Source: Thermoplasmata archaeon (GTDB lineage Archaea > Thermoplasmatota > Thermoplasmata > Lutacidiplasmatales > UBA184). Taken from it: a DNA stretch of 64,000 nt. Shown here piece after piece: positions 1-64,000 of this stretch. Every line of letters starts with the position of its first letter. Position 1 is the stretch's first letter. The notes under the pieces are model-generated. The model saw only the letters and a list, made by a program, of their open reading frames with translations. It had not been told where the DNA came from and did not search any database. The stretch covers positions 6,081-70,080 of the forward strand of contig JBARNH010000036.1 of NCBI GenBank assembly GCA_049802875.1, read 5' to 3'. The position numbers were made by a program, and so were the translations under genes.

Positions 1-76
1 GTCCAGAACGTGCGCCAGAACGAAACGCGATTCACGGTAGGGGTCGCCGAAACGAGCATCGGAGTGCCTTCGAGCG

Positions 77-883
77 CTAGTACCAGCTCGCGTTCCCTTC
101 GGTCAGGAGGTGCCGTTCGACGCGGTGGAAGATGCTACCGGCGATCGCCACGTAGACGAGGGTGGTCCCGATCGCACCCGCGATGTCGACCCAGAATCCC
201 CACCCGAACCCCACGTAGCCGGGAATGGAAAGGTAGCGGAGTGCGTCGAGCGCCCAGGTGGGTGGGAATCCTAGCGCCACCGGGTTCGTCCAGAAAGGCA
301 GAAGAACAACGGGGAACATACAGCCCGTGCCGACATAGAACGCGAACTCACCGACATTCTGAATGAACCCGGCGTACCGAGTGTACACCCACGCCGCGGA
401 GAATAGGATCCCCACGCTCGCGAGCGTGAGCATGACGAACACGAACAGCACGATGAAGCCCACCGGATCCGGGAGAGCGGGCGGGCTTCCCGCCGCTGCG
501 ACCACGACTAGGTAGACGATCGCCCCTCCGATCAGCCCCGAGACCACGTTCCACAGTACTCGGCCCAGGACCACGAACAGGTAGGGGGTCGGCGATTGGA
601 TCGTCGGTTCGAGCGTACCGAACTCTCGATCCTGCCCGATCGCCCAGCCACTGCCGTAGAGGGTTTGACCCCACATGCTCATCATCCCCGCGCCGAGGAT
701 CGCGTACGTGAGGAAGTACGGGCCGGCGCCCCGGAACAACTCGAAGGCTACCAAACCGAAGACGACCGGGGCGAACATCGACGGAATGAGCCACTGCGGA
801 TCCGCCATGAACATCAGGAGCGAGAGGCGGAGGGAGGCGCTGGTTGCACGAGAACGAGAGGCGTGCGCCGGTTCGCTCTCCAT
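77..883 (-). CDS. ABC-2 type transporter permease
   Basis: 268 aa, about 6 TM helices, very hydrophobic. It abuts the upstream ATPase gene (883/884), suggesting translational coupling. Confidence 0.8.
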   Translation of the reverse strand: MESEPAHASRSRATSASLRLSLLMFMADPQWLIPSMFAPVVFGLVAFELFRGAGPYFLTYAILGAGMMSMWGQTLYGSGWAIGQDREFGTLEPTIQSPTPYLFVVLGRVLWNVVSGLIGGAIVYLVVVAAAGSPPALPDPVGFIVLFVFVMLTLASVGILFSAAWVYTRYAGFIQNVGEFAFYVGTGCMFPVVLLPFWTNPVALGFPPTWALDALRYLSIPGYVGFGWGFWVDIAGAIGTTLVYVAIAGSIFHRVERHLLTEGNASWY

Positions 884-1867
884 TTACTGCGCCTCCTCTT
901 CCACCAAGTCCAGGTAGATGTCCTCGAGGGACGTCTGGCGTTCCCGTACCGCAAGCTCCGCGTGCCCCGGCAGGGCCGCCTGGACATCGTCCGGGGTGGT
1001 CTCGAGCGTCCGGAGACGCATCGTCAAGCGAGTCCGGGGGCCGTACTCCTCGCTCGCGACCTTCGAGACCCCGGGCATCCGACGGAGGGTCTCCACCTCC
1101 CGATCTTCAAATCCGTAGGCTTCCGCCTCCAGCGTGCGGTCGCCCCCGACCAGGGTCCGCAGTCCCGCCACGGTGTCGCGGGCGACGATCCGTCCCTTGG
1201 ACATGACCGCGAGCTCCGGGCAGAGTTCCTCGGCTTCGAACATGTAGTGCGTGGTGAGAAAGATCGTCACCCCCTCACCCACGAGGGATCGAATGAGCTT
1301 TCGAGTCTCCCGGGCGCTCTTCGGGTCGAGGCCGATCGTAGGCTCGTCCAAGAACAGCACCTGAGGGCGGTGGAGGATCCCGCGCGCGATGTGCAGCTTC
1401 TGCTTCATCCCTCGCGAAAACTCCTCGACCCGACGGTCGGCGGCGGACGTGAGGTCGACCCGCTCGAGGACCGCGCGGATACGCTCCTCGCGCTCGTGTA
1501 CCGGAATCCCATACAGGTCCGCGAAGTACCGCAAGTTATCGCGGGCGTTGATGCGGTTGTAGAGTCCCCGTTCTCCGCCCAGGACGAGGCCGATCCTCGG
1601 GCGCAACCACGCGGTCTCCTTGGCCACATCGTGCCCCAAGACGAGAGCCGTGCCGGCCGTGGGCAGGAGCAGGGTCGAGAGGATCTTCACGAGGGTCGTC
1701 TTTCCGGCGCCGTTCGGCCCGAGTAACCCGAAGATCGACCCTTGCTCTACCGCGAGGTCGACGCCCTTCAGCGCCTCCGTGCGCGAGACCTCCCGAAACA
1801 GGAACCCCTTGCGGCTCTGGAAGACCCGGGTGACTCCTCGGGTCTCTATGGCTGGTATGTCCGTCAT
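884..1867 (-). CDS. ABC transporter ATP-binding protein (ABC-2/DrrA-like)
   Basis: Walker A GPNGAGKTT, ABC signature LSRGMKQKL, Walker B LLFLDEPT. 327 aa. Confidence 0.9.
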   Translation of the reverse strand: MTDIPAIETRGVTRVFQSRKGFLFREVSRTEALKGVDLAVEQGSIFGLLGPNGAGKTTLVKILSTLLLPTAGTALVLGHDVAKETAWLRPRIGLVLGGERGLYNRINARDNLRYFADLYGIPVHEREERIRAVLERVDLTSAADRRVEEFSRGMKQKLHIARGILHRPQVLFLDEPTIGLDPKSARETRKLIRSLVGEGVTIFLTTHYMFEAEELCPELAVMSKGRIVARDTVAGLRTLVGGDRTLEAEAYGFEDREVETLRRMPGVSKVASEEYGPRTRLTMRLRTLETTPDDVQAALPGHAELAVRERQTSLEDIYLDLVEEEAQ

Positions 1868-1956
1868 GGAGGCAAGAGCGGCCGTCAGCCGACCACGGGT
1901 ACTAATAGACTATCAATCGGAGGGAGGGGTCACGAAACGCCGCGCGGGTTCGGAGC

Positions 1957-3132
1957 GTGAGGCGGCTCGAGTTGGGGGCCGACAAAGTCGCGGCGGGCCG
2001 GTTCGTCCGCAGCGTTATATCGGAACCGCGGGTCGGAGCTGTGGTGACCCTCATGGTCTCGGCCGCCGCCGAACGCGTCGCCGCACCGGTCGGACCACCG
2101 CTCGACTTTCCTGCGGAACAATCCCTCCCAGCCTACCGATTGATGGCGCTCTCGCGCGCAACCGACGAGCGCTGTCTCATTCTCCAACGGCAGGGTCGAA
2201 TCGGGTTCTACGCTCCGCTGCTCGGCCAGGAGGCCGCTCAGGTGGGATGCGCCCTTGCGCTGACTCCGAACGATTGGATTTTCCCCGCGTACCGAGAGCT
2301 CGCAGTGGCCCTGACGCGAGGTGCGGCGCTCAAGGAGATCATGGACCAACTGATGGGCAATGCGGCCGACTTGACCAAGGGCCGGCAGATGCCCAATCAT
2401 TTCGCTTTCTCGGACCAGCACTTCGTCACGGCGTCGAGCCCGATCGGAACCCAAATCACCCAGGCGGTGGGTGCGGCGATGGCCGCACAGCGCCGGAAGC
2501 ATCCGATCGTCACCGTCCCCTTCTTCGGTGACGGAGCGACGAGCTCGAACGATTTCCACGCCGGAATGAATTTCGCCGGAGTTTTTCGGACCCCCACGAT
2601 CTTCTTCTGTCAGAACAATCAATGGGCCATCTCTCTCCCGAGGGAGAAACAAACCCATAGCAAGACCCTCGCCGAAAAAGCGGAGGCGTACGGGTTCCGC
2701 GGTGTGGTCGTGGACGGGACGGATGTGAAGGCGGTCTACCGGGCCGTCGCGGAGGCTCGTCATCGGGCGATTCGTGGGGAAGGGCCGACGATGATCGAAG
2801 CGCAGGTCTACCGGCTCGGCCCCCATTCCACCTCCGACGACCCCAAGAGGTACCGACCCGATTCCGAGGTCGCCGAGTGGAAGGCGAAGGATCCGCTGAC
2901 GAGGTTTCGAGCGGAGCTCATCGGCGCCGGTGTCCTCGATGAGGCGACGGACCGGAAGATCGTCGAAGAGGCGCGAGCCCAGGTGGCTGCGGTCATCGAG
3001 GCGTCCGAGCGAATCCCTCCGATCGCCCCCCTCTCCTTGTTCGACGATGTCTTCGCCTCGCGCACGCCTCGTCTCGAGGAGGAACGCCGCGAGGTCGAGA
3101 CCGCCGGTCCGGGGGCGGCCTCGAAGCAATGA
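1957..3132 (+). CDS. 2-oxoacid dehydrogenase E1 component alpha subunit (TPP-dependent)
   Basis: Conserved E1alpha motifs: YRxMxxxRxxDE, GFYAPxxGQEA, TPNDWIFPAYRE, FGDGATSSNDFHAGMNFA, CQNNQWAIS. The start is uncertain (non-ATG at 1957 or ATG at 2053). Confidence 0.88.
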   Translation: MRRLELGADKVAAGRFVRSVISEPRVGAVVTLMVSAAAERVAAPVGPPLDFPAEQSLPAYRLMALSRATDERCLILQRQGRIGFYAPLLGQEAAQVGCALALTPNDWIFPAYRELAVALTRGAALKEIMDQLMGNAADLTKGRQMPNHFAFSDQHFVTASSPIGTQITQAVGAAMAAQRRKHPIVTVPFFGDGATSSNDFHAGMNFAGVFRTPTIFFCQNNQWAISLPREKQTHSKTLAEKAEAYGFRGVVVDGTDVKAVYRAVAEARHRAIRGEGPTMIEAQVYRLGPHSTSDDPKRYRPDSEVAEWKAKDPLTRFRAELIGAGVLDEATDRKIVEEARAQVAAVIEASERIPPIAPLSLFDDVFASRTPRLEEERREVETAGPGAASKQ

Positions 3133-4106
3133 CCGAACTGACGCTGGTCCAAGCCGTCAATCGCGGCCTGGCCGAAGCGATGCGCGCCGACCCGGATGTC
3201 CTGATTCTCGGCGAGGACGTCGGAGTTAACGGCGGGGTCTTTCGGGCGACGGAGGGTCTGTTCAAGGAGTTCGGGGAGAGCCGGGTCGTTGACACGCCCC
3301 TCTCGGAAACCGGTATCGTCGGCACCGCGATCGGGATGGCGCTCTACGGATTGAAACCCGTCGCGGAGATCCAGTTTCTCGACTTCATCTATCCCGCGTT
3401 CGACCAGATCGTCAGTGAGCTCGCCAAGTTTCGGTACCGATCCGGGGGTCAGTTCCCGTGCCATGTGGTCATCCGGGCGCCCTATGGCGGCGGGATCAAG
3501 GGGGGTCTCTACCACTCGCAGAGTACGGAAGCGTACTTCTGCCACACCGCCGGGCTCAAGGTCGTGATCCCGTCGACCCCGGCGGATGCGAAGGGGCTCC
3601 TCCTCACCGCGATCCACGATGAGGACCCCGTGATGTTCCTCGAGCCGAAGAGGATCTATCGCGCGGTCTCTGGGGAGGTTCCCGAGGGCGACCACCGCGT
3701 CCCGTTCGGGAAGGCGCGTCTCGTCCGCGAAGGAAGCGATGTGTCGTTGTTCGCCTACGGGGCGATGGTTCCTCCGACGGTGGAGGCCGCCGAGACTCTT
3801 GCGACGGAGGGGATCCATGCCGAGATCATCGACCCGAGGAGCCTCGTCCCCCTCGATGAACCGGCGATCATCTCTTCGGTCGAAAAGACCGGCCGTGCGG
3901 TCATCATCCACGAGGCGGCCCGATTTTGCGGGTTCGGTGGAGAGATCGCGGCGATCCTCGCGGAGAAGGCGTTCTATTCCCTCAAGGCACCGATCGCCCG
4001 AGTCACGGGTTACGACACCCCCTTCCCGTACGCTTTGGAGAACCTCTACCTGCCGAACGCCGAGAAGATCGCGCACGCCGCCCGCGCTGCGGTCCGCGCG
4101 TCGTAG
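3129..4106 (+). CDS. 2-oxoacid dehydrogenase E1 component beta subunit
   Basis: N-terminus MTELTLVQAVNRGLAEAMRADPDVLILGEDVG and a transketolase-like C-terminus. It overlaps the E1alpha stop by 4 bp. Confidence 0.92.
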   Translation: MTELTLVQAVNRGLAEAMRADPDVLILGEDVGVNGGVFRATEGLFKEFGESRVVDTPLSETGIVGTAIGMALYGLKPVAEIQFLDFIYPAFDQIVSELAKFRYRSGGQFPCHVVIRAPYGGGIKGGLYHSQSTEAYFCHTAGLKVVIPSTPADAKGLLLTAIHDEDPVMFLEPKRIYRAVSGEVPEGDHRVPFGKARLVREGSDVSLFAYGAMVPPTVEAAETLATEGIHAEIIDPRSLVPLDEPAIISSVEKTGRAVIIHEAARFCGFGGEIAAILAEKAFYSLKAPIARVTGYDTPFPYALENLYLPNAEKIAHAARAAVRAS

Positions 4107-4109
4107 GGA

Positions 4110-5444
4110 GTGGAAATGGCGTTCGAGTTCCGCCTCCCCGACATCGGTGAGGGGGTGGCCGAGGGGGAGGTCGTCCAGTGGTACGTTCGCGAGGGAGATA
4201 CCGTCCGGGAGGACGCCCCGCTCGTCAGCGTGTTGACGGATAAGGCGAACGTCGAGATCCCGTCCCCAAAAGCCGGTCGGGTCACGAAGATCCACGCTGC
4301 GGTGGGAGAGAAGGTCAAGGTCGGTGGACTCTTGGTAACGATCGAGCCGGGCGGGGAAGCGACCCCGACGGCGACGCCCGATTCCGCGGCCAGGATGGCA
4401 GGGCGCTCGGGGACGGGAGCAACGTCCACGCCGCCCGACACCCCGAAAGCCCCTCCCTCGACGCCACCTCCCGGCCCGAAAACCGTGCCCTCCGCGACAG
4501 CCGGCAGTTCGACCGGGAGTCGAGTCGCGGCCTCACCGTATCTCCGACGCCTCGCGACCGAGCGGGGCATCGACCTCTCGAAGGTCAAGGGATCCGGCCC
4601 GGACGGACGGATCACCGAGGGGGACCTTGGGTCGGCTCCCGTACCGGGGGGCGATTCCCGACCGCCCGACTCTGAGGCTTCGACTCCGGCGACTCAGCCC
4701 CCAATGCTCCCACCGCCGGACTCCGATGCGATCTCGGATGTCGCGGAGCGGATTCCGATCCGGGGGCTCCGGCGTGTGATCGCCGAGCATATGGTGGAGG
4801 CGACCCACCGGCCCGCGCCGTTCACTTACGTAGAGGAGGTCGACGTCACCGAGCTCGTGATCCTTCGCGACAAGATGGCGAAGCACGTCGAGAAGCAGGG
4901 CACTCGTTTGAGCTACCTGCCGTTCATCGTGAAGGGGGTGGTCGCGGGCCTGAAGGCTCACCCGCGAATGAACGCCACGATGGACGACGCTCGCAATGAG
5001 CTCGTGATCCGATCGGCGTATCACATCGGAATCGCGACCGCCGCGCCAGACGGACTCATCGTCCCGGTCGTCCGCCACGCAGAGCAGAAGAGTCTGACCG
5101 AAATCGCGCGGGAGATCCAGGATCTCGCCGAACGCGGGCGCCAGGGGAAGCTGACCCGCACAGAGCTGAGCGGCAGCACCTTCACGATCACCAGCCTCGG
5201 CGCGCTCGGTGGGGTTCTCGCGACCCCGATCCTCAACTATCCCGAGGTCGGGATCGTGGGGGTCCACAAGATCAGTCGGCGGCCGGTGTACCGCTCCGAT
5301 GGCTCGATCGGGCCGGCGGACCTCATGAATCTCTCCGTCACACTCGACCACCGGGTGCTCGATGGAATCGAGGGCGCCCAGTTCTTGGCCACGGTGAAGA
5401 CGTACCTCGAGGATCCGCACCAACTGTTCGCCGAAATGCGATGA
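4110..5444 (+). CDS. dihydrolipoamide acyltransferase E2 (lipoyl domain + PSBD + catalytic domain)
   Basis: Lipoyl-lysine context LTDKANVEIPSP, E3-binding domain SPYLRRLATERGIDLSKVKGSGPDGRI, Pro/Thr-rich linkers, catalytic DHRVLDG. Confidence 0.9.
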   Translation: MEMAFEFRLPDIGEGVAEGEVVQWYVREGDTVREDAPLVSVLTDKANVEIPSPKAGRVTKIHAAVGEKVKVGGLLVTIEPGGEATPTATPDSAARMAGRSGTGATSTPPDTPKAPPSTPPPGPKTVPSATAGSSTGSRVAASPYLRRLATERGIDLSKVKGSGPDGRITEGDLGSAPVPGGDSRPPDSEASTPATQPPMLPPPDSDAISDVAERIPIRGLRRVIAEHMVEATHRPAPFTYVEEVDVTELVILRDKMAKHVEKQGTRLSYLPFIVKGVVAGLKAHPRMNATMDDARNELVIRSAYHIGIATAAPDGLIVPVVRHAEQKSLTEIAREIQDLAERGRQGKLTRTELSGSTFTITSLGALGGVLATPILNYPEVGIVGVHKISRRPVYRSDGSIGPADLMNLSVTLDHRVLDGIEGAQFLATVKTYLEDPHQLFAEMR

Positions 5445-6505
5445 GCGAGCCGGCGTCGCTCGTGCCCCTTCCGTACGAGGAGGAGTCCCTCCGCCGAATG
5501 TTGGGTCAGGACTGGGCGCCCACGCTCCGCTCCGCCTACCGTTGGATGCGACTCGGCCGGGCGCTCGATGCACGGATGCAAGGGCTTCAACGTCAGGGCC
5601 GAGTCGGATTCTACGGGGCCGCGACCGGTCAAGAGGCCGTGAACGTCGCCGCCGGACTCGTCTCGACGCCCGACGATTGGATCTTTCCCGGCCTCCGGGA
5701 GCAGCTGGTCGCGTTGGTACGGGGTCACTCCCTGGTGGAGTACGTCCACCACCTCTTTGCGGACGACGCGGACCCGGGCCGCGGGCGAAGCATGCCCTGC
5801 CACCCGACGGCCCGCGAGGTCCATCATGTCTCGATGTCTTCGGTGATCGGTACCCAGATCAGTCAGGCCGTGGGGCTCGCCTACGCGCTTCGGGCCAAGC
5901 GCGCGCCGGGCGTCTCGCTCGCCTTCTTCGGCGACGGCGCCACGAGCTCCAACGATTTTCATGCCGGCCTCAATTTCGGAAGCATTCACTCGCTTCCGGT
6001 CGTCTTCTGCTGCACGAACAATCAGTGGGCGATCTCCTCCCCCGTCTCGCGACAGACCGCCGCGCCGACCTTCGCGGGCAAGTCGGTCGCCTACGGTCTC
6101 CCCGGGCGTCGGGTCGATGGGACCGACTTCGTCGCTTCCTTCTCCGAGCTGGCTCAAGCCGTGCGGGGCGCCCGCGAGGGCCAGGGCCCCTGCCTGTTGG
6201 AATTCGTAACCTATCGAATGACCGCGCATTCCAGTTCGGACGACCCAAGCCGCTACCAACCGGCGGATTGGGCCGCTCAGGCGGCGGCCCACGACCCGGT
6301 TGAGCGTTTGGAACGGTGGATGCGGGAGCACGGCCTCTTGACGGATGACACGATCGCCGGGATCGCCGCCGAAGCAGAACAACAGGTCCGGGCCGCGGTC
6401 GAGATCGCGGAATCGACTCCTCCTCCCTCGCCGTCCTCACTGACCGAAGACGTCTATGCCCCCGCGGCCTCGGGACCGTCATTCCCGATGGGGAACACGG
6501 TGTGA
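5441..6505 (+). CDS. second E1alpha-like TPP-dependent dehydrogenase subunit (paralog)
   Basis: Same motif set as the first E1alpha: GFYGAATGQEA, TPDDWIFPGLRE, FFGDGATSSNDFHAGLNF, CTNNQWAIS. ATGA overlap with the E2 stop. No second E1beta follows. Confidence 0.8.
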   Translation: MSEPASLVPLPYEEESLRRMLGQDWAPTLRSAYRWMRLGRALDARMQGLQRQGRVGFYGAATGQEAVNVAAGLVSTPDDWIFPGLREQLVALVRGHSLVEYVHHLFADDADPGRGRSMPCHPTAREVHHVSMSSVIGTQISQAVGLAYALRAKRAPGVSLAFFGDGATSSNDFHAGLNFGSIHSLPVVFCCTNNQWAISSPVSRQTAAPTFAGKSVAYGLPGRRVDGTDFVASFSELAQAVRGAREGQGPCLLEFVTYRMTAHSSSDDPSRYQPADWAAQAAAHDPVERLERWMREHGLLTDDTIAGIAAEAEQQVRAAVEIAESTPPPSPSSLTEDVYAPAASGPSFPMGNTV

Positions 6506-6508
6506 ACC

Positions 6509-7951
6509 ATGGCCGGCACCTACACGCGGAAGACGGAGGTACTGGTCCTGGGAGGGGGCCCGGGCGGATACATGTCGGCGATCCGCGCGGGGCAGCTCGG
6601 GAAGAAGGTGCTGTTGGTCGAAAAGCGCGACTTGGGCGGGGAGTGTCTGAACCGCGGTTGCATTCCGTCGAAGGCGCTGATCCACGCATCGCTCCTCTAT
6701 CGTGCCGTCCGCACCGAAGGCCCGGAGGTGGGCGTTCGGGCGACCGATGTGAAGTTCGACCTTCCGTCAGCCATGAAGTGGAAGCAGGAGGTCGTCGCGA
6801 AGGAACGGCAGGGAGTCGCGACGTTGCTCAAGGCGGCGGGGGTCGCTGTGCTCCAGGGAGAGGGCCGCTTTACGGGGCCGCACACCGCCGACCTGGCGGC
6901 GCCGGACGGAGGCCACGAACGGGTCGACTTCGAGCACGCGGTGATCGCGACCGGGGCGGTCCATTCCACGATCCCGGGGTTCGAGACCGACGGGAAGCAG
7001 GTCGTCAACGCGTGGGAGCTGCTCGACCTGCCCTCACTTCCGGAATCGATGTTAATTCTTGGCGGCGGGGTGAGCGGCTGCGAGCTCGGAGAATTCCTGG
7101 CGCACGTCGGGGTTACGGTCACGATCGTCGAGTTGCTGCCCCAGATCCTTCCCGGGATGGACCCCGACCTCTCTCGGGAACTGAGTTCCACCTTCGAGCG
7201 GATCGGCGTCCGGGTGCTCGCGGGGACCCGAGCCGTAGAGCTCAAGCGAGAGGCGAAACAGGTGACCATGACGATCGAAGGCTCGAACGGGAAGCAAGAT
7301 CTCTCCGCGGAGCGGCTCTTCGTAACTGTGGGAAAGTGGCCGGCGAGCCGGGACTTGGGTCTCGAGGAGGCCGGCGTGGCGGTCGACGCGAAGTCCGGTT
7401 TTATTCCGGTCGATGACCGGCTCCGAACGAACCAGGCGCACATCTACGCGGTCGGGGACGTCGCCCGCCCCCCGATGTTGGCCCACAAATCGTACCGGGA
7501 GGGGGTCGTGGCGGCCGAAGCGATCGCCGGTTTGCCGACGCGGTTTCAATTCCAGGCGATGCCGGGGGTGGTCTTCACGACCCCCGAGCTCGCCACCGTC
7601 GGACTTTCGAAGGCGGACGCCGAGGGGCAGGGCCACGCCGCCCGCGAGGCAAAGTTCCCCTACGCCGCCTTGGGTCGAGCCCATGCGAGTCACTCGACCC
7701 AGGGGTGGGTCAAAGTGGTGGGTGACGACAAGAGCGGGGCGTTGCTCGGCGTGCACGCCGCCGGTGAGCGGGCCGGCGAGTTCATCGCGGAGGCGGCGCA
7801 TGCGATCGAGATGGGCGCGACGGTGCGCGACCTCGCGCTAACGATCCACCCCCATCCGACCTTCTCCGAGGGGCTCCAAGAAGCGGCGCTGCTTTGGTTG
7901 GGGGAGCCGATGCACGTCGCCCGACGGAGGACGGATGCCACGAGTCGTTGA
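6509..7951 (+). CDS. lpdA: dihydrolipoyl dehydrogenase (E3)
   Basis: FAD motif GGGPGGY, redox-active disulfide CLNRGCIPSK, NAD-binding GGGVSGCE, C-terminal HAHPTFSE. Confidence 0.92.
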   Translation: MAGTYTRKTEVLVLGGGPGGYMSAIRAGQLGKKVLLVEKRDLGGECLNRGCIPSKALIHASLLYRAVRTEGPEVGVRATDVKFDLPSAMKWKQEVVAKERQGVATLLKAAGVAVLQGEGRFTGPHTADLAAPDGGHERVDFEHAVIATGAVHSTIPGFETDGKQVVNAWELLDLPSLPESMLILGGGVSGCELGEFLAHVGVTVTIVELLPQILPGMDPDLSRELSSTFERIGVRVLAGTRAVELKREAKQVTMTIEGSNGKQDLSAERLFVTVGKWPASRDLGLEEAGVAVDAKSGFIPVDDRLRTNQAHIYAVGDVARPPMLAHKSYREGVVAAEAIAGLPTRFQFQAMPGVVFTTPELATVGLSKADAEGQGHAAREAKFPYAALGRAHASHSTQGWVKVVGDDKSGALLGVHAAGERAGEFIAEAAHAIEMGATVRDLALTIHPHPTFSEGLQEAALLWLGEPMHVARRRTDATSR

Positions 7952-8609
7952 TTGGGGGCAGCGCGAGTACGCCGACGCCTTGGCCGAGATGCGCTCGATG
8001 GTTCGAGCGCGCCGGTCGGGGGCCAATGAGGACACGCTGATCCTGGTCGAGCACCCGCCGGTTGTGACCGTCGGGGTCGAAGGGGACGATGGCGAGGCGG
8101 CTCGCAGCGGCTTTCCGGTGATCCCGGTCGAACGGGGCGGTCGCGGAACGTACCATGGACCCGGCCAGTTGGTAGGGTATCCGATCGTCCACCTCGACTA
8201 CCGGAGCCGGGACGTGCGTCGGTTCGTGCATGAGGTGGAAGAGGTCGTGGTCGACGCGCTCGCCGCGTACGGGGTCCGAGCGGGCCACGTATCGGGGCGC
8301 CACGGGGTGTGGGTCGACGGGGAGAGGAAGATCGCGTCGATCGGCATCGCGGTGGACCATTGGGTGACGTTCCACGGTTTCGCGCTGAACGTCGACCTCG
8401 ACCTGGCTCCGTTCGAACAGTTTCATCCGTGCGGGCTCAGCGGATCCGTCATGACGTCCCTCGCTCGCGAGCTCGGGCACCCGGTGTCGACCGCCTCCGT
8501 CAAGCCCGCGGTGATCCGCGCGTGGAACGAGCGGTTCGCTCGAGGGACCGGTTCGACCGCCGAGCGGACCGTCGAGACAAGGGCGGCGACAGTGTCGTCC
8601 TCGGCATGA
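7935..8609 (+). CDS. lipB: octanoyltransferase / lipoyl(octanoyl)-protein ligase B
   Basis: LipB signature: LVEHPPVVTVG, RGGRGTYHGPGQLVGYPI, KIASIGIAV, HGFALNV, FHPCG. It overlaps the E3 end. Confidence 0.85.
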   Translation: MPRVVDWGQREYADALAEMRSMVRARRSGANEDTLILVEHPPVVTVGVEGDDGEAARSGFPVIPVERGGRGTYHGPGQLVGYPIVHLDYRSRDVRRFVHEVEEVVVDALAAYGVRAGHVSGRHGVWVDGERKIASIGIAVDHWVTFHGFALNVDLDLAPFEQFHPCGLSGSVMTSLARELGHPVSTASVKPAVIRAWNERFARGTGSTAERTVETRAATVSSSA

Positions 8610-9532
8610 GCCCCGCGTCGGGCCGGCCGCGGCTCCTACTGGTCGGCGGAGGTGGGGGGCTCGCGGGGCGATCGGTCGTTGAGGAGTTTGCGCCGGACTG
8701 GGCGATCCGCTCCGTTCACCGGCATCCCGTGGCGTCCGAAGCCTCAACCCACGTGGAGTGGATCCGGGGGGACGCGCAGAGCATCACGGACTGGCGGACG
8801 CTGCTCGAGGACGTTGACCTCGTGATCAATCTCGCGTGGTACCGAGCCGGGAGCGCGCGGCGTTTCCGGTGGCTCGCGGACGGGCTGATCCGTCTCCTCC
8901 GCGCATCGGAGGCGGCGCAGACCCCCCGATGGCTTCAGGTCAGCGTGCCGGACGCCCCGGAGCGGCTCGAGATCGGACTCCCCTATCTGACCCAGAAGCG
9001 CCGAGTCGACCGTGCTCTTGCGGAGAGTTCACTGTCGTACGCGATCGTTCGACCGACGATGTTGTTCGGCGCGAACGACAAGTTGATGACCGTGATGCTC
9101 CGGACGGTGGCTCGCTACCACCGCTTCCCGATGTTCGCGGACGGCGAGTACCACGTAAGCCCGATCGCTGCTCGGGACCTCGCTCGGATCCTCCGGCGCG
9201 AGGCGAGCCTCACCGCCCGCCACACCGTGAGTGCGGGCGGGCCCACTCGATGGCGGTACCGCGACCTCACGGACCGACTGTTCACGGTCCTCGGTCGAAC
9301 CCCTCGATATCTCCGCTTCTCCGCTCGGGGTGGCGTGCGACTCGCGCGGCTGCTCGAAACGTTCGGTTCGACGCTGCTCTACGCCTACGAGGTCGAATGG
9401 CTGGTGTCGGATCTTCTGGGGCTTCCCCCGTACGAGGGTCTCGACCGCCCGCTCGCCCCAGTCGAAACGTTCCTCTCCGTGGAGGCGGTCCGATACCCTC
9501 CCGGGAGCTCGGCGCGCGCTCGGCAGTATTAA
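8606..9532 (+). CDS. NAD(P)-binding SDR / NmrA-like epimerase family protein
   Basis: The true start is the ATG at 8606 (ATGA overlap with the lipB stop). The upstream extension from 8309 overlaps lipB out of frame. Rossmann-like N-terminus LLLVGGGGGLAGRSVVEE. Confidence 0.65.
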   Translation: MSPASGRPRLLLVGGGGGLAGRSVVEEFAPDWAIRSVHRHPVASEASTHVEWIRGDAQSITDWRTLLEDVDLVINLAWYRAGSARRFRWLADGLIRLLRASEAAQTPRWLQVSVPDAPERLEIGLPYLTQKRRVDRALAESSLSYAIVRPTMLFGANDKLMTVMLRTVARYHRFPMFADGEYHVSPIAARDLARILRREASLTARHTVSAGGPTRWRYRDLTDRLFTVLGRTPRYLRFSARGGVRLARLLETFGSTLLYAYEVEWLVSDLLGLPPYEGLDRPLAPVETFLSVEAVRYPPGSSARARQY

Positions 9533-9560
9533 GGTCGGTCGCCGCCTTCGTAAATCACCC

Positions 9561-10484
9561 ATGGAAGCAGTCGATCTCAGCCGGCGCCTCGGAGACTTCG
9601 GTCAGGTAGCAGGGGAGGTTCTCCGGGACGTAGAGGATGTCACCGAGCAGCAGATCCGGCACTGGATCGTGAACCCGTTCCTGGTCGCGCTCGGCTGGAA
9701 CCCCGACGACAAGAAGCAGGTCTACCTCGACTTTCCCGTGCCGTCCGGTGAGGGCCACATCGACTACGCCCTCTACAATTCCGAGGGCCAACCTCGGCTC
9801 TTCCTCGACGTCCGCGAGCGCACGGCGAACGTCACCGACCCGGGCAAGGTCGCAGAACAGGCGAAGCAGGCGAAGGTCCCTCTCGTACTTCTGACGAATG
9901 GGAGGGAATTCTCCCTCTGGTTCGTGGGCAACGAGGAGGTGCCGGGGCCGCTCTTCGTCCTTCCGATCGCCGACCTCGCCGACAACGCCGAGGCGCTTCT
10001 CGGGCTGACCGCGGATTACCGCCTCTCCGATACGGGCATTCAGCAGCTGCGCCGGAGCGCGATCCGCCTCGCCGTCCTCGTCATGCTCGAGGAGAACTCG
10101 GAGAAGACGTTCGACGCCATGGTCGAATGGGTCCAAGGGCAGGTCTCGCCCGGGGCGCTCGACGACACGACCGAGCAGGCGATCCGAGACGCGACGATGA
10201 TCTGGCTCACGGAGGAGCACCTTGTCCTCCCGGCGTTCCAGCCGAAGGAGGGTAAGCGCCTCCACGAATTGCGCACCACCACTCCGCGGGACTGGGAATC
10301 GTTCCCCCGGGGCCCGCCGGGAACTTTCCAGTACAAGTACGACACCGCCAAGATCCTCGACCTGCGCCAGGGCGCCAAGGAGGTCCGCGAACAGCTCCGT
10401 TTGCAGGGGCTCCGGACTCCCACGGCGACGAGCTTCGGCGGTTTCTACCACGCCCTCCGGCACCGCGCGGGATTGGGCAAGTAG
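9561..10484 (+). CDS. HsdR-N-like (type I restriction R-subunit N-terminal domain, PD-(D/E)XK fold) protein, standalone
   Basis: The ATG at 9561 follows the upstream stop. The 9231 start is an out-of-frame extension. Motifs HIDYALY...PRLFLDVRER and VPLVLLTNGREFSLW match the HSDR_N TNG-motif family. About 150 aa of C-terminal sequence is unknown. Confidence 0.55.
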   Translation: MEAVDLSRRLGDFGQVAGEVLRDVEDVTEQQIRHWIVNPFLVALGWNPDDKKQVYLDFPVPSGEGHIDYALYNSEGQPRLFLDVRERTANVTDPGKVAEQAKQAKVPLVLLTNGREFSLWFVGNEEVPGPLFVLPIADLADNAEALLGLTADYRLSDTGIQQLRRSAIRLAVLVMLEENSEKTFDAMVEWVQGQVSPGALDDTTEQAIRDATMIWLTEEHLVLPAFQPKEGKRLHELRTTTPRDWESFPRGPPGTFQYKYDTAKILDLRQGAKEVREQLRLQGLRTPTATSFGGFYHALRHRAGLGK

Positions 10485-10553
10485 ACCAGCTGGGCGAAGG
10501 GCCGGTCCGGCGTCGGCGATAGTTTCCTATCCCACGAGACCCTTAGGGTCACC

Positions 10554-10796
10554 ATGGCACCACCCCCGCCCCCGGCGACTCCCGAAACCAACCTCTTCCA
10601 GGACTTCGTTCAAGCGATCGCGGACCGTCACGGACAGATGGACATCCGGCTCGAACATCTCTCGCTCCGCCTGCCGCTCCTCAAGGAGAGCGTGGAACTC
10701 AACGGCACGATCTCGGTCTCGGTGCACATGCGCGAGCTGACGGACAAGGAAAAGCAGGCCCGCGTTGCCAAGGAACTCAGGACGCTCGCTCGCTGA
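10554..10796 (+). CDS. hypothetical small protein (80 aa)
   Basis: An ORF with reasonable composition, followed by a GC hairpin (GGCGGGG-tctcg-CCCCGCC) and a T-rich tract. No recognisable domain. Confidence 0.3.
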   Translation: MAPPPPPATPETNLFQDFVQAIADRHGQMDIRLEHLSLRLPLLKESVELNGTISVSVHMRELTDKEKQARVAKELRTLAR

Positions 10797-11243
10797 CCCC
10801 GCGACCACCGGCGGGGTCTCGCCCCCGCCCCGCCGTTTCGTTACGTTTAATACGCATGAGTGCGCGTTTATTTTCGATGGCGCTGAGCGCGAACTCCGCA
10901 TCGGGTCACCCCTGCGTGACCTCCCGTTGCGGACATCCGGACGCCGACCACGTCGCTACCCCCGAGCTCGCGTCGCCCAGTGAGGTCGTCGTGTGGTGTG
11001 TCTCTTGTCGTCGCCACGAGGTCTTACGCCCGCGCCGCTTCCGGTTGCCGTGGGCGCGGACCGTTGCGCCCCCGACCCGCCAACGACATTCTCGCGCGAG
11101 CTAGTGCTTCGCTGAGGAGCGCCGTACGGCGTCGGGGATGTTGGTCACGCGCTTCCTATCGCGAAAACCATTCGCCGCGTCAGGGAGCCCGGCCCCCGTC
11201 GTCCGGTGGATCCGATGCGAAGGGAGGCTCCCTCACCTCAGAT

Positions 11244-11714
11244 TCATCCGACCTTGCGATCGTTCCTATGCGCTCGCGAGAGCCAGGGAGGTTCGGGTAA
11301 AGGGGCACCGTCCAAGTGGGCGCACAACCGGTCGAGGAAGTCGTTGAAGCCGCGGACGAAGGTCTCGGCCGAGCGTCGACTCAACTTGCGGTGGGTCATC
11401 ACCAGCAGGGTCCCGTCCTCGACCGCACTCAACTCCCAGCGGACCACCGAGTTCTCCCCTTGAGGGATCCCGGACCCCGGCGCGACATTCCACTCGTATT
11501 CGTAGATCCGGGGAGGGGTCCACTCCAAGACCCGGCCCCGCGCTCGGAGCTCATTGGGATGTTGGAACTCCACGATGCCATGAGCGGAGTCGCGCGACAC
11601 CTTCGCCATGTACCAGAGCTCGAGCTGCTCCGGGTCCGTGATGGCCTCCCAGACGTCTTCGATCGGATGACGGAGGAGGCGCCGGAAGACGAGCGTTGCG
11701 CCTTCCGGGTCCAC
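11244..11714 (-). CDS. SRPBCC / AHSA1-like (Aha1 domain) protein
   Basis: The C-terminal 150 aa of the 11244..12122 ORF match the AHSA1 family (GATLVFRRLLRHPIEDVWEAITDPEQLELWY). The upstream part of that ORF is a low-complexity out-of-frame overlap of the ArsR gene. The likely start is the GTG near 11714. Confidence 0.55.
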   Translation of the reverse strand: MDPEGATLVFRRLLRHPIEDVWEAITDPEQLELWYMAKVSRDSAHGIVEFQHPNELRARGRVLEWTPPRIYEYEWNVAPGSGIPQGENSVVRWELSAVEDGTLLVMTHRKLSRRSAETFVRGFNDFLDRLCAHLDGAPLPEPPWLSRAHRNDRKVG

Positions 11715-11773
11715 GTGGAGCAGTCCCGGCCCCCCCACCGCCCCCGGGACGGCGTCGTTCGAGGAGGTCGCAC

Positions 11774-12103
11774 TCAAGGCCGCCGCTCCTGCCGGGCTCG
11801 CTTCCGAGCATCCAGGTGGGCTTCCAGCGAATCCAGTTCCGTCTCCCAGAACCCCCGATATTTCGAGATCCATGCGTCGATCGGAGCAAGGCCCTCCGAA
11901 CGGAGCGAGTACACCCGGTGTCGGCTCACCTGACGAACGCGTACCATGCCGACCTCGCGAAGGACCCGAAGGTGCCGAGACATCCCGGGTTGACTGACCC
12001 GGGGGAATGCACTCCCCAGCTCCCCCGCGGTCCGCTCCCTTCGAGAGAGAAGGTCGAGGACCTCCCGCCGCGTTTGGTCCGATAAGGCTCCGAAAGCGTC
12101 CAT
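11774..12103 (-). CDS. ArsR-family transcriptional regulator
   Basis: Classic ArsR HTH: LSDQTRREVLDLLSRRERTAGEL...VSQPGMSRHLRVLREVGMVRVRQVSRHRVYSL. Confidence 0.85.
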   Translation of the reverse strand: MDAFGALSDQTRREVLDLLSRRERTAGELGSAFPRVSQPGMSRHLRVLREVGMVRVRQVSRHRVYSLRSEGLAPIDAWISKYRGFWETELDSLEAHLDARKRARQERRP

Positions 12104-12130
12104 GGGTCCGATGGTAGCTCATACCGTGGT

Positions 12131-12168
12131 ACGTATTTATGGCCCGCCCGCCAATTCGAGCGTCTCGA
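12131..12168. promoter_or_regulatory. divergent promoter region: TATA (minus-strand ATAAATA, 12134-12140) for arsR plus a perfect 5-3-5 palindrome TCGAGcgtCTCGA (12156-12168) as candidate ArsR operator
   Basis: The palindrome is seen directly. The TATA centre is about 34 nt upstream of the arsR ATG, which fits an archaeal leaderless or short-leader promoter. Confidence 0.45.
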
Positions 12169-12222
12169 CTGAACTACCGGCGCCGTTGAGTCCACTGCCG
12201 GCCCTTTCCACATAATGACACG

Positions 12223-12230
12223 GTTATATA
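12223..12230 (+). promoter_or_regulatory. TATA box (TTATATAT) for VOC gene
   Basis: An AT-rich octamer about 57 nt upstream of the ATG at 12287, with a purine-rich GGGGAGAAGAGG ribosome-binding stretch before the ATG. Confidence 0.4.
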
Positions 12231-12286
12231 TCTGACCCGATTTCGGACCTTCGCGCGGGCGCGGACGACCAAAGGGGAGAAGAGGT

Positions 12287-12703
12287 ATGGACGGGAAGAT
12301 CTCAGCGGTTTCCCTCGTAGTGACGAACCAGGCGAAATCCCTCGCCTTCTTCACGGAGAAGGTCGGGTTCGAGAAGAAGACCGATGTCACCGGCCCCGGT
12401 GGATATCGGTACGTGACGGTCGGAGTCAAGGGGCAAGAGCTCGAGATGGCGCTCTTTGAGGCTGGCTCGGCCGTTGATCCTGTCACGAAGGATTGGTCGA
12501 AGCGTTGGGCGCCCGGAAGCATGCCCCCGATTACGAACTTCGTCGGCGACTGCCGCAAGACCCATCAGGAACTGAGCGCCCGGGGAGTGGAGTTCCTGAT
12601 GCCGCCGACGGATCACCCCTGGGGGACCGCAGCGACGTTCAAGGACCTCGACGGGAATCTCTTCTCGATCAGCCAACTCGGTGGTAGGTCGCCCAAGACC
12701 TAG
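12287..12703 (+). CDS. VOC family protein (glyoxalase/bleomycin-resistance fold)
   Basis: 138 aa with a typical VOC beta-alpha-beta-beta-beta pattern. The C-terminal FKDLDGNLFSI is characteristic. Confidence 0.75.
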   Translation: MDGKISAVSLVVTNQAKSLAFFTEKVGFEKKTDVTGPGGYRYVTVGVKGQELEMALFEAGSAVDPVTKDWSKRWAPGSMPPITNFVGDCRKTHQELSARGVEFLMPPTDHPWGTAATFKDLDGNLFSISQLGGRSPKT

Positions 12704-12740
12704 AAGTGGCGCCGCGACTTTTCGAGCCCCACGGGGGCGT

Positions 12741-13442
12741 CTAGTAGACGTGCGCAACGTAGCCGATCAGATAGCCCGCGAACCCCGCTCCGAGGCCGAT
12801 GAGCAGCATGCGGAGTCCGCTTTTCCATAGGGACCCCACGGTGATGCGGGCCTCGTACCACCCGATGCCGAAAAGCGCGATCGCGCTCACGATCACCGCA
12901 CCGATGGCGGAGGTCTCGATGGAGAATTGCGGTACGAGGAACGGAACGATGGGGATGGCCGACCCGACGAGGGTCGCGGCGAGCACGACCAGAGCGCTGT
13001 TCAGCGGCTGGGTTTCGGAGACCGTTGCGAGATTGAGCTCGAAAGCCATCATCAGGTCGAGCATCGCCTTGGGTTTGGCCTCGATTTTCTGGACCATCTC
13101 CTCGAGCTCGTCGCCCTCGAACCCCCAGTTTCGGAAGATCGTCCGGACCTCTTCCCGTTCCATCTCGGGGATCGCCTTCATTTCGTCGAGCTCCTTCCGG
13201 CGTTCGGATTCGTAGACCCGCCGACGGGCGAGGGTCGAGGTATACGCGACCGCGCCCATCGACACCGACTCTGCGCCCAGCGCGGCGAGCGCGCCGATGA
13301 TGATGATCGTCGTATCGTGGGTCGCGGCCGAGAGGCCGAGAAGGATTCCGAGGACGTTGACCATACCGTCCTGGCTACCGAGAATGAAGTCCGAGAGCAG
13401 TCCGGGGCGGACGTGCATCTCGTGGCGAGGCGACATTGACAT
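12741..13442 (-). CDS. VIT1/CCC1-family iron/manganese transporter
   Basis: N-terminal cytosolic domain (GSQDGMVNVLGILLGLSAA) and hydrophobic C-terminal TM bundle. The start is probably the Met at 13442 rather than 13547. Confidence 0.75.
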   Translation of the reverse strand: MSMSPRHEMHVRPGLLSDFILGSQDGMVNVLGILLGLSAATHDTTIIIIGALAALGAESVSMGAVAYTSTLARRRVYESERRKELDEMKAIPEMEREEVRTIFRNWGFEGDELEEMVQKIEAKPKAMLDLMMAFELNLATVSETQPLNSALVVLAATLVGSAIPIVPFLVPQFSIETSAIGAVIVSAIALFGIGWYEARITVGSLWKSGLRMLLIGLGAGFAGYLIGYVAHVY

Positions 13443-13590
13443 CGCCCCACCAACGTTCCCGATATGAGGGTGGCGGAGTTCTATTTCTACCGGTCCCCGC
13501 GGGCCGCGAGTTCCTCGCTTACCCGAGGGTAGGCTCCTCGCAAACACCTAAATCCTGCGACGGGTCGAATACGCCGGAAGGCTCTATTGG

Positions 13591-15096
13591 ATGACGTCTT
13601 CTTCCCCCTCCTCTCCCGCCGGAACCGCCCCGCCGTCGGCCCAACGAAATGAATCGGCCGTAATCCTCCTCACGACGATCGGGACGCTGATGGTCGCGGT
13701 CGACAGCACGATCGTGATCCTGGCGCTGCCCACGATGGCGCGGGACCTCGCCGCCCCACTCTCCTCGATCATCTGGACGATCCTGATCTATCTGCTCATC
13801 ACCGCGGCGCTCACGACCCAGGCCGGGCGCCTCGGCGACATGCTCGGCCGGGGTGGCGTCTACAACGCCGGTTTCGCGGTCTTCACGATTGGCTCCGGGC
13901 TCTCGGGATTCGCTCCGTCCGCGGAGACCCTGATCGGGGCGCGGGCCGTTCAGGCGATCGGCGGCGCTCTCGTGTTCGCGAACTCCGGTGCGCTGATCGC
14001 GACGGTGTTCCCTCCCGAGCGCCGGGGACGCGCGTTCGGGTTCTTGGTCTTCGGGTGGAGTGTCGGGGCGATCCTCGGCATTCTCCTCGGAGGGGTCATC
14101 ACGACGGAACTCGGCTGGCGGTACATCTTCTTCATCAACCTCCCGATCGGCGTTGCCGCAGTCGCTCTCGGGCTCCGAACCCTCCCGAAGACCGTGCGAG
14201 TACGGACCGGGTTCGATGTGGTGGGCTTTGCACTCTTTTCCGCGATGTTGGGTCTCCTCTGCTACGGGATGATCGAGCTCGCCATCTTCGGAACCTCGCT
14301 GCTCAACTTTTCCTATCTTGCCGCCGGGATCGTACTGGTTCCGGTGTTCGCGGTCGCCGAAATGCGGACCTCCCGACCCATGCTCGAATTACGCGCGCTC
14401 AAGAATCGACTGCTCGGGTTCTCCCTGCTCGCGGGCCTCCTTCAGGCCCTCGGATATCTCTCGGTGGTCTTTTTGCTCACGCTCTACCTTCAGGGATTGA
14501 GGGGCCTCTCCCCACTGAACGCCTCGCTGCTCTTGGTCCCGGGGTACCTGGTGGGTGCCGTGCTAGGGCCGACGATGGGTCGCAACGTCGACCGCCGCGG
14601 GGCACGACTCCTCGCGACACTGGGTATCTTGTTCATGGCCGCGGCGGTACTCGCCTATTCTTTGCTCGACGCCTCCGCCTGGCTGGGATGGATCCCAATC
14701 ATCTCCCTTCTTTCAGGGATCGGAAGCGGAATGTTCTATCCGGCGAACACGACGGCAATCATGAGCCAAGCCACCCCCAGCACCTTCGGGTCGATCAGCG
14801 GCCTCCGCGTGACGCTCAGCAATATCGGCACGCTGCTGAGCTTCGTCTTTGCGCTGACGATCGCGTCGGCGAGCATTCCCCGAGCCCTCGCATACCAGGT
14901 CTTTCTGGGGACCACGAATCTGGTCGGCGGGATCGGGGCGGATTTCCTGACCGGGATTCACGCGGCCCTCTACGGCTCGGCTGCCATTCTCGGAGTTGCC
15001 GCCATCCTTTCTTGGTCGAGAGGGAGGGTCGTCCCGGTCTCGCATCGGACCGCGACGCCGTCGGGCGCACCCCCCCTCGCGCCGGGGAGCCCCTAA
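13591..15096 (+). CDS. MFS transporter (DHA2/EmrB-like, 14 TM)
   Basis: 501 aa with 14 predicted TM helices. MFS motif GRLGDMLGRG after TM2. Confidence 0.85.
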   Translation: MTSSSPSSPAGTAPPSAQRNESAVILLTTIGTLMVAVDSTIVILALPTMARDLAAPLSSIIWTILIYLLITAALTTQAGRLGDMLGRGGVYNAGFAVFTIGSGLSGFAPSAETLIGARAVQAIGGALVFANSGALIATVFPPERRGRAFGFLVFGWSVGAILGILLGGVITTELGWRYIFFINLPIGVAAVALGLRTLPKTVRVRTGFDVVGFALFSAMLGLLCYGMIELAIFGTSLLNFSYLAAGIVLVPVFAVAEMRTSRPMLELRALKNRLLGFSLLAGLLQALGYLSVVFLLTLYLQGLRGLSPLNASLLLVPGYLVGAVLGPTMGRNVDRRGARLLATLGILFMAAAVLAYSLLDASAWLGWIPIISLLSGIGSGMFYPANTTAIMSQATPSTFGSISGLRVTLSNIGTLLSFVFALTIASASIPRALAYQVFLGTTNLVGGIGADFLTGIHAALYGSAAILGVAAILSWSRGRVVPVSHRTATPSGAPPLAPGSP

Positions 15097-15148
15097 TCGG
15101 AGCTGGCGTTCGCCGCCTTCGCGGGAATCGTGCCGAAGCGCCATGGAC

Positions 15149-15604
15149 TCAGTTCGAATTTCGAGAAGCCGCTCGACGCGGCCGATGCCGCAATTGGCGG
15201 AGAGCGTCGTCGAGGATTCGATTGTGATCGAACGCAAGCCGCCCCACGTGCCGGAGCAGGATCCACCGGGCTTCCTTGGCGTCGTCTCCACCCGAGGGAG
15301 TCTCGACGCGCCCCTGCATGTGAAACACGACGGACGTGGTCGGCTTTCGCGGATCACGCCTCGGTCCCGAGTACACCCCTACGAGGCCGAGCGGCCGAGC
15401 TCGCAGTCCGGTTTCCTCCAGGAGTTCCCGGACCACGGCCTCCTCTACGGTCTCTCGCAGCTCCACGAACCCGCCCGGCAGAGCCCAGTGCCCTCGGAAC
15501 GGAGGGTTGCGTCGGCGCACTAGCAGTACTCGGCCCCCATGGATCCAGACGGCGTCCACGGTGAGTGCCGGGCTCTGATATCGCGGGGACACGGCTCGTG
15601 CCAC
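15149..15604 (-). CDS. NUDIX hydrolase
   Basis: Nudix box GGFVELRETVEEAVVRELLEETGL. Confidence 0.8.
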   Translation of the reverse strand: MARAVSPRYQSPALTVDAVWIHGGRVLLVRRRNPPFRGHWALPGGFVELRETVEEAVVRELLEETGLRARPLGLVGVYSGPRRDPRKPTTSVVFHMQGRVETPSGGDDAKEARWILLRHVGRLAFDHNRILDDALRQLRHRPRRAASRNSN

Positions 15605-15712
15605 GCGCCGCCTCCATATGAACGGGAACGACCCGGGCGCCCTTCCGGCAGACTCCGGTCGACGGTCGGAGGGAAGCGTTAAGCCGTCGGCCCGGGTCGC
15701 GCTGGAGGCGCC

Positions 15713-16759
15713 ATGCAGATCCTGCGGAGCAAGGCTCCCCTTCGGATCAGTTTCGCGGGCGGAGGGACCGACGTTTCCCCCTACCCCGAGGAGCGCGGAG
15801 GTGCGGTCCTCAACTGCACCATCGACAAGTATGCCTACGTAACGCTCGAGGCCGAGGCGGGCCGACCGGGCGGAACCGCGGTGGAGTCCCTAGATTTCAA
15901 TCTGAAGGCCAACTACGAACGACCGTCCGACCTCTTCTATAACGGAGAGCTCGACCTGATCAAGGCGGCGTTGAAGGTCCTTCGACCCCCGGGTACCGAC
16001 CCGGCGACTCCCGAGTGGCTTCGCCTGTTCCTTCATTCCGACGCCCCACCGGGGACCGGCCTCGGGACCTCGTCGGCGATGACGGTTGCCCTGGTGGGAG
16101 CGTTCCAGCACTACCTGAAGGAGGCCTGGACCTCGTATGATATCGCGGAACTGGCCTATCGGATCGAGCGATCGGAACTCGGGATCAAAGGCGGGCGACA
16201 GGACCAATACTCGGCGGCCTTTGGCGGATTCAACTTCATCGAATTTTCGGGGACCCGCACCGTGGTCAACCCGCTCAAGATCCGGCCCGAGGTCGCGAAC
16301 GAGCTCGCCTATCGGTTGCTCCTCGTATACACCGGGGGCGGGCACTACTCTAACGAACTGATCGAGAGCCAGCAGCGGGGGTACACGGACAAGCGGGAAG
16401 TGACCGTCGAGGCGCTCGATGCGACCAAGCGCTTGGCCATCGAGATGAAGAACGAACTTCTCCGGGGCAACATCGACGAAATGGGCGACCTCCTCGACGC
16501 CGGCTGGCAACTCAAGAAGAAGTTCACGGACGGAATCTCGAATCCGCGCGTGGACGACATTTACGCGAAGGCTCGGGGCGCGGGGGCGCTGGGAGGAAAG
16601 CTAGTCGGCGCGGGCGGCGGGGGGTTCTTGCTTCTATTCTGCGACTTCGCGCGGCGTGCCCAGGTCGCCCGGGCTGTGCAGGACGCCGGCGGCCGCGTGA
16701 CCGACTTCTCGCTCGAGACGATGGGCTTGCAGACCTGGTCGGTCCGCGCCGCGAGATGA
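15713..16759 (+). CDS. GHMP-family sugar kinase (HddA/sugar-1-kinase-like)
   Basis: N-terminal RISFAGGGTD motif and GHMP ATP-binding motif PPGTGLGTSSAMTVALVGA. Confidence 0.8.
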   Translation: MQILRSKAPLRISFAGGGTDVSPYPEERGGAVLNCTIDKYAYVTLEAEAGRPGGTAVESLDFNLKANYERPSDLFYNGELDLIKAALKVLRPPGTDPATPEWLRLFLHSDAPPGTGLGTSSAMTVALVGAFQHYLKEAWTSYDIAELAYRIERSELGIKGGRQDQYSAAFGGFNFIEFSGTRTVVNPLKIRPEVANELAYRLLLVYTGGGHYSNELIESQQRGYTDKREVTVEALDATKRLAIEMKNELLRGNIDEMGDLLDAGWQLKKKFTDGISNPRVDDIYAKARGAGALGGKLVGAGGGGFLLLFCDFARRAQVARAVQDAGGRVTDFSLETMGLQTWSVRAAR

Positions 16760-16847
16760 GCTCGGCTCTGAACTCTCCGAAACGAACCGATAGCCGGGGC
16801 AAACTCCTTTAGTTCCGGTCCGTAGGTTCCTCTGAAGGGGCGTACGG

Positions 16848-17813
16848 TTGGGGACGGCGCGTCGGGCCAGGGCGAACGCCACACCTCGGTCGAGTGACGG
16901 AGGCACCCCCGGAACTCGACGGCCGATCCGGGGGGTCCTCACGCTCGCCGGGGAGGGCACCGGGATGCTTCCCTGGTCCCGCGGGCTTCGGAAGGAGTTC
17001 CTTCCCCTCTACGACCGGGGGATCAACGGCGTTCCGGTGTTGAAGCCGATCGCCCACCTTGTGCTCGAGTCGCTCATGGGAGCGGGGGTGTCCGACGTCA
17101 CTCTCGTAGTGCAGCCTCGGGACCTCTCGTTCGTCCAGGAATATTTCACCGTCGACCAGTCGTTCCTGGAGCGTCACGGCCACCATCCCGAACGGGTCGC
17201 CGAAACTCGGGACTTCTATGCCAAATTGCGCGCGCTGAGGGTCCGTTATGCCCTTCAGCCGCGTCCCATGGGATTCGGTGACGCCGTCCTCCGGGCAGAG
17301 CCGTACCTCGGGGGCGAGCCGTTCCTTCTCCAGGCGAGCGACGGGGTCGTCCTCGAGCAGCGCCGAGGGAGCCTCCCGCGAGCGATGGGAGAGGTCCTGC
17401 AGGGCGAGGGCCTCGATGCGGTGTTGCTCGTGCGCCGCGTGACCGATCCCCGGCGCTACGGAGTGGTCGAGGGCCGCTCGGACGGTCGCTACGGTTCGGT
17501 ACGGCGCCTAAAGGTGACTCGGATGGAGGAGAAGCCCAAGCGCCCGCAGTCTCACTGGGCAGCGACGGCGGTCTATGCGTTCTCACCTCGACTATTCGAA
17601 GCACTCCGCGCCGCCCGAAATCGTTCTCGGCTCAGGGCAGAGCTCGAGCTCACGTGGGGGGTCCAAGAACTCCTATCCTGCGGGGGCGCGGTTGTGGCAC
17701 TTGTCCTCGAACCCGGGACTCGCTGGCGGTCGGTCGGTTCGCCGGAGGGGTACCTCCGCGCGTTGAGAGCCACCCATGCTCGTGCTTTCGCGCGGTCATC
17801 CAAACTCGGCTGA
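16848..17813 (+). CDS. sugar-1-phosphate nucleotidyltransferase (NTP_transferase family)
   Basis: Glycine-rich LAGEGTGMLP...KEFLPL motif and GFGDAVL in the pyrophosphorylase core. The start is uncertain. Confidence 0.65.
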   Translation: MGTARRARANATPRSSDGGTPGTRRPIRGVLTLAGEGTGMLPWSRGLRKEFLPLYDRGINGVPVLKPIAHLVLESLMGAGVSDVTLVVQPRDLSFVQEYFTVDQSFLERHGHHPERVAETRDFYAKLRALRVRYALQPRPMGFGDAVLRAEPYLGGEPFLLQASDGVVLEQRRGSLPRAMGEVLQGEGLDAVLLVRRVTDPRRYGVVEGRSDGRYGSVRRLKVTRMEEKPKRPQSHWAATAVYAFSPRLFEALRAARNRSRLRAELELTWGVQELLSCGGAVVALVLEPGTRWRSVGSPEGYLRALRATHARAFARSSKLG

Positions 17814-18145
17814 CCCCGCCCGACCTGACCGACCCGATGCGCCCTCCTCGGGACGCCGGCGTAGGTTAACCACTTCCCGGAGGTTTTATCTCGCGGCTCT
17901 CGCCATTCATTTACCGTGACGGATGGGCCGTCCGTTTCCGGGAAGGAGTCCGCTCATATTCGATGGACCAGGCAATGCCGGCCGGGCACGTTTTGACTCC
18001 CCCCGCCGGGGGCACGTCGGCCGGGTATCCCGCTGGCCCATGACGCCAACCGGAGCGAGATGAAGTGGCCGGGTGGCGGCCGTTTCCGGTCGCATATCGA
18101 TCTTGACCGCCCGGTCGCCGTACCGGCGGCTACGGTGAGTCAGGC

Positions 18146-21100
18146 ATGAGGCGGCAGTTCGTCAGCGGAATCGTCGCACTGATCCTCGTCGCGTCCGTCG
18201 CATTTCTCATTGCGGTGCCCGCCCCGAGCACCCCTCCCTCGGCAATCCCCACTCTCTCGCACCTGCAGCCGGACTCGGGCGGTGCTCCCACGATCGCCGT
18301 GACCCCGACGCTTGGACCTGAAGGCAGTACTTTCAACGTGACCGGCGCCGGATTTACCGCGAGTTCCGGGGCGAATGTCTCCTTCGACTCCAGCGTGCTG
18401 GCCCCGTTCGGGGGTTCGGACTGTACTCACTCGGGGACGAACATCACGACCAACTCTACCGGAGGATTTGCCTGTCTGTTCACGGTGCCCACCATCTCTC
18501 CCGGCTCGTACGGGGTCAACGCGACCGATCAGTCCACAACCAACGAATCGAACACGGTCTCGTTTCAAGTGACGGCCCTGACGATCGTGGTCTCCCCGTT
18601 GCAGGGGCCGGTAGGGAGCAGCGTCACCGTGACCGGCTCCGGATTCACGGTGTCATCCCCGGCAAAGGTCAGTTTCTCTTCGGTCGTTCTTACACCGAAG
18701 TCGAGCGGGGATTGTGTGGTCAGCGGCACGACCATCACGACCGACCCGAGCGGCGGTTTCGCCTGCACGTTCACTGTGCCGACTTCGACCCCAGGGGCAC
18801 ACGACATCAATGCCACCGACCTCGCCACGTCCAACTCGACTACCCCATCGACGTTCACCGTGACCACGCTATTGATCGGGACGACCCCAAGCCAAGGACC
18901 GGTGGGCAGTACATTCACCGTGACGGGCTCGGGGTTCACCGTCAGCTCGGGCGCCGAGGTGAGCTTCGACGCGACCGCGCTCGCCCCGACCGGGGGTGCA
19001 GATTGCCCGGCGACCGCGACCACCATCACGACCGACCCGAGCGGCGCCTTCTCCTGCCGCTTCACCGTCCCTTCCGAGAGCACCGGGTCGCACAACATCG
19101 TCGGAACGGACCTCGCCACCTCCAATTCTGCCAGCCCCGTTTCGTTCACCGTGACCGCTGTCGGTATCACGGTCTCGCCCCAGCAGGGCCCCCAAGGGGC
19201 GACGGTCACCGTCTCCGGGAGCGGATTTTCCGTTGACACGACGCTCGCCTCCCTCGTTGTGGCCGCGGTGACGATCACCAGCTGCCCGACGGCCGGCTCG
19301 CTGATGAGCAACGGGACGGGGGCGTTTTCCTGCGCTTTCTCCGCCCCGAGCGGGACCTCGGGAACCACGGTGACCGCCACGGACGTTGGCGGCTCGGTGG
19401 CCACGGGCACGTTCGCGGTGACCTCACTGGCCATCTCGGTGCTCCCCGCCCAGGGCCCCGAAGGGGAGGCGGTGAGCGTTTCCGGGACCGGGTTTTCGGT
19501 CTCCTCGACCCTTCGATCGGTCGTCTTTGACGGAGTCACGGAGACGATCTGCGCCGGCGGCGGGTCGATGACGACGGATTCGGCCGGGGCGATCCTGTGC
19601 GCCTTCACGGTTCCGGGCGGTACATCAGGAACGACCGTTGCCGTGACCGACTCGGGCGGCGAGTTCGCGACGGCGACCTTCGCCGTCACCGTACCCGCCA
19701 TCACGGTCCAGCCCGGAGAGGGCGGGATCGGATCGACGGTGTCGGTCAACGGACAGGGATTCTCTGTCTCCACCGGCCTCGAGTCGCTCGTGTTCGACGG
19801 GATCACGATCTCGACCTGCACCGGGGGAGGGTCGCTCACTACGGACAGCTCGGGGGCGTTTTCGTGCACATTTCCGGTGCCGAGCGGCGCCTCCGGAACG
19901 ACGGTGATTGCCACCGACGTCGGTGGGGAGTCCGGGACCGGAACCTTTACCGTGACGACGCCGGCGATAACGGTCGCCCCCGGGCAGGGCGCCGTGGGAA
20001 GCGCGTTCACCGTGACCGGGTCCGAATTCACCGCCAACTCCGGAGCGACGGTCACTTTCGACGGCAGTGCGCTCACCCCGGCCGGAGGTTCTGATTGCAC
20101 CTTCACGGGGACAACAATCCGGACGGATTCGAGCGGCGCGTTCTCGTGCACGTTCTCTGTCCCTTTGGAAGCGGGAGGGAGCGCCACCGTGCTGGTGACC
20201 GAAGGAACCAATCAGGCCAGTCGAGAGTTCGTGGTCACCCCCTCACTGGCGATCTCGATTCCGAGCGGCACGGTGGGGGCGAAGGTCAATGTCTCCGGGA
20301 ACGGCTTCGTCCCGGCGACCGCGTTCACGGTGTTTTGGAACGCCTCGACCACGCTCTGCTCCGGTAATTCGTCGGCCACGGGCGGGTTCTCCTGCCCCTT
20401 CGTGATCCCCGCAACGCCCGCGGGGTCGAACACGCTCTCCGCGGTCCAGGGCACGCTGACGGTGAACTCCGCATTCACCGTAATCCCCAGTGCGGGGATC
20501 GCTCCGAACACCGGCCCGGTGGGGAGCACCGTGGCGATCACCGGAACGGGGTTTGATGCGATGACGCGTTACACGGTCTCGTGGAACGCCTCCGTTGAGC
20601 TCTGCGCCGGTACAACGTCTCCGGTCGGGGGATTTTTCTGTACGGCCGTCGTTCCCGCGTCGAACCCGGGAGCGATCTCTCTCACCGTATCCGAGGGGAC
20701 CCACACTCCCACGTTCAGCTTCACTGTCACTCCGTCCGCTCCTCCGACCCCGGCGAGCGCGGCGGCGCCGTTCCCCTGGTGGGAAGTCGCGGTCGTCGTG
20801 GTCCTGCTCGGTGTGGTGCTCGCCGCCGTTCTGGTGTTCGGGCTCCGGCGACGGCGAAGGCCGCGGGGGCGTCCTGGCCCTCGCTCACACTCGGGAAGCA
20901 GCGTGGCGGCTTGGCAATCGACTCCACCCCCGCCGTCGGGCTCCAGCTCGCCGCCTGCAGCGGCCGGCACGCTTCCGGTGCCACCTCCGCCCGGGGTATC
21001 CGGCGCGGAACACGTCGGCGAGCCGGAGGACATCGACGTGCTGATCTCCCGCCTGGAGAAAATGAGCGTTCAGATGTTCAAGAAAACCCCGAAGGAACTG

Positions 21101-21154
21101 GGGCACCCGGACCCCGCAGGCGAAACCTCCGGGGAACCGTCGAACGAACCGTAG
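18146..21154 (+). CDS. large cell-surface protein: signal/TM, about 10 tandem Ig-like (IPT/TIG-like) repeats, C-terminal TM anchor and Pro-rich cytoplasmic tail
   Basis: The N-terminal hydrophobic segment is followed by repeats of about 95-100 aa (TVTGSGFTVSS...DC...GTTITTD.SGGF.C.FTVP...TFTVT), each with two Cys. The C-terminus reads FPWWEVAVVVVLLGVVLAAVLVFGLRRRRRP followed by a Pro/Ser-rich tail. Many N-x-S/T sequons. Confidence 0.8.
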   Translation: MRRQFVSGIVALILVASVAFLIAVPAPSTPPSAIPTLSHLQPDSGGAPTIAVTPTLGPEGSTFNVTGAGFTASSGANVSFDSSVLAPFGGSDCTHSGTNITTNSTGGFACLFTVPTISPGSYGVNATDQSTTNESNTVSFQVTALTIVVSPLQGPVGSSVTVTGSGFTVSSPAKVSFSSVVLTPKSSGDCVVSGTTITTDPSGGFACTFTVPTSTPGAHDINATDLATSNSTTPSTFTVTTLLIGTTPSQGPVGSTFTVTGSGFTVSSGAEVSFDATALAPTGGADCPATATTITTDPSGAFSCRFTVPSESTGSHNIVGTDLATSNSASPVSFTVTAVGITVSPQQGPQGATVTVSGSGFSVDTTLASLVVAAVTITSCPTAGSLMSNGTGAFSCAFSAPSGTSGTTVTATDVGGSVATGTFAVTSLAISVLPAQGPEGEAVSVSGTGFSVSSTLRSVVFDGVTETICAGGGSMTTDSAGAILCAFTVPGGTSGTTVAVTDSGGEFATATFAVTVPAITVQPGEGGIGSTVSVNGQGFSVSTGLESLVFDGITISTCTGGGSLTTDSSGAFSCTFPVPSGASGTTVIATDVGGESGTGTFTVTTPAITVAPGQGAVGSAFTVTGSEFTANSGATVTFDGSALTPAGGSDCTFTGTTIRTDSSGAFSCTFSVPLEAGGSATVLVTEGTNQASREFVVTPSLAISIPSGTVGAKVNVSGNGFVPATAFTVFWNASTTLCSGNSSATGGFSCPFVIPATPAGSNTLSAVQGTLTVNSAFTVIPSAGIAPNTGPVGSTVAITGTGFDAMTRYTVSWNASVELCAGTTSPVGGFFCTAVVPASNPGAISLTVSEGTHTPTFSFTVTPSAPPTPASAAAPFPWWEVAVVVVLLGVVLAAVLVFGLRRRRRPRGRPGPRSHSGSSVAAWQSTPPPPSGSSSPPAAAGTLPVPPPPGVSGAEHVGEPEDIDVLISRLEKMSVQMFKKTPKELGHPDPAGETSGEPSNEP
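18300..20720 (+). repeat. intragenic tandem repeats (about 290-300 bp period, about 10 copies) encoding Ig-like domains
   Basis: The periodic protein repeat is visible in translation. The antisense 548-aa ORF mirrors it. Confidence 0.7.
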
Positions 21155-21188
21155 GGGTCCAGCGACGGGTCAACTCCGGCGAAGCTGC

Positions 21189-21707
21189 CTAGGCCGGTAC
21201 CGGCAACGTCACGTGGGAGAGGGAGGCCGGGAGCCCTCGGGCAACTCGGTCACCGACGGGTCGGAATCCGAGTTCCTTCGATTCGAAGGCGGCGCGAACC
21301 GCTCGTGCGAGGTACGGAACGGCCGGATACTCCTCGAGTTCCGATGCGCGAACCCAAGCATACTCGGTGTGCTCCCGGACGTCGAGCCGCGGAGACTTCC
21401 GGACGGGAGCGGAGCAGTGGAAGTACACTCCCACTGTCGGTCGGATCTTCCCTCGTTTGGAGATCGTACCGAACACCTCGGCGTGGAATAGGGGTCCGAT
21501 GCGAACGTCAAACCCCGTTTCCTCGCGCACCTCTCGCCGGGCGGCGCGCGCGAGCGTCTCGCCGGGCTCGACGTGACCCCCCGGCAGATCCCAAGCGCCG
21601 GGGTTGGAGGCGGCGGTGGAACGGTGAAGAAGGAGGATCTGGTCACCGCGAAAGATCGCGGCGCCGGCCGATACCCGCGCCCGCAAATTTTCCTGGTTCC
21701 GCTTCAT
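21189..21707 (-). CDS. NUDIX hydrolase
   Basis: Nudix box GGHVEPGETLARAARREVREETGF. Confidence 0.85.
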   Translation of the reverse strand: MKRNQENLRARVSAGAAIFRGDQILLLHRSTAASNPGAWDLPGGHVEPGETLARAARREVREETGFDVRIGPLFHAEVFGTISKRGKIRPTVGVYFHCSAPVRKSPRLDVREHTEYAWVRASELEEYPAVPYLARAVRAAFESKELGFRPVGDRVARGLPASLSHVTLPVPA

Positions 21708-21834
21708 GGGGGGCAGCCTACCATCTTGGGGGTCGTGAAGCTTTCGATGCCTGCAAAAGCCGCGGCGGACCGGTGAGTCTCAGCCGGTCACGCAAGGGGG
21801 TAGGTTATTTGGGAGAAACTCGGCTCAGGGCGGT

Positions 21835-23934
21835 GTGCTCATTCCTCCCGCGTTGGCGTTCGGAGAGCTCGTACTCCTGTTCCTGATCCCTCTCCCGCTC
21901 GGAGCCATCACCCTCCGCCTCGCGGAACGGTTCTTGGGACACGGGTTGGGCTTCTCACCTCTCGAACGCGTTTTGGTCGCTTTCTTCGCGGCGGGCACGA
22001 TCCTCTTCGTTTTCGCGGCCCTCCCGGTCGCGTGGTACGGTTGGGCCCTGATCTCGGCCGTCTTCGGGGCCGGGATGGCCGCCTTCGTGGTGATCACCCT
22101 ACGAGAGCGTGGCGCCGGCCTCCGTCCGATCCTCGCCTTCATGAAAGGCGTGCCGGGTCTCCTCCTCGTCGGGGGGACTCTCGGGCTCGTCGCTCTGGAA
22201 CTCCTCGCGACCTGGACAATCCCGTTCCCGAACACCTACGACGGAGCGTCGACCGCCGTCTGGGTGAACCTCCTTCTGGCGAATCATACGATGCCCTGGA
22301 CCCTGGCTCCCTACGCGAATTGGGGCGTCGCCTACCCTTTCGGAGCCGTCGTCTGGATGTCGATCCCCGTGGCACTGTTCGGGTGGCCGATCACCGGGGC
22401 CCCGGTGCTGCTCCCTCCGCTCTTCCTGGCCCTGACCGTCCCCTCGGCGTATGCCCTCGGGTCGCGAGTGGCCGCGGGCTCCCGACAAGCACCGGAGGGC
22501 GTCGGCCTCCTCTTCGCAGGGTTCTTCGGGCTCGTGACGGCGTGGCCCCGACTCTTCGTGGGCGGTTCGTATGACTTCATCTTCGTAACCCCCCTGTTTC
22601 TGATCTCCTTGGGCTGCCTCCCAGGTTTGCTCCGGGCGACCGGGCGGAACTGGAAAGACCTCGTCGGGGTCGGCGCGTTCGTGGGGGCGATGGTCTGCTT
22701 GGGGACCGCGGCTGCCGAGTTCCTCATCCTCGTCCTCGTGGCCTATCTTCTGATGTTCCGTCGGGAGGTGGCGACGACCCTCCGCTCGGGCTTCGCGCGA
22801 ATCGTCGGGGTCGCGCTGATCGGCTCGGCCTTCATGGTCCGGACTCTCGTCGCCCTCGCCCTATGGTACCCCTATCCCGGGCATGTGCTCACCGAGGCGG
22901 GCCAACCTCCGTATGCGACCCCGGTCTCCCCCTACCAGTTCGGGACTCGGTTAGTGACCGGTGAACTGGACCCGTTCGTCCTGTGGAAGGCGAAGCTGTC
23001 CCCGTTCCCGGCGGTCTCCATCGAGCTGCAACTGCTGTTGGCGGTCGGTATCGTACTTCTCCTGGTTCGCGCGTGGTCACCCCAGAGTCCGCTCCGAGGA
23101 TTAGTGAGCTCGCGCCTGACTCACCTCGTCGCCGCGGGGACGGCGACCGGGTTGCTACTGGTCGCCTTCCTCCTTGCCACTACCGTTCCGGGGTCTTCGA
23201 TTCAGGAGGAGGGGCTGCTCGCGTCCCTGGAAGAATCGTCGGAAATTCTGTTCCTATTTTTCTGCCTCATCGCGTTGGTCCCGCTGATCGCGGCGGTCGA
23301 GCTGCTGCGCACGGGCCGACGCGTCACGACGGGAGGAGTCGACCTCGAGGACCTTCCGTCGAAAGGTCCAACGGCGCCCACTCGGACCTCTTGGCATTAC
23401 TCTGCCCGGCGACCGTCGAGCGGGGTCACGACCGTGTTGGTGTTGGTGTTGCTCATCCCGCTGGGATCGGGCGCGTACACCTCCGTGGTCGACGGACCGG
23501 GGTACCTCCACGGTGCGGTGACGTTGACGGCCAGTGTGACCCCGAGCGATGCGGATGCGCTTCGCTGGGCCGGGGCGAACCTTCCCGGCTGCTCCCGGGT
23601 GTTGGTGGCGCCGGGCTCCGCAGCCGAGTTTCTCCCCGAATTCGCGCGAGTTTCTGTGGTCTATCCGATGCTGCCGGCCCCGGTGAACCTCTCCTATGCA
23701 CTCATTGTGGCCGGCCTCATCCTCGGCCAGTACAACTCGACCTTCCGGGCCGAACTCGTACAGCTCGAGGTCACCGAGGTGTTCGGGACCGGTATGAACT
23801 CGGCCTCGTACCTCCCCTTCGACCTTCAGCCGCTCGCCACATCGAGCGACTTCCATCTTCTGTTTCAGGAGGGCGACGCATCGATCTACGAGTTCCTCCC
23901 CGGTGCGACGGCGTCGGGCTGCGCCGTGGCCTGA
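21835..23934 (+). CDS. polytopic membrane protein (at least 12 TM) with about 200-aa extracytoplasmic C-terminal domain; possible GT-C-like glycosyltransferase
   Basis: 699 aa. Multiple TM helices span the first ~470 aa, followed by a soluble C-terminal domain. There is no WWDYG motif, so this is not a canonical AglB. Confidence 0.6.
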   Translation: MLIPPALAFGELVLLFLIPLPLGAITLRLAERFLGHGLGFSPLERVLVAFFAAGTILFVFAALPVAWYGWALISAVFGAGMAAFVVITLRERGAGLRPILAFMKGVPGLLLVGGTLGLVALELLATWTIPFPNTYDGASTAVWVNLLLANHTMPWTLAPYANWGVAYPFGAVVWMSIPVALFGWPITGAPVLLPPLFLALTVPSAYALGSRVAAGSRQAPEGVGLLFAGFFGLVTAWPRLFVGGSYDFIFVTPLFLISLGCLPGLLRATGRNWKDLVGVGAFVGAMVCLGTAAAEFLILVLVAYLLMFRREVATTLRSGFARIVGVALIGSAFMVRTLVALALWYPYPGHVLTEAGQPPYATPVSPYQFGTRLVTGELDPFVLWKAKLSPFPAVSIELQLLLAVGIVLLLVRAWSPQSPLRGLVSSRLTHLVAAGTATGLLLVAFLLATTVPGSSIQEEGLLASLEESSEILFLFFCLIALVPLIAAVELLRTGRRVTTGGVDLEDLPSKGPTAPTRTSWHYSARRPSSGVTTVLVLVLLIPLGSGAYTSVVDGPGYLHGAVTLTASVTPSDADALRWAGANLPGCSRVLVAPGSAAEFLPEFARVSVVYPMLPAPVNLSYALIVAGLILGQYNSTFRAELVQLEVTEVFGTGMNSASYLPFDLQPLATSSDFHLLFQEGDASIYEFLPGATASGCAVA

Positions 23935-23937
23935 GGG

Positions 23938-25023
23938 TCACTCCATCCCGTACAGCTGACGTCGCAATCGAATGTACACGCGGGTCCCGAGGCTGGGGGC
24001 GAACAGCGAGAGGAAACCGAGGGGCACCGCGGTCCAATATCGGCGGACTTCGAACGACCGGGTCGCCCCCAACGTCCGGAGCAACGACGTCGCCCGTGCA
24101 GACCGCGGAACGCCCGGGTCCCGGAGCGAGAAGATCACCTCCCCGATGTCCCGTTGCGCCACAATCGAGGCGACGACGGCTGCTGGCCCTTCGCGGCGGA
24201 CGAATGCGACCAGGGACTCTCGGCGCCGTTGGGCGTTCGTCTGAAACTCTCGGAGACGCCGCAGCTGCTCCGCGGAGTCCGCCGTCGTTGGGTCCGAGTT
24301 GCTGGCGGCATGGCGTCGCAACGCAGTGATCGGTATCGGATCGAATACGAGGGCGCCCGGAGCGGTGAGGGCGAGGTAGAGCAGCGTGACATCGACCAGC
24401 ATGTCGACCTGATCGAGCAGGTCCGCCCCTCGCTCCAGAAGCTCCCGTCGGACGGCGATAGAGCTGTTGTTGAAGCCGACCGGGATCCCGACCATCCGCG
24501 CGAGGTCCCGGGGAAGCGGACGGCCCGGCACCCGGATCAATCCTCGGTGGCTCCACCGGTGCATCGCCGTTACGGGAGGTCCGGGCTGCGGGTTCGCTTT
24601 GCCTTGGCCATCGATGGAGTGGTAGCCGTTCTGGAAGTAGGTGAGGGTCGGGTCGGCGCGGAACGAGGAGAGCACGCGGCTCAAGTGATTCGGCTCGAAC
24701 AGGTCGTCGTCCTCCAGGAACGCGACGAGCGGGGTGGTCGCTTGGCGGGCCGCCGCCGCGATCTTGTTTCCCAGCCCGACCTCGGAGCACTCCACAAAGG
24801 TGAGTTTGGGGTCGCTCGAACGCTCGACCAGCTCCGGGGGTCGGTGGGGACCGACCACCAGCACCTCGAACCGGGCAGCGGGAAGATCTTGGCGCAGAAC
24901 GGACTCGATCGCAAGGGGTAGGAATTGCAGGCGCGTGTGGAAGACCACGATCACCGTGATATCCGGCGCCGCCGCCGTGGCGGTGGGCGGGCCCGGGGGG
25001 GTTCCGCTCATCGGTTCCCTCAA
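23938..25023 (-). CDS. glycosyltransferase family 2
   Basis: GT-A N-terminus ITVIVVFHTR...SVLRQD and a DxD-like EDDDLFEP. Confidence 0.85.
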   Translation of the reverse strand: MREPMSGTPPGPPTATAAAPDITVIVVFHTRLQFLPLAIESVLRQDLPAARFEVLVVGPHRPPELVERSSDPKLTFVECSEVGLGNKIAAAARQATTPLVAFLEDDDLFEPNHLSRVLSSFRADPTLTYFQNGYHSIDGQGKANPQPGPPVTAMHRWSHRGLIRVPGRPLPRDLARMVGIPVGFNNSSIAVRRELLERGADLLDQVDMLVDVTLLYLALTAPGALVFDPIPITALRRHAASNSDPTTADSAEQLRRLREFQTNAQRRRESLVAFVRREGPAAVVASIVAQRDIGEVIFSLRDPGVPRSARATSLLRTLGATRSFEVRRYWTAVPLGFLSLFAPSLGTRVYIRLRRQLYGME

Positions 25024-25053
25024 CCCCCGGAGCGACGAGCAGCGGTCGCCACG

Positions 25054-25935
25054 CTAGTCCATCGTTTGCAGGCGCAATCGCTCCAGACCGTCTCGGACGG
25101 TGAGCATGGGGATGTTCGTCACCCGCTCGACCTTGGCCGAGGAGAGGTTGACGGAGGGAGGCCGGGGCGCGATCTGGTGGAGCTGTGGGGTGGTCACCGG
25201 GCTGATGAGCGACTCGTCCAGGCCGAAGGTCCGGGCGATTTCGAGCGAGAAATCGAATCGGCTGAGGCAGTCCTTTCCGGCGATGTGGAACATGCCGGTC
25301 GCCCCTTTCTCGTACAGACCGAGCAGCTGCTCGGCGAGATTGTCTGCCCACGTCGGGTTGCTCTTCTGGTCGTTGACAATCGTCACTCGCTCCCCCTTTC
25401 GCAGCTTATCGACCAACCAGAGGGCGAAGCTGACCTTGTTGAGTCCTCCGACGCCGTAGATCACCGCGGGCCGGGCGACCGCGAAGTTCAGGCCGAACGC
25501 GTCCAGCATCTGCTCGACGACCACCTTCGTCATCGCGAAGTAGCTCAGCGGGTGGGGCTTGTCCTTCTCGGTGTAGCGTAGCTTGCGTCCGTCGAAGACG
25601 TACTCGGTCGACAGGAACTCGTACTTGCAACTGAACTTTTTGCACGCCTCCGCCACGTTTCGGGCTCCATCGACGTTGTTCTTCCACGCGTCCTCGTGAT
25701 GCACCTCGCAATGGTCGACGTTGTTGAGCGAGTGCGTGTCGACCACGAGGTCGGGTTTCACGCGTTCGACCAGGCGGACGACCGCCTCCCGGTCGCCGGT
25801 GTCGATCCGATGGAGGTTCTTCCCTTTGAGCTCGTGCGACAGATACGTGCCGTGGACCTCGAAGCGGCCCTCGGCCAGCTTCGCGACGCGACTCCCGACC
25901 AGCCCGCTCTGCCCGATCACGAGGATACGATCCAT
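25054..25935 (-). CDS. rmlD: dTDP-4-dehydrorhamnose reductase
   Basis: 293 aa. The N-terminal MDRILVIGQSGLVGSRV Rossmann fold and overall architecture match RmlD. Confidence 0.82.
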   Translation of the reverse strand: MDRILVIGQSGLVGSRVAKLAEGRFEVHGTYLSHELKGKNLHRIDTGDREAVVRLVERVKPDLVVDTHSLNNVDHCEVHHEDAWKNNVDGARNVAEACKKFSCKYEFLSTEYVFDGRKLRYTEKDKPHPLSYFAMTKVVVEQMLDAFGLNFAVARPAVIYGVGGLNKVSFALWLVDKLRKGERVTIVNDQKSNPTWADNLAEQLLGLYEKGATGMFHIAGKDCLSRFDFSLEIARTFGLDESLISPVTTPQLHQIAPRPPSVNLSSAKVERVTNIPMLTVRDGLERLRLQTMD

Positions 25936-25938
25936 CGT

Positions 25939-26670
25939 CTAGCTCCCTCGGGCCCCTGACTTGCGGGCCGCATACAGGGTGGCTCTCTTGAAGCCATCCT
26001 CCGTCCCGGCGTCGGCCACGAAACGGTCCGTGAAAATGGGGTGGAGTCGGTCGTTTCGGATGTACCAGTTCATGACGTCGGCGATCTCCAGCTCCCGTCG
26101 CGCGCTCGGGGAGACGGAGCGAATTACTTGGAACACATCGGGGGGAAAGACGTACAGACCGACGACCATCTGGTCCGACCTCGGGTGGGCCGGATGGTCT
26201 TCGATCGCCCGTATTCTCCCGGAAGTGTCGAGCTCCGCGATCGCGACGTGCTGAGGGTCGGTCGCGGGAGCCACGAACACGTGCGCGTTGTCGTCTCCCA
26301 GAACCTCCGGAGAGAGCGTGACCGGTTCGAAGAGATCGTCCCCTAGGATCGCGACGACCTTGGACCCCCGGAAGAATGACTCGGTCTGGAGCAACGCATG
26401 GGCGACTCCCTTGGGGCCGTCCTGGCCGATCAGCGTGAGAGTCACGCCGTAGCGGCTCCCGTCGCCGAGCACCTGACGGAACGACTCGAGGTGCTCGGTG
26501 CCCGTCACAACGCCGACCTCTCGGATGCCTATCCCTTGGAGGGTCCCGATCGGGAAGGCGACCATCGGACGGTCGAAGACCGGCAGGAGGTGCTTGTTGA
26601 TTGCAAAGGTATACGGTCGAAGACGGGTGCCTGTGCCCCCCGCGAGGACGGCGCCTTTCTGAATCCCCAT
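25939..26670 (-). CDS. rmlA: glucose-1-phosphate thymidylyltransferase-like (short-form RmlA)
   Basis: GGTGTRLRPYTFAINKHLLPV nucleotidyltransferase motif. 243 aa. Confidence 0.82.
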   Translation of the reverse strand: MGIQKGAVLAGGTGTRLRPYTFAINKHLLPVFDRPMVAFPIGTLQGIGIREVGVVTGTEHLESFRQVLGDGSRYGVTLTLIGQDGPKGVAHALLQTESFFRGSKVVAILGDDLFEPVTLSPEVLGDDNAHVFVAPATDPQHVAIAELDTSGRIRAIEDHPAHPRSDQMVVGLYVFPPDVFQVIRSVSPSARRELEIADVMNWYIRNDRLHPIFTDRFVADAGTEDGFKRATLYAARKSGARGS

Positions 26671-26768
26671 GTGTACCCTGACAACATGGTCCCAAGGTTT
26701 ATACGTGACACTGTTTCAAGGTAAGACGTTCCGACCTCTCCTAGCGAGGAACAGGCGGAGAGAGAGGC

Positions 26769-27782
26769 ATGAAGGTCCTCGTCACCGGAGGCGCAGGGTA
26801 CATCGGTTCGATCCTGACGCCTCTGCTCGCCAAGGAAGGGTTCGATGTGACGGTCTACGATCGGTTCTTCTTCGGAAAGGGTGGTCTCGCTGGCCTGGAG
26901 GACCGCATCAAGCTCATTCGCGGCGACATCCGTTGGATCGACTCGTCGACCCTTCGAGGTATCGATGCGGTCATCGATCTGGCAGCCCTTTCGAACGACC
27001 CGATCGGCGAACTCGACCCGAAGCTCACGCTCCAGATCAATCACCAGGCTCGTGTCCGTATCGCGAGGCTGGCGAAACGGGCCGGGGCTCAGAGATACCT
27101 GTTGGCCTCGTCGTGCAGCGTCTACGGTTTCCAGAAGAAGACCGCGACCGAGGAGACCCCGGTCCACCCCCTCACGACGTATGCCAAAGCCAACGCGTTG
27201 TGGGAGCGGGACGCCCTTCCGTTGGCGAGTCGGAAGTTTACGGTCACCGCGCTACGACAGTCGTCCGTCTATGGCCTATCGAAGCGCATGCGCTTCGACA
27301 TCGCGTTCAACAACATGGTCCTGAGCGTGTTCCGGGGGAAACGCCTCCCGATCATGCGCGACGGGAAGCAGCGACGGCCGATCATCCACATTCGGGACAC
27401 TTCGCGCGCGTTCCTCTCGGTCCTCACCGCCGACCCGGACCTCGTCCGCGGGGAGGTCTTCAATTCCGGCTCGAACGACCAGAACTTCCGGATCTACGAC
27501 CTCGCAAAGACCGCCGCCGAGAGCGTTGGGGTCCCGTTCCGGTTCGAATGGTACGGGTCGCCGGATTTCCGAAGCTACGACGTGAACTTCGACAAGATCC
27601 GGCGGGTCCTGGGATTCAAGCCAAAGTACACCCCCCGCGACGGGGCGCGCGAGGTGTTCCGCGCCCTCAAGAGCGGAGCGCTCCAAGCCGACGACCGAAC
27701 GATCACGATCCGGTGGTACCAGCATCTACAGGAGCTTCTCGAGACCGTGCGGGAAGTCGAACTCCGGGGGAGGATCCTGTAA
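26769..27782 (+). CDS. NAD-dependent epimerase/dehydratase family protein (candidate sugar 4,6-dehydratase/4-epimerase)
   Basis: MKVLVTGGAGYIGS Rossmann motif and catalytic YGLSK. Confidence 0.8.
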   Translation: MKVLVTGGAGYIGSILTPLLAKEGFDVTVYDRFFFGKGGLAGLEDRIKLIRGDIRWIDSSTLRGIDAVIDLAALSNDPIGELDPKLTLQINHQARVRIARLAKRAGAQRYLLASSCSVYGFQKKTATEETPVHPLTTYAKANALWERDALPLASRKFTVTALRQSSVYGLSKRMRFDIAFNNMVLSVFRGKRLPIMRDGKQRRPIIHIRDTSRAFLSVLTADPDLVRGEVFNSGSNDQNFRIYDLAKTAAESVGVPFRFEWYGSPDFRSYDVNFDKIRRVLGFKPKYTPRDGAREVFRALKSGALQADDRTITIRWYQHLQELLETVREVELRGRIL

Positions 27783-27786
27783 CCCC

Positions 27787-28377
27787 ATGCCGTTCGTTTT
27801 CGAACCGCAGGAGATCCCCGCGGTGGTCCTGATCACTCCCCGGGCGTTCGCGGACTCCCGTGGGTACTTCGTCGAGACGTACAAACGCTCCGAGTTCCAG
27901 CGCGCCGGTATCCCTTCGGAATTCTACCAGGACAACTGCTCGGCTTCGAAGAAGGGCGTCGTGCGCGGCCTTCACTACCAGCTCGATCCGGCCGCCCAGG
28001 GGAAACTCCTGAGGGCGCTCTCCGGGTCCGTTTGGGAGGTGGCGGTAGATATCCGCAGGGGCTCCCCGACCTTCGGCCGGTGGACCGGCGCGGTTCTCTC
28101 GGCAGAAAATCGGAAGATGCTATGGATCCCTCCCGGGTTCGCCGCCGGGATGGTCTCGCTCGAGGACGACTCTCAGTTGGCCTACAAAACCACGGAAGAG
28201 TACTCTCAGCCGCACGAGCGAGGGATCCGCTGGAGCGACCCCACGATCAACATCCGCTGGCCGGTCGATGTCTCCTACGCGATCGTTTCCGATAAGGACC
28301 AGGCGCATCCTCTCCTCAAGGACGCCGAGATCAACTTCGTCTGCCGACCGCTGGACGGACCGTCGCATGATCGCTAA
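27787..28377 (+). CDS. rmlC: dTDP-4-dehydrorhamnose 3,5-epimerase
   Basis: The RmlC cupin motifs RGYFVETY, RGLHYQ and KLLRALSGSVWEVAVDIRRGSPTFGRW are present. Confidence 0.85.
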   Translation: MPFVFEPQEIPAVVLITPRAFADSRGYFVETYKRSEFQRAGIPSEFYQDNCSASKKGVVRGLHYQLDPAAQGKLLRALSGSVWEVAVDIRRGSPTFGRWTGAVLSAENRKMLWIPPGFAAGMVSLEDDSQLAYKTTEEYSQPHERGIRWSDPTINIRWPVDVSYAIVSDKDQAHPLLKDAEINFVCRPLDGPSHDR

Positions 28378-28903
28378 GCGGCGCCCGATCTACCGTAGCG
28401 ATCACCTCTCGGTCGAGGAGGCGGATATCCCACTTCCCCACGGCGGGAATATTCCGGGATTCCCGCTCGTCACCCATTCCAACGGAGTGATCGTAGCTCC
28501 GATCTTTGTTCAACGCGGTCGAAAGTACATCATGCTGCTCGAGCAGTGGCGGGCGGCGATGAACGTCACCGTCCTCGAAGTGCCGGGCGGGGGTCTCGCC
28601 CCCGGAGAAACTCCCCGAGACGCGGCTGTCCGAGAGGTTCGGGAGGAGGCCGGGCTCGACGTGGAGAAGCTCGTCGAGGTCGGCGAAGTCCTTCCCGCTC
28701 CGGGTTGGGAAGTGGAGACCCAATTTCACTTCCTCGCGATCTGTCATCCGCGTCTAAACGGTCTGCGGTTGGACCGAACCGAGAACATTCGATGCCGCCC
28801 GACCCCCGTCGGCGAAGTGCGTCGCTTGCTCCGGACACGAAAGATCCAGGACCTGAAAACTAAGGCGCTCCTGTACGACGCGCTCGAGTACCTCGGGGCT
28901 TAG
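28367..28903 (+). CDS. NUDIX hydrolase
   Basis: The ATG at 28367 overlaps the rmlC end by 11 nt. Nudix box GGLAPGETPRDAAVREVREEAGL. Confidence 0.75.
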   Translation: MIAKRRPIYRSDHLSVEEADIPLPHGGNIPGFPLVTHSNGVIVAPIFVQRGRKYIMLLEQWRAAMNVTVLEVPGGGLAPGETPRDAAVREVREEAGLDVEKLVEVGEVLPAPGWEVETQFHFLAICHPRLNGLRLDRTENIRCRPTPVGEVRRLLRTRKIQDLKTKALLYDALEYLGA

Positions 28904-30072
28904 GCCGCATCGCCTCGGTCCGAGAAGGATGCGGCCACTACTCCCGCCCTCGCCCCGTCCCCGACCGCGGGGGCGGAGGGTGCCCCGGGTTGGCTGGGAA
29001 GACAGGTCGAGGTCCCGAAGAGCGCACTGACATCCGTTTGCTCGGTGAAAACGCAGTAGCTCCACGGTCCCCCGGGTGCCTGCGATGGCCCGGTGCCCGT
29101 CGTCGCGGTCCAGCTCGACGTCGTGCCGGCCGCTACGGTATGCGTCGAGACCTGAACCAGGGTCGTACTGGGGAACGCGCCGCCGACCTGAATCATGTTG
29201 ATGACGGCATTACCGATCATCTGTTCGGTGCCTTCGATGAGCGGTAGGGAGAAATCCATCACGGAGCCAGCGCCGAACGGGAGAAGGGCGGCGTTCGTGA
29301 GCCCGCCGGCGACGTTCCCGTAGACCTGGCCTCCCGCGGCCGCCACCCCCGCGGTCGAAAGTCCGAATCCGGTCAGCGCGTACGTCAGGCTCGCGATGTT
29401 GAGGGCCAGAGACCCGTCGGTCGAATTCACGAGGGGCCCGACGGGTCCGTACGAGAGATTTCCGAGGAACCGGTGCACGCCGTCGGTACCGATGACGCTG
29501 CCCGCGCTCGAGAGGGGAGTATTGGCGCTCGCCGAGTAGTAACCGATCGCCGCGCCGATCCACGCGAGCCGCCCTCCATCGAGAAGCCATGGGGCGACGA
29601 GGTCGGAGGAGTTCGAGTAAACGGTCGACGGAAACGCTCCCGAGGCCACGACCAGGAGGCCCCCGGGAGCGGTCAGGGGATTCGAGAGGATCCTCTCCAG
29701 CTGGTCGGCGTCCACCACCACCACCGAGATCGGAAGTCCCCGCGCGGCGATCGCGAGCTGCAGGTAGTACTGCATCCCGGCCCAACTGATGATGTTCGAG
29801 AAGCTGAGGCCGTACGCGGCGTCATAGAAGTAGTAGATCGTACGGATCTCGCTCGAGGAATTGAGCCAGAAGCCGACCTGTTGGAACGTCCCGGAGTACG
29901 AGGTCGTTACTTGGGAGTTCACCTCGATCGAGCTTCCGGTCTCCTCAAGGCTGACCGAGAACGACACCGAATTGCGCAGGGGAGGAGCGTAGACCGCCAC
30001 CTCCGAAACGAGGATCGCGACGACGACCAGGGTGATCGCGTAGGCCATGAGGTCGCCGGCACGTCGATTCAT
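28900..30072 (-). CDS. N-terminally membrane-anchored extracytoplasmic protein (module A partner, unknown function)
   Basis: The start is the Met at 30072, forming an ATGA overlap with the upstream membrane-protein stop. A signal-anchor TM is followed by about 360 aa with at least 10 N-x-S/T sequons. Shared motifs: IYAPP, YFYDA, VVVDADQL, LVAPWLLDGGRLAWIG, IGYYS. The paralog lies at 52325..53410. Confidence 0.6.
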   Translation of the reverse strand: MNRRAGDLMAYAITLVVVAILVSEVAVYAPPLRNSVSFSVSLEETGSSIEVNSQVTTSYSGTFQQVGFWLNSSSEIRTIYYFYDAAYGLSFSNIISWAGMQYYLQLAIAARGLPISVVVVDADQLERILSNPLTAPGGLLVVASGAFPSTVYSNSSDLVAPWLLDGGRLAWIGAAIGYYSASANTPLSSAGSVIGTDGVHRFLGNLSYGPVGPLVNSTDGSLALNIASLTYALTGFGLSTAGVAAAGGQVYGNVAGGLTNAALLPFGAGSVMDFSLPLIEGTEQMIGNAVINMIQVGGAFPSTTLVQVSTHTVAAGTTSSWTATTGTGPSQAPGGPWSYCVFTEQTDVSALFGTSTCLPSQPGAPSAPAVGDGARAGVVAASFSDRGDAA

Positions 30073-31622
30073 CCCGCGGGCCCCCCGTCGGTCGGGGCGG
30101 GATCTGCCGGCGCCCTCAGCTTGAGAACCAAGAGCACGACCAGGCAGACGAAGGCAGTCGACACGGGAACGAACTCGAGCGGGAAGGTCACGTTCTGCAC
30201 CTGAACCCATGCATTGATTGACGAGAGATACAGCTGATAGGGCACGACGTGGAAGTCATACCACAGCGGCAGAAAATTGAGCAACGGCCCACCGAGAGTG
30301 AAGTAATAGAGGGCGGGGCCGACGGAGACCACGAGGAAGATCGCGAGGTACCTCCGGCCCTCGGGGACGAGCAGGATCAGGAACGGTAGGCACCAGATCA
30401 TGTACTGGGGCTGAACGACCTGAGGGATCAGGAACGCGCCGACCGACACGAGCGTCGCCCACGGGAGCCAACGGGCGGGCTGAGTCACCTCGCCGCGGGG
30501 CGCGCGCAAGAGGACTGCGGCAGCGATCACCGCGATGGCGACCGCGAGCCCTGCCCCGACGATCACGGTGGTCGTGCCGCCGAACGCGGAGATCCACTGA
30601 TCCGCCGAGTGGATGCCCGGGACCGAGAAGAATCCCCAAAAACCGAACCCCTGGTAGACCCCGCCGGCCCGGCTCGGACCGACCAGAGCGGACTGAACAA
30701 ATTCTGACAGTAGACCCGGGACCGCGACGACTGCGACCACCGGCACGGCGACCCCGCCGATCACGCCTCCCGCAGCCCACAGACTCTTCCCCGTAGGTGC
30801 CTGCTTCCAGGAGATCGCACCCAACATCGGGACGAAGAGAAAGGGGAACACACCGATCAGCGCGCCCACCGCGATCGCGAGACCGGAGAAGAAAGGGCGG
30901 CGGTCGAACGCGAGAACGAACGCGGCCAGCACGCAGAAGGTCGGGAGGACGTCGTACGACCCGTGGACGGAACTGAGGAGGATAACGAGCGGGTTCAGGA
31001 ACCATGCCGCGAACGCCCAAACGGCCGTGGCCGGCTTACCGGTCGTTCGTAGCGCTAGGTGGTAGATCACGAATCCGGCCGCTACGTCGAACACCACCAG
31101 CGAGAGTTTCTCCACCCAAACGTAGGTCAGGTTCAGCTCGTAGGTCGGGGCGAGCGCGCTCGAGACCATGAATAGCCCTTGGAGTTGCGAGTTGGTGGTG
31201 AACCACGCGGTCGGAGGTGTGAACACCGAGGTGACTCGACCGACGACGTTGAGATAGAAGATCATGAAGGGAGGGTAGACGGTGGGATGGGAGTAGGGGC
31301 CCTGACCGTACACCATCGCCGCCGAAGTTTGCGCGAATGTGACGAGGTCCGTGTTCAACGAGATGGGGATCAGGACCAATCGAATCGCGACGCCGATCAA
31401 AAGGACCGGCAGGACGCTTCGTACCGTGCGAGGAATGCGTAGGTAGAACTGGCTAAACCGGTCTCGGAGGGAGCGCAGGCGAGGTGCGCTGCTCAATTCG
31501 CTACGACCCTCCCCGGGGCGAGGTACCAACCCCCCATAAGGGCGACCGTCGATTCCCCTAGCGGGCGAGGTTTGCGAGCTCCGGGGAGCTTCGCGCCCGG
31601 GTGGCCCAAAGACTCCCGGCAA
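30069..31622 (-). CDS. polytopic membrane protein, GT-C-fold-like (module A; possibly DUF2029/GT87-like)
   Basis: About 12 TM helices. Conserved YGQGPY...YPP loop after TM1. The paralog lies at 53407..54870. The start is uncertain because the ORF overlaps the upstream FkbM gene by 64 nt. Confidence 0.6.
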   Translation of the reverse strand: MPGVFGPPGREAPRSSQTSPARGIDGRPYGGLVPRPGEGRSELSSAPRLRSLRDRFSQFYLRIPRTVRSVLPVLLIGVAIRLVLIPISLNTDLVTFAQTSAAMVYGQGPYSHPTVYPPFMIFYLNVVGRVTSVFTPPTAWFTTNSQLQGLFMVSSALAPTYELNLTYVWVEKLSLVVFDVAAGFVIYHLALRTTGKPATAVWAFAAWFLNPLVILLSSVHGSYDVLPTFCVLAAFVLAFDRRPFFSGLAIAVGALIGVFPFLFVPMLGAISWKQAPTGKSLWAAGGVIGGVAVPVVAVVAVPGLLSEFVQSALVGPSRAGGVYQGFGFWGFFSVPGIHSADQWISAFGGTTTVIVGAGLAVAIAVIAAAVLLRAPRGEVTQPARWLPWATLVSVGAFLIPQVVQPQYMIWCLPFLILLVPEGRRYLAIFLVVSVGPALYYFTLGGPLLNFLPLWYDFHVVPYQLYLSSINAWVQVQNVTFPLEFVPVSTAFVCLVVLLVLKLRAPADPAPTDGGPAG

Positions 31623-32652
31623 GCATCCGGTCGCCGAAGAGGGAGAACGGATTCCGAAAGAGTCGGGGCCGCGTGTAGTCCACGAGGAATCCGTCGGCCC
31701 GAAGCCGGCGGACCAGCACCGAGCAGCCGTAGTGGTATTCGATCGTCATTTGTCCAAATCGCCGACGGGTCGCTTCGCTCGCCCCGAGGAGGAGGGGGTA
31801 CTCGTACCCCTCGCAATTCGATTTCAACACCGCGTCGTGGAGGTCGAAGCGGTCGACGATGGTCGACAACGAAGACACCGGGATCCGTTCGGCTCCCTCC
31901 GAATCGACGAGGTTGTTCCAGAGGGTGCCTCCGCTCTCTGCGCCCAAGGTCACCGAGCCGTCTTCGGCGCTGCACCCCTCGTTCAGCAGGGTGATCCGGT
32001 CGCGGAACCGCGAGCGCTCCACATTCCTCTGCGCCAGACGGAAGGTCGAGGGGAACGGCTCGAAAGCGTACACATGCCGGGCGCCGCGCGCCGCAAAAAA
32101 TAGCGCGGAATCGCCGATGTTAGCCCCCACGTCGACGACGTCTCGCTGCCGCACATCGACCGAGGAATACAAACCGGGACCGGCGCCCCCGGCAGCGATA
32201 AAGTGGACCCAAAGGGAGTCGACGCAGTTGACCCATTGCGAATCCGAATCGTACCAGAGCCTCACATCGGGAGCGTCACCGCCGTCCCTGCCGGAAACGC
32301 CCGGGAATGCGGCCGGGTCGAGGCGCATGCCGACATACCCCTCCCCTTGCACGATCGGAGCGGAGCGACGGTAGTTGTCGAACCGAGCCCGCCACAGGCG
32401 GGGATCATCCATCAGGAAGCGAGCCAAGGCTTGAGAGTCCACTGCCGCGGAGGAGCCATCCGAGAGTTTCAATGTCGCCGAACCCCCGACGCCGAGCCGG
32501 AGGGGCAGCAGGGCAGGCCAGTTTCGGATCGCCCGCCGCAATTCGCGAAGGTACCGCACCCGCTCCGGAGTCGGGATGACCAGTAGTCCGGTGGCGACCA
32601 GTTCCTGCCACCTCGTCGGATGCGGAATCCAGGTCGCGGGATTCTGGGCCAA
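31558..32652 (-). CDS. FkbM-family SAM-dependent methyltransferase
   Basis: VDVGANIGDSALFFAARGARHVYAFEP motif. Confidence 0.8.
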   Translation of the reverse strand: MAQNPATWIPHPTRWQELVATGLLVIPTPERVRYLRELRRAIRNWPALLPLRLGVGGSATLKLSDGSSAAVDSQALARFLMDDPRLWRARFDNYRRSAPIVQGEGYVGMRLDPAAFPGVSGRDGGDAPDVRLWYDSDSQWVNCVDSLWVHFIAAGGAGPGLYSSVDVRQRDVVDVGANIGDSALFFAARGARHVYAFEPFPSTFRLAQRNVERSRFRDRITLLNEGCSAEDGSVTLGAESGGTLWNNLVDSEGAERIPVSSLSTIVDRFDLHDAVLKSNCEGYEYPLLLGASEATRRRFGQMTIEYHYGCSVLVRRLRADGFLVDYTRPRLFRNPFSLFGDRMLAGSLWATRARSSPELANLAR

Positions 32653-33094
32653 GTGCCGGAATTCGCCAGGAGCCTAGCGCCTCAACGAGCTTTCAGCGTT
32701 TCGAGGGGAGCCGCCCAATTCACTGCGCGGAGTCCGCAGTCGGCCGACGCGGTCCGAACGTGGCGGAGGGAGGTACCACGTACCATTCAGCGCCGGGATC
32801 GGTTACCCCCGAGGGGGACCTGCCGTCGGCGGGCCGCGATACGGCGCTGGCGTTGCTTCCGATGCCGCTTCTTGAGCCCGGGAGTGGGGCGTTTACGTGC
32901 CGTTCGCGTCATGCTGACCGACTCACGATGTGTCGGAGCGCGGTAGGAGGAGGACCCCATAAGGTCGCTGAGGGGGCAGGATACGGGTCGAAACGGTTCG
33001 TCCAGTCACAGTTCGGTCGGGCTTCCTTCCCCCGGGGAACCCCTGCCCCGACCCCATGGGATTCGGCAACGTTCTCCCGTTCCCTCGAGGGTCC

Positions 33095-33106
33095 ATGCTC
33101 TAATAT
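33095..33106 (+). promoter_or_regulatory. TATA-like box (TCTAATATCC) upstream of gmd
   Basis: An AT-rich element about 28 nt upstream of the ATG at 33130, inside a 480-bp divergent intergenic region. Confidence 0.35.
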
Positions 33107-33129
33107 CCCGGTCCGGATAGACGGCGATA

Positions 33130-34107
33130 ATGAGCTCCCGGTCCGCGCTGGTCACCGGGGTCACCGGACAGGACGGGTCGTACCTCGCGGAGCTCCTGCT
33201 CCAGAAGGGATACTCGGTCACCGGAATCGTCCGTCGGTTGAGCAGCCCGAATCTCAGCAATCTGACTCCCCTGCTCGACCGACTCGAGCTGGTGGACGGC
33301 GACCTGATTGATCAGACCTCCCTGAGCCAGGCGGTGAAATCCGCGGCGCCGGACGAGGTGTACAATCTCGGCGCTCAATCGTTCGTCGGCGCGTCGTTCT
33401 CCCAACCGGTCCTGACGGGCGAGATCACCGGCCTGGGAACGCTGAGACTTCTCGAGGCGGTGCGCTCGAACGCACCCGACGCGAGAGTGTACCAAGCGTC
33501 GTCCAGTGAGATGTTCGGCCACGTCGAAACCGAACCCCAGGATGAGGGGACCGCGTTCCACCCACGAAGCCCCTACGGCGTCGCGAAGGTCTACTCGTAC
33601 TGGGCCTCCGTGAACTATCGGGAGGCCTACTCGATGTTCATTTCGAACGGGATCCTCTTCAACCACGAATCGCCCCGTCGGGGTCTCGAGTTCGTTACGA
33701 GAAAGATCACCGATACGGTCGCTCGCATCGCCGCCGGAAAGGCGAAGCACCTGACCCTGGGGAACCTCGAGGCTCGGCGGGACTGGGGGTACGCTCCCGA
33801 CTACGTGGACCTCATGTGGCGGACCCTTCAGGCGAAGGAACCGGGTGACTTTGTGGGGGCCACGGGAGAGTCTCACACGGTCCGAGAGTTCGTCCAGACC
33901 GCGTTCGAGGTCGCGGGGATCCGGGATTGGGAGAGTTATCTGCGCACCGACCCCAAATTCAATCGACCGTCCGAAGTCTTCAACTTGAGAGGAAACCCGG
34001 CGAAGGCGAAACGCGTACTCGGCTGGGAGCCGAAGACTCGGTTCGCCGAGCTCGTCCGCACCATGGTCGCCGCCGACCTCGAACGGTACGGTCAGAGCCT
34101 GAAGTGA
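33130..34107 (+). CDS. gmd: GDP-mannose 4,6-dehydratase
   Basis: ALVTGVTGQDGSYLAELLL, SSSEMFG, SPYGVAKVYSYW and NHESPRRG are the hallmark GMD motifs. Confidence 0.9.
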   Translation: MSSRSALVTGVTGQDGSYLAELLLQKGYSVTGIVRRLSSPNLSNLTPLLDRLELVDGDLIDQTSLSQAVKSAAPDEVYNLGAQSFVGASFSQPVLTGEITGLGTLRLLEAVRSNAPDARVYQASSSEMFGHVETEPQDEGTAFHPRSPYGVAKVYSYWASVNYREAYSMFISNGILFNHESPRRGLEFVTRKITDTVARIAAGKAKHLTLGNLEARRDWGYAPDYVDLMWRTLQAKEPGDFVGATGESHTVREFVQTAFEVAGIRDWESYLRTDPKFNRPSEVFNLRGNPAKAKRVLGWEPKTRFAELVRTMVAADLERYGQSLK

Positions 34108-34179
34108 ACCCCGACGCCGCCGTCCCCACCATCGATGGGAAGGGCCGTACGGGCCGATTGCCTCCGCGGGTAGATCCGG

Positions 34180-35205
34180 TTACGATGAACCTTGCTGGCC
34201 CGGTCCGGAGCTGCCCTCCGTCGTGGGCTTCGGAGGGTCGATGTGCCCCTTCGTGGTTCGCAACTGCTCCCAGTTCGGATCGGGGACTCCCCATGCCCGA
34301 GAGGAAATCCCGGCCCACACCCGGGTGAGCACCTCGAGAGCGACAAGGGTCGTCAATGGGAGGAGGTCGCGAGGATGCAACCGGAGGTAGCCCGCGAACG
34401 CAGTGAGAACGACCGCCATGTCCCAAGACGGCGGATACAGACCTTCTTGCGAGCGCACTCGGTAGATCAGCCCGTTGATACGGATTCGCTGCAGCACATA
34501 CTCCCGGAACGTGCTCGGAACTTGGTTGTAGACCACCGCGTTCGGGGCATAAACGCTGCGGACCGATTGGTCTCGTACGAGCCCCCCGAGCCGAACGTCA
34601 TCGTCTTCGGACCCGAGAAGGCGGTCAGCGGAATCGCTCCGCACTGCGTACGCCTCCCCGACCTTCGGGACGGCCAACGAGACGCGATGGTGTACCTCCC
34701 AGAGCATTCGGCCGAGGGTACCGGTAAACGACTCGACTCCCGGAACCGGGATCGGATGAAAACAGACGACGTCGACTGACGGGTCGAGGAACCCTCGGGC
34801 GACCTCCTCGTAGCTGCCCCGCGCCGGGAGAGTGTCCGCCCCCTCCACGAGGATGATGTCCCCCGAGGCGCGGTGGACGCCGACCTGGAGCGCGGCGGCT
34901 TTCCCTTGACGTTTCGGCTGGATGAGCGCGACGACTCGAGGGTCATCCGCGGAGACCTTGAGTACGATGTTGTCGGTACCGTCCGTGCACCCACTCGCCA
35001 CGACCACTACCTCCCGGACTCGAAACGACCCTCCCGTTTCGCTGAGCACCGCTCTCAGCATGTTCTCAACGTTGTGGGCTTCGTTGTAGGCGCAGGTGAC
35101 TACGGAGATCTCGAACGGAGGCCCCCGCCGACGCGAACCGGCCGGTCGTACCGCGGTGCCCGAGAGGTCGGAGCCTCCCGGCGGGGGAGGATCGGGAGTC
35201 GACAT
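34180..35205 (-). CDS. glycosyltransferase family 2
   Basis: The GT-A fold N-terminus ISVVTCAYNEAHNV and the motif VEGADTLP are present. Confidence 0.8.
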   Translation of the reverse strand: MSTPDPPPPGGSDLSGTAVRPAGSRRRGPPFEISVVTCAYNEAHNVENMLRAVLSETGGSFRVREVVVVASGCTDGTDNIVLKVSADDPRVVALIQPKRQGKAAALQVGVHRASGDIILVEGADTLPARGSYEEVARGFLDPSVDVVCFHPIPVPGVESFTGTLGRMLWEVHHRVSLAVPKVGEAYAVRSDSADRLLGSEDDDVRLGGLVRDQSVRSVYAPNAVVYNQVPSTFREYVLQRIRINGLIYRVRSQEGLYPPSWDMAVVLTAFAGYLRLHPRDLLPLTTLVALEVLTRVWAGISSRAWGVPDPNWEQLRTTKGHIDPPKPTTEGSSGPGQQGSS

Positions 35206-35353
35206 TGGAACAGGAGTGAGCCCGGAGCGACCCTAATGTTGTCGCCCGACGAGTCGCAGGACGGGTACGCCGCGAACGGCCAACTGTACCACCGAGAAGT
35301 CGGACAGTCCCCCCACGGGAGGGAATCTCCCGAGTGGATGGCGATCGAGGTCA

Positions 35354-36325
35354 CTATTGCTCGTTTTCTCCGGCGACGCCGGCCGAGGACCCGGCCAGCT
35401 GGTCCGCGCCGGGAAACGCGAATCGGTCCACGTGGAGTGGCTGACGCGGCGCGCGCGCCAGGTGACGATCCAAAAGCAGCTCCCGGAGGAAGACGAAAGC
35501 GGTGGTGACAAACGCAAGCCCCGGCACGATCTTGGAGTCGCCGTGACGGCGCTCCTCGAATCGGTACGGGATTTCACAGGTCCGAAGTTTCCCGTTCGTG
35601 GCGAGCAGGAACGGGACCAGTTCGAAGCCGAGATGTCCTTCACGATTGTGTTTCACTACCTCGAGGTCGATTCCGACGAACCCGGAGAGGGGGTCGCTCA
35701 GGTGTTTAGTCCGCGGAAGGAGAGCGTGGGTGAGCCAAGCGGCCCCCCTCGAGATGATGCTCCGGACGAGCTTTCGGTCGGTGGTCGAACCGCCGGCCGT
35801 GTATCGACTGGCGACGACCATGTCGTACCCCTGGCGCAACTTCGCATAGATCTCCGGGATCGCGCTCGGCGGGTGCTGGAGATCCGAGTCCATGACAATC
35901 GCATACCGAACCCGGGTCCAGCGGAGGCCCTGGAGCCTCGCATTGAGTAGTCCGTTGCTCGCTCGATTGAGGACCGGAAGCACGCCCGGGTGACCGGACT
36001 CCCAGGATTCGATCTGATCGATGGTCCCATCCGTGCTTCCATCGTCCACGATCACGACCTCGTGGGGGAAGTCGCACCCACGTTCGATCTCCTGCAGCAG
36101 GCGAGGCAGGTTGGTCGCCTCGTTCAACGTCGCGAGCACGATACAGGCCTCCGTGCGGCTGACCGGAGCCTGCGGAGCGACCCGGCTAGAAAAGAGACCC
36201 AAATCTCCGTGATACCCGACTCCGTGCGGGAACGACGGCGCGACCATCTCACCCACCGCGCTCATACTAACTCCCACCCCCTCGGAGATCCCCGGCTCGC
36301 CGCCTGCATAATTCGGTGACATCAA
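35354..36325 (-). CDS. dolichyl-phosphate hexosyltransferase (Dpm1-like GT2)
   Basis: The Dpm1-family motifs IVLATLNEATNLP, VIVDDGSTDGT, VMDSDLQHPP and ASRY are present. The N-terminal start is uncertain. Confidence 0.8.
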   Translation of the reverse strand: MMSPNYAGGEPGISEGVGVSMSAVGEMVAPSFPHGVGYHGDLGLFSSRVAPQAPVSRTEACIVLATLNEATNLPRLLQEIERGCDFPHEVVIVDDGSTDGTIDQIESWESGHPGVLPVLNRASNGLLNARLQGLRWTRVRYAIVMDSDLQHPPSAIPEIYAKLRQGYDMVVASRYTAGGSTTDRKLVRSIISRGAAWLTHALLPRTKHLSDPLSGFVGIDLEVVKHNREGHLGFELVPFLLATNGKLRTCEIPYRFEERRHGDSKIVPGLAFVTTAFVFLRELLLDRHLARAPRQPLHVDRFAFPGADQLAGSSAGVAGENEQ

Positions 36326-36687
36326 TCCTTGAATCTGTCGCGCACCGCGCTCGCGGGGCCGTTGACGGGAATACCGTCATTTCAGTCGACACCCTTCCCT
36401 CTAGGTAAAGATGACACCCGCTCTCGCGACGCCTCTCGGGTCGCCCCGGGTGCGGTCGGACGGCGCTTACGTCTCGAATTCACCATGGGGCCCATCAACC
36501 AACCGTCGGCCGGGGGGTATAAATGGACGTGTCTTGATTCGACGATTCCCCGGGCCCGAGGTCTGACGGATAATCCTTCGCTTCCCTGGCAAATTGCGGG
36601 ATTCAGACCGCACCGGTCCTATCCGAGCGGGGTCGGCGGAACATCTCCGGAACTGTGTTGCGTCCACTGCCCGCGAGGGTGGTCGGA

Positions 36688-37089
36688 TCATCGTAGAGCT
36701 CCGCTCGACTCCGCCAGCCGGGCGTGTCGGGCGGAGGTTATCTCAGCGAGTACCGGCCCCGAAGGAGTCTCCCGGTTCAGCTTGAACTCTCGGCCGTCCA
36801 GCTCGATTCCCGGAATCTCGAGTCGATCACCGTACCCGATCGGTATCGAGAATTCGCGGGTGGAGAAGGTACGGATTCGGTCGAGCCGCGCGGTAAACAA
36901 AGCGGGCTTGACTAGCTTTCCTCCGCTAAAGAGCCCGGCCTGGCGGAAGAATAGGCACCGACGAGTGGTAAGGACCAGCAATCCCCGTACCCCTCTCGCG
37001 CCCCGCCGTCCCAGCATCTCCACCGGCCAGCCACCGAGGGTGTGCTCTCCCGTCTCCAGCTCCACCGGGTCGGGGGGATGGTCCGTCAC
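36688..37089 (-). CDS. hypothetical protein, bacterial-PH/GRAM-like domain
   Basis: 133 aa. The pattern of hydrophobic beta-strands resembles YokE/bPH_2. Weak evidence. Confidence 0.4.
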   Translation of the reverse strand: MTDHPPDPVELETGEHTLGGWPVEMLGRRGARGVRGLLVLTTRRCLFFRQAGLFSGGKLVKPALFTARLDRIRTFSTREFSIPIGYGDRLEIPGIELDGREFKLNRETPSGPVLAEITSARHARLAESSGALR

Positions 37090-37301
37090 ACGGGGCTCGA
37101 CATTCTCGGGAGAGTTGAGAAGGTTGCGTCGCTTCGCAGAGCCCTGGCGAGGCCCGCGGGGTCGGTCCTCGGCCTTCTCCGCGCCGGGCTCCCGGCGAAC
37201 TAACTCCGAGGGCGGGCCCTAGACTCACAACGGCGCCTCTCCCTCGCGAAACTGCAGCGTTAATCTTCCGGAGGGGGTGCGCCGAACGTGCGGAGCGTCC
37301 G

Positions 37302-37976
37302 ATGACCACGGTCCGGACGATCGCCACTCACGACGTCGTCGCGACCGCTTACCCCCGGCCCGTGACCGAGCGGGACGAGATCGGTATGGCGGCGGGGAAG
37401 GCCATTGACGAAGCCCTCTCGCGTTTCAGCTACGAGTACAGCCAGTCTCGTCGGGCTACGTTCACCGCGATGGGCCGGTGGGCGACCGAGGTCCTAGACG
37501 CCGAGCTCGCGGACGCCGACGTCCAGTTATCGGTGGGGCAACGCGATCAACAGCTGGCGGAGGTCTTCGGGGTGCTCCGCGCGTTTCGTAACAGCGAGCT
37601 GATGGGCTTGACTCGACCCCGGAGTCGGATGATTTTGATCAACGAACAGATCGGTGTCTACGCACAGCCGGACTATTGGGATGGTAAGGACCGGTTCTAC
37701 GAGATGAAGAGCTACCAGGCGAGCCCAATGCCCCCCGACGTGCGTCTCCAAATCCAGCTCTTCCAGTGCGCTTTCCCCGGGTTTCGGGCGTTTCTCGCTT
37801 CCTTTGACCGTCACGCGACGCCGGTATCCACCAGCATCGAGCCGGTCGAGCCTCCGGCTCCCGCAGCCCGGGATACGGTGCTGAAACTTGCGTTCCAGAC
37901 CGGCGTCGAAAAGGGCACCGCCAAGGTGCTGGAATACATCGACAATCCAGCGGTTCGGTATTCGATCGACCTGTAG
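37302..37976 (+). CDS. hypothetical PD-(D/E)XK nuclease-fold protein
   Basis: A YAQPDYWDG...FYEMKSY segment matches the PD-x(n)-E-x-K catalytic motif. There are no other domains. Confidence 0.45.
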   Translation: MTTVRTIATHDVVATAYPRPVTERDEIGMAAGKAIDEALSRFSYEYSQSRRATFTAMGRWATEVLDAELADADVQLSVGQRDQQLAEVFGVLRAFRNSELMGLTRPRSRMILINEQIGVYAQPDYWDGKDRFYEMKSYQASPMPPDVRLQIQLFQCAFPGFRAFLASFDRHATPVSTSIEPVEPPAPAARDTVLKLAFQTGVEKGTAKVLEYIDNPAVRYSIDL

Positions 37977-38133
37977 GATCTGAACCGGGGCCTCAGATGG
38001 GGAGAAGCCCAACCAGATCCCGGAGCGAGATTCCCCTTCCTCGAAATCGCATTCGACAGATTCAACTAACCCGAATCCTTAGCACACCCGAGCGCCGGTG
38101 AACCAGGGCGGCCTCAGTAGGCGAAGGGAAACA

Positions 38134-38457
38134 ATGCCACTCTACATGTTTCAGTTCAGTTACAGCACGGAAGCTTGGGCGAACCTCATTCGTCAGCCGG
38201 AGGACCGCGCCGCCTCGATCGATGCAATGGCAAAGTCCCTGGGGGGACGGCTCGTTTCCTTGTACTACCATCTCGGGGAGTACGACGGGACGGCACTCCT
38301 GGAGGCTCCGGACGACGCCCGGGCTAACGCACTGATCTTGAGTGTGGTCGCCAGCGGAGCCCTCCGATCCTCAAGGACTACGCGTCTTTACTCGCCGAAG
38401 GAGCTGGTCGAGACACTCACCTTGGCCGGAAAGTCGACCTATCGACCCCCCGGCTAG
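38134..38457 (+). CDS. GYD domain protein
   Basis: The N-terminal MPLYMFQFSYSTEAW region and the GEYDGTALLEAPDD (GYD) motif are present. The start is the Met at 38134. Confidence 0.6.
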   Translation: MPLYMFQFSYSTEAWANLIRQPEDRAASIDAMAKSLGGRLVSLYYHLGEYDGTALLEAPDDARANALILSVVASGALRSSRTTRLYSPKELVETLTLAGKSTYRPPG

Positions 38458-38498
38458 GCACCGGCAGCGGCCGGACCCGATCTCGCCGCTTCGACGTC

Positions 38499-39047
38499 CT
38501 ACCCCGATTTCGGGTAGGAGACAATCGTCTCGAGCATCGCCCGATGCGCTTTTTCCATGCGGTGCGACCGCAAAGTCGTCGAATCGAGCGGGCCGCGGGC
38601 GGACTCGAGTGCCGGATGGTCGAAATCGACGTCCTCCGCCAACCCCGGACGAAGCTCCGGGGCGTCGAGCACTTCTCCGTAACGTTTGATCAGCTCCGAG
38701 AAGCCGTGCAGGAGGGGGAGTGCATCGCGGCCCTTGTCCGAGAGTACGTAAATCGGCCGTCGGGGGTTCGCATCGACTAAGGCTTTCCGCACGTATCCCT
38801 CCTCCCGGAGCTGCTTCAGGCGCAAGGACAGGATTCGACGACTCAGCCGCGGCTGGGAATGGAGAAGTTGACCGAACGTGACTCCGCGGTCGGTGGCTGC
38901 CCGCCCAAGGATCTGGAGAGTCCATTTCTTCCCGAGGACCCCGATTCGCATACCCAGAGGGACGTCGTCGTCACGGACCTTCCGAACCAGCCGACGGACC
39001 GGAGGGAGCCGGACCGGGGGTAGCGGCGCAATCATGAACCCCGCCAA
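38499..39047 (-). CDS. HxlR-family winged-helix transcriptional regulator with C-terminal extension
   Basis: GKKWTLQILGRAATDRGVTFGQLL...LSRRILSLRLKQLREEGYVRK matches HxlR. The start is possibly the Met at 38951. Confidence 0.7.
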   Translation of the reverse strand: MAGFMIAPLPPVRLPPVRRLVRKVRDDDVPLGMRIGVLGKKWTLQILGRAATDRGVTFGQLLHSQPRLSRRILSLRLKQLREEGYVRKALVDANPRRPIYVLSDKGRDALPLLHGFSELIKRYGEVLDAPELRPGLAEDVDFDHPALESARGPLDSTTLRSHRMEKAHRAMLETIVSYPKSG

Positions 39048-39590
39048 AAAGCGGTGGGTAGGATATCTAGCCGGCTAGGGAAGCAATTGTTACCTGGGCC
39101 TCTTGCCGCCGGGTCGATGAGGAACTCCCCTGGTGGCGCGTCGACGTTCCGTCGTGAGGAAGCGTTCGCGACCAGGTAGCACGTAGTCCGACCCCGACAG
39201 GGTCTTGGATTCTTCGACGATGTGGTCGCGGGGCCGCTAATTTGAGGAGTTGCTCCCACTCTGAAAGGGATCGAATCGGTGGACGACAACGCTCAGAGAA
39301 TGTTGGAGGGTGCGTGGTCCCGGCTCGAGCGAGTCAACTACCCGGGGGAGCACGGACAGCGAGTATCGCGCGCTCACCGAACTCCTGCTCAACGAAGACG
39401 TGGGCTGCGAAGTGATCGGGACGGTTCGGAACTCGACCCAAGCGGCGATTCGGATCCGCGAACGATAGCTCGATCGCGCCTCAACGGACGACCGTTCATG
39501 GCTACGGAGACCGACCGAAGCCTCGGACCGGTGTCGAAGTCCCCGAAAACCGGTCGCCCCGTGGCGGGACCTTTGGGACTTGAGCCCCAT

Positions 39591-40028
39591 TCAAACGGGA
39601 AGGAAGGTGAGGATCCAGAACAGCAGTACGAGCGCAACGAGGAACGTCAGAGTGTTCCTCCACTGCGCCCCCCGCAGCACTCGGGACGGACCGTCCTGGA
39701 GGTCGCCGGTGGGCGAACCGAGCACAAACCGAAGCTTGATCCCCGCGCCGGTCGCGACGGCGGCGAGGCCGAGTGTCCAGAGCAGTCGGGTCACCAGGAT
39801 GGCGCCATCGATGGTGTTGATGTTGGGAGCGGTGCTGGGGTTGAGTCCAACCACTCCCACGATCGTTCCTACGAAGACAAGCAGGAGCCCAATCGCCTTC
39901 GAGAGGAACGCAAGGAAGTCCCAGTTGATCGGCCGCCCCATCGGTGCCATCTGTGCCGGAACGGGCGGGGCCCATGGCGCAGGCGGTAGCGGCGGTGGGG
40001 CGCCCGAGCTCGAAGAGGTGCCGGCCAT
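39591..40028 (-). CDS. hypothetical small membrane protein (3 TM)
   Basis: It has coherent TM segments. The competing plus-strand ORF (39279..39989) is Arg/Pro-rich, which is typical of the wrong frame. Weak evidence. Confidence 0.35.
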   Translation of the reverse strand: MAGTSSSSGAPPPLPPAPWAPPVPAQMAPMGRPINWDFLAFLSKAIGLLLVFVGTIVGVVGLNPSTAPNINTIDGAILVTRLLWTLGLAAVATGAGIKLRFVLGSPTGDLQDGPSRVLRGAQWRNTLTFLVALVLLFWILTFLPV

Positions 40029-40320
40029 GCGCGCGCATCACCCCTTCGGCCTTAAATCTTCGGGCACACGGTGAACAGAGGCGCCCGGGACCCCCCGAGG
40101 ACCAAGACCCTCTCCGCGCCGCCTCTCATCAGACCGGCGACCGGGATTGATGGCGGGTCGCGTGGTCGCGTTCGGATCCGAGCTCAAGTCGGGCAGGACG
40201 ACGCGACTACCCCGAGATCGTAGCCATTCGACGCCCGTGCCGGGCGCTCTGGTAGGCAGTGGAACTCACTCCTGAAATAGGTGTCCCGTGAGGAGTTATC
40301 CGTAGGGTCTGAGGAACGGG

Positions 40321-43300
40321 ATGTACGCGCGCTGCCGGTCGCCAACGAACCCGAAAATCGGTTTGGTCCGGCTCGGGTTTCTGATAGCCCTCGGGGTCGG
40401 TCTCCTCGCCTCCACCGGCTTGGTAGTGTCGGCCGCCTCGTCGCCGGCCCCAGGTACCGTGAGGGGCAGCCCTCCGGTGGCGAGCGATCTCATGTTGATC
40501 GCGGGAACCATCCTCCCTGCATCCCCGAGCATCGACAACGGTCAATCGGTGCTGCTCTCTTCCGCGGTTTCGGGCGGTACCCCACCGTACACCTACGCCT
40601 GGTACGAGTCCCCCGACGGGGCCGGCCCGTGCCCGGGAGACGGGGGACAGGTCGGCGGAAATTCTTCGACCGTCGATACGGGAGCGTTGACTTCGGGGGG
40701 CGGCCCCTATTACTATTGTTACACGGTGACCGACAACAGTTCGGACGCCGCGGGGTCGGCCTGGGACCCGCTCACGGTGAATCCCGTGCTCGGCGCGGGC
40801 GCCGCCACGCCGGCGAGCCCGGTCATCGACTACGGGCAGTCGGTCACCCTCACGGCGAACCCGTCCTCCGGATCGCCGCCGTATAGCGACCAATGGTACT
40901 GGTCCTCGACCAACGGAGGAAGTTGCGGTTCGGGGACACCGCTCAAGGTCGGATCGAGTCAGTCGACGGGCTCGGAGATTACGGGACCGGGGACGTACTA
41001 CTACTGCTACCTCGTGACGGACAGTTCCGTGGGGGATCAGGGTGCCGAGAGCGCCAGTTCGGGCTGGGACGGCATCACCGTGAACTCCGCTCTCTCCGCG
41101 CCCGCAATCTCCGTCGCCCCGATGACGATCGACTCGGGGCAAAAGGCAACGCTCTCCACGACCACTTCGTTCACCGGAGGCACCGGTCCGTACAGCTGCG
41201 AGTGGCTGAGTGAAGCGCCCGGGGGTAACTACGCCAACCTCGGCAGTTCGTTCGGCTGCTCCCCTGGTGACCTGCCCACCGTGGGCACGGGCACTCTCTC
41301 CCCGACCGGCACTTGGAGTTTCGAGCTGCAGGTGACCGACAGTTCCGGGACCCCGAATACCGCGACCTCCGGCGCGGTGACCGTAGCGGTGGCGTCCGCG
41401 CTCGGAACGCCCTCGGTCAACCCGCTCAACCCGTCGATCGATGTGGGTCAGTCGGTAGCGTTCACGTCCGACTGGTCGGGCGGACTCCCCGATTACATGG
41501 CGACACTGAACTCCGGCTCGTCGGCGACCTGCAGCGCGGACACGGTCGAGGTGCAGACGCTGTCTTCACTGCCAGGGGGGAGCGCCTCGTTCGCCGCCGT
41601 TTCGCCGGCTTCCGATATCGACTACTGCATCGTGGTGACCGACTCGTCAACGGGTGCCCCGGCGGCGAGCGAGACCTCGTCCGTGAGCCGGGTGGTAGTC
41701 CACTCCGCTCTCACGGCACCCGCCGCACCGATGCCCAGTGCCGCGTCGCTGGATGCGGATCAATCGATGACGGTGGGCGGAACTATCCCGTCGACCGGCA
41801 CACCGAGCTACGCTTGGCAGTGGCTGGTCTCGATCAACGGAGGCTCCTACAAGGACGCCACGCAGTGCGGGACGTCGGCGAGCGGCAGCGGTGCCTCTGC
41901 TGGCGCCTCGGAGACTTGCTCGATTCCGATCAACACGCTGACGGCCAGCAGCTCGTACAATTTCGAGCTGCAGGTCACGGACGGCGCGTCGTCACCCGAA
42001 TCCGCGACCTCCCCGGCCTCTTCGACCGTGACCGTGAACTCCGCGTTCTCCGCGGGGTCGGTCTCCCCCAGTTCGCCCTCGATTGATTCCGGCCAATCGA
42101 TCACCCTATCGACCAACCCCTCCGGCGGCACGACACCGTACAGTTATCAGTGGTATTCCTCCGCCAAGGGATCCGGCGCGTGCGACGCCGGGACCACGCA
42201 CGGAACGGGTGCGACCCAGGTCGTGACTCCCTCCGCGACCACCCACTATTGCTACACTGCTTCGGACAGCTCTCATCCGCCAGTGATGCAGAGTTCGAGC
42301 TGGGACGGGGTTACGGTGAACCCCGCGCTGTCGTCCGGAGCCGCCAGCCCCGGATCGCCGACGATCGACTTCGGGCAGTCGATCACCCTGAGCGGAAACC
42401 CAGCGAGCGGGACGCCCCCGTATTCGTACCAGTGGTACGCGTCCGACAGCAGTTCGGGAAGCTGTGCTTCCGGAACCCCTCTCGGGACGAATCCGACCCA
42501 GGCCACCGGTACGGAGATCACCGGTCCGGGGTCGTTTTACTTCTGCTATGTCGCGGCGGACAGTTCCCTGGCGGATGGCGGCCACGAGTCGGCTCCGTCG
42601 GCGTGGGACCGGGTGACGGTGAATCCCACACTCTCGGCTCCCAGTGCCCCGACCGTCACCGCCCCCGCCTTGGATGTCAACCAGGCGTTGAGCGCGTCGG
42701 GAACCGTCCCTTCGACGGGGACCGCGCCCTACGGTTGGCAGTGGCTCATGGCCGTGAACGGAGGGACCTACGCAGACGCGAGCCTCTGTGCGGTCGCTCA
42801 CGGGTCGGGGGCCCCCGCGGGCGGCACCGAAACATGCGGCATCGCCGGCGGTGCGCTCACGACGGGGGACAACTACGCCTTCGAGCTCAAGATCACGGAC
42901 ACTGCACCGACGCCTGCTACGGCCGTCTCCGCCGCATCGTCAACCGTGACGGTCCACCCCGCGTTAACCGCCGCCGGGGCGCCGACCCCGAGTTCGACCG
43001 CCCTCGATGCCGACCAGGCCATGACGGTCACCGGAAAGCTTGCGTCGACGGGGACGCCGAACTACGCCTGGCAGTGGCTGATCTCGATCAACGCCGGCGC
43101 CGACGTGGACGCGGCGCAGTGCGGAGCATCGGCGAGCGGAACCGGGGCGGTCGGCGGAGCCACGGAGACCTGCACCATCCCCGGCGACACCCTGACGGCC
43201 AGCACGTCGTACACGTTCGAATTGAAGGTGACGGATAGTGCGTCGACACCCGAGGTGACGACGTCGGCGGCTTCGTCGAAAGTGACCACCAGCTCGGCGC

Positions 43301-45315
43301 TCACGGCCGGCCTGGCGACGCCGATCTCCCCGGCCGTCGACGTCGGTCAATCCGTGACCCTGTACTCGAATCCGTCCGGCGGAACCCTGCCCTACAGCCT
43401 CCAATGGTATTCATCGACCTCGGGGACCGGGTCCTGCAACTCGGGCACCCCGCTCGGGACCGCCGCAACGCAACCACTCTCCCCCACGACGAGCGCGTAC
43501 TATTGCTACTCGGTGACGGACAGCGCCCACTCGAAGGTGACGCAACTCTCGGGGTGGAACGGGGTATTGGTAGATCCCACTCTCACCCCGCCCGCGACGC
43601 CGATCTCGAGCACCACGGCGCTCGACGCCAATCAAGCGTGGACGATCACCGGGATCATTCCGTCGACGGGGACGCCCACGTACTCCTGGCAGTGGCTGAT
43701 CTCCGTCGCGGGCGGCGCCTTCGCGAACGCGACCCAGTGCGCGACGAACAACGGCACCGGGGCCCAACGCGAGGCCCCCGAAAGCTGTACCATCGCTCCG
43801 AACACGTTGACGTCGGGGGAAAGCTATGCCCTTGAATTTCTGGTGAGGGACAATGCCACGCTTCCCGAGACCGGGACGTCCCCCGCGTCGCCGACGCTGG
43901 CGGTCTCTCCCGCACTGACAGCGCCCCCCGCGCCGATCCCCAGCGCGACGCTGCTCGATTCGGACCTGCCGTTGACGGTCACCGGAATCATCCCAATGAC
44001 CGGGACGCCCGCCTACTCCTGGCAGTGGCTGATCTCCGTTGGCGGCGGGGCCTACGTGGACGCGACGGAGTGCTCGGTGAACAGTGGCTCGGGCGCAGCG
44101 GCCGGCGCGACGGAGATCTGCAACATCACGGCCGGAACCCTGACCGCGGGCCAGACGTACGCGTTCGAGTTCCTGGTGACCGACAGCGCCTCGACGCCGG
44201 AGTCCCAACCGTCGGCGGCCTCCCCGACCGTCAGCCCGAATCCGGCCTTCTCCGCGGGCTCTGCCTCACCGGGCGCCCCCGCCATCGATTCGGGTCAATC
44301 TGTCACGTTGACCGCCAACCCCTCCGGGGGCTCGGGCGCCTACGCCTATCAGTGGTACTCGGGGAGCACGGCGAGCGGCTGTACCGGATTGGGCTCGCCG
44401 ATCAGCGGGGCGACCGCCTCGACGTTTGCCGCTTCGCCCACGACCTCGACGTACTATTGCTACGTGGTCGAGGACACGACCTCGGCCACCGCGACCTCCC
44501 TCGCAGTGCAAATCATCGTGAATCCGGCGCTCACCCCGTCCAACTCCCCGACCAGCAGTGCCACGAATGTGGCCGCCAACGAGGAGTTGACCTTGACCGC
44601 GGGGATGCCTTCCACGGGGACTCCGGACTACTCGTGGCAGTGGCTCGTCTCGGTGGACGGCGGCCCGTTCGAGGACGCCACCCAATGCGCGCTGAACACC
44701 GGATCGGGCGCGATCGCGGGCGCCACGGAGAGCTGTGCGATCGCCCCTGGGACCCTGACCGCGGGGGATACGTACGCCTTTGAGCTTCGGATCTCCGACA
44801 GTTCCGCGACCCCTGCCACTCAGACCTCGCTCGCGACCGCGACGATCACCGTCGGGGCGGCTTCGGCATCACCCCCCGCTGCCAGCTTTCCCTGGTTCTG
44901 GGTCTATGCCGCTATCACTCTCGCAGCGATCGCCGCGATCGTGGTCCTGACTCTCTTCACGTGGCGGAAGCGCCGCCGCGCTCCGCCGAGCGTCCCCCCC
45001 ACGGTCACGGGAGTCGCGGAAGAATCACCCTCGGCTGCCAGCGCGCCGGCGCGTCCGGGTCCGGTCTACCTCGAGATGCCGCCGGCCTATGCCCCCCCAG
45101 CCCCGCCGGCATCCCGTCCAACGGTGGCCGCCGAAGCCGTGGTCTCCCCACCAGCTCCTCCCCCTACTCCGACTCGAGTGCCCGAGTCCGAAGTCGATCA
45201 GGTGATGGCCGAGATCGAGAGGATCAGCACCGAGATCGCGAAGCGACCCCCCAAAAAGGGGGCCGATGGTACCACCAACGGCGGGGCCTCGTCGCCGAGC
45301 GCGGCGGACGAGTGA
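40321..45315 (+). CDS. giant (1664 aa) cell-surface protein with alternating A/B tandem repeats, C-terminal TM anchor and Pro-rich cytoplasmic tail
   Basis: Signal/TM at the N-terminus. About 7 A repeats (NPSGGTPPYSYQWYSS...GSC.SGTPLG...YYCY.VTDS...W.GVTVNP) alternate with about 7 B repeats (PSTGTP.Y.WQWL.S.NGG.Y.DA.QC...E.C.I..TLT....Y.FEL.VTD). The C-terminus reads FPWFWVYAAITLAAIAAIVVLTLFTWRKRRR followed by a Pro-rich tail. Confidence 0.85.
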   Translation: MYARCRSPTNPKIGLVRLGFLIALGVGLLASTGLVVSAASSPAPGTVRGSPPVASDLMLIAGTILPASPSIDNGQSVLLSSAVSGGTPPYTYAWYESPDGAGPCPGDGGQVGGNSSTVDTGALTSGGGPYYYCYTVTDNSSDAAGSAWDPLTVNPVLGAGAATPASPVIDYGQSVTLTANPSSGSPPYSDQWYWSSTNGGSCGSGTPLKVGSSQSTGSEITGPGTYYYCYLVTDSSVGDQGAESASSGWDGITVNSALSAPAISVAPMTIDSGQKATLSTTTSFTGGTGPYSCEWLSEAPGGNYANLGSSFGCSPGDLPTVGTGTLSPTGTWSFELQVTDSSGTPNTATSGAVTVAVASALGTPSVNPLNPSIDVGQSVAFTSDWSGGLPDYMATLNSGSSATCSADTVEVQTLSSLPGGSASFAAVSPASDIDYCIVVTDSSTGAPAASETSSVSRVVVHSALTAPAAPMPSAASLDADQSMTVGGTIPSTGTPSYAWQWLVSINGGSYKDATQCGTSASGSGASAGASETCSIPINTLTASSSYNFELQVTDGASSPESATSPASSTVTVNSAFSAGSVSPSSPSIDSGQSITLSTNPSGGTTPYSYQWYSSAKGSGACDAGTTHGTGATQVVTPSATTHYCYTASDSSHPPVMQSSSWDGVTVNPALSSGAASPGSPTIDFGQSITLSGNPASGTPPYSYQWYASDSSSGSCASGTPLGTNPTQATGTEITGPGSFYFCYVAADSSLADGGHESAPSAWDRVTVNPTLSAPSAPTVTAPALDVNQALSASGTVPSTGTAPYGWQWLMAVNGGTYADASLCAVAHGSGAPAGGTETCGIAGGALTTGDNYAFELKITDTAPTPATAVSAASSTVTVHPALTAAGAPTPSSTALDADQAMTVTGKLASTGTPNYAWQWLISINAGADVDAAQCGASASGTGAVGGATETCTIPGDTLTASTSYTFELKVTDSASTPEVTTSAASSKVTTSSALTAGLATPISPAVDVGQSVTLYSNPSGGTLPYSLQWYSSTSGTGSCNSGTPLGTAATQPLSPTTSAYYCYSVTDSAHSKVTQLSGWNGVLVDPTLTPPATPISSTTALDANQAWTITGIIPSTGTPTYSWQWLISVAGGAFANATQCATNNGTGAQREAPESCTIAPNTLTSGESYALEFLVRDNATLPETGTSPASPTLAVSPALTAPPAPIPSATLLDSDLPLTVTGIIPMTGTPAYSWQWLISVGGGAYVDATECSVNSGSGAAAGATEICNITAGTLTAGQTYAFEFLVTDSASTPESQPSAASPTVSPNPAFSAGSASPGAPAIDSGQSVTLTANPSGGSGAYAYQWYSGSTASGCTGLGSPISGATASTFAASPTTSTYYCYVVEDTTSATATSLAVQIIVNPALTPSNSPTSSATNVAANEELTLTAGMPSTGTPDYSWQWLVSVDGGPFEDATQCALNTGSGAIAGATESCAIAPGTLTAGDTYAFELRISDSSATPATQTSLATATITVGAASASPPAASFPWFWVYAAITLAAIAAIVVLTLFTWRKRRRAPPSVPPTVTGVAEESPSAASAPARPGPVYLEMPPAYAPPAPPASRPTVAAEAVVSPPAPPPTPTRVPESEVDQVMAEIERISTEIAKRPPKKGADGTTNGGASSPSAADE
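40500..44830 (+). repeat. intragenic tandem repeats (A/B pair of about 630 bp, about 7 copies)
   Basis: The periodic ~105-aa repeat pairs are visible in translation. Confidence 0.7.
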
Positions 45316-45386
45316 GACCGCTCGGGTCCCGCCTCCCCGCATGCGAAGCCCGCGAGGGGAGAAGGGGCGTCGGTTTTTCGGTGCCC

Positions 45387-47462
45387 TCAGACTGCACCGG
45401 GCGGAGGCCCGCCGGCGCTCGGAGGGGGCGGTGACGAATCCCCCGGACCCTCCGACCAAGGGGAGCCGGGATTGCTGGCGGGCGGCGCGGGCGGTGTCAT
45501 CGCCGCGGGGGTCGGAACGGCCTCAACCCCTCCCTTTCGTCGCCGAGACACTAGGATGCCCACCATCAAGCCCACGATCCCCGCCACGATGATAAGGAGC
45601 AGTTCCTCGACCGTGCTCAGCGGCGACGAGCTCCCGGACGTGCTGGTGCCACCCTTCGTCGCGGGAGGGACCGCGAAGAATCCGATCCCTACGTTCTCGC
45701 CTCCCCCATGGACCGCTACCGAACCCTGCGTCGGGGTGTCGTTGTATCCACCCACGGCCGCGACGACGTAGGAGAACGTCCCGTTCGGCTCGGTGAACGT
45801 GATCGTGCCGTTGTTTGGACTGGAATGGGCGACGCCTCCAAGGGTCACCGACCACGCGGAGGTCCCGGGCAGTCCGCTCGAGGTGAACGTCACGGTGTAG
45901 GTGACTTCGGTCATCGTCAAGTTTACGGTGAGGTTTCCGTCATCGACTGACGCGACCCCCGACGCGGGGGTGACGGTGTATCCGGGGATGGCGGGGACGG
46001 TCCAAGAATAACTTCCGTTCTCGCGGTCCACCTCGACGCTCGTTCCGGTGCTCGCGTACGGCGTCGAGCCCACGAGGACCGACCAGGCGGTCGTGCCCGG
46101 GAGACCTTTCGCCTGGAACGAGATCCGATAGGTCGACGGGATGAACTCCAGGACGCGGTTGTTCCCGGTGTCGGCCACCCAGAGCGCGCCGTTCGGCCCC
46201 ACGAAGGCACCGAACGGTCCGGCGATCGCCGTGGCGTTGTCGCCAGATACATCGGCGGTCAGATTCGTCTGTCCGACGACCACCGACGCGTTCTCGAACG
46301 TGGAGAACGGCGGGAGGAATTCGACCACGCGGTTCCCCGCAAAGTCGGAGACCCACAGGTTCCCGCGCGGATCGACGGAGACGCTGACCGCAATGCCGAA
46401 CGCGCCCGCTCCCGTGGCGGTGTTGCCGGTGAACGAGGACTGGCCGAGAAGGTGGGTCGCCCCTTCCCCCGTCGAGAACGGAGCATCAAATCCGAGGACG
46501 CGATCGTTACCGGAGTCCGCGACCCACAGAATACCCCCGGAATAGTCGATGCCTTGGGGGTCGGAGAGGTTCGATGCGGAGAGCCCATATCGGCTCGTCG
46601 TAAAGTTGGATTGGCCTAGCACCAGGGAGGCGTTCATTCCGTTGGAGAACGGAGGGACGAATTCGACCACGCGGTCGTTTTCCGCGTCCACGACCCAGAG
46701 GTCACCGTGCGAGTCGAGGGTCAGGCCCACCGGGCGCGAGAGATTCTGTGCCGAAGTTCCCGACTGGTCACCGTTGAAGGTGCTCTGCCCCAACACTAGC
46801 AACGCCGCCTGGCCGTCAGTAAAGGGGGGTACAAACTCCAGGACGCGGCTGTTGTCGAAATCCGACACCCAAAGATCGCCGTGAGAGTCGAAGGTACAGG
46901 CGGCCGGAAGTCGCGTGCCCGTGGCGGTCGCATTGGGGCCTTTCGCCGTGAAGTTCGGCTGGCCAAGGACGATCGACGCCGCCTCCCCCGTGGAGAATGG
47001 CGGGGTGAACTCGGTGATCCGGTTGTCGCCCAGGCTCGGTACCCAGAGGTTGCCCCGAGAGTCGTTGCACGGGAATTCCACGTCGGGCCCGAAGGAGGTG
47101 GCATTGGCGCTCCCCGTCTGGTCGGTGGCGTTCCAGACCGTCCCATTCCATCGAGTCGTCAGATTGTTTGCACCCAGCGCGATGCTCGCGGCCATGTGGG
47201 TATAGAACGGGTTGGGAGGAGGTGAGGGGAGGGGAGCGATCGGGAGATGGAGTGCGGCAGGAGCCGCCACCGGCGGGTCTGCGGCGGCCAACGAGGGGCC
47301 GAGGGAACTGAGGAGCAGAGCGAGTACGCCGAACACGGTCCCGTACGTCATCAGCCGCGACATGGACGAATAACTTCGAACTTCTCCCTTATAATGCATC
47401 CGACGTGATTTCGGTGCCCTCGGCGCCGGTTCTCTGGGGTCGGGGGGATTTCCGGGACTCAT
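45387..47462 (-). CDS. secreted NHL-repeat beta-propeller protein with two C-terminal 'GLPxGTxWSV' domains, TM anchor and Pro-rich tail
   Basis: Signal peptide MTYGTVFGVLALLLSSLGPSLAAA. Six blades of the form LWV.D..N.RV.EF.PPFS.G..A..VLGQ.NFT. These are followed by two YTVTFTSSGLPGTSAWSV...NG.Y repeats, a TM helix and a Pro-rich C-terminus. Very many N-x-S/T sequons. Confidence 0.82.
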   Translation of the reverse strand: MSPGNPPDPREPAPRAPKSRRMHYKGEVRSYSSMSRLMTYGTVFGVLALLLSSLGPSLAAADPPVAAPAALHLPIAPLPSPPPNPFYTHMAASIALGANNLTTRWNGTVWNATDQTGSANATSFGPDVEFPCNDSRGNLWVPSLGDNRITEFTPPFSTGEAASIVLGQPNFTAKGPNATATGTRLPAACTFDSHGDLWVSDFDNSRVLEFVPPFTDGQAALLVLGQSTFNGDQSGTSAQNLSRPVGLTLDSHGDLWVVDAENDRVVEFVPPFSNGMNASLVLGQSNFTTSRYGLSASNLSDPQGIDYSGGILWVADSGNDRVLGFDAPFSTGEGATHLLGQSSFTGNTATGAGAFGIAVSVSVDPRGNLWVSDFAGNRVVEFLPPFSTFENASVVVGQTNLTADVSGDNATAIAGPFGAFVGPNGALWVADTGNNRVLEFIPSTYRISFQAKGLPGTTAWSVLVGSTPYASTGTSVEVDRENGSYSWTVPAIPGYTVTPASGVASVDDGNLTVNLTMTEVTYTVTFTSSGLPGTSAWSVTLGGVAHSSPNNGTITFTEPNGTFSYVVAAVGGYNDTPTQGSVAVHGGGENVGIGFFAVPPATKGGTSTSGSSSPLSTVEELLLIIVAGIVGLMVGILVSRRRKGGVEAVPTPAAMTPPAPPASNPGSPWSEGPGDSSPPPPSAGGPPPGAV

Positions 47463-47528
47463 GGGGGCGGGCCCGGGGTGGCGGTAAGATTCGGGGCTGC
47501 CCGGAGGTTTCGATTCGACCGTTACGCC

Positions 47529-48647
47529 CTACGGCCCGATCGCTTGGCGGAGATCGTCCACTAGGTCGTCGGGGTGCTCCAGCCCCACCGACGCTCGAAG
47601 GAGATTCTGGGGGGCCGTGGACTCCTTGCCCTCGCTGGAGGCGCGGTGCTCGATCAGACTCTCGACCCCTCCAAGGCTCGTCGCGTTTATGAACAGGTTT
47701 ACCCGGGACGCCACCCGAAGCGCCGCTTCGCGACCTCCGCGCACCGCGAAGGATAGCATCCCGCCGAAGTGAGACATTTGACGCTGAGCTACGTCGTGTC
47801 CGGCATGGGAGGCCAGACCTGGATAGTACACCGTCTCAACCGATGGCAGGTCGACCAGGGCGGACGCGACTGCCATTGCATTCATCGAGTGGCGTTCCAT
47901 CCGACACGGCAGCGTGCGGAGTCCGCGGAGGACCAACCAGGAGTTGAACGGCGATCCCACGGCCCCGAGGACCCGGCGGGTTTCGAACAGCGGTTGGATG
48001 GATTCGCGTGTCCGACCCACGACGCAACCCCCTTGGACGTCACTGTGGCCGCCGCAGTACTTAGTTGTCGAGTGAAGGACCAGGTCGGCGCCGAGCGATA
48101 ACGGCCGCTGCAAGATCGGGGTTGCGAACGTATTGTCGACCAGGAGACGGGCACCCGCCGCGTGCGCCAGCTCGGACACCCGCCGAAGGTCCACGATCTT
48201 TAGAAGGGGGTTTGACGGCGTTTCGACCCAGACGAGTTTCGTGTTCGGCCGAAGGTGCCGTCCTACCTGCGTCGGATCCCCCATGTCGACGAACGTGCCC
48301 TCGATGCCCCAGGTGGGCAGATAATCGCGAGCGACGGCCCGCATCGTGTGGTAGATGTCGTCGCAGAACAGCACGTGGGATCCTCGGGGAAGGTTCTGGA
48401 GCACCGCGGCCGCCGCCGCCATTCCGGACGCGAACACCACGGCCGACTCCCCCCCTTCCAGTTCTCGGAGGGCGAACTCCAGTCGAGACTGAACGGGGTT
48501 CTCGTCTCGGATGTAGTGAAATCCGTGCAGCACCTCCGAGGCGGGTCCGTGTTCGAACGTAGTAGAGAGATTGAGCGGTGGAGTGACGGCTCCCGTAGAG
48601 GGGTCTACGTCGCCCCCGGCCTTCACCGCGATGGTCTCCAGCTTCAT
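47529..48647 (-). CDS. cystathionine gamma-synthase / gamma-lyase family PLP enzyme
   Basis: PLP-lysine motif HSTTKYCGGHSD and a Cys/Met-metabolism PLP fold. Confidence 0.85.
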   Translation of the reverse strand: MKLETIAVKAGGDVDPSTGAVTPPLNLSTTFEHGPASEVLHGFHYIRDENPVQSRLEFALRELEGGESAVVFASGMAAAAAVLQNLPRGSHVLFCDDIYHTMRAVARDYLPTWGIEGTFVDMGDPTQVGRHLRPNTKLVWVETPSNPLLKIVDLRRVSELAHAAGARLLVDNTFATPILQRPLSLGADLVLHSTTKYCGGHSDVQGGCVVGRTRESIQPLFETRRVLGAVGSPFNSWLVLRGLRTLPCRMERHSMNAMAVASALVDLPSVETVYYPGLASHAGHDVAQRQMSHFGGMLSFAVRGGREAALRVASRVNLFINATSLGGVESLIEHRASSEGKESTAPQNLLRASVGLEHPDDLVDDLRQAIGP

Positions 48648-48893
48648 TCCTGGCCCTCCGTCGATGAGATGATCGGGTCCCTTTGACTCGGGAGACCTCG
48701 TCGACAGTTTTTCGGTGCATTCCTTTCGGAGGCCGTCATGAACGAGGCGGAAGCTTCCACTTCGTTAAACTCGTTCGGACCGAAGTCGCATTGCCGTCAC
48801 CCCGAATCCGGGGTCCCTACCACTTGCGGGACCTTCCACTTTCAACCGAGGGGAGGTCCCGGGGGTCGGGGTAGGGTGTAGCCCCCCGAACCG

Positions 48894-49571
48894 CTATGCT
48901 TCGAGCGCCGGCGATCCCTCGGCCGGTGGGTTCGGGTCGGGGGTGACCGGACCCTGGGAGGCGACGGGCGCCCGAGGAGGTTTGGCCGAACGACTCGGCG
49001 AAGGCGCGGCCGGAGCGCTCTGGCGGCGCAACAGTCCGGCGGCCTGGAGTTCGGAAGTGATCTTCTGGACGGCCAGCGCGACGTCCGAGGGCCGGCGAGC
49101 TCCCGTGCAGACCAGTTTGCCGCTGCCAAATAGGAGCACGACCACCTTGGGCTCGTCGAGACGGCACACCAATCCCGGGAACTGCTCGGGTTCGTACTCC
49201 ACCCGGTCGAGGCCGAGCGTGATCGCGATCGAGTTGAGGTTGATCTCGCTCTCGAGATTGGAGGTCGCGACGATGTTCTGGATCTCGATCTTCGGGGGCT
49301 TCAGGTTCCGTTGACCGGTCTTACGAATGAGTTCCGATATCGTCCGAATCGATTCGTCCACCTGCTTCCAGCTCTTGCCGCCGGTACAGACGACCTTGCC
49401 CGAGTGAAAGAGCAGGATCGCCGTTTTGGGCTGCTTCAAGCGGTAGATCAGCCCCGGGAACTCCGCGGGCTCGTACTCTGCACCATCGAGCGCGAGAGCG
49501 ATCTTTTGCAGGTCAAGTTCGGCGCCGAGCGAGGTGGACGCGACTACGTTCTCAATCCGAATCCGAGTCAT
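48894..49571 (-). CDS. tbp: TATA-box binding protein
   Basis: Two TBP direct repeats (IENVVASTSLGAELDLQKIA... and IQNIVATSNLESEINLNSIA...), followed by a Pro/Ala-rich basic C-terminal tail. Confidence 0.9.
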   Translation of the reverse strand: MTRIRIENVVASTSLGAELDLQKIALALDGAEYEPAEFPGLIYRLKQPKTAILLFHSGKVVCTGGKSWKQVDESIRTISELIRKTGQRNLKPPKIEIQNIVATSNLESEINLNSIAITLGLDRVEYEPEQFPGLVCRLDEPKVVVLLFGSGKLVCTGARRPSDVALAVQKITSELQAAGLLRRQSAPAAPSPSRSAKPPRAPVASQGPVTPDPNPPAEGSPALEA

Positions 49572-49615
49572 GGGCGGTTATATACTGTTTAAATAGGTAT
49601 ATAAGGGAGCCTGCC
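49572..49615 (-). promoter_or_regulatory. tbp promoter: tandem TATA-like elements (minus strand CCTATTTAAACAGTATATAACC) immediately upstream of ATG
   Basis: A conspicuous AT-rich block in GC-rich DNA. A TATA element only 7-24 nt upstream of the start implies a leaderless or very short leader transcript. Confidence 0.5.
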
Positions 49616-49682
49616 CCGCCCACCCCTCCCCTCCGCGGTTTTGCGGCCCCGAGGGCTTCGCACCGGTCGCGCCCGCTCGCGA

Positions 49683-50516
49683 TCAGATCCTGCGCGCGGT
49701 GTACAGGGGAGTCAGCACGGGGATCTCTACGTTGCCGCCGAATTGTTCGTCCACGACCCGTCCAAGTTCGGAGAGGAACCATCGGCGTTTCTTGGGCGGA
49801 AGGACGAGGACGTCCGAGAACGTTCCCCAGAGCGCGCTGACCCGGGCGGTGTCGAGTTTCACCCTCCAATGAAAGTCCTGTCGAGATACTCGGTCGAATC
49901 GATCGACCGATTTGATCGCTCCGATGCGGCGCTTGCGGTCCCGAGCGGCGAACGCTCGCGGGACTTCCTCCCCCCGCGTCCGTTGGCCGGCGAGCTCGCG
50001 GTAGAGGGGTTGGAGAGCGTGCCGGAAGGAGCCGGAGCGATAGGGATCGCCGTGCAGACTATTCCAAGCCGCCCACCAACCGCCGGGCTTCAGCGCTCGA
50101 GCCACCCTTCGTAGTGCCAGCCTCTCGCTCGTCCAGTGAAAGCTGGACGCCGCGACTCCCAAGTCGAACGCCGCTCGGGGGAGGACGGCTCGCTCGAACC
50201 GCTCGGTGAGGATCTGTACTTGCCGTTTGCGCCACCCGAGCGATTTCTCGAGAAAGTGGGCAAGCCGACGGTCGGGTTCGATCAACGTCACCGGATGGGC
50301 TCCCCAACGCAAGAGCTCCCGAGTGGCGATTCCTGTCCCGGGTCCGATTTCGAAAGCGACGGTGCCCGAGCGCAGGCCGCACCGAGTCGAGAGGATCTCG
50401 TAGACCTGCCTCGGGTAGGGGAGGCGGGCCCGGTCGAATGCCCCCGGGTCCCGACCGAAGACGCCGGCCCGCACCCTTCGAGTGATTCTTGGAGCCACGA
50501 CCTCCCGAGTGTTCAA
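49683..50516 (-). CDS. class I SAM-dependent methyltransferase
   Basis: SAM-binding motif I VAFEIGPGTGIATREL, followed by the rest of the Rossmann-like fold. Confidence 0.78.
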   Translation of the reverse strand: MNTREVVAPRITRRVRAGVFGRDPGAFDRARLPYPRQVYEILSTRCGLRSGTVAFEIGPGTGIATRELLRWGAHPVTLIEPDRRLAHFLEKSLGWRKRQVQILTERFERAVLPRAAFDLGVAASSFHWTSERLALRRVARALKPGGWWAAWNSLHGDPYRSGSFRHALQPLYRELAGQRTRGEEVPRAFAARDRKRRIGAIKSVDRFDRVSRQDFHWRVKLDTARVSALWGTFSDVLVLPPKKRRWFLSELGRVVDEQFGGNVEIPVLTPLYTARRI

Positions 50517-50681
50517 CGCGAATAAGACCCCAAGGACCGGGTTCGCGGAATGCTGGCTCTCGATCGACGGGGGCTGGGTTCGGACCGAGGCATCGAGCGT
50601 TGGGGAGTCACGCAGGATGTGTCGTTCCAGACCCTCCGACTCGGGGGCAGTCTGCGGGCAACGGGCGACCGATCGCTTCGA

Positions 50682-51182
50682 CTAGTCGGACAGAAACTTA
50701 TCCAGCGCTTCCGCCGTGAAGCTCTGGATGCCCTCGAGGCGACGACCGTCCGGCCGAACGAGCACCGGAAATTGATGCAAGTGATGGAGGTGTTCCTCGA
50801 TCACACGCCGCAGGGCGGATTCCTTTCCCACATCGACCACGTGGAGGGTCTTGCCTTTCGCGCGGATCTGGTCCCACGCGCGGCGGATCGCATCCTCTTC
50901 GGCCTCGGGAAGCTCCTTTGCCCGCACCGGCTTGTTCGCGAAGTTCTCTTGGTCAATTGGATAACCCGACAGTCTCCCGGCCGCCGCGGGGTAGCTCGGC
51001 ATAGTACTGTAACCATTCGCTCGATACGCACGAACGAACTCCTCGTGGGAGTCCGGTGGAAGAACTTTTACGATGGTATCCTCCGACTTGATGTACATCA
51101 GCACGTCCCGCGCGTCCAATTCCTTCATCGAGAGCTCCGCCCACCCCACGCCGTGCGGTATGTAAACAATTCCGCGGAGCAA
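50682..51182 (-). CDS. hypothetical protein (166 aa)
   Basis: Its composition is protein-like (K/E/D/I/Y-rich, unlike the antisense ORF). The C-terminal half resembles a thioredoxin-fold module but has no Cys. No confident domain. Confidence 0.4.
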   Translation of the reverse strand: MLRGIVYIPHGVGWAELSMKELDARDVLMYIKSEDTIVKVLPPDSHEEFVRAYRANGYSTMPSYPAAAGRLSGYPIDQENFANKPVRAKELPEAEEDAIRRAWDQIRAKGKTLHVVDVGKESALRRVIEEHLHHLHQFPVLVRPDGRRLEGIQSFTAEALDKFLSD

Positions 51183-51256
51183 GGGGCCGGATCTGCTCCG
51201 GCGCGCAGCGGCAAGAGGTCATCCGTCGGTTGGGACCGTTCAGTCCCGGGTCTCCC

Positions 51257-52141
51257 CTATTTCCACTCGGCCAGGGCGACGATGTCCTCTAGAAGAGCCA
51301 CCGGAGGTTCGGACCCGAACGACCCTGTGTCGAAGAAGCGGTAGAACCCCTGGCGAGGGGTCTCCGGTCGGAACGCGATGTGCCACGCGGCGGCGAGACC
51401 GAGAGGGGTCAGCGAGAGTTCCGGGGGAAACGGCTCGGACCAATCCAGTTTCACTGAACTTCCGAGATTGCCCAGACCGAGCGATCCCACCCGCTTACCC
51501 GTCATCTTCCAACGGGCGATGACCAACCCGTTCCAAGCTTCGGGGTGCAACGTCACCTGCGCGGTCGCCAAGGGGGTGAACGCCAGACCTTGGTCGCTCC
51601 ACTCGGGCGGGGGGGGCACCGACTTGCGTCCGGAGGACCGGGAGGTGGCGCCGATTTCGACCGCCACGGGTCGCTGGCTGTACCAGGAGGATTTCAATCC
51701 CTCACCGGGGCCGGCCACCCAGGTCACGCGACTGCTCGAGTCCGAGAATAGCGGCTGGACCCCCAAGTTCGCGTGGTGGGCCCCGTACATCCAGATCTGT
51801 TCGTGGGGTCGCCCCCGTCCGACGCTTTTGCTCCAGAACGGGATGTCTCCGATCCAGACGATCCGGCCCCCGGCGTCCAGGTATTCCCGAACGGGATTGT
51901 TGGCCGAAGCGTCCGGACAGAGTTCAAACGGGACGAGATCCTGGGAGAAGGCCAGTACGGAACGAGTCGCAGTGGAACCCTTCTTCCGGTCGAGGAGCCA
52001 CCCCGCGAGTCCCGAGGCGTCGACCCTTTCGTATTCGCGATCAGCGAGGTACCGGGTGATCCCCTTCCCCCAGGTCTCCTTGTCGATCCAGGATGAATCG
52101 TGCTCCTCGTCGAAGTATACGGCACGGTATGCCTCCGCCAT
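51257..52141 (-). CDS. hypothetical cytosolic protein sharing a domain with the extracytoplasmic module partners
   Basis: It has no signal peptide. VREYLDAGGRIVWIGDIPFWS and SVLAFSQDLVPFEL align to LVAPWLLDGGRLAWIG / LLAPWIRAGGTLVWFADTIGYYS in the 28900 and 52325 proteins. Confidence 0.5.
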   Translation of the reverse strand: MAEAYRAVYFDEEHDSSWIDKETWGKGITRYLADREYERVDASGLAGWLLDRKKGSTATRSVLAFSQDLVPFELCPDASANNPVREYLDAGGRIVWIGDIPFWSKSVGRGRPHEQIWMYGAHHANLGVQPLFSDSSSRVTWVAGPGEGLKSSWYSQRPVAVEIGATSRSSGRKSVPPPPEWSDQGLAFTPLATAQVTLHPEAWNGLVIARWKMTGKRVGSLGLGNLGSSVKLDWSEPFPPELSLTPLGLAAAWHIAFRPETPRQGFYRFFDTGSFGSEPPVALLEDIVALAEWK

Positions 52142-52324
52142 GGGTCGCCCACGGTGAGTTCTCTCCGGGCCTAATCAACGTTCTTCCTCCGCCTCGTTCC
52201 GGCGTCAGTTCTGGGACACATCGAGCGCCTTCCCCGTTCCCCGAGTTCGGGACTCCCCCTTGTCCTCGGAGAGGGAGGCAAGACACAGCTCAGGACGCCT
52301 CGGTCCGAGCTGCGCCCGGGGGGC

Positions 52325-53410
52325 TCAGGTCAGCGGAAGAGACACGGCGTTCCCATAAATCGCCAGCAGATCGCTCTGGTAGACCACGAAATACAGCTCG
52401 GTCGTGGAGTTCGCCCACGACAGATTGGGAATCACGATGGTCATCGAACCCCGGTAGGAACTCCCGCCCGGAACGAAGAAGCTCTGCAGTGCCACCGGCT
52501 GGAACGGACCCGTCAACGCCCCGGACTGGAGCATGGTCGCAAGGGAGACCGACAACTCGGTGTCGTCATACTCCATCGGGACCGAAAAGTAGTCGATCGT
52601 CCCGTTACCCAGCGGCAGCCGCGCGGCGTTGGTGTAGTTGCCGTACGTTTCGCCGAGCACCTCGCCGCCCTCGGCTTGGACGAGCCGCGTGTACATCCCG
52701 TGCGCAGGGATTCCAAATCCGTAGTTGAAATTATACGCCCGTGAGGACGGGGTCTCGTTGACGTACAACAGGGCCGATGAACCGAACAGCGAGGCGTTGA
52801 CAAACTGGGCGACGCCCGGCCACCCGGGATTCGAGGGATTCGGGTTCGACAACGGTGTGTTTGGCTGACCCGAGTAGTAGCCAATCGTGTCAGCGAACCA
52901 CACGAGGGTCCCGCCCGCGCGGATCCACGGAGCGAGAAGGTCGGTGGTCAGGTTGTACACCGTGTCCGGGATCACCCCCGTGGGCATGAACAGGATTGAA
53001 CGGGCGTCCGCTGGCTCAGTCAGGAAGCCGCGGAGCTGATTCGCGTCCAGGGTCACGATAGCCGGGGAGAGTCCCCTTGCGGTGAGCACCGCGTCGACAT
53101 GGTACGACAGACCGAACGACCACACGGGATAGGACCAGCTGGAGGGGTAGCTCGCATCGTAGTAGAAGTAGAGGTCGGCGGGCGGTGCTCCCCCGGCGGC
53201 GACCGTGGCCGTCGCGTTCACATTGGCGGGGAAGGTGGAGGTCACCCGATACGACGCCTCGTAGGTGCCGTTGGAGTTTTTGCTGAGGTCCACTGAGGCC
53301 GAGATACGTGCCTCCGCGGGCGGAGCGTAGATCAACACCTCGGCCACCACGATCGCGGCGATGAAGACGACGAGCACCACACGAAAGAACTGAACCAACG
53401 GTCGAGTCAT
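52325..53410 (-). CDS. N-terminally membrane-anchored extracytoplasmic protein (module B partner; paralog of 28900..30072)
   Basis: The Met at 53410 forms an ATGA overlap with the upstream gene's stop. TM anchor. Motifs IYAPP, YFYYDASY, VTLDANQL, LLAPWIRAGGTLVWF, IGYYS, NTPLS. At least 12 sequons. Confidence 0.6.
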   Translation of the reverse strand: MTRPLVQFFRVVLVVFIAAIVVAEVLIYAPPAEARISASVDLSKNSNGTYEASYRVTSTFPANVNATATVAAGGAPPADLYFYYDASYPSSWSYPVWSFGLSYHVDAVLTARGLSPAIVTLDANQLRGFLTEPADARSILFMPTGVIPDTVYNLTTDLLAPWIRAGGTLVWFADTIGYYSGQPNTPLSNPNPSNPGWPGVAQFVNASLFGSSALLYVNETPSSRAYNFNYGFGIPAHGMYTRLVQAEGGEVLGETYGNYTNAARLPLGNGTIDYFSVPMEYDDTELSVSLATMLQSGALTGPFQPVALQSFFVPGGSSYRGSMTIVIPNLSWANSTTELYFVVYQSDLLAIYGNAVSLPLT

Positions 53411-54870
53411 ACCGGAACTCCCCTCAGCCGAAGGCCCGAGAGCCGGACCCCGACCCACGCACTGACGACGAGGATGACCGCAACTGGAATCACAAAGAAG
53501 GGTCGCAGGAGGGGGGACCAAACGGCCCAAGTGAAAAGGCTATTCCGCACCACGCCGAGTCCCAACAGATGGGTGTTGAACGCCAAGGGCTCAAAGAAGA
53601 AGAGGGGGCTGGTCACACCGAACAGGTAGTACAGCGTCGCCCCGGCGGTCAAGGTGACGTAGGAAAGTCCGGACCAAAGCGTGTACCGGACATAGACCGC
53701 CAGGGCGAGCACGACCCATGGCAGAACCCAGAGCAGGTACTGTGATTGGACGAACGGCACGAGTAGATACGCCGCACAGAGCGAGAGAAGGAGTGTGCCG
53801 TCCCAGTACGCCAGAAAACCGGGACCCGAGATGCGGGGAGCCCGAGCCGTCCGGATCGCGATGAAGATAAGCGCCAGGGCTGCCACCACGACCATCGCCA
53901 CTACGACGAGCGTCGCATTCGCGCCGAGCGTGACGGCCACTCCGTTCAGACTACCGATCGAGAGCACCGACCACTGATTGAAGCCGCCGAAGGGCTCGTT
54001 TCCACGACTGGTGCCGACGAAGAAGAACGTCAACCAGTTCGTGAGGCTGCCCGGCGGCCAGAACACGAGTGCCATCATTCCCCCGAGACCGAGGGCGAAC
54101 AGTCCCAGCGGTTTGGCGAGGGTTCCGCCGGACGACCGAGAAGTGTCCCAGGTCAGCAGGAGGAAGACCGGTACAAGGACCAGTGTGAACACCCCAATGA
54201 CCGCGCCGAGGCCCAAGGAAATGCCGGAGAAGAGGAAATCCCGCTTGGTCGCGAGGTAGTACGCGAGGAGGGCGAGGAACGCGGTGATCCCGTCGAACGT
54301 CCCGTGGATCGCGGAGACGGTGATGACCAGCGGATTGAGCATCCAGAGCGCGATCCCGGCCGTGGCCGCCCGCGGGTCCGGAATCCGCTCGCGAATCATC
54401 ACGTAGAGCAGGACACCCAGGAGGACATCAAAAACGAAATAGATCGACTTCAGCACGAGGTCGAAGGCGACGGTCGGATAGAACGTTGGTTCGTACGAGG
54501 CAAAGGGGAGAACGACAAGGCTGTTCAAACCGGGCGGGACGGTTAGAATGTTCGCCGGAGCCGAGAACAGGGAGAATGCTCTCCCCAAGAGCCCAAGAAG
54601 GTAGAGCCATCCGGGCGGATAGTTGGTGAGATACGCGTACGGCCCCTGGCCGTACGCCATGCTGAGCGCGGAGGCCGCGAACCCGGCAGTATCCCCCTCG
54701 GCGGAATAAACCGCGACGGCGTATCGGATGAAAAGTCCAATCACAATAATCCAAACCGCCGTTTGGTGATCCCGAACCACGGACGCCGCGCGGGCGATTC
54801 CAGCGCCAACCCTCGCCCTTATGGCCGACCCGAGCGCAATTCTCGGGGGGCTCGGAACTCCGGAGCTCAT
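53407..54870 (-). CDS. polytopic GT-C-like membrane protein (module B; paralog of 30069..31622)
   Basis: About 12 TM helices. Shares YGQGPY..YPP, NPLVI..S..HG and GAVIGVF motifs with the module-A membrane protein. Confidence 0.62.
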   Translation of the reverse strand: MSSGVPSPPRIALGSAIRARVGAGIARAASVVRDHQTAVWIIVIGLFIRYAVAVYSAEGDTAGFAASALSMAYGQGPYAYLTNYPPGWLYLLGLLGRAFSLFSAPANILTVPPGLNSLVVLPFASYEPTFYPTVAFDLVLKSIYFVFDVLLGVLLYVMIRERIPDPRAATAGIALWMLNPLVITVSAIHGTFDGITAFLALLAYYLATKRDFLFSGISLGLGAVIGVFTLVLVPVFLLLTWDTSRSSGGTLAKPLGLFALGLGGMMALVFWPPGSLTNWLTFFFVGTSRGNEPFGGFNQWSVLSIGSLNGVAVTLGANATLVVVAMVVVAALALIFIAIRTARAPRISGPGFLAYWDGTLLLSLCAAYLLVPFVQSQYLLWVLPWVVLALAVYVRYTLWSGLSYVTLTAGATLYYLFGVTSPLFFFEPLAFNTHLLGLGVVRNSLFTWAVWSPLLRPFFVIPVAVILVVSAWVGVRLSGLRLRGVPV

Positions 54871-55328
54871 CCTGGTCCTGCTGGAGAGCGCGGCGAGAAC
54901 CCTCGCAACTCTTCGCTCATCTCCCTCCGTGAAAATGCTCGGCGCGGGACTTGCCGACGAGAGAGCGGGAGCATAAGGTGGCCGGTGGGACTCAGCGCAC
55001 GCGGTCAGCGGAGGGACCCACGAAGCTTCGAGTCTCCGCTATGCGGAGTACATCGGTGGAGGACCTCGCGCCGCGCCCGCACAACGTGCGGCAGCGGAGT
55101 CGTTTTTCACTACACACCAAAGCGATGTGAACTCCATGCAGCAGCGGTCCGCTGCCCGGACTACCGACCAAGATGTGACCGGGGAAGCCTCCGTGCAGAA
55201 CTGAAGGCGTTGATTCTGTCGACCGCAAGGAACGGCTTGTGCGGCCCCGTAGGTACCGGAAAGCGGCCTCGCCGCGAAACACGCATAAACGAGGAGAACT
55301 TACGCCGACCCGACGGAGCAAGTGACCC

Positions 55329-56666
55329 GTGCAGATCGATTTTGAAACACGAAGAGAACTTCGATCTGTGACGGTGGTGCTGACCGCGGCTATTCTGTTG
55401 ACCCTCGTCCTTTCGATGGTGCCGACCACTGCCGCCAGTCCCTCGGTGGTTGCCAGCGAATTGCCCATGTCCTCGGCGCTGGCAGTGGGGCCGGTGTCAG
55501 CGGCGCCTACGACGGGACTCCAGACCGAAATTGATCTCGCCCCTCCCGGGGCGACGGTCGTCATTCCCGCCGGAACGTACGTCGGCCAACTCCGTATCGA
55601 CAAGGATGTTGAACTCGTGGGCGCTGGGGAGGGGAAGACCATTCTGCAGTCTCCGGCCACCATGAACCCGGACTTCCTCGGAAATGTCTTCGTGGTGGAG
55701 GTCGGGGAGCACTCCACCGTCCAAATCTCGGAACTCACCGTGAGGGTGACCGAAGAGTGCATGCTCGCGAACGGTATCGGCGTCGCCACAGGGGGCGGGA
55801 TCGGTGTTCACGGGGATGCCACGATCAAGATATGGGACGTGGGTGTCGTGGCCTTCGGCCCCGCTCCGGACCTCGACCAGACGTGCATGACGGATGGAAC
55901 CGCCGGGATGCTTTCGTTCGGACGCGCCGTCAGCATCGGACTCGACGATCCTGCGGGCATCGGGACTCCGTTCGAGGTCGAGGGTCATGGCTGGGTCGAG
56001 CATGTCACGGTCCAGGGCTTCGACATCTTCTCCATCTCGGTGGGTGGGGTGCGCGGACCCAGTGGGAGCACCGCCACGATCATCGACAACGTGGTGCGAG
56101 TAGGGCCCGGTCCCTATACCGCGGCCTACGGGATCGTCGCCTATGGGGTATCGGTCATCTCGGACAATCTCGTGGTCGGCCAGGCAGGGTCCGATGGGGG
56201 AATCGCCGTCGTCTTCACGTCGGCGATTGTGACGAACAACGTCATCAAGAACTTCATCTGCACCAGCGCACCCTTCCCGATCACCCCCCCGTGTGGGGTC
56301 GACCCATTCTTTGACGACCAGGACCTGGGGATCTTCCTCGCGAGCATCACTCCGGGGACCGCGGTGACGCACAACACGATCCGCGACGTCGACGCGGGGA
56401 TCCTCGTCGACGGGCCGGGAGCTCCCGCGCTCATCCAGCACAACACCATCACGAACAGTACGTACTACGGGCTCGACCTGATCAACGCGAACCAGACCTT
56501 CCGCGACAACGACGTAGGGGGCGGGCTGTACGCGATCGCGGTCGGCGCCGAGAACGACAACACCACGGCCATTCTCGCGCACGACTCCCTGCACGGTTAT
56601 TCGGAGGCGCTGGCCCTCCTGGAAGCGAACTCCCCGTGGGTCGCCAAAGCCCTCGTAAGACCCTAG
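55329..56666 (+). CDS. secreted right-handed parallel beta-helix (PbH1/NosD-like) protein
   Basis: Signal peptide. N-terminal IDLAPPGATVVIPAGTYVGQLRIDKDVELVGAGEGKTIL is typical of NosD-like beta-helix proteins. Repeated Gly/Val/Ile-rich about 22-aa turns with NN.I..N.. motifs. Confidence 0.65.
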   Translation: MQIDFETRRELRSVTVVLTAAILLTLVLSMVPTTAASPSVVASELPMSSALAVGPVSAAPTTGLQTEIDLAPPGATVVIPAGTYVGQLRIDKDVELVGAGEGKTILQSPATMNPDFLGNVFVVEVGEHSTVQISELTVRVTEECMLANGIGVATGGGIGVHGDATIKIWDVGVVAFGPAPDLDQTCMTDGTAGMLSFGRAVSIGLDDPAGIGTPFEVEGHGWVEHVTVQGFDIFSISVGGVRGPSGSTATIIDNVVRVGPGPYTAAYGIVAYGVSVISDNLVVGQAGSDGGIAVVFTSAIVTNNVIKNFICTSAPFPITPPCGVDPFFDDQDLGIFLASITPGTAVTHNTIRDVDAGILVDGPGAPALIQHNTITNSTYYGLDLINANQTFRDNDVGGGLYAIAVGAENDNTTAILAHDSLHGYSEALALLEANSPWVAKALVRP

Positions 56667-57266
56667 TCGCTCGGTAGTGGGCCGCGGAGCCGCGGGGACC
56701 GCCGTCGATCGAGACCGGTCAGCGCTGAGAGGGTTTGGTAACACAACTGTAGCCTGTTGGAGGCCGCTGCCGCGGAGCGCTGGGCGTCTCTCCGTGGCCG
56801 GCCTTCGCTCGAATTCGCCGTCGCTCTATCGGGGGTCGAACGAATCGGGTGAATCGCCGCGCACTCTCGGCGAAATGCTACGTACAATTGTTGCAATCTG
56901 TACTAGGGAAGGGATCGCTCTTCGCGATGACATGCCCTTTCCGGAAGGACTGCCTCGGGGGGGGGTGGCGTGCCGATGTGAGCATTGCCCGTCAGTGAAG
57001 CAGCGCTCGCTCAGTTCCACGTCGAGGGGGTGGTGTCTGTAAGTTTAAAATGATACGGAAATAGTAACATTGCTGTATGTGTGACATGTTGGACGGGCGT
57101 GGACGCCCGGTCTCTCTCCCGAACGGAAGTGAAGGTCATCCTATCGCTCGAGGCCGATCATCGGGAAGTCATCTCGCTCGCAGGGTCGAGTCCGGCTCAA
57201 GAGTGCACGAATCGCCACCCCGCGGGTTAAGTACATCCTCTTCGTTCCCCCCAATCGGCGGTCCCA

Positions 57267-59864
57267 TTGGCAACTCCGACCAATCCATCCGCGGCCTCGT
57301 ACCCTGCGCCGATGAATCCGCCTCCACCGTCCGTTCCTCCGCCGACGCCTCCCCCGCCCCGAAAGGGAATGTCCAGCGGCTTGAAAGTGGCCATCATCGC
57401 GGTCGTGGTGGTCATCATCGTGGTCATCGGGCTGGGCTTCTCGGGGCTGATCCCTGGGTTCAAGCTGGGCGGGTCGAGCTCGACCAGCCCGAGCGCCGCG
57501 CAGTACGTGGTCACCTTCTCCGAGACCGGACTGCCGTCGGGCACCTCTTGGTCCATCACGTTCGCGGGCTCTACGGAGTCTGCGGCGACGTCCACGATCA
57601 CGTTCTCGGAGAAGAACGGTACGTATTCTTTCACGGTCGGAGCCGTGACCGGGTTCGCGGCCACCCCAACCTCCGGTAGCCTCACCGTCAATGGGGCGGC
57701 GTTGAACCAAGGAATCACGTTCGCCAGCGGCTACAGCGTCACCTTCACCGAGTCGGGGCTGCCGTCCGGAACCATGTGGTCGGTCACCCTCAGCGGCTCG
57801 ACTCTCTCATCGACCTCGGAGTCCATCGCCTTCACCGAAGCGAACGGCATGTATTCCTACACGATCCCGTCTGCCACGGGGTACACGGCCAGTCCCGCGT
57901 CGGGAACCGTGACGGTGAGCAGCGCACCCCAGTCCGTGACCGTCACGTTTACGTCCATTCCTCCGGGCGAGTACGTGGTCACCTTCACGGAGAGCGGACT
58001 CCCGACCAGCACCAGCTGGTCGGTCACCCTGCAAGGGAGCTTGCAATCCTCGACGACCAGCGCCATCACGTTCGACGAGATGAATGGGTCCTATCCCTAC
58101 ACGGTGGGCACGGTGAGCGGGTACACCGCGACCCCATCGAGCGGTAACGTGCCCGTCTCCGGAGGGCCAGCGTTCGTCACGATCACATTCACCACCTCCA
58201 CTTCTGGGCTGGGCGGGCCCCAGTACGCGGTGACCTTCGATCAGACCGGGTTGCCGGCGGACGAGCTGTGGAGCGCCGGTGCCGCTCCGGTGTCGAACTT
58301 CCTGCTGGAGTACGGAGCGGCGAGCGTAGGGCCGAGTATCGAGTTCTCGGCACCGGACGGCGCCTACTACTGGTCCACGGGTACGAATGCGTACGGCCCG
58401 AACGGAAACCCCTACGTTACGGAACCCTCGGGCGGAGAGTTTAACGTGACCGGGTCCCCCGTGACAATCCCGTTCGCATTCCTTCCCACGTACTCGGTCA
58501 ACTTCACTGAGACCGGCCTCCCCATGGACGCCAGTTGGAACGTGACGCTGAACGGGACGACCACTTGCTATGCTACTGGTCCCGAAAACTGCACATCGGA
58601 CGCCACGTGGACGAACGGTACCCTCCCGTTCGTGGTCGCCGCGTTCGGCTACACCCCATCCCCGGAGTCGGGGTCGGTCACCGTCTCCGGTGCCAATGTC
58701 TCCACGCCAATCTCGTTCACCTCCCTCACATTGTACTCGGTGGAGTTTACCGAGTCCGGTCTGGCTTCCGGAACGGACTGGTCCGTCTATCTCAATGGAA
58801 CGCTTGGGTTCGGCACCGCGCCGGGGAACATCGTGCTCACCGGTTTCCCGAATGGCATCTACCCGTTCGATGACGTGACCACGAACGGCTACTATTCGGC
58901 GAGTCCGAGTTCCGGCAGCGTCACTGTCGCTTCGGCGCCCGGCAGCCAGGCCATTGTGTTCACGGCGCTTTCCACCTACACCGTGACGTTCAGCGAAAGC
59001 GGCCTTGCATCAAGCACCGGTTGGGAGGTCTACCTCAACTTGAGCTACGGATCCGCTTCCGCCCCGACGACGATACCGCTGTCGGCTCCGGTCGGTAACA
59101 ACACGTGGACCGCATACGCCTCGGGGTACTACGACCAGTACGGGTACGTGATCGTAACGACCGGGGCGAACCCGGTGACCGTCACGTTCACGGCCCTGCC
59201 TACCCCCCCGCTCACGTACATCGTGACGTTCAACGAAACCGGCCTTCCGTCGTCATACGACTACTGGTCGGTGTACATGGTCAACAATGGGCTCGATACC
59301 ACGTGCAGCGATTCCAATGCGGCGGGCGCTAACATCAGTTGCTTTGTGCCCGACGGATACTATTCCTGGGTGGCCACCGCCGACTTTTCACCGAACTACA
59401 CTGCAAGTCCCACGTCCGGCTATGTGACCGTGACCGGGGCCACGATCATCGTGAACGTCACGTACGTGAACACGACCGCCCTGGACGAGTACCTGGCGGC
59501 ATTCGTCGAGTGGTCGTACTGGTACTTTGGTGAGGGTGGGATCCCCAACGGATCGAGCTGGAGCGTTACGCTCGGGGGAGTCACCCAGAGTTCGCAAGGG
59601 ATGTTCATTTACTTCCTTGAACCGAACGGTACCACACAAGCCTACACCATCACACCGCCCGCAGGGTATGTGGTAGTGCCGAGCTCCGGGAACATTACTG
59701 GCTACACGCAGACTTACCAGGGCTCCTACGAGATCTGGTACTACCCGACCGTAGTCGTGGTGTTCGCCGCGGACCCCCCGTTGGAGCTTTCGGGGAACTC
59801 TATTGCGACTTCCCTATCCAACGCCCCCCATGTCTTCGCGATAGCGGCGACACGCGACTCCTGA
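57267..59864 (+). CDS. type-II-anchored surface protein: Pro-rich cytoplasmic N-tail, TM, about 12 tandem ~70-aa 'GLPxGTxWSV' repeats
   Basis: The N-terminus is Pro-rich (MATPTNPSAASYPAPMNPPPPSVPPPTPPPP) followed by a TM helix (VAIIAVVVVIIVVIGLGF). The repeats read Y.VTFTE.GLP.GT.WSVTL.G...S....I.F.E.NG.Y.Y.V....GY.A.P.SG.V.V. There are about 20 N-x-S/T sequons. The track's first codon is non-ATG. The ATG at codon 16 is an alternative start. Confidence 0.8.
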   Translation: MATPTNPSAASYPAPMNPPPPSVPPPTPPPPRKGMSSGLKVAIIAVVVVIIVVIGLGFSGLIPGFKLGGSSSTSPSAAQYVVTFSETGLPSGTSWSITFAGSTESAATSTITFSEKNGTYSFTVGAVTGFAATPTSGSLTVNGAALNQGITFASGYSVTFTESGLPSGTMWSVTLSGSTLSSTSESIAFTEANGMYSYTIPSATGYTASPASGTVTVSSAPQSVTVTFTSIPPGEYVVTFTESGLPTSTSWSVTLQGSLQSSTTSAITFDEMNGSYPYTVGTVSGYTATPSSGNVPVSGGPAFVTITFTTSTSGLGGPQYAVTFDQTGLPADELWSAGAAPVSNFLLEYGAASVGPSIEFSAPDGAYYWSTGTNAYGPNGNPYVTEPSGGEFNVTGSPVTIPFAFLPTYSVNFTETGLPMDASWNVTLNGTTTCYATGPENCTSDATWTNGTLPFVVAAFGYTPSPESGSVTVSGANVSTPISFTSLTLYSVEFTESGLASGTDWSVYLNGTLGFGTAPGNIVLTGFPNGIYPFDDVTTNGYYSASPSSGSVTVASAPGSQAIVFTALSTYTVTFSESGLASSTGWEVYLNLSYGSASAPTTIPLSAPVGNNTWTAYASGYYDQYGYVIVTTGANPVTVTFTALPTPPLTYIVTFNETGLPSSYDYWSVYMVNNGLDTTCSDSNAAGANISCFVPDGYYSWVATADFSPNYTASPTSGYVTVTGATIIVNVTYVNTTALDEYLAAFVEWSYWYFGEGGIPNGSSWSVTLGGVTQSSQGMFIYFLEPNGTTQAYTITPPAGYVVVPSSGNITGYTQTYQGSYEIWYYPTVVVVFAADPPLELSGNSIATSLSNAPHVFAIAATRDS

Positions 59865-60046
59865 GACCAACAACGCCCGGCGGCCGACGATGGTTCCCGT
59901 AACCGGTCCTCCGTCGGCCAACTTTCCGGATTCGGGCAGACGGTGAAACAGCTTCGTTTCTAGGTCCGGGTGGGGCCCCACGTCGCGCGGCCCGGCACCC
60001 GGCGGGTTAAGTACACCCTCTTCGTTCCCCCGAACCGGCGGTCCCG

Positions 60047-62659
60047 TTGGCAGCTCCGAGCAATCCATCCGCGGCCTCGTACCCTCCGCCGATGAATCAG
60101 CCTCCCCCACCGGCCCCACCGCCGTCCCCTCCCCCGAAGCGAAAGGGACTGTCGAAGGGAGTGCTCGTGGCGATTGCCGCCGTCGTCGTGGTCGTCATCG
60201 TGGTTCTCGGACTGGGTTTCTCTGGGCTGATCCCCGGGTTCAAGTTGGGCGGGTCGAGCTCAGGCGGCGCGAGCGGCCCATCGTACGTGATCACGTTCAC
60301 CGAAACCGGACTACCGTCGGGGACGACCTGGTCGATCACCCTCGCCGGTAGCGTGGCCTCGTCGGCCACGCCCACCATCACGTTCTCGGAGAAGAACGGT
60401 AGCTATTCATACTCCGTCGGGTCCGTACCAGGGTTCGCCGCGAACCCAACGTCGGGGACGGTGGGCGTCAACGGGCTGGCAGTGAACGAGGCCATCACGT
60501 TCCAGGCCGGATACGCCGTCACCTTCACCGAATTCACGCTACCCTCAGGCACAATGTGGTCGGCCACCCTGAACGGGTCGACTCTCTCCTCGACGTCGGG
60601 CTCCATTGCGTTCACCATCCCGAACGGGGTGTATGCCTACTCGATCCCGACGGTGTCCGGGTATACGGCAAGTCCCGCGTCGGGATCGGTCACAGTGAGC
60701 GGCGTCGCCCAATCGGTGCCGATCACCTTCACTCCGGTTCCCGCGGGAGAGTATGCGGTCACGTTCACCGAGAGCGGTCTTCCCGGCGGCACGAGCTGGT
60801 CGGTCACCCTCGGGGGAACCCTCCAGTCCTCGACGACCACCACCATCACTTTCAACGAGAACAACAACACCTATCCTTACACCGTAGGCGCGGTCAGCGG
60901 CTACACCGCGGCCCCATCGAGCGGGAACGTCGTCGTCTCCGGCGGGCCGGCGTCCGTTACGATCACGTTCACCACCTCCTCCAACCCGTTGGCCGGGCCG
61001 CAGTACGCGGTGACATTCGACCAGTCCGGGTTGGCTGCGGACGAGCTCTGGAGCACCTACGCCTCGGTCAAGACAGATTTGTTCTTGTACTACGGGGCGA
61101 CGAGCGCAGGAGCCAGCATGGAGTACTCGGCCCCGGACGGCACGTACTACTGGTCCGTCTCCACGGACGCAATGGGCGCGAACGGCAACCCGTACCAGCC
61201 GGACCCGGCCGGAGGGACGTTTACGGTGTCCGGCGGCCCGGTGACAATCCCGGTCGCCTTCCTGCCGACGTACTCGGTCAACTTCACCGAGACCGGTCTG
61301 ACTCCGGGAGCCCCCTGGAATGTGACATTGAATGGGACAACCATTTGCTATGGCACGGCTCCCACGAATTGCACAACGGATACCACGTGGACGAACGGTA
61401 CCCTTTCGTTCGTGGTCGCCGCCCTTGGCTACACCGCCTCCCCGGCGACGGGGATGATCACCGTATCGGGCGGTAACGTCTCTCAGGCGATCTCGTTCAC
61501 TTCCGTGTCCACGTACATGGTGACGTTCACCGAGACGGGCCTGGCTTCCGGAGTGTATTGGTACGTCACCTTGGACGGTGTGCCTGGTTATGGCAACGCG
61601 CCATCGACCATCGTGTTCCCCGACTTCCCGATCGGAGACTTCCCGTTCTATGACGTGTCCTCGGCCGGCTACTATTCGGCGAGCCCGACATCCGGCAGCG
61701 TGACCGTCACCTCGGGCGGCGGAAGCCAGGCGATCGTATTCACGGCGATCACTCTCTACCCAGTGACCTTCACCGAGCACGGGCTGACGTCGGGCAGCCC
61801 GTGGACCGTCGAGCTCAACGAGAGCGAAGGAAATGCGGCCGCGCCGACGCCGATTTCTGTGTCGGCCCCCGCCGGAAACAACAGTTACGTCGCCTACTCC
61901 ACGGGGTACATCACTCAATCTGGGTACGAGATCGTAACGACAGGGACGAACGCGGTGTCCGTCACTTTCTCCCTTCCGCCGCCCCCACCTACCCTGTATA
62001 ACGTGACGTTCAACGAAACCGGCCTTCCGATGACCGGTGGTTGGGGGATCGAGCTGCAGAATAATGGGGCGTATATCTCGCTGTACACTACATGCTCGAA
62101 TTCCTCGGGGGCCGGCACCAATCTCAGTTGCTACGTGCCGGACGGCAATTATTCATGGTCGGCTTCCACGCTGTACACACCCAATTACACCGCATCCCCG
62201 ACGGCGGGCTATCTGACCGTTGACGGCGCGGGCACGATCGTCATCGTTTCGTTCGTCAACACAACGGCATCGGGCCAGTACTTAGTGGCGTTCGCCGAGG
62301 ATGCCTACTCGGAATTCGGTATCGGCGGGACACCCAACGGATCGACGTGGAGCGTGACGCTCGGGGGAGTGACCCATACTTCGCAGGGGATGTACATCGC
62401 CTTCCTCGCGACGAACGGCTCCACCGAAGCGTATACGATCACCCCGCCCGCGGGATACGTGGTGGTACCGAGTTCGGGAAGCATCACCGGCTACACCTCA
62501 TGGTACCAGGGCGACCTATCCGTGGAAGCGTACGCCTTTGTGAGCGTGGTGTTCGCGGCTACGGACCCCCCGCTCGAGGTCCCGGCGAGCGAAATTGCGA
62601 GCAGCCTCTCGGGCGCTCCCCACGGGTTTGCAATGGCCCCGCCCCGGGACGAGTCCTAG
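60047..62659 (+). CDS. paralogous type-II-anchored repeat surface protein (tandem duplicate of 57267..59864)
   Basis: Same architecture and collinear sequence (about 70% identity by eye). The N-terminus MAAPSNPSAASYPPPMNQPPPP matches the first copy, and the upstream 50 bp is also conserved. Confidence 0.8.
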   Translation: MAAPSNPSAASYPPPMNQPPPPAPPPSPPPKRKGLSKGVLVAIAAVVVVVIVVLGLGFSGLIPGFKLGGSSSGGASGPSYVITFTETGLPSGTTWSITLAGSVASSATPTITFSEKNGSYSYSVGSVPGFAANPTSGTVGVNGLAVNEAITFQAGYAVTFTEFTLPSGTMWSATLNGSTLSSTSGSIAFTIPNGVYAYSIPTVSGYTASPASGSVTVSGVAQSVPITFTPVPAGEYAVTFTESGLPGGTSWSVTLGGTLQSSTTTTITFNENNNTYPYTVGAVSGYTAAPSSGNVVVSGGPASVTITFTTSSNPLAGPQYAVTFDQSGLAADELWSTYASVKTDLFLYYGATSAGASMEYSAPDGTYYWSVSTDAMGANGNPYQPDPAGGTFTVSGGPVTIPVAFLPTYSVNFTETGLTPGAPWNVTLNGTTICYGTAPTNCTTDTTWTNGTLSFVVAALGYTASPATGMITVSGGNVSQAISFTSVSTYMVTFTETGLASGVYWYVTLDGVPGYGNAPSTIVFPDFPIGDFPFYDVSSAGYYSASPTSGSVTVTSGGGSQAIVFTAITLYPVTFTEHGLTSGSPWTVELNESEGNAAAPTPISVSAPAGNNSYVAYSTGYITQSGYEIVTTGTNAVSVTFSLPPPPPTLYNVTFNETGLPMTGGWGIELQNNGAYISLYTTCSNSSGAGTNLSCYVPDGNYSWSASTLYTPNYTASPTAGYLTVDGAGTIVIVSFVNTTASGQYLVAFAEDAYSEFGIGGTPNGSTWSVTLGGVTHTSQGMYIAFLATNGSTEAYTITPPAGYVVVPSSGSITGYTSWYQGDLSVEAYAFVSVVFAATDPPLEVPASEIASSLSGAPHGFAMAPPRDES

Positions 62660-62880
62660 TACGATCCTCGGTCCGTGCCGAGCGGGCACGGGAGGCGGGC
62701 GTCCACTCTCGTACCGGGGCCCGAAGCCCTGACATTCTCTGGATTGGCTCGTAGGACGGCGTTTGCACCAATCGGTTATTCTAACTCCGCAGATTTTGGG
62801 AATCGAGAGGTTGGCGAACTCCTTCCCGGCGGTCGACCGGTGAGGAATTTCGCGATGCCTCAGGAAGCGAATCTTACCGC

Positions 62881-63180
62881 ATGAGCGAAATCGAGCCCGT
62901 CCTCGACGTGGTCGCCCTCGTTCTGGCGATTCTTTTGGCGCTGATCGGGTTCGCCGCCGCCGCTCGGTACCGGGACCGGCGGTTCGCGTTCGTCGGAGTC
63001 GCCCTCACGGTTCTCGGGCTCGTCAGCGGGGTCGGTCTCGCGAATGTGCTCTGGTCCGGCGTGATCCCCGGCGGCCATCTGGGCCCCACGCTCGCTGGCC
63101 TGCTCATCGTATCCGAGGCCCTGTTGTACCTCTCGTTCGTCGCTTCCCGGCCGTGGACGCCGCGCACCTCGGGCCCGTAG
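62881..63180 (+). CDS. hypothetical small membrane protein (3 TM)
   Basis: 99 aa, hydrophobic. Its stop is 1 nt before the downstream regulator's start, suggesting an operon. Confidence 0.4.
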   Translation: MSEIEPVLDVVALVLAILLALIGFAAAARYRDRRFAFVGVALTVLGLVSGVGLANVLWSGVIPGGHLGPTLAGLLIVSEALLYLSFVASRPWTPRTSGP

Positions 63181-63181
63181 C

Positions 63182-63697
63182 GTGCTGGACCTCCCTGCCC
63201 GCCGTCGGATCTTCGATTTCGTCCGCGAGCACCCCGGGTCGAGCGCCCGCACAATCCAACGCGGGCTCGGGTTGGGGTGGGGTGAGACCGCGTACCATCT
63301 GGACCAGATGCTGCGGGGAGGTCTACTCTGCCGAGAGCGCGGGGGCCGTCGGGACTACTACTTCCCGCGCGAGATGCTGCCGCTCGACCGTCAGCTGCTC
63401 GTTGCGATGCAGAGCGTCGCCGAGCGAGCGATCCTGGTCGAGCTCGCCCGGTTCCCGGGGCTGACGTTTCGTGAGCTGGTGGACCGGTTGGCGGTCGGGA
63501 AGTCGACGATGGCCTTCCACCTCAAGTTCCTCGTGGCGCTCGGACTCGTCGAGGTCGACTCTTCGGGACCCACCCGACGGTACCGGGCCCACCGCCCGGA
63601 GCTGATCCTCCGACTCTACGGCACCTACCGAGACTCCTTCGAAGCGCGGTGGATCGACCGGTTCGCCTCGACGTGGGGTGGCCTGACCCGAAAGTAA
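63182..63697 (+). CDS. winged-helix transcriptional regulator (two wHTH modules, ArsR/TrmB-like)
   Basis: The HTH-like segment SSARTIQRGLGLGWGETAYHLDQMLRGGLL and a second wHTH, LTFRELVDRLAVGKSTMAFHLKFLVALGLVEV, are present. GTG start. Confidence 0.6.
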   Translation: MLDLPARRRIFDFVREHPGSSARTIQRGLGLGWGETAYHLDQMLRGGLLCRERGGRRDYYFPREMLPLDRQLLVAMQSVAERAILVELARFPGLTFRELVDRLAVGKSTMAFHLKFLVALGLVEVDSSGPTRRYRAHRPELILRLYGTYRDSFEARWIDRFASTWGGLTRK

Positions 63698-63736
63698 CCG
63701 TTCGAAACCACGCGCAGGGGCTCCGACCGTCGCGGG

Positions 63737-63952
63737 TCAGTGGACCGGCGACAGACCGTCCTCGATCGGTCGGCGTCGGAGGCGGTGGGCCAGCACCCCG
63801 AGGAGGAGGCCCACGGCGACCGCGCCGCCGACCCCGGTCAGCACGAGGAGCAAGGGCAGTCCTCCGGCGACCGCCGGCGCGAGCACGGGCGGAGGGGAGA
63901 CCGCACCGCCCGTGCCCTGCGGTCCGAACTCGACCCAGGGGTCGTAGCTCAC
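63737..63952 (-). CDS. possible small membrane protein or 3' end of a gene continuing beyond the window
   Basis: The frame stays open to the window edge upstream. One TM helix followed by RRRR. Very weak evidence. Confidence 0.2.
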   Translation of the reverse strand: MSYDPWVEFGPQGTGGAVSPPPVLAPAVAGGLPLLLVLTGVGGAVAVGLLLGVLAHRLRRRPIEDGLSPVH

Positions 63953-64000
63953 GCCGGAATACCCTCCGGCTCCGGTGAACGTCAGCAGCGCACCGGCGGT

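Follow-up and report, generated by a model that had tools for sequence, protein, structure and literature searches.

Two large surface proteins encoded within 64 kb of Thermoplasmata DNA (the window, meaning here the whole stretch that was analysed) appear to be held by one and the same C-terminal anchoring module, and the evidence supports a module that is lineage-wide and conserved. The module and the order of its parts, its pattern of conservation, its carriers, its phyletic restriction and its predicted helix-disorder-helix layout were all established. From these features we infer, at a probability of roughly 0.55, a type-I topology, an anchor that stays uncleaved, and a flexible tail ending in a helix that would dock onto a partner common to both proteins.

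Parts of the Module in Proteins A and B

Protein A (1002 aa; 18146..21154, plus strand) starts with a signal-like N-terminus, its hydrophobic segment at aa 5-24, and continues with Ig-like (GxPGS/TIG-like) repeats and the C-terminal anchor and tail module. Its juxtamembrane motif PFPWWE (aa 875-880, nt 20768-20785, plus strand) lies at the outer edge of the transmembrane (TM) helix VAVVVVLLGVVLAAVLVFGL (aa 881-900, nt 20786..20845, plus strand). This is followed by the basic cluster RRRRRPRGRP (aa 901-910, nt 20846..20875, plus strand) and by a disordered Pro/Ser/Gly-rich linker with 27% Pro (aa 911-958, nt 20876..21019, plus strand), inside which lies tail motif 1, AAWQSTPPPP (nt 20906-20935, plus strand). 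The terminal amphipathic helix with its basic patch, EPEDIDVLISRLEKMSVQMFKKTPKE (aa 959-984, nt 21020..21097, plus strand), ends 18 aa from the C-terminus, and in total 102 residues follow the TM helix.

Protein B (1664 aa; 40321..45315, plus strand) likewise has a signal-like N-terminus, with a hydrophobic segment at aa 13-39, and carries Ig_3/PKD-like repeats before the anchor and tail. Here the juxtamembrane motif is SFPWFW (aa 1522-1527, nt 44884-44901, plus strand), the TM helix is VYAAITLAAIAAIVVLTLFTW (aa 1528-1548, nt 44902..44964, plus strand) and the basic cluster is RKRRR (aa 1549-1553, nt 44965..44979, plus strand). The disordered Pro/Ala-rich linker, 31% Pro (aa 1554-1621, nt 44980..45183, plus strand), contains tail motif 2, GPVYLEMP (nt 45058-45081, plus strand), and leads to the terminal amphipathic helix and basic patch ESEVDQVMAEIERISTEIAKRPPKK (aa 1622-1646, nt 45184..45258, plus strand), again 18 aa from the C-terminus; 116 residues follow the TM helix. 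AlphaFold2 modeled the TM segment of B as a helix with pLDDT of about 93, the linker at low confidence (48-59) and a C-terminal helix reaching 86 that spans tail residues 105-124. Both genes are real, with a GC3 of 0.81-0.83 over 1002 codons in A and 1664 codons in B.

The original prediction of five C-terminal elements in the same order in A and B was confirmed, since every element was located in both proteins. Two details had to be corrected. Of the motif FPW(W/F)W proposed for the end of the ectodomains, FPW[WF] is common to both proteins but the final W is not (FPWW-E in A, FPWF-W in B), and the linker, claimed to be 60-100 aa long, measures 48-68 aa. When the 64-kb window was translated in all six frames, [FWY]PW[WFY] was present at two sites only, which mark the start of the C-terminal TM helices of A and B.

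Between the ectodomains of A and B no similarity was detected (best BLASTP E 2.7). The two tails, compared with each other by BLASTP, gave nothing significant (E 7-15), and the best ungapped 24-mer between the two proteins, lying exactly 18 residues from the C-terminus in each, reached a score of 46 that was attained by 169 of 5000 shuffles (p about 0.03). The decisive profile was derived from the C-terminal 60 residues of 24 further proteins, A and B excluded, and was run against 1078 ORF pieces from all six frames of the window. The E values were 5e-15 for B, 3.9e-4 for A and 0.17 for the next match. The proposed likeness of the terminal helices is therefore borne out by a profile that contained neither protein; as to its survival in a proper alignment, the pairwise comparison is not significant, but the independent profile matches both. 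To the general profile the A helix is a weak match of 16.6 bits. The tRNA and Rfam scans of the window were empty.

Other Pro-rich Ends in the Window

Pro-rich cytoplasmic ends had also been proposed for an NHL protein and two tandem paralogs, and these were found, with 33% and 43-48% Pro, respectively; a comparison set of ten enzymes and TBP from the window has 5.8%. The NHL protein has a C-terminal TM segment, SRRRK and a 48-aa tail with the motif-1-like SPWSEGPG (45390..45602, minus strand). In the tandem paralogs the Pro-rich cytoplasmic ends are N-terminal and precede an N-terminal TM segment, a type II arrangement (57267..57374 and 60047..60154, both plus strand). The tail-profile search of the window found the terminal helix in neither the NHL protein nor the paralogs. 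The Pro-rich theme is thus real, but it is probably at least in part typical of disordered segments at 65% GC, and the helix is absent from the other Pro-rich tails.

Conservation and Character of the Terminal Helix

The helix consensus is DIDSLMAELDKISGEILKRxPKK, an acidic amphipathic helix of 20 residues followed by K/R-x-P-K-K. Among A-type relatives identity is 77-85% in the helix, 38-45% in the ectodomain and 19-42% in the linker; between B and its 79%-identical orthologue P0004, the helix reaches 84% and the linker 46%. No other part of the A-type proteins is as conserved as the helix, a pattern that fits a specific binding function. Polar positions are conserved as much as hydrophobic ones (D6 92%, D8 89%, E13 89%, L14 95%, D15 85%, S18 93%). 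The helix is amphipathic (muH 0.48-0.58), with a mean hydrophobicity near 0 and, for both B and the consensus, a net charge of -3; these values speak against simple lipid binding. A membrane-binding amphipathic helix is disfavoured, its polar face being acidic.

Distribution and Carriers

A 31-column profile of the helix retrieved 112 clusters at E<=1e-3 among 1.84e9 (1.84 billion) representatives. The motif lies close to the C-terminus, with 8-27 aa (median 14) behind it in 109 of the 110 full-length matches. Protein A itself is match P0208 in this search, although the query profile included its own motif. All named sources of the matches are Thermoplasmata genomes reconstructed from environmental DNA, for the most part of peat or soil origin, and a genome scan with the narrower tail alignment A4 gave 23 loci, all 23 in Thermoplasmata MAGs. 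Neither tail type is present in viral contigs. The helix is restricted to the Thermoplasmata group and has no family database entry. Pfam and NCBIfam searches with A, B, the mini-proteins, p84, P0175 and p699 revealed no family covering the tail, a PDB profile search with the motif gave chance-level matches only, and literature searches found no description of an A/B-type tail. In a word-indexed homologue search the A tail by itself returned two weak matches only, and the 51-column tail alignment A2 returned nothing; true members are in that database, so the empty result probably reflects a limit of the word index rather than absence.

Three host classes were distinguished: B-type Ig/PKD giants, A-type Ig-repeat proteins and mini-proteins of about 190 aa, with divergent copies missed by the 31-column profile. 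Two of the carriers lie in the window. P0202 has a mixed A and B ectodomain on the tail module, and P0138 and P0139 combine A-like repeats with the canonical tail. The mini-protein family is a syntenic "bare anchor" with its own signal peptide. Beyond these classes, one more carrier was found collection-wide: the apparently soluble P0175, which has no TM segment and holds motif 2 plus the helix at an internal position. Since there are only three host classes, common descent and domain shuffling within one protein superfamily explain part of the sharing.

Across the family the juxtamembrane consensus is Phi-P-x-W. Among 90 non-redundant tails, FPW stands at the start of the TM helix in 27 and W in 72, RRRR is present in 56, and at least three consecutive R/K in 73. 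FPWW is present in 6 of 7 A-type relatives, and SSFPW(I/L/F/V)W is recurrent among B-type homologues. Linkers between TM segment and helix span 49-180 aa or more, with some homologue tails extending up to about 675 aa. Furthermore, the A locus keeps its order in metagenome loci: GHMP kinase, NTP transferase, A, NUDIX and p699. For p699, the multi-TM neighbor of A, a PDB profile search gave no match, and its single-sequence structure model was uninformative (pLDDT 40).

Sorting Signals and Alternative Explanations

The anchor had been likened to a PGF-CTERM-type sorting signal, a comparison that fails by definition: the PGF motif is absent, no NCBIfam sorting domain matches, and about 100-220 residues follow the basic cluster. 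LPXTG, PEP-CTERM, PGF-CTERM, GlyGly-CTERM and MYXO-CTERM signals are tripartite, consisting of a short motif, a TM segment and an Arg cluster, and their cytoplasmic part is a short Arg-rich end (PMC11980579). A and B share with the archaeosortase/exosortase-type signals the N-terminal signal, the short conserved motif before a hydrophobic C-terminal TM helix and the cytoplasmic Arg-rich cluster (RRRRR in A, RKRRR in B) (PMC11980579). The motif differs, however: PFPWWE and SFPWFW form a conserved signature, Phi-P-x-W or FPW, other than PGF, PEP, PEF, LPXTG or VPXXXP. Neither protein ends with the signal, and A/B-type proteins run on for 49-180 residues or more to a conserved helix. The module was seen in few host classes, and the window yielded no dedicated sortase: the window ORFs scanned gave no match to the exosortase/archaeosortase family. 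Curated NCBIfam/TIGRFAM sorting-domain models at E<=0.01 gave no match for A, B or the NHL protein, nor did Pfam within the tail. One parallel is HVO_0405 of Haloferax volcanii, a tripartite signal followed by a long C-terminal cytoplasmic part, which ArtA cleaves at a centrally located site (PMC7157517), so that a long extension alone does not exclude processing. HVO_0405 is described as a strain-specific fusion of two genes (PMC7157517), whereas more than 100 clusters retain the A/B-type extension, with the strongest constraint at its end.

Could the anchor be processed all the same? A sortase-like enzyme (an archaeosortase, a rhomboid or similar) might recognize FPxW-TM-Arg4, cleave close to FPW and either re-anchor the ectodomain or set it free, with the remaining stub of TM segment and tail a by-product or endowed with its own function, like the mini-protein. 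The tripartite order (PMC11980579), the frequencies of W, FPW and RRRR given above, the central cut in HVO_0405 (PMC7157517) and the mini-protein, which resembles a stub of this kind equipped with a signal peptide, all fit this explanation. It is nevertheless quite unlikely: no curated sorting-domain model and no sortase among the scanned window ORFs matches, the Arg cluster is followed by a long tail whose end is conserved better than any other segment of the protein, HVO_0405 is described as a fusion and not a conserved design (PMC7157517), and three host classes were seen instead of many unrelated targets.

The anchor may instead be uncleaved and its helix act without a separate partner, either by clustering surface proteins in the plane of the membrane through a short coiled coil or by folding back onto the membrane or the Arg cluster. 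Hydrophobic residues at positions 2, 5/6, 9, 12 and 16/17 of DIDSLMAELDKISGEILK have a heptad-like spacing, a pattern that self-association fits equally well as a separate partner does, and in a fold-back the acidic helix could pair electrostatically with the adjoining basic patch and the juxtamembrane Arg4. However, about 2.5 heptads are short for a stable coiled coil, the conserved polar residues D6, D8, E13, D15 and S18 suggest a specific heterologous interface, the negative charge and low hydrophobicity are unfavourable for lipid binding, and the cassette is also present in P0175, which lacks a TM segment; partner-free action thus seems rather unlikely. Most improbable is that nothing specific is present, the anchor being a generic stop-transfer segment (an aromatic belt and positive-inside Arg) with GC-driven low complexity, and the helix likeness due to chance or neutral inheritance. 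The non-significant BLASTP between the tails and the borderline shuffle result leave room for it, and at 65% GC disordered segments should be rich in Pro, Ala, Gly and Arg anyway. Against it stand the independent profile that picks only A and B in the window, the motif in 112 clusters at a fixed C-terminal distance, and a helix conserved far above the flanking linker or ectodomain.

Proposed Mechanism

The preferred reading, an uncleaved anchor with a docking tail, builds on features that A and B share with plain type-I bitopic anchors: a signal-like segment, a single C-terminal TM segment and cytoplasmic positive charges. Because of the N-terminal signal-like segment, the single C-terminal TM segment and the Arg cluster behind it, the positive-inside rule would place the tail in the cytoplasm. 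A and B are thus predicted to be type-I (N-out, C-in) single-pass surface glycoproteins with a lineage-specific C-terminal module. In this model, a Ser/Thr-rich stalk would lead to Phi-P-x-W (FPW) at the outer membrane interface, then to one TM helix with an Arg4-type stop-transfer cluster. An intrinsically disordered Pro/Ala/Gly/Ser linker of 50-180 residues, which may hold the short motifs W-[QE]-[EG]-G-P and P-A-Y-[LI]-E-T-P-E-D-V-G, would then serve as a flexible tether. At its end, at a fixed short distance from the C-terminus, the acidic amphipathic helix D-I-D-S-L-M-A-E-L-D-K-I-S-G-E-I-L-K plus K/R-x-P-K-K would act as a docking peptide for a shared cytoplasmic or membrane-peripheral partner. 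The terminal helix probably docks the surface proteins to a partner inside the cell. Docking would position, cluster or mechanically couple the surface proteins while the anchor remained uncleaved, and the mini-protein of about 190 aa would be a bare version of the same module.

Analogies and Significance

Several known systems resemble this arrangement by analogy only. FtsZ carries a C-terminal linker and a conserved C-terminal peptide, a 'grappling hook' that binds FtsA, ZipA or SepF. Common to both designs are a disordered Pro/Ala-rich linker of variable length and, at its end, a short conserved acidic-hydrophobic peptide that becomes helical and has basic residues behind it, but the A/B tether sits on a membrane protein instead of a tubulin-like GTPase, and there is no sequence relationship. 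The MIM1 of ESCRT-III, (D/E)xxLxxRLxxL(K/R), is located at the C-terminus and binds MIT domains; it is likewise a C-terminal acidic amphipathic helix followed by basic residues, and the A-type variant L-x-x-R-L-x-x-M resembles its core L-x-x-R-L-x-x-L. Nevertheless, the helix was rejected as a MIM1 (Vps4 binding), since the A/B-type consensus has Glu at the key Arg position (E13, 89%) and R occurs there only in the A-type variant (8% overall). When the PDB was searched with a profile of the helix motif, no ESCRT-III chain was among the matches. Eukaryotic type-I adhesion receptors (integrins, cadherins and apicomplexan TRAP) also combine a large repeat ectodomain, a single TM segment, basic residues next to the membrane and a disordered tail in which short docking motifs are conserved, but they have no homology to A and B, and the present organism is a prokaryote. 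We know of no cytoskeletal adaptor for A/B-type archaeal tails.

The known ways of anchoring archaeal surface proteins are plain C-terminal TM segments and sorting signals that are cleaved and lipidated. The A/B module appears as a third design, in which a tripartite-looking anchor is joined to a long disordered cytoplasmic tether whose end is conserved more strongly than any other part of the protein. The motif specifically marks the A/B-type protein set, and it could seed a new family model for more than 100 unannotated clusters, a conserved mini-protein gene among them. If the helix docks a partner, it would provide a handle on how Thermoplasmata surface proteins are organized and coupled from the inside, as well as a 25-residue bait peptide for finding that partner. 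More tentatively, a clade of uncultured peat and soil Thermoplasmata may possess a dedicated system of outside-in coupling, in which giant Ig-repeat adhesins and the universally syntenic mini-protein present a common docking helix, borne on a flexible cytoplasmic tether, to one cytoplasmic machine. Candidates for such a machine are factors of the cytoskeleton, of division, of vesicle budding or of trafficking; the module would then correspond, in a prokaryote, to the tails of adhesion receptors, or invert the principle of the FtsZ C-terminal peptide.

Protein A and protein B in the window

Protein A (18146-21154, + strand, 1002 aa) and protein B (40321-45315, + strand, 1664 aa) are both real genes; their GC3 values are 0.81-0.83, and the GC content of the window is 65%. 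An antisense ORF within A (18565-20211, - strand, 548 aa, GC3 0.83) was rejected as a gene, being the shadow of a GC3-rich coding frame. Protein B is matched at 100% identity by WA547_06420 ("MAG: hypothetical protein", Thermoplasmata archaeon), and a TBP gene is present on the same contig, which places the source among the archaea of the class Thermoplasmata. The ectodomain of A carries Ig-like GxPGS/TIG-like repeats and that of B Ig_3/PKD-like repeats, with no pairwise similarity detected by BLASTP (best E 2.7). Protein A is surrounded by a cluster of sugar-nucleotide and glycosyltransferase genes (among them GHMP kinase, nucleotidyl transferases, NUDIX, RmlC-/RmlD-type enzymes and GT2); B adjoins an NHL-repeat surface protein, with GT2 and epimerase genes nearby. 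Two paralogous gene pairs were also observed (28900-31622 and 52325-54870, both - strand), in each of which the gene of a GT87/PIG-U-like multi-TM protein overlaps that of a 400-436-aa secreted/anchored protein; no family match was found for the latter in either pair.

The shared C-terminal module

The five C-terminal elements of the original prediction were all found in A and B in the same order. In A, PFPWWE is followed by a 20-aa TM helix, RRRRRPRGRP, a 48-aa linker (27% Pro), EPEDIDVLISRLEKMSVQMFKKTPKE and 18 final residues, and in B, SFPWFW by a 21-aa TM helix, RKRRR, a 68-aa linker (31% Pro), ESEVDQVMAEIERISTEIAKRPPKK and again 18 residues. The aromatic motif does stand at both TM starts, but its common part is FPW[WF] rather than FPW(W/F)W, and the linkers, Pro-rich as described, are somewhat shorter than the 60-100 aa claimed. 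[FWY]PW[WFY] occurs twice in the six-frame translation of the window, each time at the C-terminal TM start of A or B.

The two tails show no significant similarity by BLASTP (E 7-15), and their best ungapped 24-mer, placed exactly 18 residues from the C-terminal end in both, has a score of 46 that was equalled in 169 of 5000 shuffles; judged from this pairwise comparison alone, the terminal helix would be doubtful as a fifth shared element. Homologues of B, however, repeatedly carry the same tail as B, and a profile of the C-terminal 60 residues of 24 proteins of the B-homologue set, with A and B excluded, recovered both when run against the window's six-frame ORF pieces (1078 in all; B at E 5e-15, A at 3.9e-4, next match at 0.17). 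Since a profile made without either protein matches A, A has a divergent but genuine copy, and the claimed helix similarity stands.

Extent and carriers of the tail

A 31-column helix profile (alignment A1), which by its shortness picks up well-conserved copies only, was matched by 112 of 1.84 billion cluster representatives at E<=1e-3, including 6 at E<=1e-10. The consensus of 123 unique motif cores is x-x-x-E-P-D-I-D-S-L-M-A-E-L-D-K-I-S-G-E-I-L-K-R-x-P-K-K, with conservation at D6 (92%), I7 (79%), D8 (89%), E13 (89%), L14 (95%), D15 (85%), I17 (81%), S18 (93%), K23 (80%), P26 (74%), K27 (79%) and K28 (74%), so that fixation is about the same at polar and at hydrophobic positions. From the end of the motif to the C-terminus there are 8-27 residues (median 14) in 109 of 110 full-length matches. 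Across 90 non-redundant tails including the TM helix, Trp is found at the TM start in 72, FPW in 27, RRRR in 56 and at least three consecutive R/K in 73, with linkers of 49-180 residues. Two linker motifs are frequent: W-[QE]-[EG]-G-P shortly after the Arg cluster (motif 1; AAWQSTPPPP in A) and P-A-Y-[LI]-E-T-P-E-D-V-G (motif 2; GPVYLEMP in B). Some B-type homologues (P0028, P0031, P0065) have cytoplasmic tails of 630-675 residues, rich in Pro/Ala/Glu, with a degenerate terminal motif, e.g. NSLLWKL...RPKKPE.

The tail has three classes of carriers: giant B-type proteins with Ig/PKD repeats, A-type proteins with the helix variant EPEDIDALIARLERMSVQMFKKTPK(E/Q)L, and "bare anchor" mini-proteins of about 180-200 aa. 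One protein (P0202) combines A-type and B-type repeats and two (P0138, P0139) bear the canonical tail on A-like repeats, which shows that ectodomain repeats and tail recombine. The representatives search also returned P0175 (330 aa), with AYLETPEDVG and the helix DIDSLIADLDKIGGEILRRAPKK mid-sequence and no apparent TM helix; this apparently soluble protein has a Zn-ribbon-like N-terminus and a charged coiled-coil-like region after DIDSLIADLDKIGGEILRRAPKK.

In a scan covering each GTDB species with one genome, the tail was found at 23 loci, all titled "Thermoplasmata archaeon" and mostly from peat and soil projects, 19 of which are mini-protein genes (L006-L024, about 5600-6250, e.g. L011:5611-6243, + strand). 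Their products have a signal-like N-terminus (RRIVPxALGxAMLAVVxAAxLxPNxG) and a 25-35-aa ectodomain, often with C-x-Y-G-x-C, followed by FPWW-TM-RRRR and the full tail. The gene lies between those of a Polysacc_synt-type flippase and VTT/DedA in a conserved neighbourhood of PFOR-beta, p685 (a 685-aa multi-TM protein), flippase, mini-protein, p84 and VTT/DedA, with amidohydrolase, AIR-synthase-like, EamA and PolB genes. Directly downstream, the conserved p84 (81-99 aa, Cys-containing; L011:6301-6555, + strand, with equivalents in L006-L024) is a candidate functional partner; it carries EIEVGIALSIxLGRxRPxVxCGGCxxPLEFEGIPARTN.

The A-type tail was found at 16 metagenome loci. The matches spanning the TM region retain a Trp motif at the TM start, FPWW in most, and all of these have the PEDIDALIARLERMSVQMFKK helix in closely similar form. 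Several loci share A's gene order (GHMP kinase, NTP transferase, A, NUDIX, p699). The p699/p685 proteins (685-699 aa, multi-TM with a C-terminal soluble domain; window 21835-23934, +; L011:1449-3506, -; L025:11904-13997, -; L035:5819-7945, +) adjoin A-type genes both in the window and at no fewer than three metagenome loci. In 13 Thermoplasmata genomes a paralog (phmmer 4e-52, BLASTP 3e-21) is encoded two genes away from the mini-protein. No Pfam, NCBIfam or PDB match was found for them; they may be GT-C-like glycosyltransferases, which is unproven. The tail is missing from B-type homologues of Nitrososphaerales and from many others, which end without a TM helix or in a plain TM-plus-basic anchor, and no copy of either tail type was found in the viral contigs searched. 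The C-terminal unit is modular and lineage-restricted, with a fixed order of parts and a variable tether.

Pro-rich tails in other window proteins

The proposed Pro-rich theme holds for the NHL protein (45387-47462, - strand; C-terminal tail 33% Pro) and two tandem type-II paralogs (57267-59864 and 60047-62659, + strand; N-terminal ends 43-48% Pro), against 5.8% in ten enzymes and TBP. Composition probably accounts for part of it, as Pro tends to be abundant in the disordered segments of a genome with 65% GC. The tail profile found no terminal helix in these three proteins; SPWSEGPG in the NHL tail resembles motif 1, as a weak hint. The NHL protein, in its C-terminal part, and both paralogs have in common a repeat unit of about 77 aa (Y-x-V-T-F-x-E-x-G-L-P-x-G-T-x-W-S-V-T-L; BLASTP 2e-29).

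Constraint and predicted structure

Between B and its orthologue P0004 (79% identical), identity is 80% in the ectodomain, 85% in FPW plus TM, 46% in the linker, 84% in the helix and 61% at the C-end; between A and four A-type relatives the corresponding values are 38-45%, 31-62%, 19-42%, 77-85% and 22-33%, the helix being the best-conserved segment over the full length of A-type proteins. The terminal helix is strongly constrained and lies at a fixed distance from the C-terminal end. In the AlphaFold2 prediction for the B tail (15-row alignment), the TM helix has a pLDDT of about 93, the linker is of low confidence (48-59), and tail residues 105-124 form a C-terminal helix (up to 86). The terminal helix is amphipathic, with a muH of 0.48-0.58, a mean hydrophobicity of about 0 and a net charge of -3 in B and the consensus, and is followed by a basic patch.

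Possible roles of the tail

A signal-like N-terminus, a single C-terminal TM helix and positive-inside charges point to an N-out, C-in topology. The anchor would persist in the mature protein, and the terminal helix, at the end of its tether, would be a peptide that docks to a partner these proteins share. Three observations favour this docking role: conservation at polar positions equals that at hydrophobic ones, the acidic helix face is ill-suited to lipid binding, and the tail cassette also exists in a protein with no apparent TM helix. By analogy, with no claim of membership, the A/B tail is likened to the linker and peptide at the C-terminus of FtsZ and to adhesion-receptor tails, which have a layout of tether plus terminal peptide. 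MIM1 was rejected, its consensus not being fitted and a Glu of the tail helix standing at MIM1's Arg position.

Self-association or fold-back of the helix is plausible in view of its heptad-like pattern. Chance or composition as the source of the tail similarity is contradicted by the recovery of A and B with a profile built without both, by the number of clusters with the motif at a fixed C-terminal distance, and by a helix constraint above that of the linker and, in A-type proteins, of the ectodomain. A processed sorting signal is unlikely: FPxW-TM-Arg4 has the order of the tripartite signals of sortase-like systems, yet the cytoplasmic end described for these is short and Arg-rich (PMC11980579), in contrast to the long conserved extension here. 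ArtA does cut its substrate HVO_0405 at a central site (PMC7157517), but that precedent is a strain-specific fusion; moreover, host classes are few and no sortase-family match was found among the window ORFs scanned. The suggested likeness to a PGF-CTERM-type signal extends to the motif-TM-Arg order, whereas the signature motif and terminal position that define such signals are absent and curated sorting-domain models give no match. The A/B module fits the definition of a plain type-I anchor.

Neither Pfam nor NCBIfam has a model covering the tail, the mini-protein or p84, the helix profile found no match in PDB sequences, and full-text literature searches found no description of the tail. In conclusion, the module belongs to the C-terminal membrane anchors of archaeal surface proteins, a known kind, and is extended by a conserved cytoplasmic tail that is new and putatively serves for docking.

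Follow-up and report, generated by a model that had tools for sequence, protein, structure and literature searches.

A duplicated, ATGA-coupled gene pair from a Thermoplasmata archaeon encoding a predicted GT-C glycosyltransferase of GT87/PIG-M type and a candidate extracytoplasmic partner subunit

[quoted passage not shown] There is growing evidence that GT-C enzymes seldom act alone. In GPI mannosyltransferase I (PIG-M/Gpi14, family GT50), Gpi14 requires the single-pass subunit Pbn1, while PIG-M forms a 1:1 pair with PIG-X/Pbn1, a single-pass protein with a large non-cytoplasmic domain (PMC12653191); since this enzyme works with PIG-X/Pbn1, the two-subunit kind of system is already known. 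A widespread dependence on protein partners has also been predicted for mycobacterial GT-C enzymes, where the GT87-type PimE and MptB have other partner proteins, none resembling the ectodomain described below (bioRxiv 10.64898/2026.07.15.738315). In the GtrA/GtrB/GtrC-type systems, which consist of a GT2 synthase, a flippase and a GT-C enzyme, the latter acts outside the membrane, as is predicted here; these systems are not described as having a dedicated ectodomain subunit of the partner family (PMC11127046, PMC8035078).

The window, that is the whole 64,000-nucleotide stretch of DNA analyzed, contains two gene pairs of identical layout, as claimed in an earlier note made from the sequence alone:

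30069..31496, reverse strand: copy A, predicted catalytic subunit, 475 aa, GT-C fold, GT87/PIG-M-like polytopic membrane glycosyltransferase
28900..30072, reverse strand: copy A, candidate partner subunit, 390 aa
30069..30072, reverse strand: ATGA stop/start overlap read in the sequence, coupling the copy A genes
53407..54870, reverse strand: copy B, predicted catalytic subunit, 487 aa, GT87/PIG-M-like GT-C membrane glycosyltransferase
52325..53410, reverse strand: copy B, candidate partner subunit, 361 aa, N-anchored, of the same domain family as partner A (homologues P0005-P0015)
53407..53410, reverse strand: ATGA stop/start overlap read in the sequence, coupling the copy B genes

All four open reading frames were confirmed (30069..31622, 28900..30072, 53407..54870 and 52325..53410, reverse strand), but the 517-aa version of membrane protein A, which is open up to a TTG at 31622, is probably too long: because translation of a 90%-identical homologue in locus L001 begins at the codon that corresponds to window position 31496, the start is probably located there (475 aa), leaving the TTG probably unused. 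Direct reading placed the partner ATG at 30072-30070 over the membrane-protein TGA at 30071-30069 in copy A, and the corresponding codons at 53410-53408 and 53409-53407 in copy B. The copies are paralogous in both genes, with 29% identity over 440 aa (E 2e-39) for the membrane proteins and 31% over 369 aa (E 3e-46) for the partners, and no third full copy of the pair was found in the whole window by tblastn and HMM scans. All motifs quoted earlier were recovered in both copies, namely YGQGPY...YPP, (V/I)YAPP, Y(F/Y)YDA(A/S)Y, V(V/T)(V/L)DA(D/N)QL, APW..GG.L.W and IGYYS. The count of at least 10 sequons in each partner had to be corrected to 4 in partner A (2.8 expected by composition) and 9 in partner B (3.2 expected), while sequons were enriched in the closest partner homologues.

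The guess of a GT87/DUF2029-like membrane protein was supported. Both copies exceeded the Pfam gathering cut-off for GT87 (PF09594; 28.7 bits for copy A and 31.9 bits for copy B against 25 bits), as did several homologues and fusions, and copy A also exceeded that for PIG-U (30.2 against 24.5 bits), although these scores (about 29-32 bits for GT87) are marginal, only just over the cut-offs, and PIG-U itself is non-catalytic. The PimE structure 9dm5 was among the fold matches; the phosphatidylinositol mannosides that serve as acceptors of the characterized GT87 members are not known in archaea. The 10-member family profile matched the solved GPI mannosyltransferase I with E 1.3e-17 (23gx_B) and Gpi14 with E 1.4e-15 (9wno_A), the PDB profile matches spanning 278 positions. 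The family shared with PIG-M the colinear blocks DxD, K..FD...W.LNP.VI..S..G and QY.W.LPF, and its G..PY...Y.P aligned with GKSPY...YTP of PIG-M. The conserved acidic residue expected in the first extracytoplasmic loop of a GT-C enzyme was present as Asp50 (475-aa numbering) directly after TM1, in all nine aligned sequences covering the region and invariantly in 35 pairs and fusions; copy B has this residue and the other family motifs as well. The HMMER segment that aligns Asp50 with the PIG-M DxD scores low (0.4 bits); the main support for this assignment comes from colinearity and invariance. The AF2 model (pLDDT 89.5) had its best PDB matches, at a Foldseek probability of 1.00, in Gpi14 (9wno_A, TMt 0.68), PIG-U, ALG6, PimE, ArnT and ALG3, i.e., lipid-phosphate-sugar-dependent GT-C transferases with the exception of the non-catalytic PIG-U. 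Profiles and the predicted fold identify the membrane protein as a GT-C glycosyltransferase of GT87/PIG-M type and as a true sequence and fold homologue of the catalytic subunit of GPI mannosyltransferase I. It is a relative and not an orthologue of PIG-M, because Pfam PF05007 gave only a "faint" precomputed match, on a single homologue.

The partner belongs to a family of at least 452 cluster representatives in metagenomes, which reaches beyond the archaea into bacteria; neither a Pfam or NCBIfam match nor a name or paper in the literature was found for it, in agreement with the earlier description of an uncharacterized, duplicated system. The AF2 model of partner A was confident (pLDDT 90.7) and had an N-terminal signal-anchor helix followed by a beta-sandwich, a core, a C-terminal beta-sandwich and a disordered Pro/Ala/Gly tail. 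The predicted core has a class I glutamine amidotransferase-like fold of the GH42 middle-domain (domain B)/ThuA type, with the non-catalytic GH42, GH164 and GH112 domains and ThuA-like proteins as the nearest structural neighbors among the matches listed. Thus, of the fold previously guessed as GATase1-like/DUF4350-like, the first part was supported by the model, while DUF4350 was not by sequence: both partners and six homologues, scanned at E<=1, gave no match to DUF4350 (PF14258) or to any member of its clan, and the partner domain is not DUF4350, because the two occupy separate regions (481-783 and 888-1059, respectively) in protein P0056. Of 102 stand-alone members, 91 had a predicted N-terminal anchor. 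In 102 partner sequences no Cys or His position was conserved to the degree that a Cys-His-Glu triad would require, none being invariant or nearly so, and the position of the GATase "nucleophile elbow" was variable (Asp, Ala, Gly or Ser), while Asp84, Trp162 and Trp171 were nearly invariant. Sequence and model make the partner an extracytoplasmic and probably non-enzymatic protein. Homology to PIG-X/Pbn1 was tested and none was detectable, nor was any OST48/Wbp1 chain present among the structural matches listed for the partner; its resemblance to OST48/Wbp1 and to the GIFT-domain proteins GldG and IFT52 is only at the level of fold class. Moreover, the anchor is C-terminal in Wbp1 but N-terminal in the partner, and the catalytic mate of Wbp1/OST48, STT3/AglB, is absent from the window.

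Several features indicated that the two proteins form one unit. In each of the 10 further distinct loci examined, down to 20-25% identity, a GT-C-type membrane gene immediately precedes the partner gene, and in nine of them the two overlap by 4 nt (ATGA or GTGA). Furthermore, 31 of 161 retrieved proteins (about 20%; the set comprises the matches listed by an exhaustive profile search plus earlier matches) were single-polypeptide fusions of about 830-1100 aa, with 7-15 TM helices preceding the partner domain. For four of the 31, a GT87/PIG-U part joined to the partner domain was confirmed, one originated from an Acidimicrobiales MAG, and NCBI lists one fused relative as "GT87 family protein". 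Pairwise similarities of membrane proteins and partners were correlated across 10 loci (Pearson 0.95, Spearman 0.83), as is expected for any two co-inherited genes, and for both genes A-type sequences grouped with A-type and B-type with B-type. The AF2 model of the concatenated A pair (865 residues) reached pLDDT 89.5 and pTM 0.89 with the chains covalently linked and natural fusions in its alignment; a defined mutual arrangement of the two halves is suggested, because such a pTM over 865 residues is hard to reach otherwise. The proposed co-expression and functional coupling are thus upheld by the conserved overlap, the natural fusions and the matched divergence; the partners co-occur and are co-conserved across loci, and no characterized match, such as an AglS/AglB-type accessory pair, was found. 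Three independent genomic signals, namely translational coupling, repeated fusion and duplication of the pair, indicate at the sequence level that the partner family is tied to one GT-C clade.

The pairs had been placed inside a glycosyltransferase island, which was correct for copy A, where RmlA/B/C/D, a GDP-mannose 4,6-dehydratase, three GT2 genes and an FkbM methyltransferase are located around the pair, but not for copy B, which is bordered by genes for a methyltransferase, TBP and a beta-helix protein, with no glycosyltransferase genes. The large proteins encoded nearby are putative glycoproteins. The relevant genes near copy A are:

25054..25935, reverse strand: RmlD (Pfam RmlD_sub_bind)
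25939..26670, reverse strand: RmlA-type (Pfam NTP_transferase)
26769..27782, forward strand: RmlB-type (Pfam Epimerase/GDP_Man_Dehyd)
27787..28377, forward strand: RmlC (Pfam dTDP_sugar_isom)
31558..32652, reverse strand: FkbM-family methyltransferase (Pfam Methyltransf_21, NCBIfam fkbM_fam)
35354..36325, reverse strand: GT2 glycosyltransferase (Pfam Glycos_transf_2)

The dTDP-rhamnose pathway genes (25054..28377) border copy A and reappear around the pair in loci L001-L004 and L012. The FkbM gene is the next gene upstream of copy A, 61 nt away and in the same orientation, and both probably form one transcription unit; genes of sugar O-methyltransferase type adjoin the pair again in L006, L010, L012 and L013. 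In 11 out of 12 loci GT2/GT4, nucleotide-sugar and sugar methyltransferase genes adjoin the pair. The GT2 protein (35354..36325) had NCBIfam matches below cut-off to ArnC (E 1.4e-14), PgfS, AglJ, a dolichyl-phosphate hexose transferase and PpgS, which makes it a candidate polyprenyl-phosphate-sugar synthase providing a lipid-linked donor. This weak similarity, together with the GT2 genes flanking the pair in most loci, recalls the GtrA/GtrB/GtrC systems, but a GtrA-like flippase was not identified here. An AglB/STT3 oligosaccharyltransferase was rejected: the absence of AglB from the window, reported earlier, was substantiated by the lack of any W[WF]D[YWFN]G motif in its six frames, and STT3 had no Pfam match among the window ORFs scanned. 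Further GPI-pathway genes were not seen in the window, and no peptidase, PIG-T-like or PIG-K-like gene was found beside the pair in 12 loci.

The best analogy for each pair is the PIG-M/PIG-X (Gpi14/Pbn1) heterodimer, and we consider it moderately probable that each represents a two-subunit extracytoplasmic glycosyltransferase, composed of a catalytic GT-C protein and a non-catalytic partner in a predicted 1:1 ratio, with the two copies making two linkages or using two acceptors. The ~480-aa polytopic protein would be the catalytic subunit, a prokaryotic relative of PIG-M/Gpi14 (GT50) and PimE-type GT87, using as donor a polyprenyl(dolichyl)-phosphate-hexose flipped to the outside of the membrane and passing the sugar to a growing surface glycan, with the invariant Asp opening its first outer loop as the putative catalytic residue. 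The partner would be made from the same mRNA by stop/start coupling, its N-terminal helix inserting beside the last transmembrane helix of the enzyme and its glutamine-amidotransferase-like and beta-sandwich ectodomain resting on the outer face of the latter, where it may stabilize the enzyme and/or bind and position the acceptor glycan. The two paralogous modules would then serve two different linkages or acceptors. From the homology and folds of both proteins, their coupling, fusions and co-divergence we infer the formation of the complex, the sugar and acceptor identities and the non-catalytic role of the partner. Homology and the nearby ArnC/AglJ-like GT2 suggest a polyprenyl-phosphate-linked sugar donor, by analogy most likely Dol-P-mannose, while the recurrent dTDP-rhamnose and methyltransferase neighbors could mean a sugar chemistry other than that of mannose.

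The module could instead act as a processive polymerase, the GT-C protein elongating a mannan- or rhamnan-like chain and the partner serving as a channel or as a ruler for chain length or release. GT87-type enzymes do include processive mannosyltransferases, product-channel periplasmic partners have been predicted for MptB-LpqW-ML2271 and MptA-LmeA (bioRxiv 10.64898/2026.07.15.738315), the partner ectodomain is large and consists of three domains, and polysaccharide-type neighborhoods with Rml genes and an ABC-2 transporter are present in the window. However, the transporter is ~27 kb distant, GPI-MT-I, to which the family is closest among solved structures, transfers just one mannose (PMC12653191), and the sequence offers nothing that separates processive from non-processive action; we regard this explanation as quite unlikely. 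An enzymatic partner, trimming or modifying the GT-C product as a glycan hydrolase, transglycosylase, deacetylase or amidotransferase-like protein, is rather improbable too. It would agree with a core fold shared with class I glutamine amidotransferases and related hydrolases, with a possible anchorless paralogue beside copy B that carries the same motif and suggests autonomous function, and with the near-invariance of Asp84 and the two Trp across 102 members, residues that could act in catalysis and not in binding, but it conflicts with the lack of a conserved triad, the variable elbow, the non-catalytic nearest neighbors among the structural matches listed and the dominance of conserved Gly, Pro and Trp, typical for structural or binding roles.

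The membrane protein might also be a non-catalytic, PIG-U-like scaffold in a protein-anchoring or transamidase-like machine, since its PIG-U score in copy A slightly exceeds that of GT87, PIG-U is the second-best structural match and PIGU-PIGT has the same two-subunit architecture (PMC12653191). This is very improbable, given that the invariance of the first-loop Asp and of further polar residues is what an active GT-C enzyme should show, that catalytic PIG-M gives the best match by sequence, and that the pair has sugar-activation and glycosyltransferase genes as neighbors and in no locus a protease or transamidase gene; identity with PIG-U, the GPI transamidase subunit, was likewise rejected from the 12 loci and the conserved catalytic-type Asp. 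Although 4-base overlaps are common in compact prokaryotic operons, it is barely conceivable that the two genes are chance neighbors of unrelated function: their adjacency is retained in every locus examined, archaeal and bacterial, duplication involved both genes together, about a fifth of the retrieved family members are translational fusions, and the existence of natural fusions effectively refutes it.

As a two-subunit glycosyltransferase, the pair becomes a concrete candidate for setting acceptor choice or enzyme stability in archaeal and bacterial PIG-M/GT87-like enzymes and provides a prokaryotic system with which eukaryotic PIG-M/PIG-X can be compared. The confident structural model of the partner family can guide experiments, and for the Thermoplasmata genes are pinpointed that may shape the cell surface. 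A broader reading, tentative and on the whole unlikely, is that obligate two-subunit GT-C enzymes of PIG-M type would not be eukaryotic inventions: a split or fused prokaryotic version would be widespread, with the ectodomain as a new acceptor-specifying glycan-recognition module, and PIG-M/PIG-X and PIG-U/PIG-T would descend from it or have replaced its subunit. If so, the two copies would give this genome two specificities.

One further gene was located just downstream of partner B:

51257..52141, reverse strand: anchorless 294-aa protein with the partner core motif YxD ... GGxxxWxGD

No TM segment, sequon or Pfam/NCBIfam match was detected in this protein, and its membership in the module is uncertain. 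Its sequence makes it possibly a soluble partner paralogue: it matched the partner HMM with E 1e-7 among the window ORFs, over profile positions 82-175, and aligned to the partner with a hhalign probability of 34%.

The earlier note had described two gene pairs, and all four open reading frames, read from the sequence, were present on the minus strand of the window (65% G+C) at the coordinates claimed:

30069..31622 (-): membrane protein A, opening with a TTG; probable start at 31496
28900..30072 (-): its partner A
53407..54870 (-): membrane protein B
52325..53410 (-): its partner B

The ATGA junctions were also read directly, the partner start overlapping the membrane protein stop in copy A (ATG 30072-30070, TGA 30071-30069) and in copy B (ATG 53410-53408, TGA 53409-53407). 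The copies proved paralogous for both genes, as had been proposed, with 29% identity over 440 residues (E 2e-39) for the membrane proteins and 31% over 369 residues (E 3e-46) for the partners, and every motif quoted earlier was found in copy A as well as in copy B. Neither gene proved to have a third full copy within the window. Two details needed revision: the start of membrane protein A at TTG 31622 is probably wrong, as a 90%-identical homologue from a JGI contig starts at the codon corresponding to window position 31496, which gives a 475-aa protein whose gene is separated from the upstream one by 61 nt; and the N-X-S/T sequons, put at no fewer than ten per partner, number 4 in partner A and 9 in partner B. 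Identical proteins, from a 'Thermoplasmata archaeon' MAG, are already recorded in databases, labelled hypothetical.

The guess that the membrane protein is GT87/DUF2029-like was borne out: both copies pass, narrowly, the cut-off of Pfam GT87 (formerly DUF2029), and membrane protein A additionally passes that of Pfam PIG-U. A ten-member family profile matched the sequences of the solved GPI mannosyltransferase I (PIG-M/Gpi14) with an E-value of 1.3e-17, the alignment consisting of three colinear blocks:

Block 1: family 'D..F......G..PY....YPP' (first loop), PIG-M 'DIDYFVF...GKSPY...YTP'
Block 2: family 'K..L..FD..TG.......W.LNP.VI..S..G', PIG-M 'KVIFVIFDLVTG...WLLNPMVITIS.RG'
Block 3: family 'QPQY.LW.LPF', PIG-M 'SQYFVW...LPF'

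Block 1, the Asp/DxD region, scored poorly when taken alone. Its Asp (Asp50 of membrane protein A), located directly after the first transmembrane helix, was invariant throughout 35 aligned pairs and fusions, and the corresponding DxD of PIG-M is needed for activity (PMC12653191). The best fold match of the AF2 model was Gpi14 (TM-score 0.68 on target), followed by PIG-U, ALG6, PimE, ArnT and ALG3. Among the catalytic relatives that have been characterised, the donor sugar, linked to dolichyl or polyprenyl phosphate, is mannose, or glucose in the case of ALG6. From the profile match, the invariant Asp and the fold matches it was concluded that the membrane protein is a GT-C transferase of active type within the PIG-M/GT87 clade; the known GT87/PIG-M-like family gains a new member with it.

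The partner family had neither a name nor a model in the libraries searched. Partner A, partner B and six homologues gave no Pfam or NCBIfam match at E<=1, so that an identity of the partner with DUF4350 was rejected, and the partner profile had no meaningful match among PDB sequences. All sources label the partner hypothetical, and of the cluster members nearly all had either no name or the label 'hypothetical'; useful labels were limited to 'GT87 family protein [Acidimicrobiales bacterium]' and to 'Gpi18-like mannosyltransferase'. An exhaustive HMMER search with a four-sequence partner profile against 1.84 billion cluster representatives recovered 452 proteins at E<=1e-3, of which 49 reached E<=1e-30. 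The AF2 model of the partner (pLDDT 90.7, pTM 0.85), made from an alignment of 102 stand-alone members, showed an alpha/beta core between two beta-sandwiches, preceded by an N-terminal helix (residues 5-28) and followed by a disordered tail. The invariant or near-invariant positions were P148, G166, G167, G269, D84, L125, G145, W162, W171, G173, G177, G252 and G267. No Cys or His was conserved across the 102-member alignment and the residue at the amidotransferase-nucleophile position varied, for which reason binding or scaffolding appears a more likely role than catalysis. The N-terminal anchor, present in 91 of the 102 stand-alone partners, and the sequon counts (median of 7 in the closest 45 partners versus 3 in more distant members) fit an extracytoplasmic protein in N-glycosylating hosts. 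One homologue of partner B (P0009, 57% identity) carries the precomputed Pfam label PF27344.1, and its rescan with an older Pfam copy lacking PF27344 gave no match; since this label is newer than the copy searched, a Pfam model or database entry covering the partner family may already exist.

The membrane protein and its partner form one genetic and evolutionary unit. At all ten other distinct loci (L001, L002-4, L005, L006, L007/8, L009, L011, L012 and L013, together with fusion loci) the partner gene lies directly downstream of a gene for a 407-512-aa membrane protein, which upholds the expected co-conservation in relatives, and these membrane proteins, mostly with GT87 or PIG-U matches, could all be aligned as one family. 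Nine of the ten junctions were ATGA or GTGA, the remaining one being an 11-nt overlap, with partner identity falling as low as 20-25%. The loci include one in a Nitrososphaerales MAG (the single locus found among GTDB species genomes) and one whose contig also has F-ATPase epsilon and miaA genes of bacterial type, a taxonomic range known only from a few named records and from gene context. Single-chain fusions made up 31 of the 161 retrieved proteins (805-1129 aa, 7-15 hydrophobic segments), and in most of these the partner domain begins near residue 480-680; Pfam confirmed a GT87/PIG-U N-terminal half in the four tested, and one of the 31 is the NCBI record MGH9170393.1, 'GT87 family protein [Acidimicrobiales bacterium]'. 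In the fusions the anchor helix of the partner is the last transmembrane helix, which places the C-terminus of the enzyme inside and the partner domain outside. A three-part metagenomic protein, P0056 (1129 aa), combined a GT-C membrane domain with a partner domain (481-783) and DUF4350 (888-1059); P0077, with 1118 aa, comes close to it in length.

The normalised alignment scores of membrane proteins and partners in ten pairs were correlated (Pearson 0.95, Spearman 0.83; Pearson 0.92 without the closest pair), some correlation being expected from linked inheritance alone. The nearest relatives differed between the copies and agreed for both genes of each (e.g., A with L009, B with L005), indicating that the pair was duplicated or acquired as a unit. 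The joint model of membrane protein A concatenated with partner A, using an alignment in which natural fusions and stand-alone partners were combined with the window pairs, reached a pLDDT of 89.5 and a pTM of 0.89 over 865 residues. These four lines, i.e., coupled adjacency, fusion, co-divergence and the concatenated model, argue for joint action of the two proteins.

Complex formation, the donor, the acceptor and the exact role of the partner we infer as follows. A cytoplasmic GT2 enzyme would put a sugar on dolichyl phosphate and, after flipping of the loaded lipid, the GT-C subunit would move the sugar to an acceptor glycan on the membrane's outer face. The stop/start coupling would have the partner produced in step with the enzyme; its helix would pack on the enzyme, keeping the ectodomain above the outer loops, where it might stabilise the enzyme and/or present the acceptor. 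The closest worked example for such an arrangement is the 1:1 heterodimer Gpi14-Pbn1, where Pbn1 packs its one helix on TM8/TM12 and a beta-sheet lobe touches the lumenal loops (PMC12653191), and it has been argued that mycobacterial GT-C enzymes need protein partners almost universally (preprint 10.64898/2026.07.15.738315). The GIFT domain of Wbp1/OST48 in the eukaryotic oligosaccharyltransferase, for which sugar binding was proposed (PMC7226087), belongs to the same broad fold class as found in the partner; no kinship of the partner to PIG-X/Pbn1, PIG-T or OST48 was detectable among the matches listed. Systems in which a GT-C enzyme has its own single-pass subunit are of a known kind, and what is new is the partner family and its split or fused distribution over archaea and bacteria. 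Nothing specific on a partnered PIG-M homologue from archaea, or on such an accessory family, was found in the open-access literature searched, which, the coverage being incomplete, is weak evidence of novelty.

The glycosyltransferase surroundings claimed for both copies were found for copy A, whereas copy B had none of the glycosyltransferase, rhamnose or FkbM/TylF-type genes around it. The surroundings of copy A form a glycan-biosynthesis cluster with RmlD, RmlA-type, RmlB-type, RmlC and NUDIX genes, a GDP-mannose 4,6-dehydratase gene and three GT2 genes, and an FkbM methyltransferase gene is directly upstream of the copy on the same strand. Among the GT2 genes, the one at 35354..36325 shows weak similarity to polyprenyl-phosphate-sugar synthases (ArnC, PgfS, AglJ, Dol-P-hexose transferase). 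An AglB-type oligosaccharyltransferase was correctly reported as absent, no AglB signature being present anywhere in the window, and AglB was rejected as a component encoded there. In unrelated loci, GT2/GT4, rhamnose and FkbM/TylF-type methyltransferase genes again adjoin the pair.

Recurring dTDP-rhamnose and FkbM/TylF-type genes beside the pair, in the window and in other loci (L numbers)
Window: 25054..28377
L002: 2981..5427
L012: 946..3523
L006: 9041..9883
L010: 8633..9637
L013: 6171..6872

Because the rhamnose and methyltransferase genes recur beside the pair in distantly related loci, they hint at a (methylated) deoxyhexose in the target glycan.

Several other genes of the window were also recorded:

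1957..7951 (+): operon-like 2-oxoacid dehydrogenase genes (E1 alpha, E1 beta, E2, a second E1-type, E3), with no relation to the pair
15713..17813 (+): GHMP-family kinase, then nucleotidyltransferase, together a pair for sugar-1-phosphate activation; downstream of the two, a secreted protein of 1002 aa with a PGS-family Ig-like domain
21835..23934 (+): protein of 699 aa, roughly 14-16 hydrophobic segments, in the glycan cluster adjoining a GT2 gene
45387..47462 (-): NHL-repeat protein, 691 aa, 20 sequons
51257..52141 (-): 294-aa open reading frame that follows partner B on its strand after a gap of 183 nt
57267..59864 (+) and 60047..62659 (+): adjacent N-anchored proteins of about 870 aa with 20 sequons each, essentially unassigned to families

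The 699-aa product had no Pfam, NCBIfam or PDB sequence match, and its gene occupies the corresponding position in L001, a related contig; possible identities are a polymerase, a flippase or one more membrane glycosyltransferase that has gone unrecognised. The 294-aa product, with no transmembrane segment, sequon, Pfam or NCBIfam match, matched positions 82-175 of the partner HMM, including YxD and GGxxxWxGD (E 1e-7 among window ORFs), and may represent a paralogue of the partner domain that is soluble and has no anchor. The NHL-repeat protein and the two adjacent N-anchored proteins are likely heavily N-glycosylated surface proteins.

What the first reader, a model, noticed from the sequence alone, without database searches (positions are those of the whole stretch)
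52325..54870. Copy B of the membrane/partner module, plus a third cytosolic homolog of the partner domain immediately downstream (51257..52141)
Copy B mirrors copy A, including the ATGA junction at 53407-53410. Directly downstream on the same strand, a 294-aa protein without a signal peptide carries the same core motif. Its VREYLDAGGRIVWIGDIPFWS and SVLAFSQDLVPFEL segments match the partners' LLAPWIRAGGTLVWFADTIGYYS.

The same domain therefore occurs in both extracytoplasmic and cytosolic versions within 3 kb. One possibility is a sugar-handling domain acting on both faces of the membrane, for example precursor preparation and then extracellular trimming or transfer.
Basis: seen in the sequence. 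Interest (0 to 1): 0.6.

Follow-up and report, generated by a model that had tools for sequence, protein, structure and literature searches.

The report
Glycosyltransferase partner shares half-domain with neighbour
An archaeal membrane glycosyltransferase is encoded together with an outward-facing helper protein, and the cytosolic protein next door really does share about 100 residues of an ancient alpha/beta module with that helper, but the two do not appear to work in one pathway.

Summary
In this Thermoplasmata window, copy B is a GT-C glycosyltransferase gene (53407..54870, Pfam GT87) whose stop overlaps, in ATGA, the start of a 361-aa membrane-anchored partner (52325..53410). It is a true paralogue of copy A (29-31% identity, E 1e-42 and 1e-45).

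The 294-aa protein downstream (51257..52141) has no hydrophobic segment. Its first ~110 residues are homologous to residues 75-186 of the partner (profile-profile E 2e-13, probability 98%; reversed control E 0.74). The C-terminal parts show no detectable similarity.

The shared piece is the first four strands of an alpha/beta domain. By fold it resembles the non-catalytic "trimerisation" domain of GH42/GH164 glycosidases, a glutamine-amidotransferase-like or GIFT-like fold.

The GT-C and partner pair with overlapping stop and start is conserved in all six other contexts examined, usually among GT2/GT4 genes. The 294-aa protein belongs to Pfam PF27344 (MJECL34, function unknown). Outside one syntenic relative, its homologues never sit beside the module. 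They lie in mobile or defence regions (OLD-like nuclease, short pAgo, SIR2, Shedu, TIR fusion).

The homology is real, but the "both faces of one sugar pathway" reading is not supported. Moderately interesting.

The parts
53407..54870 (-). GT-C fold membrane glycosyltransferase, copy B (487 aa)
   Evidence: Pfam GT87 at 31.9 bits, above the cutoff of 25. Many hydrophobic segments. 29% identical to copy A, E 1e-42. Across 7 family members, D60 after the first helix is invariant, as are K141, D148, the W176-x-L178-N179-P180 motif, H189, G190 and D193.
53407..53410 (-). ATGA stop/start overlap between the GT-C gene and the partner gene
   Evidence: Read directly. The same junction occurs in copy A at 30069..30072. 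Overlapping stop/start of this gene pair recurs in L003, L005, L006, L008/L009, L010 and L013/L014.
52325..53410 (-). Partner B (361 aa): N-terminal membrane helix plus an extracytoplasmic ectodomain
   Evidence: 31% identical to partner A, E 1e-45. AlphaFold2 model with mean pLDDT 86. No Pfam or NCBIfam family. Only about 14 clusters in 5.8 billion proteins.
53327..53404 (-). Membrane helix of partner B (residues 3-28), with a conserved Glu at position 24
   Evidence: Hydropathy. Modelled as a helix. Glu present in 12 of 13 aligned N-termini.
52853..53188 (-). Shared module in partner B (residues 75-186): strand1-helix-strand2-helix-strand3-helix-strand4
   Evidence: hhalign against the MJECL34 family: E 2e-13, 104 columns. 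Controls. Secondary structure.
52334..52504 (-). C-terminal beta-sandwich of partner B (residues 303-359)
   Evidence: AlphaFold2 model. Foldseek matches to enzymes that share an alpha/beta domain B followed by a beta-sandwich domain C.
52142..52324 (-). 183-nt spacer between partner B and the 294-aa gene. Its only AT-rich octamer is TTGATTAG at 52171..52178, 30-37 nt upstream of the ATG.
   Evidence: Read directly. Treating the octamer as a TATA-like element is an inference, not a test.
51257..52141 (-). Cytosolic 294-aa protein of Pfam family PF27344 (MJECL34)
   Evidence: The identical protein P0001 and all homologues carry a precomputed PF27344 hit. No hydrophobic segment. AlphaFold2 model with mean pLDDT 73.
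51809..52141 (-). Shared module in the 294-aa protein (residues 1-111)
   Evidence: hhalign. BLASTP against partner B, E 2e-4. tblastn against the A-type partner of L013, E 7e-5.
30069..31622 (-). GT-C membrane glycosyltransferase, copy A (start codon uncertain)
   Evidence: Pfam PIG-U at 30.2 bits and GT87 at 28.7 bits. Paralogous to copy B.
28900..30072 (-). Partner A (390 aa)
   Evidence: Paralogous to partner B. ATGA junction. Matches the MJECL34 profile weakly, at 13.6 bits, in the same register.

Best explanation
Copy B is a two-gene module for a step of surface-glycan assembly on the outer face of the membrane.

The first gene encodes a GT-C fold glycosyltransferase of the GT87 / PIG-U / PIG-M type. 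Enzymes of this kind take a sugar, typically mannose, from a polyprenyl-phosphate carrier. That is family knowledge, not tested here.

The second gene is translationally coupled to the first through an ATGA overlap. It encodes a partner held in the membrane by one N-terminal helix. Its ectodomain is an alpha/beta domain of the GH42-domain-B (glutamine-amidotransferase-like, GIFT-like) type followed by a beta-sandwich.

The partner family keeps no catalytic-looking residues, and its fold relatives are the non-catalytic domains of glycosidases. I therefore infer that it is a stoichiometric, non-catalytic subunit that stabilises the transferase, holds the acceptor or lipid-linked glycan, or does both. 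This would be comparable to Wbp1/OST48 beside STT3.

Copies A and B are old paralogues, each with orthologues in related genomes.

The 294-aa protein downstream is a cytosolic member of the MJECL34 family (PF27344). Its first ~110 residues are homologous to the first four strands of the partner's alpha/beta domain. It is probably transcribed on its own and works independently. Elsewhere its relatives sit in mobile-element and defence regions.

Shown here: the homology, the conserved gene coupling, the fold class and the neighbourhood pattern. Inferred: complex formation, the non-catalytic role, the donor sugar, and the independence of the third gene.
For: - GT-C identity: Pfam GT87 and PIG-U above their cutoffs, and an invariant Asp after helix 1.
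- Coupling: ATGA overlaps. The GT-C then partner order with overlapping stop/start holds in 6 of 6 other contexts, five of them non-syntenic and usually next to GT2, GT4 or sulfatase-like genes.
- Paralogy: A-type and B-type modules are both present, adjacent and divergent, in L013.
- Partner topology: an N-terminal helix and 9 sequons.
- Partner fold: Foldseek against the PDB hits GH164 Bs164, GH5 Op5Man5, GH42, GH112 and the IaSGT beta-1,2-glucosyltransferase, with E from 2e-4 to 4e-2. In Bs164, domain B is described as an alpha/beta trimerisation domain like that of GH42, followed by a beta-sandwich domain C (PMC7105311); Op5Man5 is described as having a GH42-type homotrimeric structure (abstract of PMC8233224); for GH112 and IaSGT the common architecture rests on my own knowledge.
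- No invariant catalytic-type residues in the partner family.
- Homology of the third protein.
- Third-gene contexts elsewhere: an OLD/AriA/GajA-like nuclease 6 nt upstream on the M. jannaschii plasmid; E1-E2-like, TIR-APAZ and short pAgo genes; SIR2-TPR, a PbeA-like helicase, terminase and portal; SduA_C; Prim-Pol; a TIR fusion.
- No GT-C or partner gene in the DNA fetched for any of the 14 non-syntenic MJECL34 loci, seven or eight of which have useful flanks.
- The Wbp1/OST48 GIFT domain beside STT3 is described in PMC7226087.
Against: - Nothing here shows a physical complex or any activity.
- The fold matches are partial (TM-score 0.31-0.37 on the query, rmsd 5-10 A). For the 294-aa model they are weak (best E 0.013, mean pLDDT 73, three low-confidence segments).
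- Two acidic positions are shared by both families: D11/D85 after strand 1 and D99/D174 after strand 4. They could form a functional site, so a catalytic or binding role for the partner is not excluded.
- The gene order partner then 294-aa gene is kept in the one close relative and could matter in this lineage.
- The defence association rests on about eight neighbourhoods, and PADLOC has no model that matches the family.
Confidence: 0.6

Rival explanations
1. One reading: one sugar-handling domain acts on both faces of the membrane in a single pathway. The cytosolic copy prepares a precursor and the extracytoplasmic copies trim or transfer it.
For: The genes are on the same strand and adjacent, and the order is kept in the 84%-identical relative L003. 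The homology is real. Extracellular relatives of the module co-occur with carbohydrate-binding domains such as PA14, BetaGal_ABD2, NPCBM_assoc and dockerin.
Against: The adjacency is already lost in homologues that are 64% identical. It is absent from every other module context. Copy A has no such neighbour. There is a 183-nt spacer. The conserved polar residues differ between the two families. The C-terminal parts are unrelated in sequence. Relatives sit in defence or mobile regions.
Confidence: 0.1
2. The partner is itself an enzyme, for example a glycan-modifying hydrolase, transglycosylase or amidase, that works after the GT-C step. It would not be a passive subunit.
For: The fold belongs to a superfamily that includes true enzymes, and GATase-type hits appear for the related 294-aa model. 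An Asp sits at the nucleophile-elbow position after strand 4 in most partners, and D85 is nearly invariant.
Against: There is no invariant Cys, His, Glu, Lys or Arg in the family. The Asp after strand 4 is Ala in partner A and Gly in P0025. The best fold matches are to non-catalytic domains.
Confidence: 0.12
3. The 294-aa protein is a component of an archaeal anti-virus or mobile-element system that happens to lie next to the module in this lineage.
For: Neighbourhoods elsewhere include an OLD/AriA/GajA-like nuclease 6 nt upstream, short pAgo with TIR-APAZ and E1-E2-like genes, SIR2-TPR, a helicase and a nucleotidyltransferase next to terminase and portal, the Shedu SduA_C domain, Prim-Pol and a TIR-MJECL34 fusion. 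This reading is compatible with the best explanation and sharpens its last part.
Against: No PADLOC or PHROG model matches the family. There is no phage-record match and no viral fold match. In this window no defence gene was recognised among the neighbours checked (Pfam; PADLOC was run only on the 166-aa ORF). The same module also occurs in giant surface proteins.
Confidence: 0.3
4. The similarity between the 294-aa protein and the partners is chance or compositional.
For: Pairwise scores are marginal: E 2e-4 against partner B and 0.078 against partner A.
Against: Profile-profile E 2e-13 against 0.74 for the reversed control. The alignment register is constant in all cross-family HMM hits, and reversed sequences score below 0 bits. 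The signal grew when more diverse sequences were added. The order of secondary-structure elements matches.
Confidence: 0.02

Closest known systems
Wbp1/OST48 beside STT3 in eukaryotic oligosaccharyltransferase
   Same: A single-pass membrane protein with a GIFT (amidotransferase-like alpha/beta) domain on the non-cytosolic side accompanies a GT-C catalytic subunit. Its proposed role is to bind the lipid-linked glycan or act as a docking platform (PMC7226087). Three weak single-sequence Pfam hits of MJECL34-family members fall in this group: OST48_N 0.042, DUF4350 0.062 and IFT52_GIFT 0.18.
   Different: Here the anchor is N-terminal, not C-terminal. The GT-C is GT87/PIG-U-like, not STT3/AglB. 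No significant sequence match to GIFT models was obtained, and none at all for the partner family. Association is inferred only from gene coupling.
Domains B and C of GH42 beta-galactosidases and of GH164 Bs164, with GH5 Op5Man5 as a third GH42-type trimer
   Same: These are the best structural matches of the partner model: an alpha/beta domain with a mixed sheet followed by a beta-sandwich. The 294-aa model also hits one GH164 Bs164 chain (6t5o_FFF), very weakly (E 2.8, rank 45); its best match is a different enzyme, the IaSGT glucosyltransferase (7vky, E 0.013).
   Different: No TIM-barrel catalytic domain is present. Sequence identity is 8-14%. In those enzymes the domain mediates trimerisation of a soluble hydrolase, not partnership with a membrane transferase.
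Pfam PF27344 (MJECL34), a family of unknown function named after an ORF of the M. jannaschii large extrachromosomal element
   Same: The 294-aa protein is a full-length member. It matches the M. jannaschii plasmid ORF at 33% identity over 116 residues.
   Different: The partners share only the first ~105 residues and lack the family's later invariant positions W153 and R157.
GT87 mannosyltransferases such as mycobacterial PimE, and the GPI mannosyltransferase pairs PIG-M/PIG-X and Gpi18/Pga1 (from my own knowledge)
   Same: GT-C enzymes that use polyprenyl-phosphate-mannose on the non-cytosolic face. In the GPI pairs the enzyme needs a small single-pass partner.
   Different: The partners in those systems have unrelated folds. 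The donor and acceptor here are unknown.

Membership tests
GT-C glycosyltransferase, GT87 / PIG-U-like (membrane protein 53407..54870) | Match to the family model above the curated threshold | tested here: met
   GT87 at 31.9 bits against a cutoff of 25. Copy A: PIG-U 30.2 against 24.5 and GT87 28.7 against 25.
GT-C glycosyltransferase, GT87 / PIG-U-like | Polytopic membrane protein with a conserved acidic residue in the first loop after helix 1 | tested here: met
   About 10 hydrophobic segments. D60 is invariant in 7 of 7 family members. That this loop faces outward is inferred.
GT-C glycosyltransferase, GT87 / PIG-U-like | Use of a polyprenyl-phosphate-linked sugar donor | not testable with these tools
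   This needs a biochemical assay.
Pfam PF27344 MJECL34 (294-aa protein) | Match to the Pfam model | tested here: met
   Precomputed PF27344 hit on the identical protein P0001 and on all 11 homologues. The local Pfam copy lacks this model.
Pfam PF27344 MJECL34 (partners A and B) | Full-length match, including the later conserved positions W153, R157 and the C-terminal GF-R-D motif | tested here: not met
   Only profile positions 5-109 align. The C-terminal parts give E 0.61. Just one partner homologue carries a precomputed hit.
Class I glutamine-amidotransferase-like / GH42 domain B fold | Alpha/beta domain with a mixed sheet that matches solved members by structure | tested here: met
   Partner B: Foldseek probability 0.97-1.0 and E from 2e-4 to 3e-3 for GH164 and the GH5 Op5Man5; GH42 itself matches more weakly (E 4e-2, probability 0.51). 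The 294-aa model is weaker: E 0.013 to IaSGT, plus PabA, GMP synthase and STM1381.
True class I glutamine amidotransferases | Cys-His-Glu catalytic triad with Cys at the nucleophile elbow after strand 4 | tested here: not met
   Neither family has an invariant Cys or His. The elbow position holds Asp (D99 or D174), Ala or Gly.
GIFT domain (GldG, IFT52, OST48/Wbp1) | Significant sequence match to GIFT-type models | tested here: inconclusive
   Three sub-threshold hits among 56 MJECL34-family members: OST48_N 0.042, DUF4350 0.062 and IFT52_GIFT 0.18. None among the 14 partners. No PDB sequence match.
Accessory subunit of a GT-C enzyme (Wbp1/OST48-like role) | Physical association with the catalytic subunit | not testable with these tools
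   Only conserved translational coupling was shown.
Known anti-phage defence proteins (PADLOC) | Match of the 294-aa protein to a defence model | tested here: not met
   No PADLOC or PHROG hit for the MJECL34 part. Only the neighbours match defence models.

The most novel reading that the evidence does not exclude
The shared ~105-residue module may be a ligand-binding (glycan or sugar-nucleotide) half of a GIFT-like domain that archaea use in two settings. Outside the membrane it would be an obligatory, translationally coupled subunit of GT-C glycosyltransferases, a prokaryotic counterpart of Wbp1/OST48 beside STT3. In the cytosol it would form stand-alone or TIR-fused MJECL34 proteins of defence islands, where it would act as the sensor.
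Probability: 0.2. Interest if true: 0.65.

Novelty: new variant of a known kind. Interest (0 to 1): 0.4.

Why it matters
GT-C glycosyltransferases with dedicated accessory subunits are well known in eukaryotes (OST, the GPI mannosyltransferases) but hardly described in archaea. Here a small, unannotated protein family is strictly coupled to a GT87/PIG-U-like enzyme in wall-less Thermoplasmata, whose surface depends on glycans. That gives a concrete candidate for such a subunit and a testable complex. Separately, the link to PF27344 gives that orphan family a fold class. Its recurrent placement beside OLD-like nucleases, short pAgo, SIR2, Shedu and TIR genes flags it as a candidate defence-associated module.

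Tried and rejected
- Local Pfam and NCBIfam scans of the partners and of the 294-aa protein found nothing.
- PDB sequence-profile searches with A1, A2 and A3 gave only noise.
- The viral structure library (BFVD) gave no match for the 294-aa model. Phage records gave no match either.
- PADLOC and PHROGs gave nothing for the MJECL34 part.
- Literature searches for PF27344 and MJECL34 found no papers.
- hhalign of the C-terminal parts of the two families showed no similarity (E 0.61). I therefore do not claim that the whole domains are homologous by sequence.
- I looked for a gene that travels with the 294-aa gene. The 166-aa ORF downstream is kept only in the syntenic relative.
- The metagenome locus search failed with the diverse alignment A3. 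It was repeated with A1.
- I considered a cleaved signal peptide for the partner, because partner B has A-E-A before R35. Partner A lacks the motif, so I treat the helix as an anchor, without a test.
Full report
**Source and gene layout**

The window comes from a high-GC Thermoplasmata archaeon. Identical proteins are on record as hypothetical proteins WA691_04055 and WA691_04060 of a Thermoplasmata metagenome-assembled genome. A TATA-binding protein gene lies at 48894..49571.

Three consecutive ORFs lie on the minus strand:
- a 487-aa polytopic membrane protein (53407..54870);
- a 361-aa protein (52325..53410), when counted from the ATG that overlaps the upstream stop;
- a 294-aa protein (51257..52141), after a 183-nt spacer.

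The ATGA junction is present at 53410..53407. An identical junction joins the copy A genes at 30072..30069.

**Copy B against copy A**

The two membrane proteins are 29% identical (E 1e-42). The two partners are 31% identical over their whole length (E 1e-45).

Both membrane proteins pass the Pfam threshold for GT87, and copy A also passes PIG-U. Seven family members share an invariant Asp just after the first helix (D60), the position expected for the catalytic acid of GT-C enzymes. They also share K141, D148, a W-x-L-N-P motif and H189-G190-x-x-D193.

In another metagenomic contig (L013) an A-type and a B-type module lie back to back. Each is closer to its counterpart here than to the other module in L013: 47-52% and 55-59% against about 30%. 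The duplication is therefore old, and both copies are maintained.

**The module is conserved as a pair**

I examined six other genomic contexts of partner homologues, at 24-90% identity. In every one the partner gene follows a GT87/PIG-U-type gene, with its start overlapping that gene's stop. The pair usually lies beside GT2, GT4, sulfatase-like and methyltransferase genes.

In this window, copy A lies in a glycosylation cluster with three GT2 genes, an FkbM methyltransferase and sugar-nucleotide enzymes. Copy B lies among large surface proteins.

The partner family is very small. About 14 clusters were found in 5.8 billion proteins, and it has no Pfam or NCBIfam model.

**What the partner looks like**

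The AlphaFold2 model (mean pLDDT 86) contains:
- an N-terminal helix (residues 3-28);
- a few strands;
- an alpha/beta domain (about residues 79-300);
- a C-terminal beta-sandwich (residues 303-359).

The helix is the only hydrophobic segment. The protein carries nine N-X-S/T sequons, which fits an outward-facing ectodomain.

Foldseek against the PDB returns GH164 Bs164, GH5 Op5Man5, GH42 beta-galactosidase, GH112 phosphorylase and the IaSGT glucosyltransferase, with E from 2e-4 to 4e-2. What these enzymes have in common is a non-catalytic alpha/beta "trimerisation" domain B followed by a beta-sandwich domain C. This is described for Bs164 and GH42 in PMC7105311. The abstract of PMC8233224 says only that Op5Man5 has a GH42-type homotrimeric structure. 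For GH112 and IaSGT it is my own knowledge.

The matches are partial, with TM-score about 0.3 on the query. The partner family has no invariant Cys, His, Glu, Lys or Arg; its invariant positions are mostly Gly, Pro, Trp, Phe and Thr. I therefore read the partner as a non-catalytic subunit. That is an inference.

A Glu near the outer end of the membrane helix is kept in 12 of 13 sequences. It could contact the invariant R49 or K141 of the transferase. This was not tested.

**The third protein is homologous, over half a domain**

Pairwise BLASTP is marginal: E 2e-4 against partner B over 102 columns, and 0.078 against partner A. The profile-level evidence is much stronger:
- A profile of 12 relatives of the 294-aa protein against 14 partner-family sequences gives hhalign probability 97% and E 8.8e-11.
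- With 56 diverse relatives this rises to 98% and E 2e-13 over 104 columns. Residues 1-111 of the 294-aa protein align with residues 75-186 of partner B.
- Reversing the partner alignment gives E 0.74.
- HMMs of either family hit the other's members in one constant register (11-43 bits), while reversed sequences score below zero. Partner B reaches 32 bits, which is E 0.007 even for a library of 1.8 billion proteins.
- The 294-aa protein also hits the A-type partner of L013 directly (E 7e-5).

- SVLAFSQDLVPFEL aligns with SILFMPTGVIPDTV.
- VREYLDAGGRIVWIGDIP aligns with LAPWIRAGGTLVWFADTI.
- An N-terminal Y-x-D...SSW motif also aligns.

The order of secondary-structure elements is the same in both models: strand, helix, strand, helix, strand, helix, strand.

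Beyond residue ~111 no sequence similarity is detectable (E 0.61). Both models do continue with a hairpin and a final helix.

The 294-aa model is less confident (mean pLDDT 73). Its best fold matches are the same IaSGT enzyme (E 0.013), followed by glutamine-amidotransferase domains and STM1381.

**What the 294-aa protein belongs to**

It is a full-length member of Pfam PF27344, named MJECL34. It matches an ORF of the M. jannaschii large extrachromosomal element. No paper in the library mentions the family.

An exhaustive profile search finds 721 cluster representatives at E of 1e-3 or better. The N-terminal ~160 residues recur in many architectures:
- giant surface proteins with PA14, dockerin, CarboxypepD_reg, BetaGal_ABD2 and NPCBM_assoc domains;
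- a pilin-like protein with two copies;
- proteins with polytopic N-terminal regions;
- a TIR fusion.

Across 56 diverse members the invariant positions are D11, G91, W96, D99, P101, W153 and R157; D68 is nearly invariant. D11, D68 and D99 follow strands 1, 3 and 4, the usual site-forming edge of such folds. That last point is an inference. The partners keep the first and, mostly, the third of these, but have Gly in place of D68.

**Is the third gene functionally tied to the module?**

The evidence says no.
- I scanned 15 loci that carry an MJECL34-family gene with HMMs of the GT-C and partner families. Only the syntenic 84%-identical relative (L003) has them. Seven or eight of the 14 non-syntenic loci have several kilobases of flank on at least one side; the others are short contigs.
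- No other module context has an MJECL34 gene.

Instead the relatives lie in these settings:
- 6 nt downstream of an OLD/AriA/GajA-like ATPase-nuclease, among PIN, EVE and VapBC genes, on the M. jannaschii plasmid;
- near E1-E2-like, TIR-APAZ and short pAgo genes, for a 64%-identical homologue;
- between SIR2-TPR, NUDIX, a PbeA-like helicase and a nucleotidyltransferase, next to terminase and portal genes;
- near a Shedu SduA_C gene;
- near a 970-aa Prim-Pol protein, and near a transposase.

This is guilt by association. PADLOC and PHROGs have no model for the family.

In the window the spacer is 183 nt. Its only AT-rich octamer lies 30-37 nt upstream of the ATG, which would suit a separate archaeal promoter. 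That reading is by eye only.

**Comparison with known systems**

In function, the closest analogue of the module is a GT-C enzyme with a single-pass accessory subunit that carries an amidotransferase-like (GIFT) domain on the non-cytosolic side. The known example is Wbp1/OST48 beside STT3, for which a role in lipid-linked oligosaccharide recruitment has been proposed (PMC7226087).

A hint of actual relatedness exists. Among 27 sub-threshold Pfam families hit by MJECL34-family members, three are OST48_N, DUF4350 and IFT52_GIFT. By my own knowledge these belong to one superfamily. The hits are far from significant, and none appears for the partners.

I therefore file the resemblance as "works like", not as membership.

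**Verdict**

The GT-C and partner pair is an undescribed variant of a known theme. The MJECL34 link and its neighbourhood pattern are new leads of moderate interest.

Noticed in passing
L013 1736..7098 (also L014): An A-type and a B-type GT-C plus partner module lie back to back on opposite strands in a related metagenomic contig. The two paralogous modules, 22 kb apart in this window, may therefore once have formed one divergent locus.
   Followed up: partly
L011 4091..6867 (M. jannaschii plasmid pDSM2661_1, NC_001732.1 42228..45004): The founding MJECL34-type ORF starts 6 nt after a 630-aa OLD/AriA/GajA-like ATPase-nuclease gene (PADLOC AriA E 1.9e-34). This looks like a two-gene unit, with PIN, EVE and VapBC genes nearby.
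   Followed up: partly
L007 3645..9973: A 64%-identical homologue of the 294-aa protein lies about 1-4 kb from an E1-E2-like ThiF protein, a TIR-APAZ protein and a short prokaryotic Argonaute (pAgo_I E 2.9e-140). This is a SPARTA-like defence locus in an archaeal contig.
   Followed up: partly
P0036, P0054, P0059, P0076, P0062, P0075 (proteins): The MJECL34 module occurs fused to TIR. It occurs twice in a pilin-like protein with an N-terminal methylation motif. It occurs inside proteins of more than 3000 aa with PA14 domains, and behind polytopic membrane regions.
   Followed up: partly
window 21835..23934 (+): A 699-aa polytopic membrane protein with no Pfam hit lies inside the glycosylation cluster, next to a GT2 gene. 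It may be a further large membrane glycosyltransferase or polymerase.
   Followed up: partly
window 57267..59864 and 60047..62659 (+); also 45387..47462 (-): Two tandem paralogous surface proteins of about 870 aa are built from repeated modules of the type TFTESGLPSGT-WSV. The same module is repeated at the C-terminus of an NHL-repeat protein. No meaningful Pfam family matched.
   Followed up: no
window 40321..45315 (+) and 18146..21154 (+): Very large Ser/Thr/Gly-rich repeat proteins of 1664 and 1002 aa, each with a C-terminal membrane helix and a Pro-rich tail. They are probably surface proteins of a wall-less archaeon and possible glycosylation targets.
   Followed up: no
window 50682..51182 (-): A 166-aa ORF lies 74 nt downstream of the 294-aa gene. 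It is conserved (75% identity) only in the syntenic relative and has no Pfam or PADLOC match.
   Followed up: partly
window 55329..56666 (+): A 445-aa right-handed beta-helix protein (Pfam Beta_helix, NosD-like) is transcribed divergently from copy B. It is kept in the syntenic relative L003.
   Followed up: no
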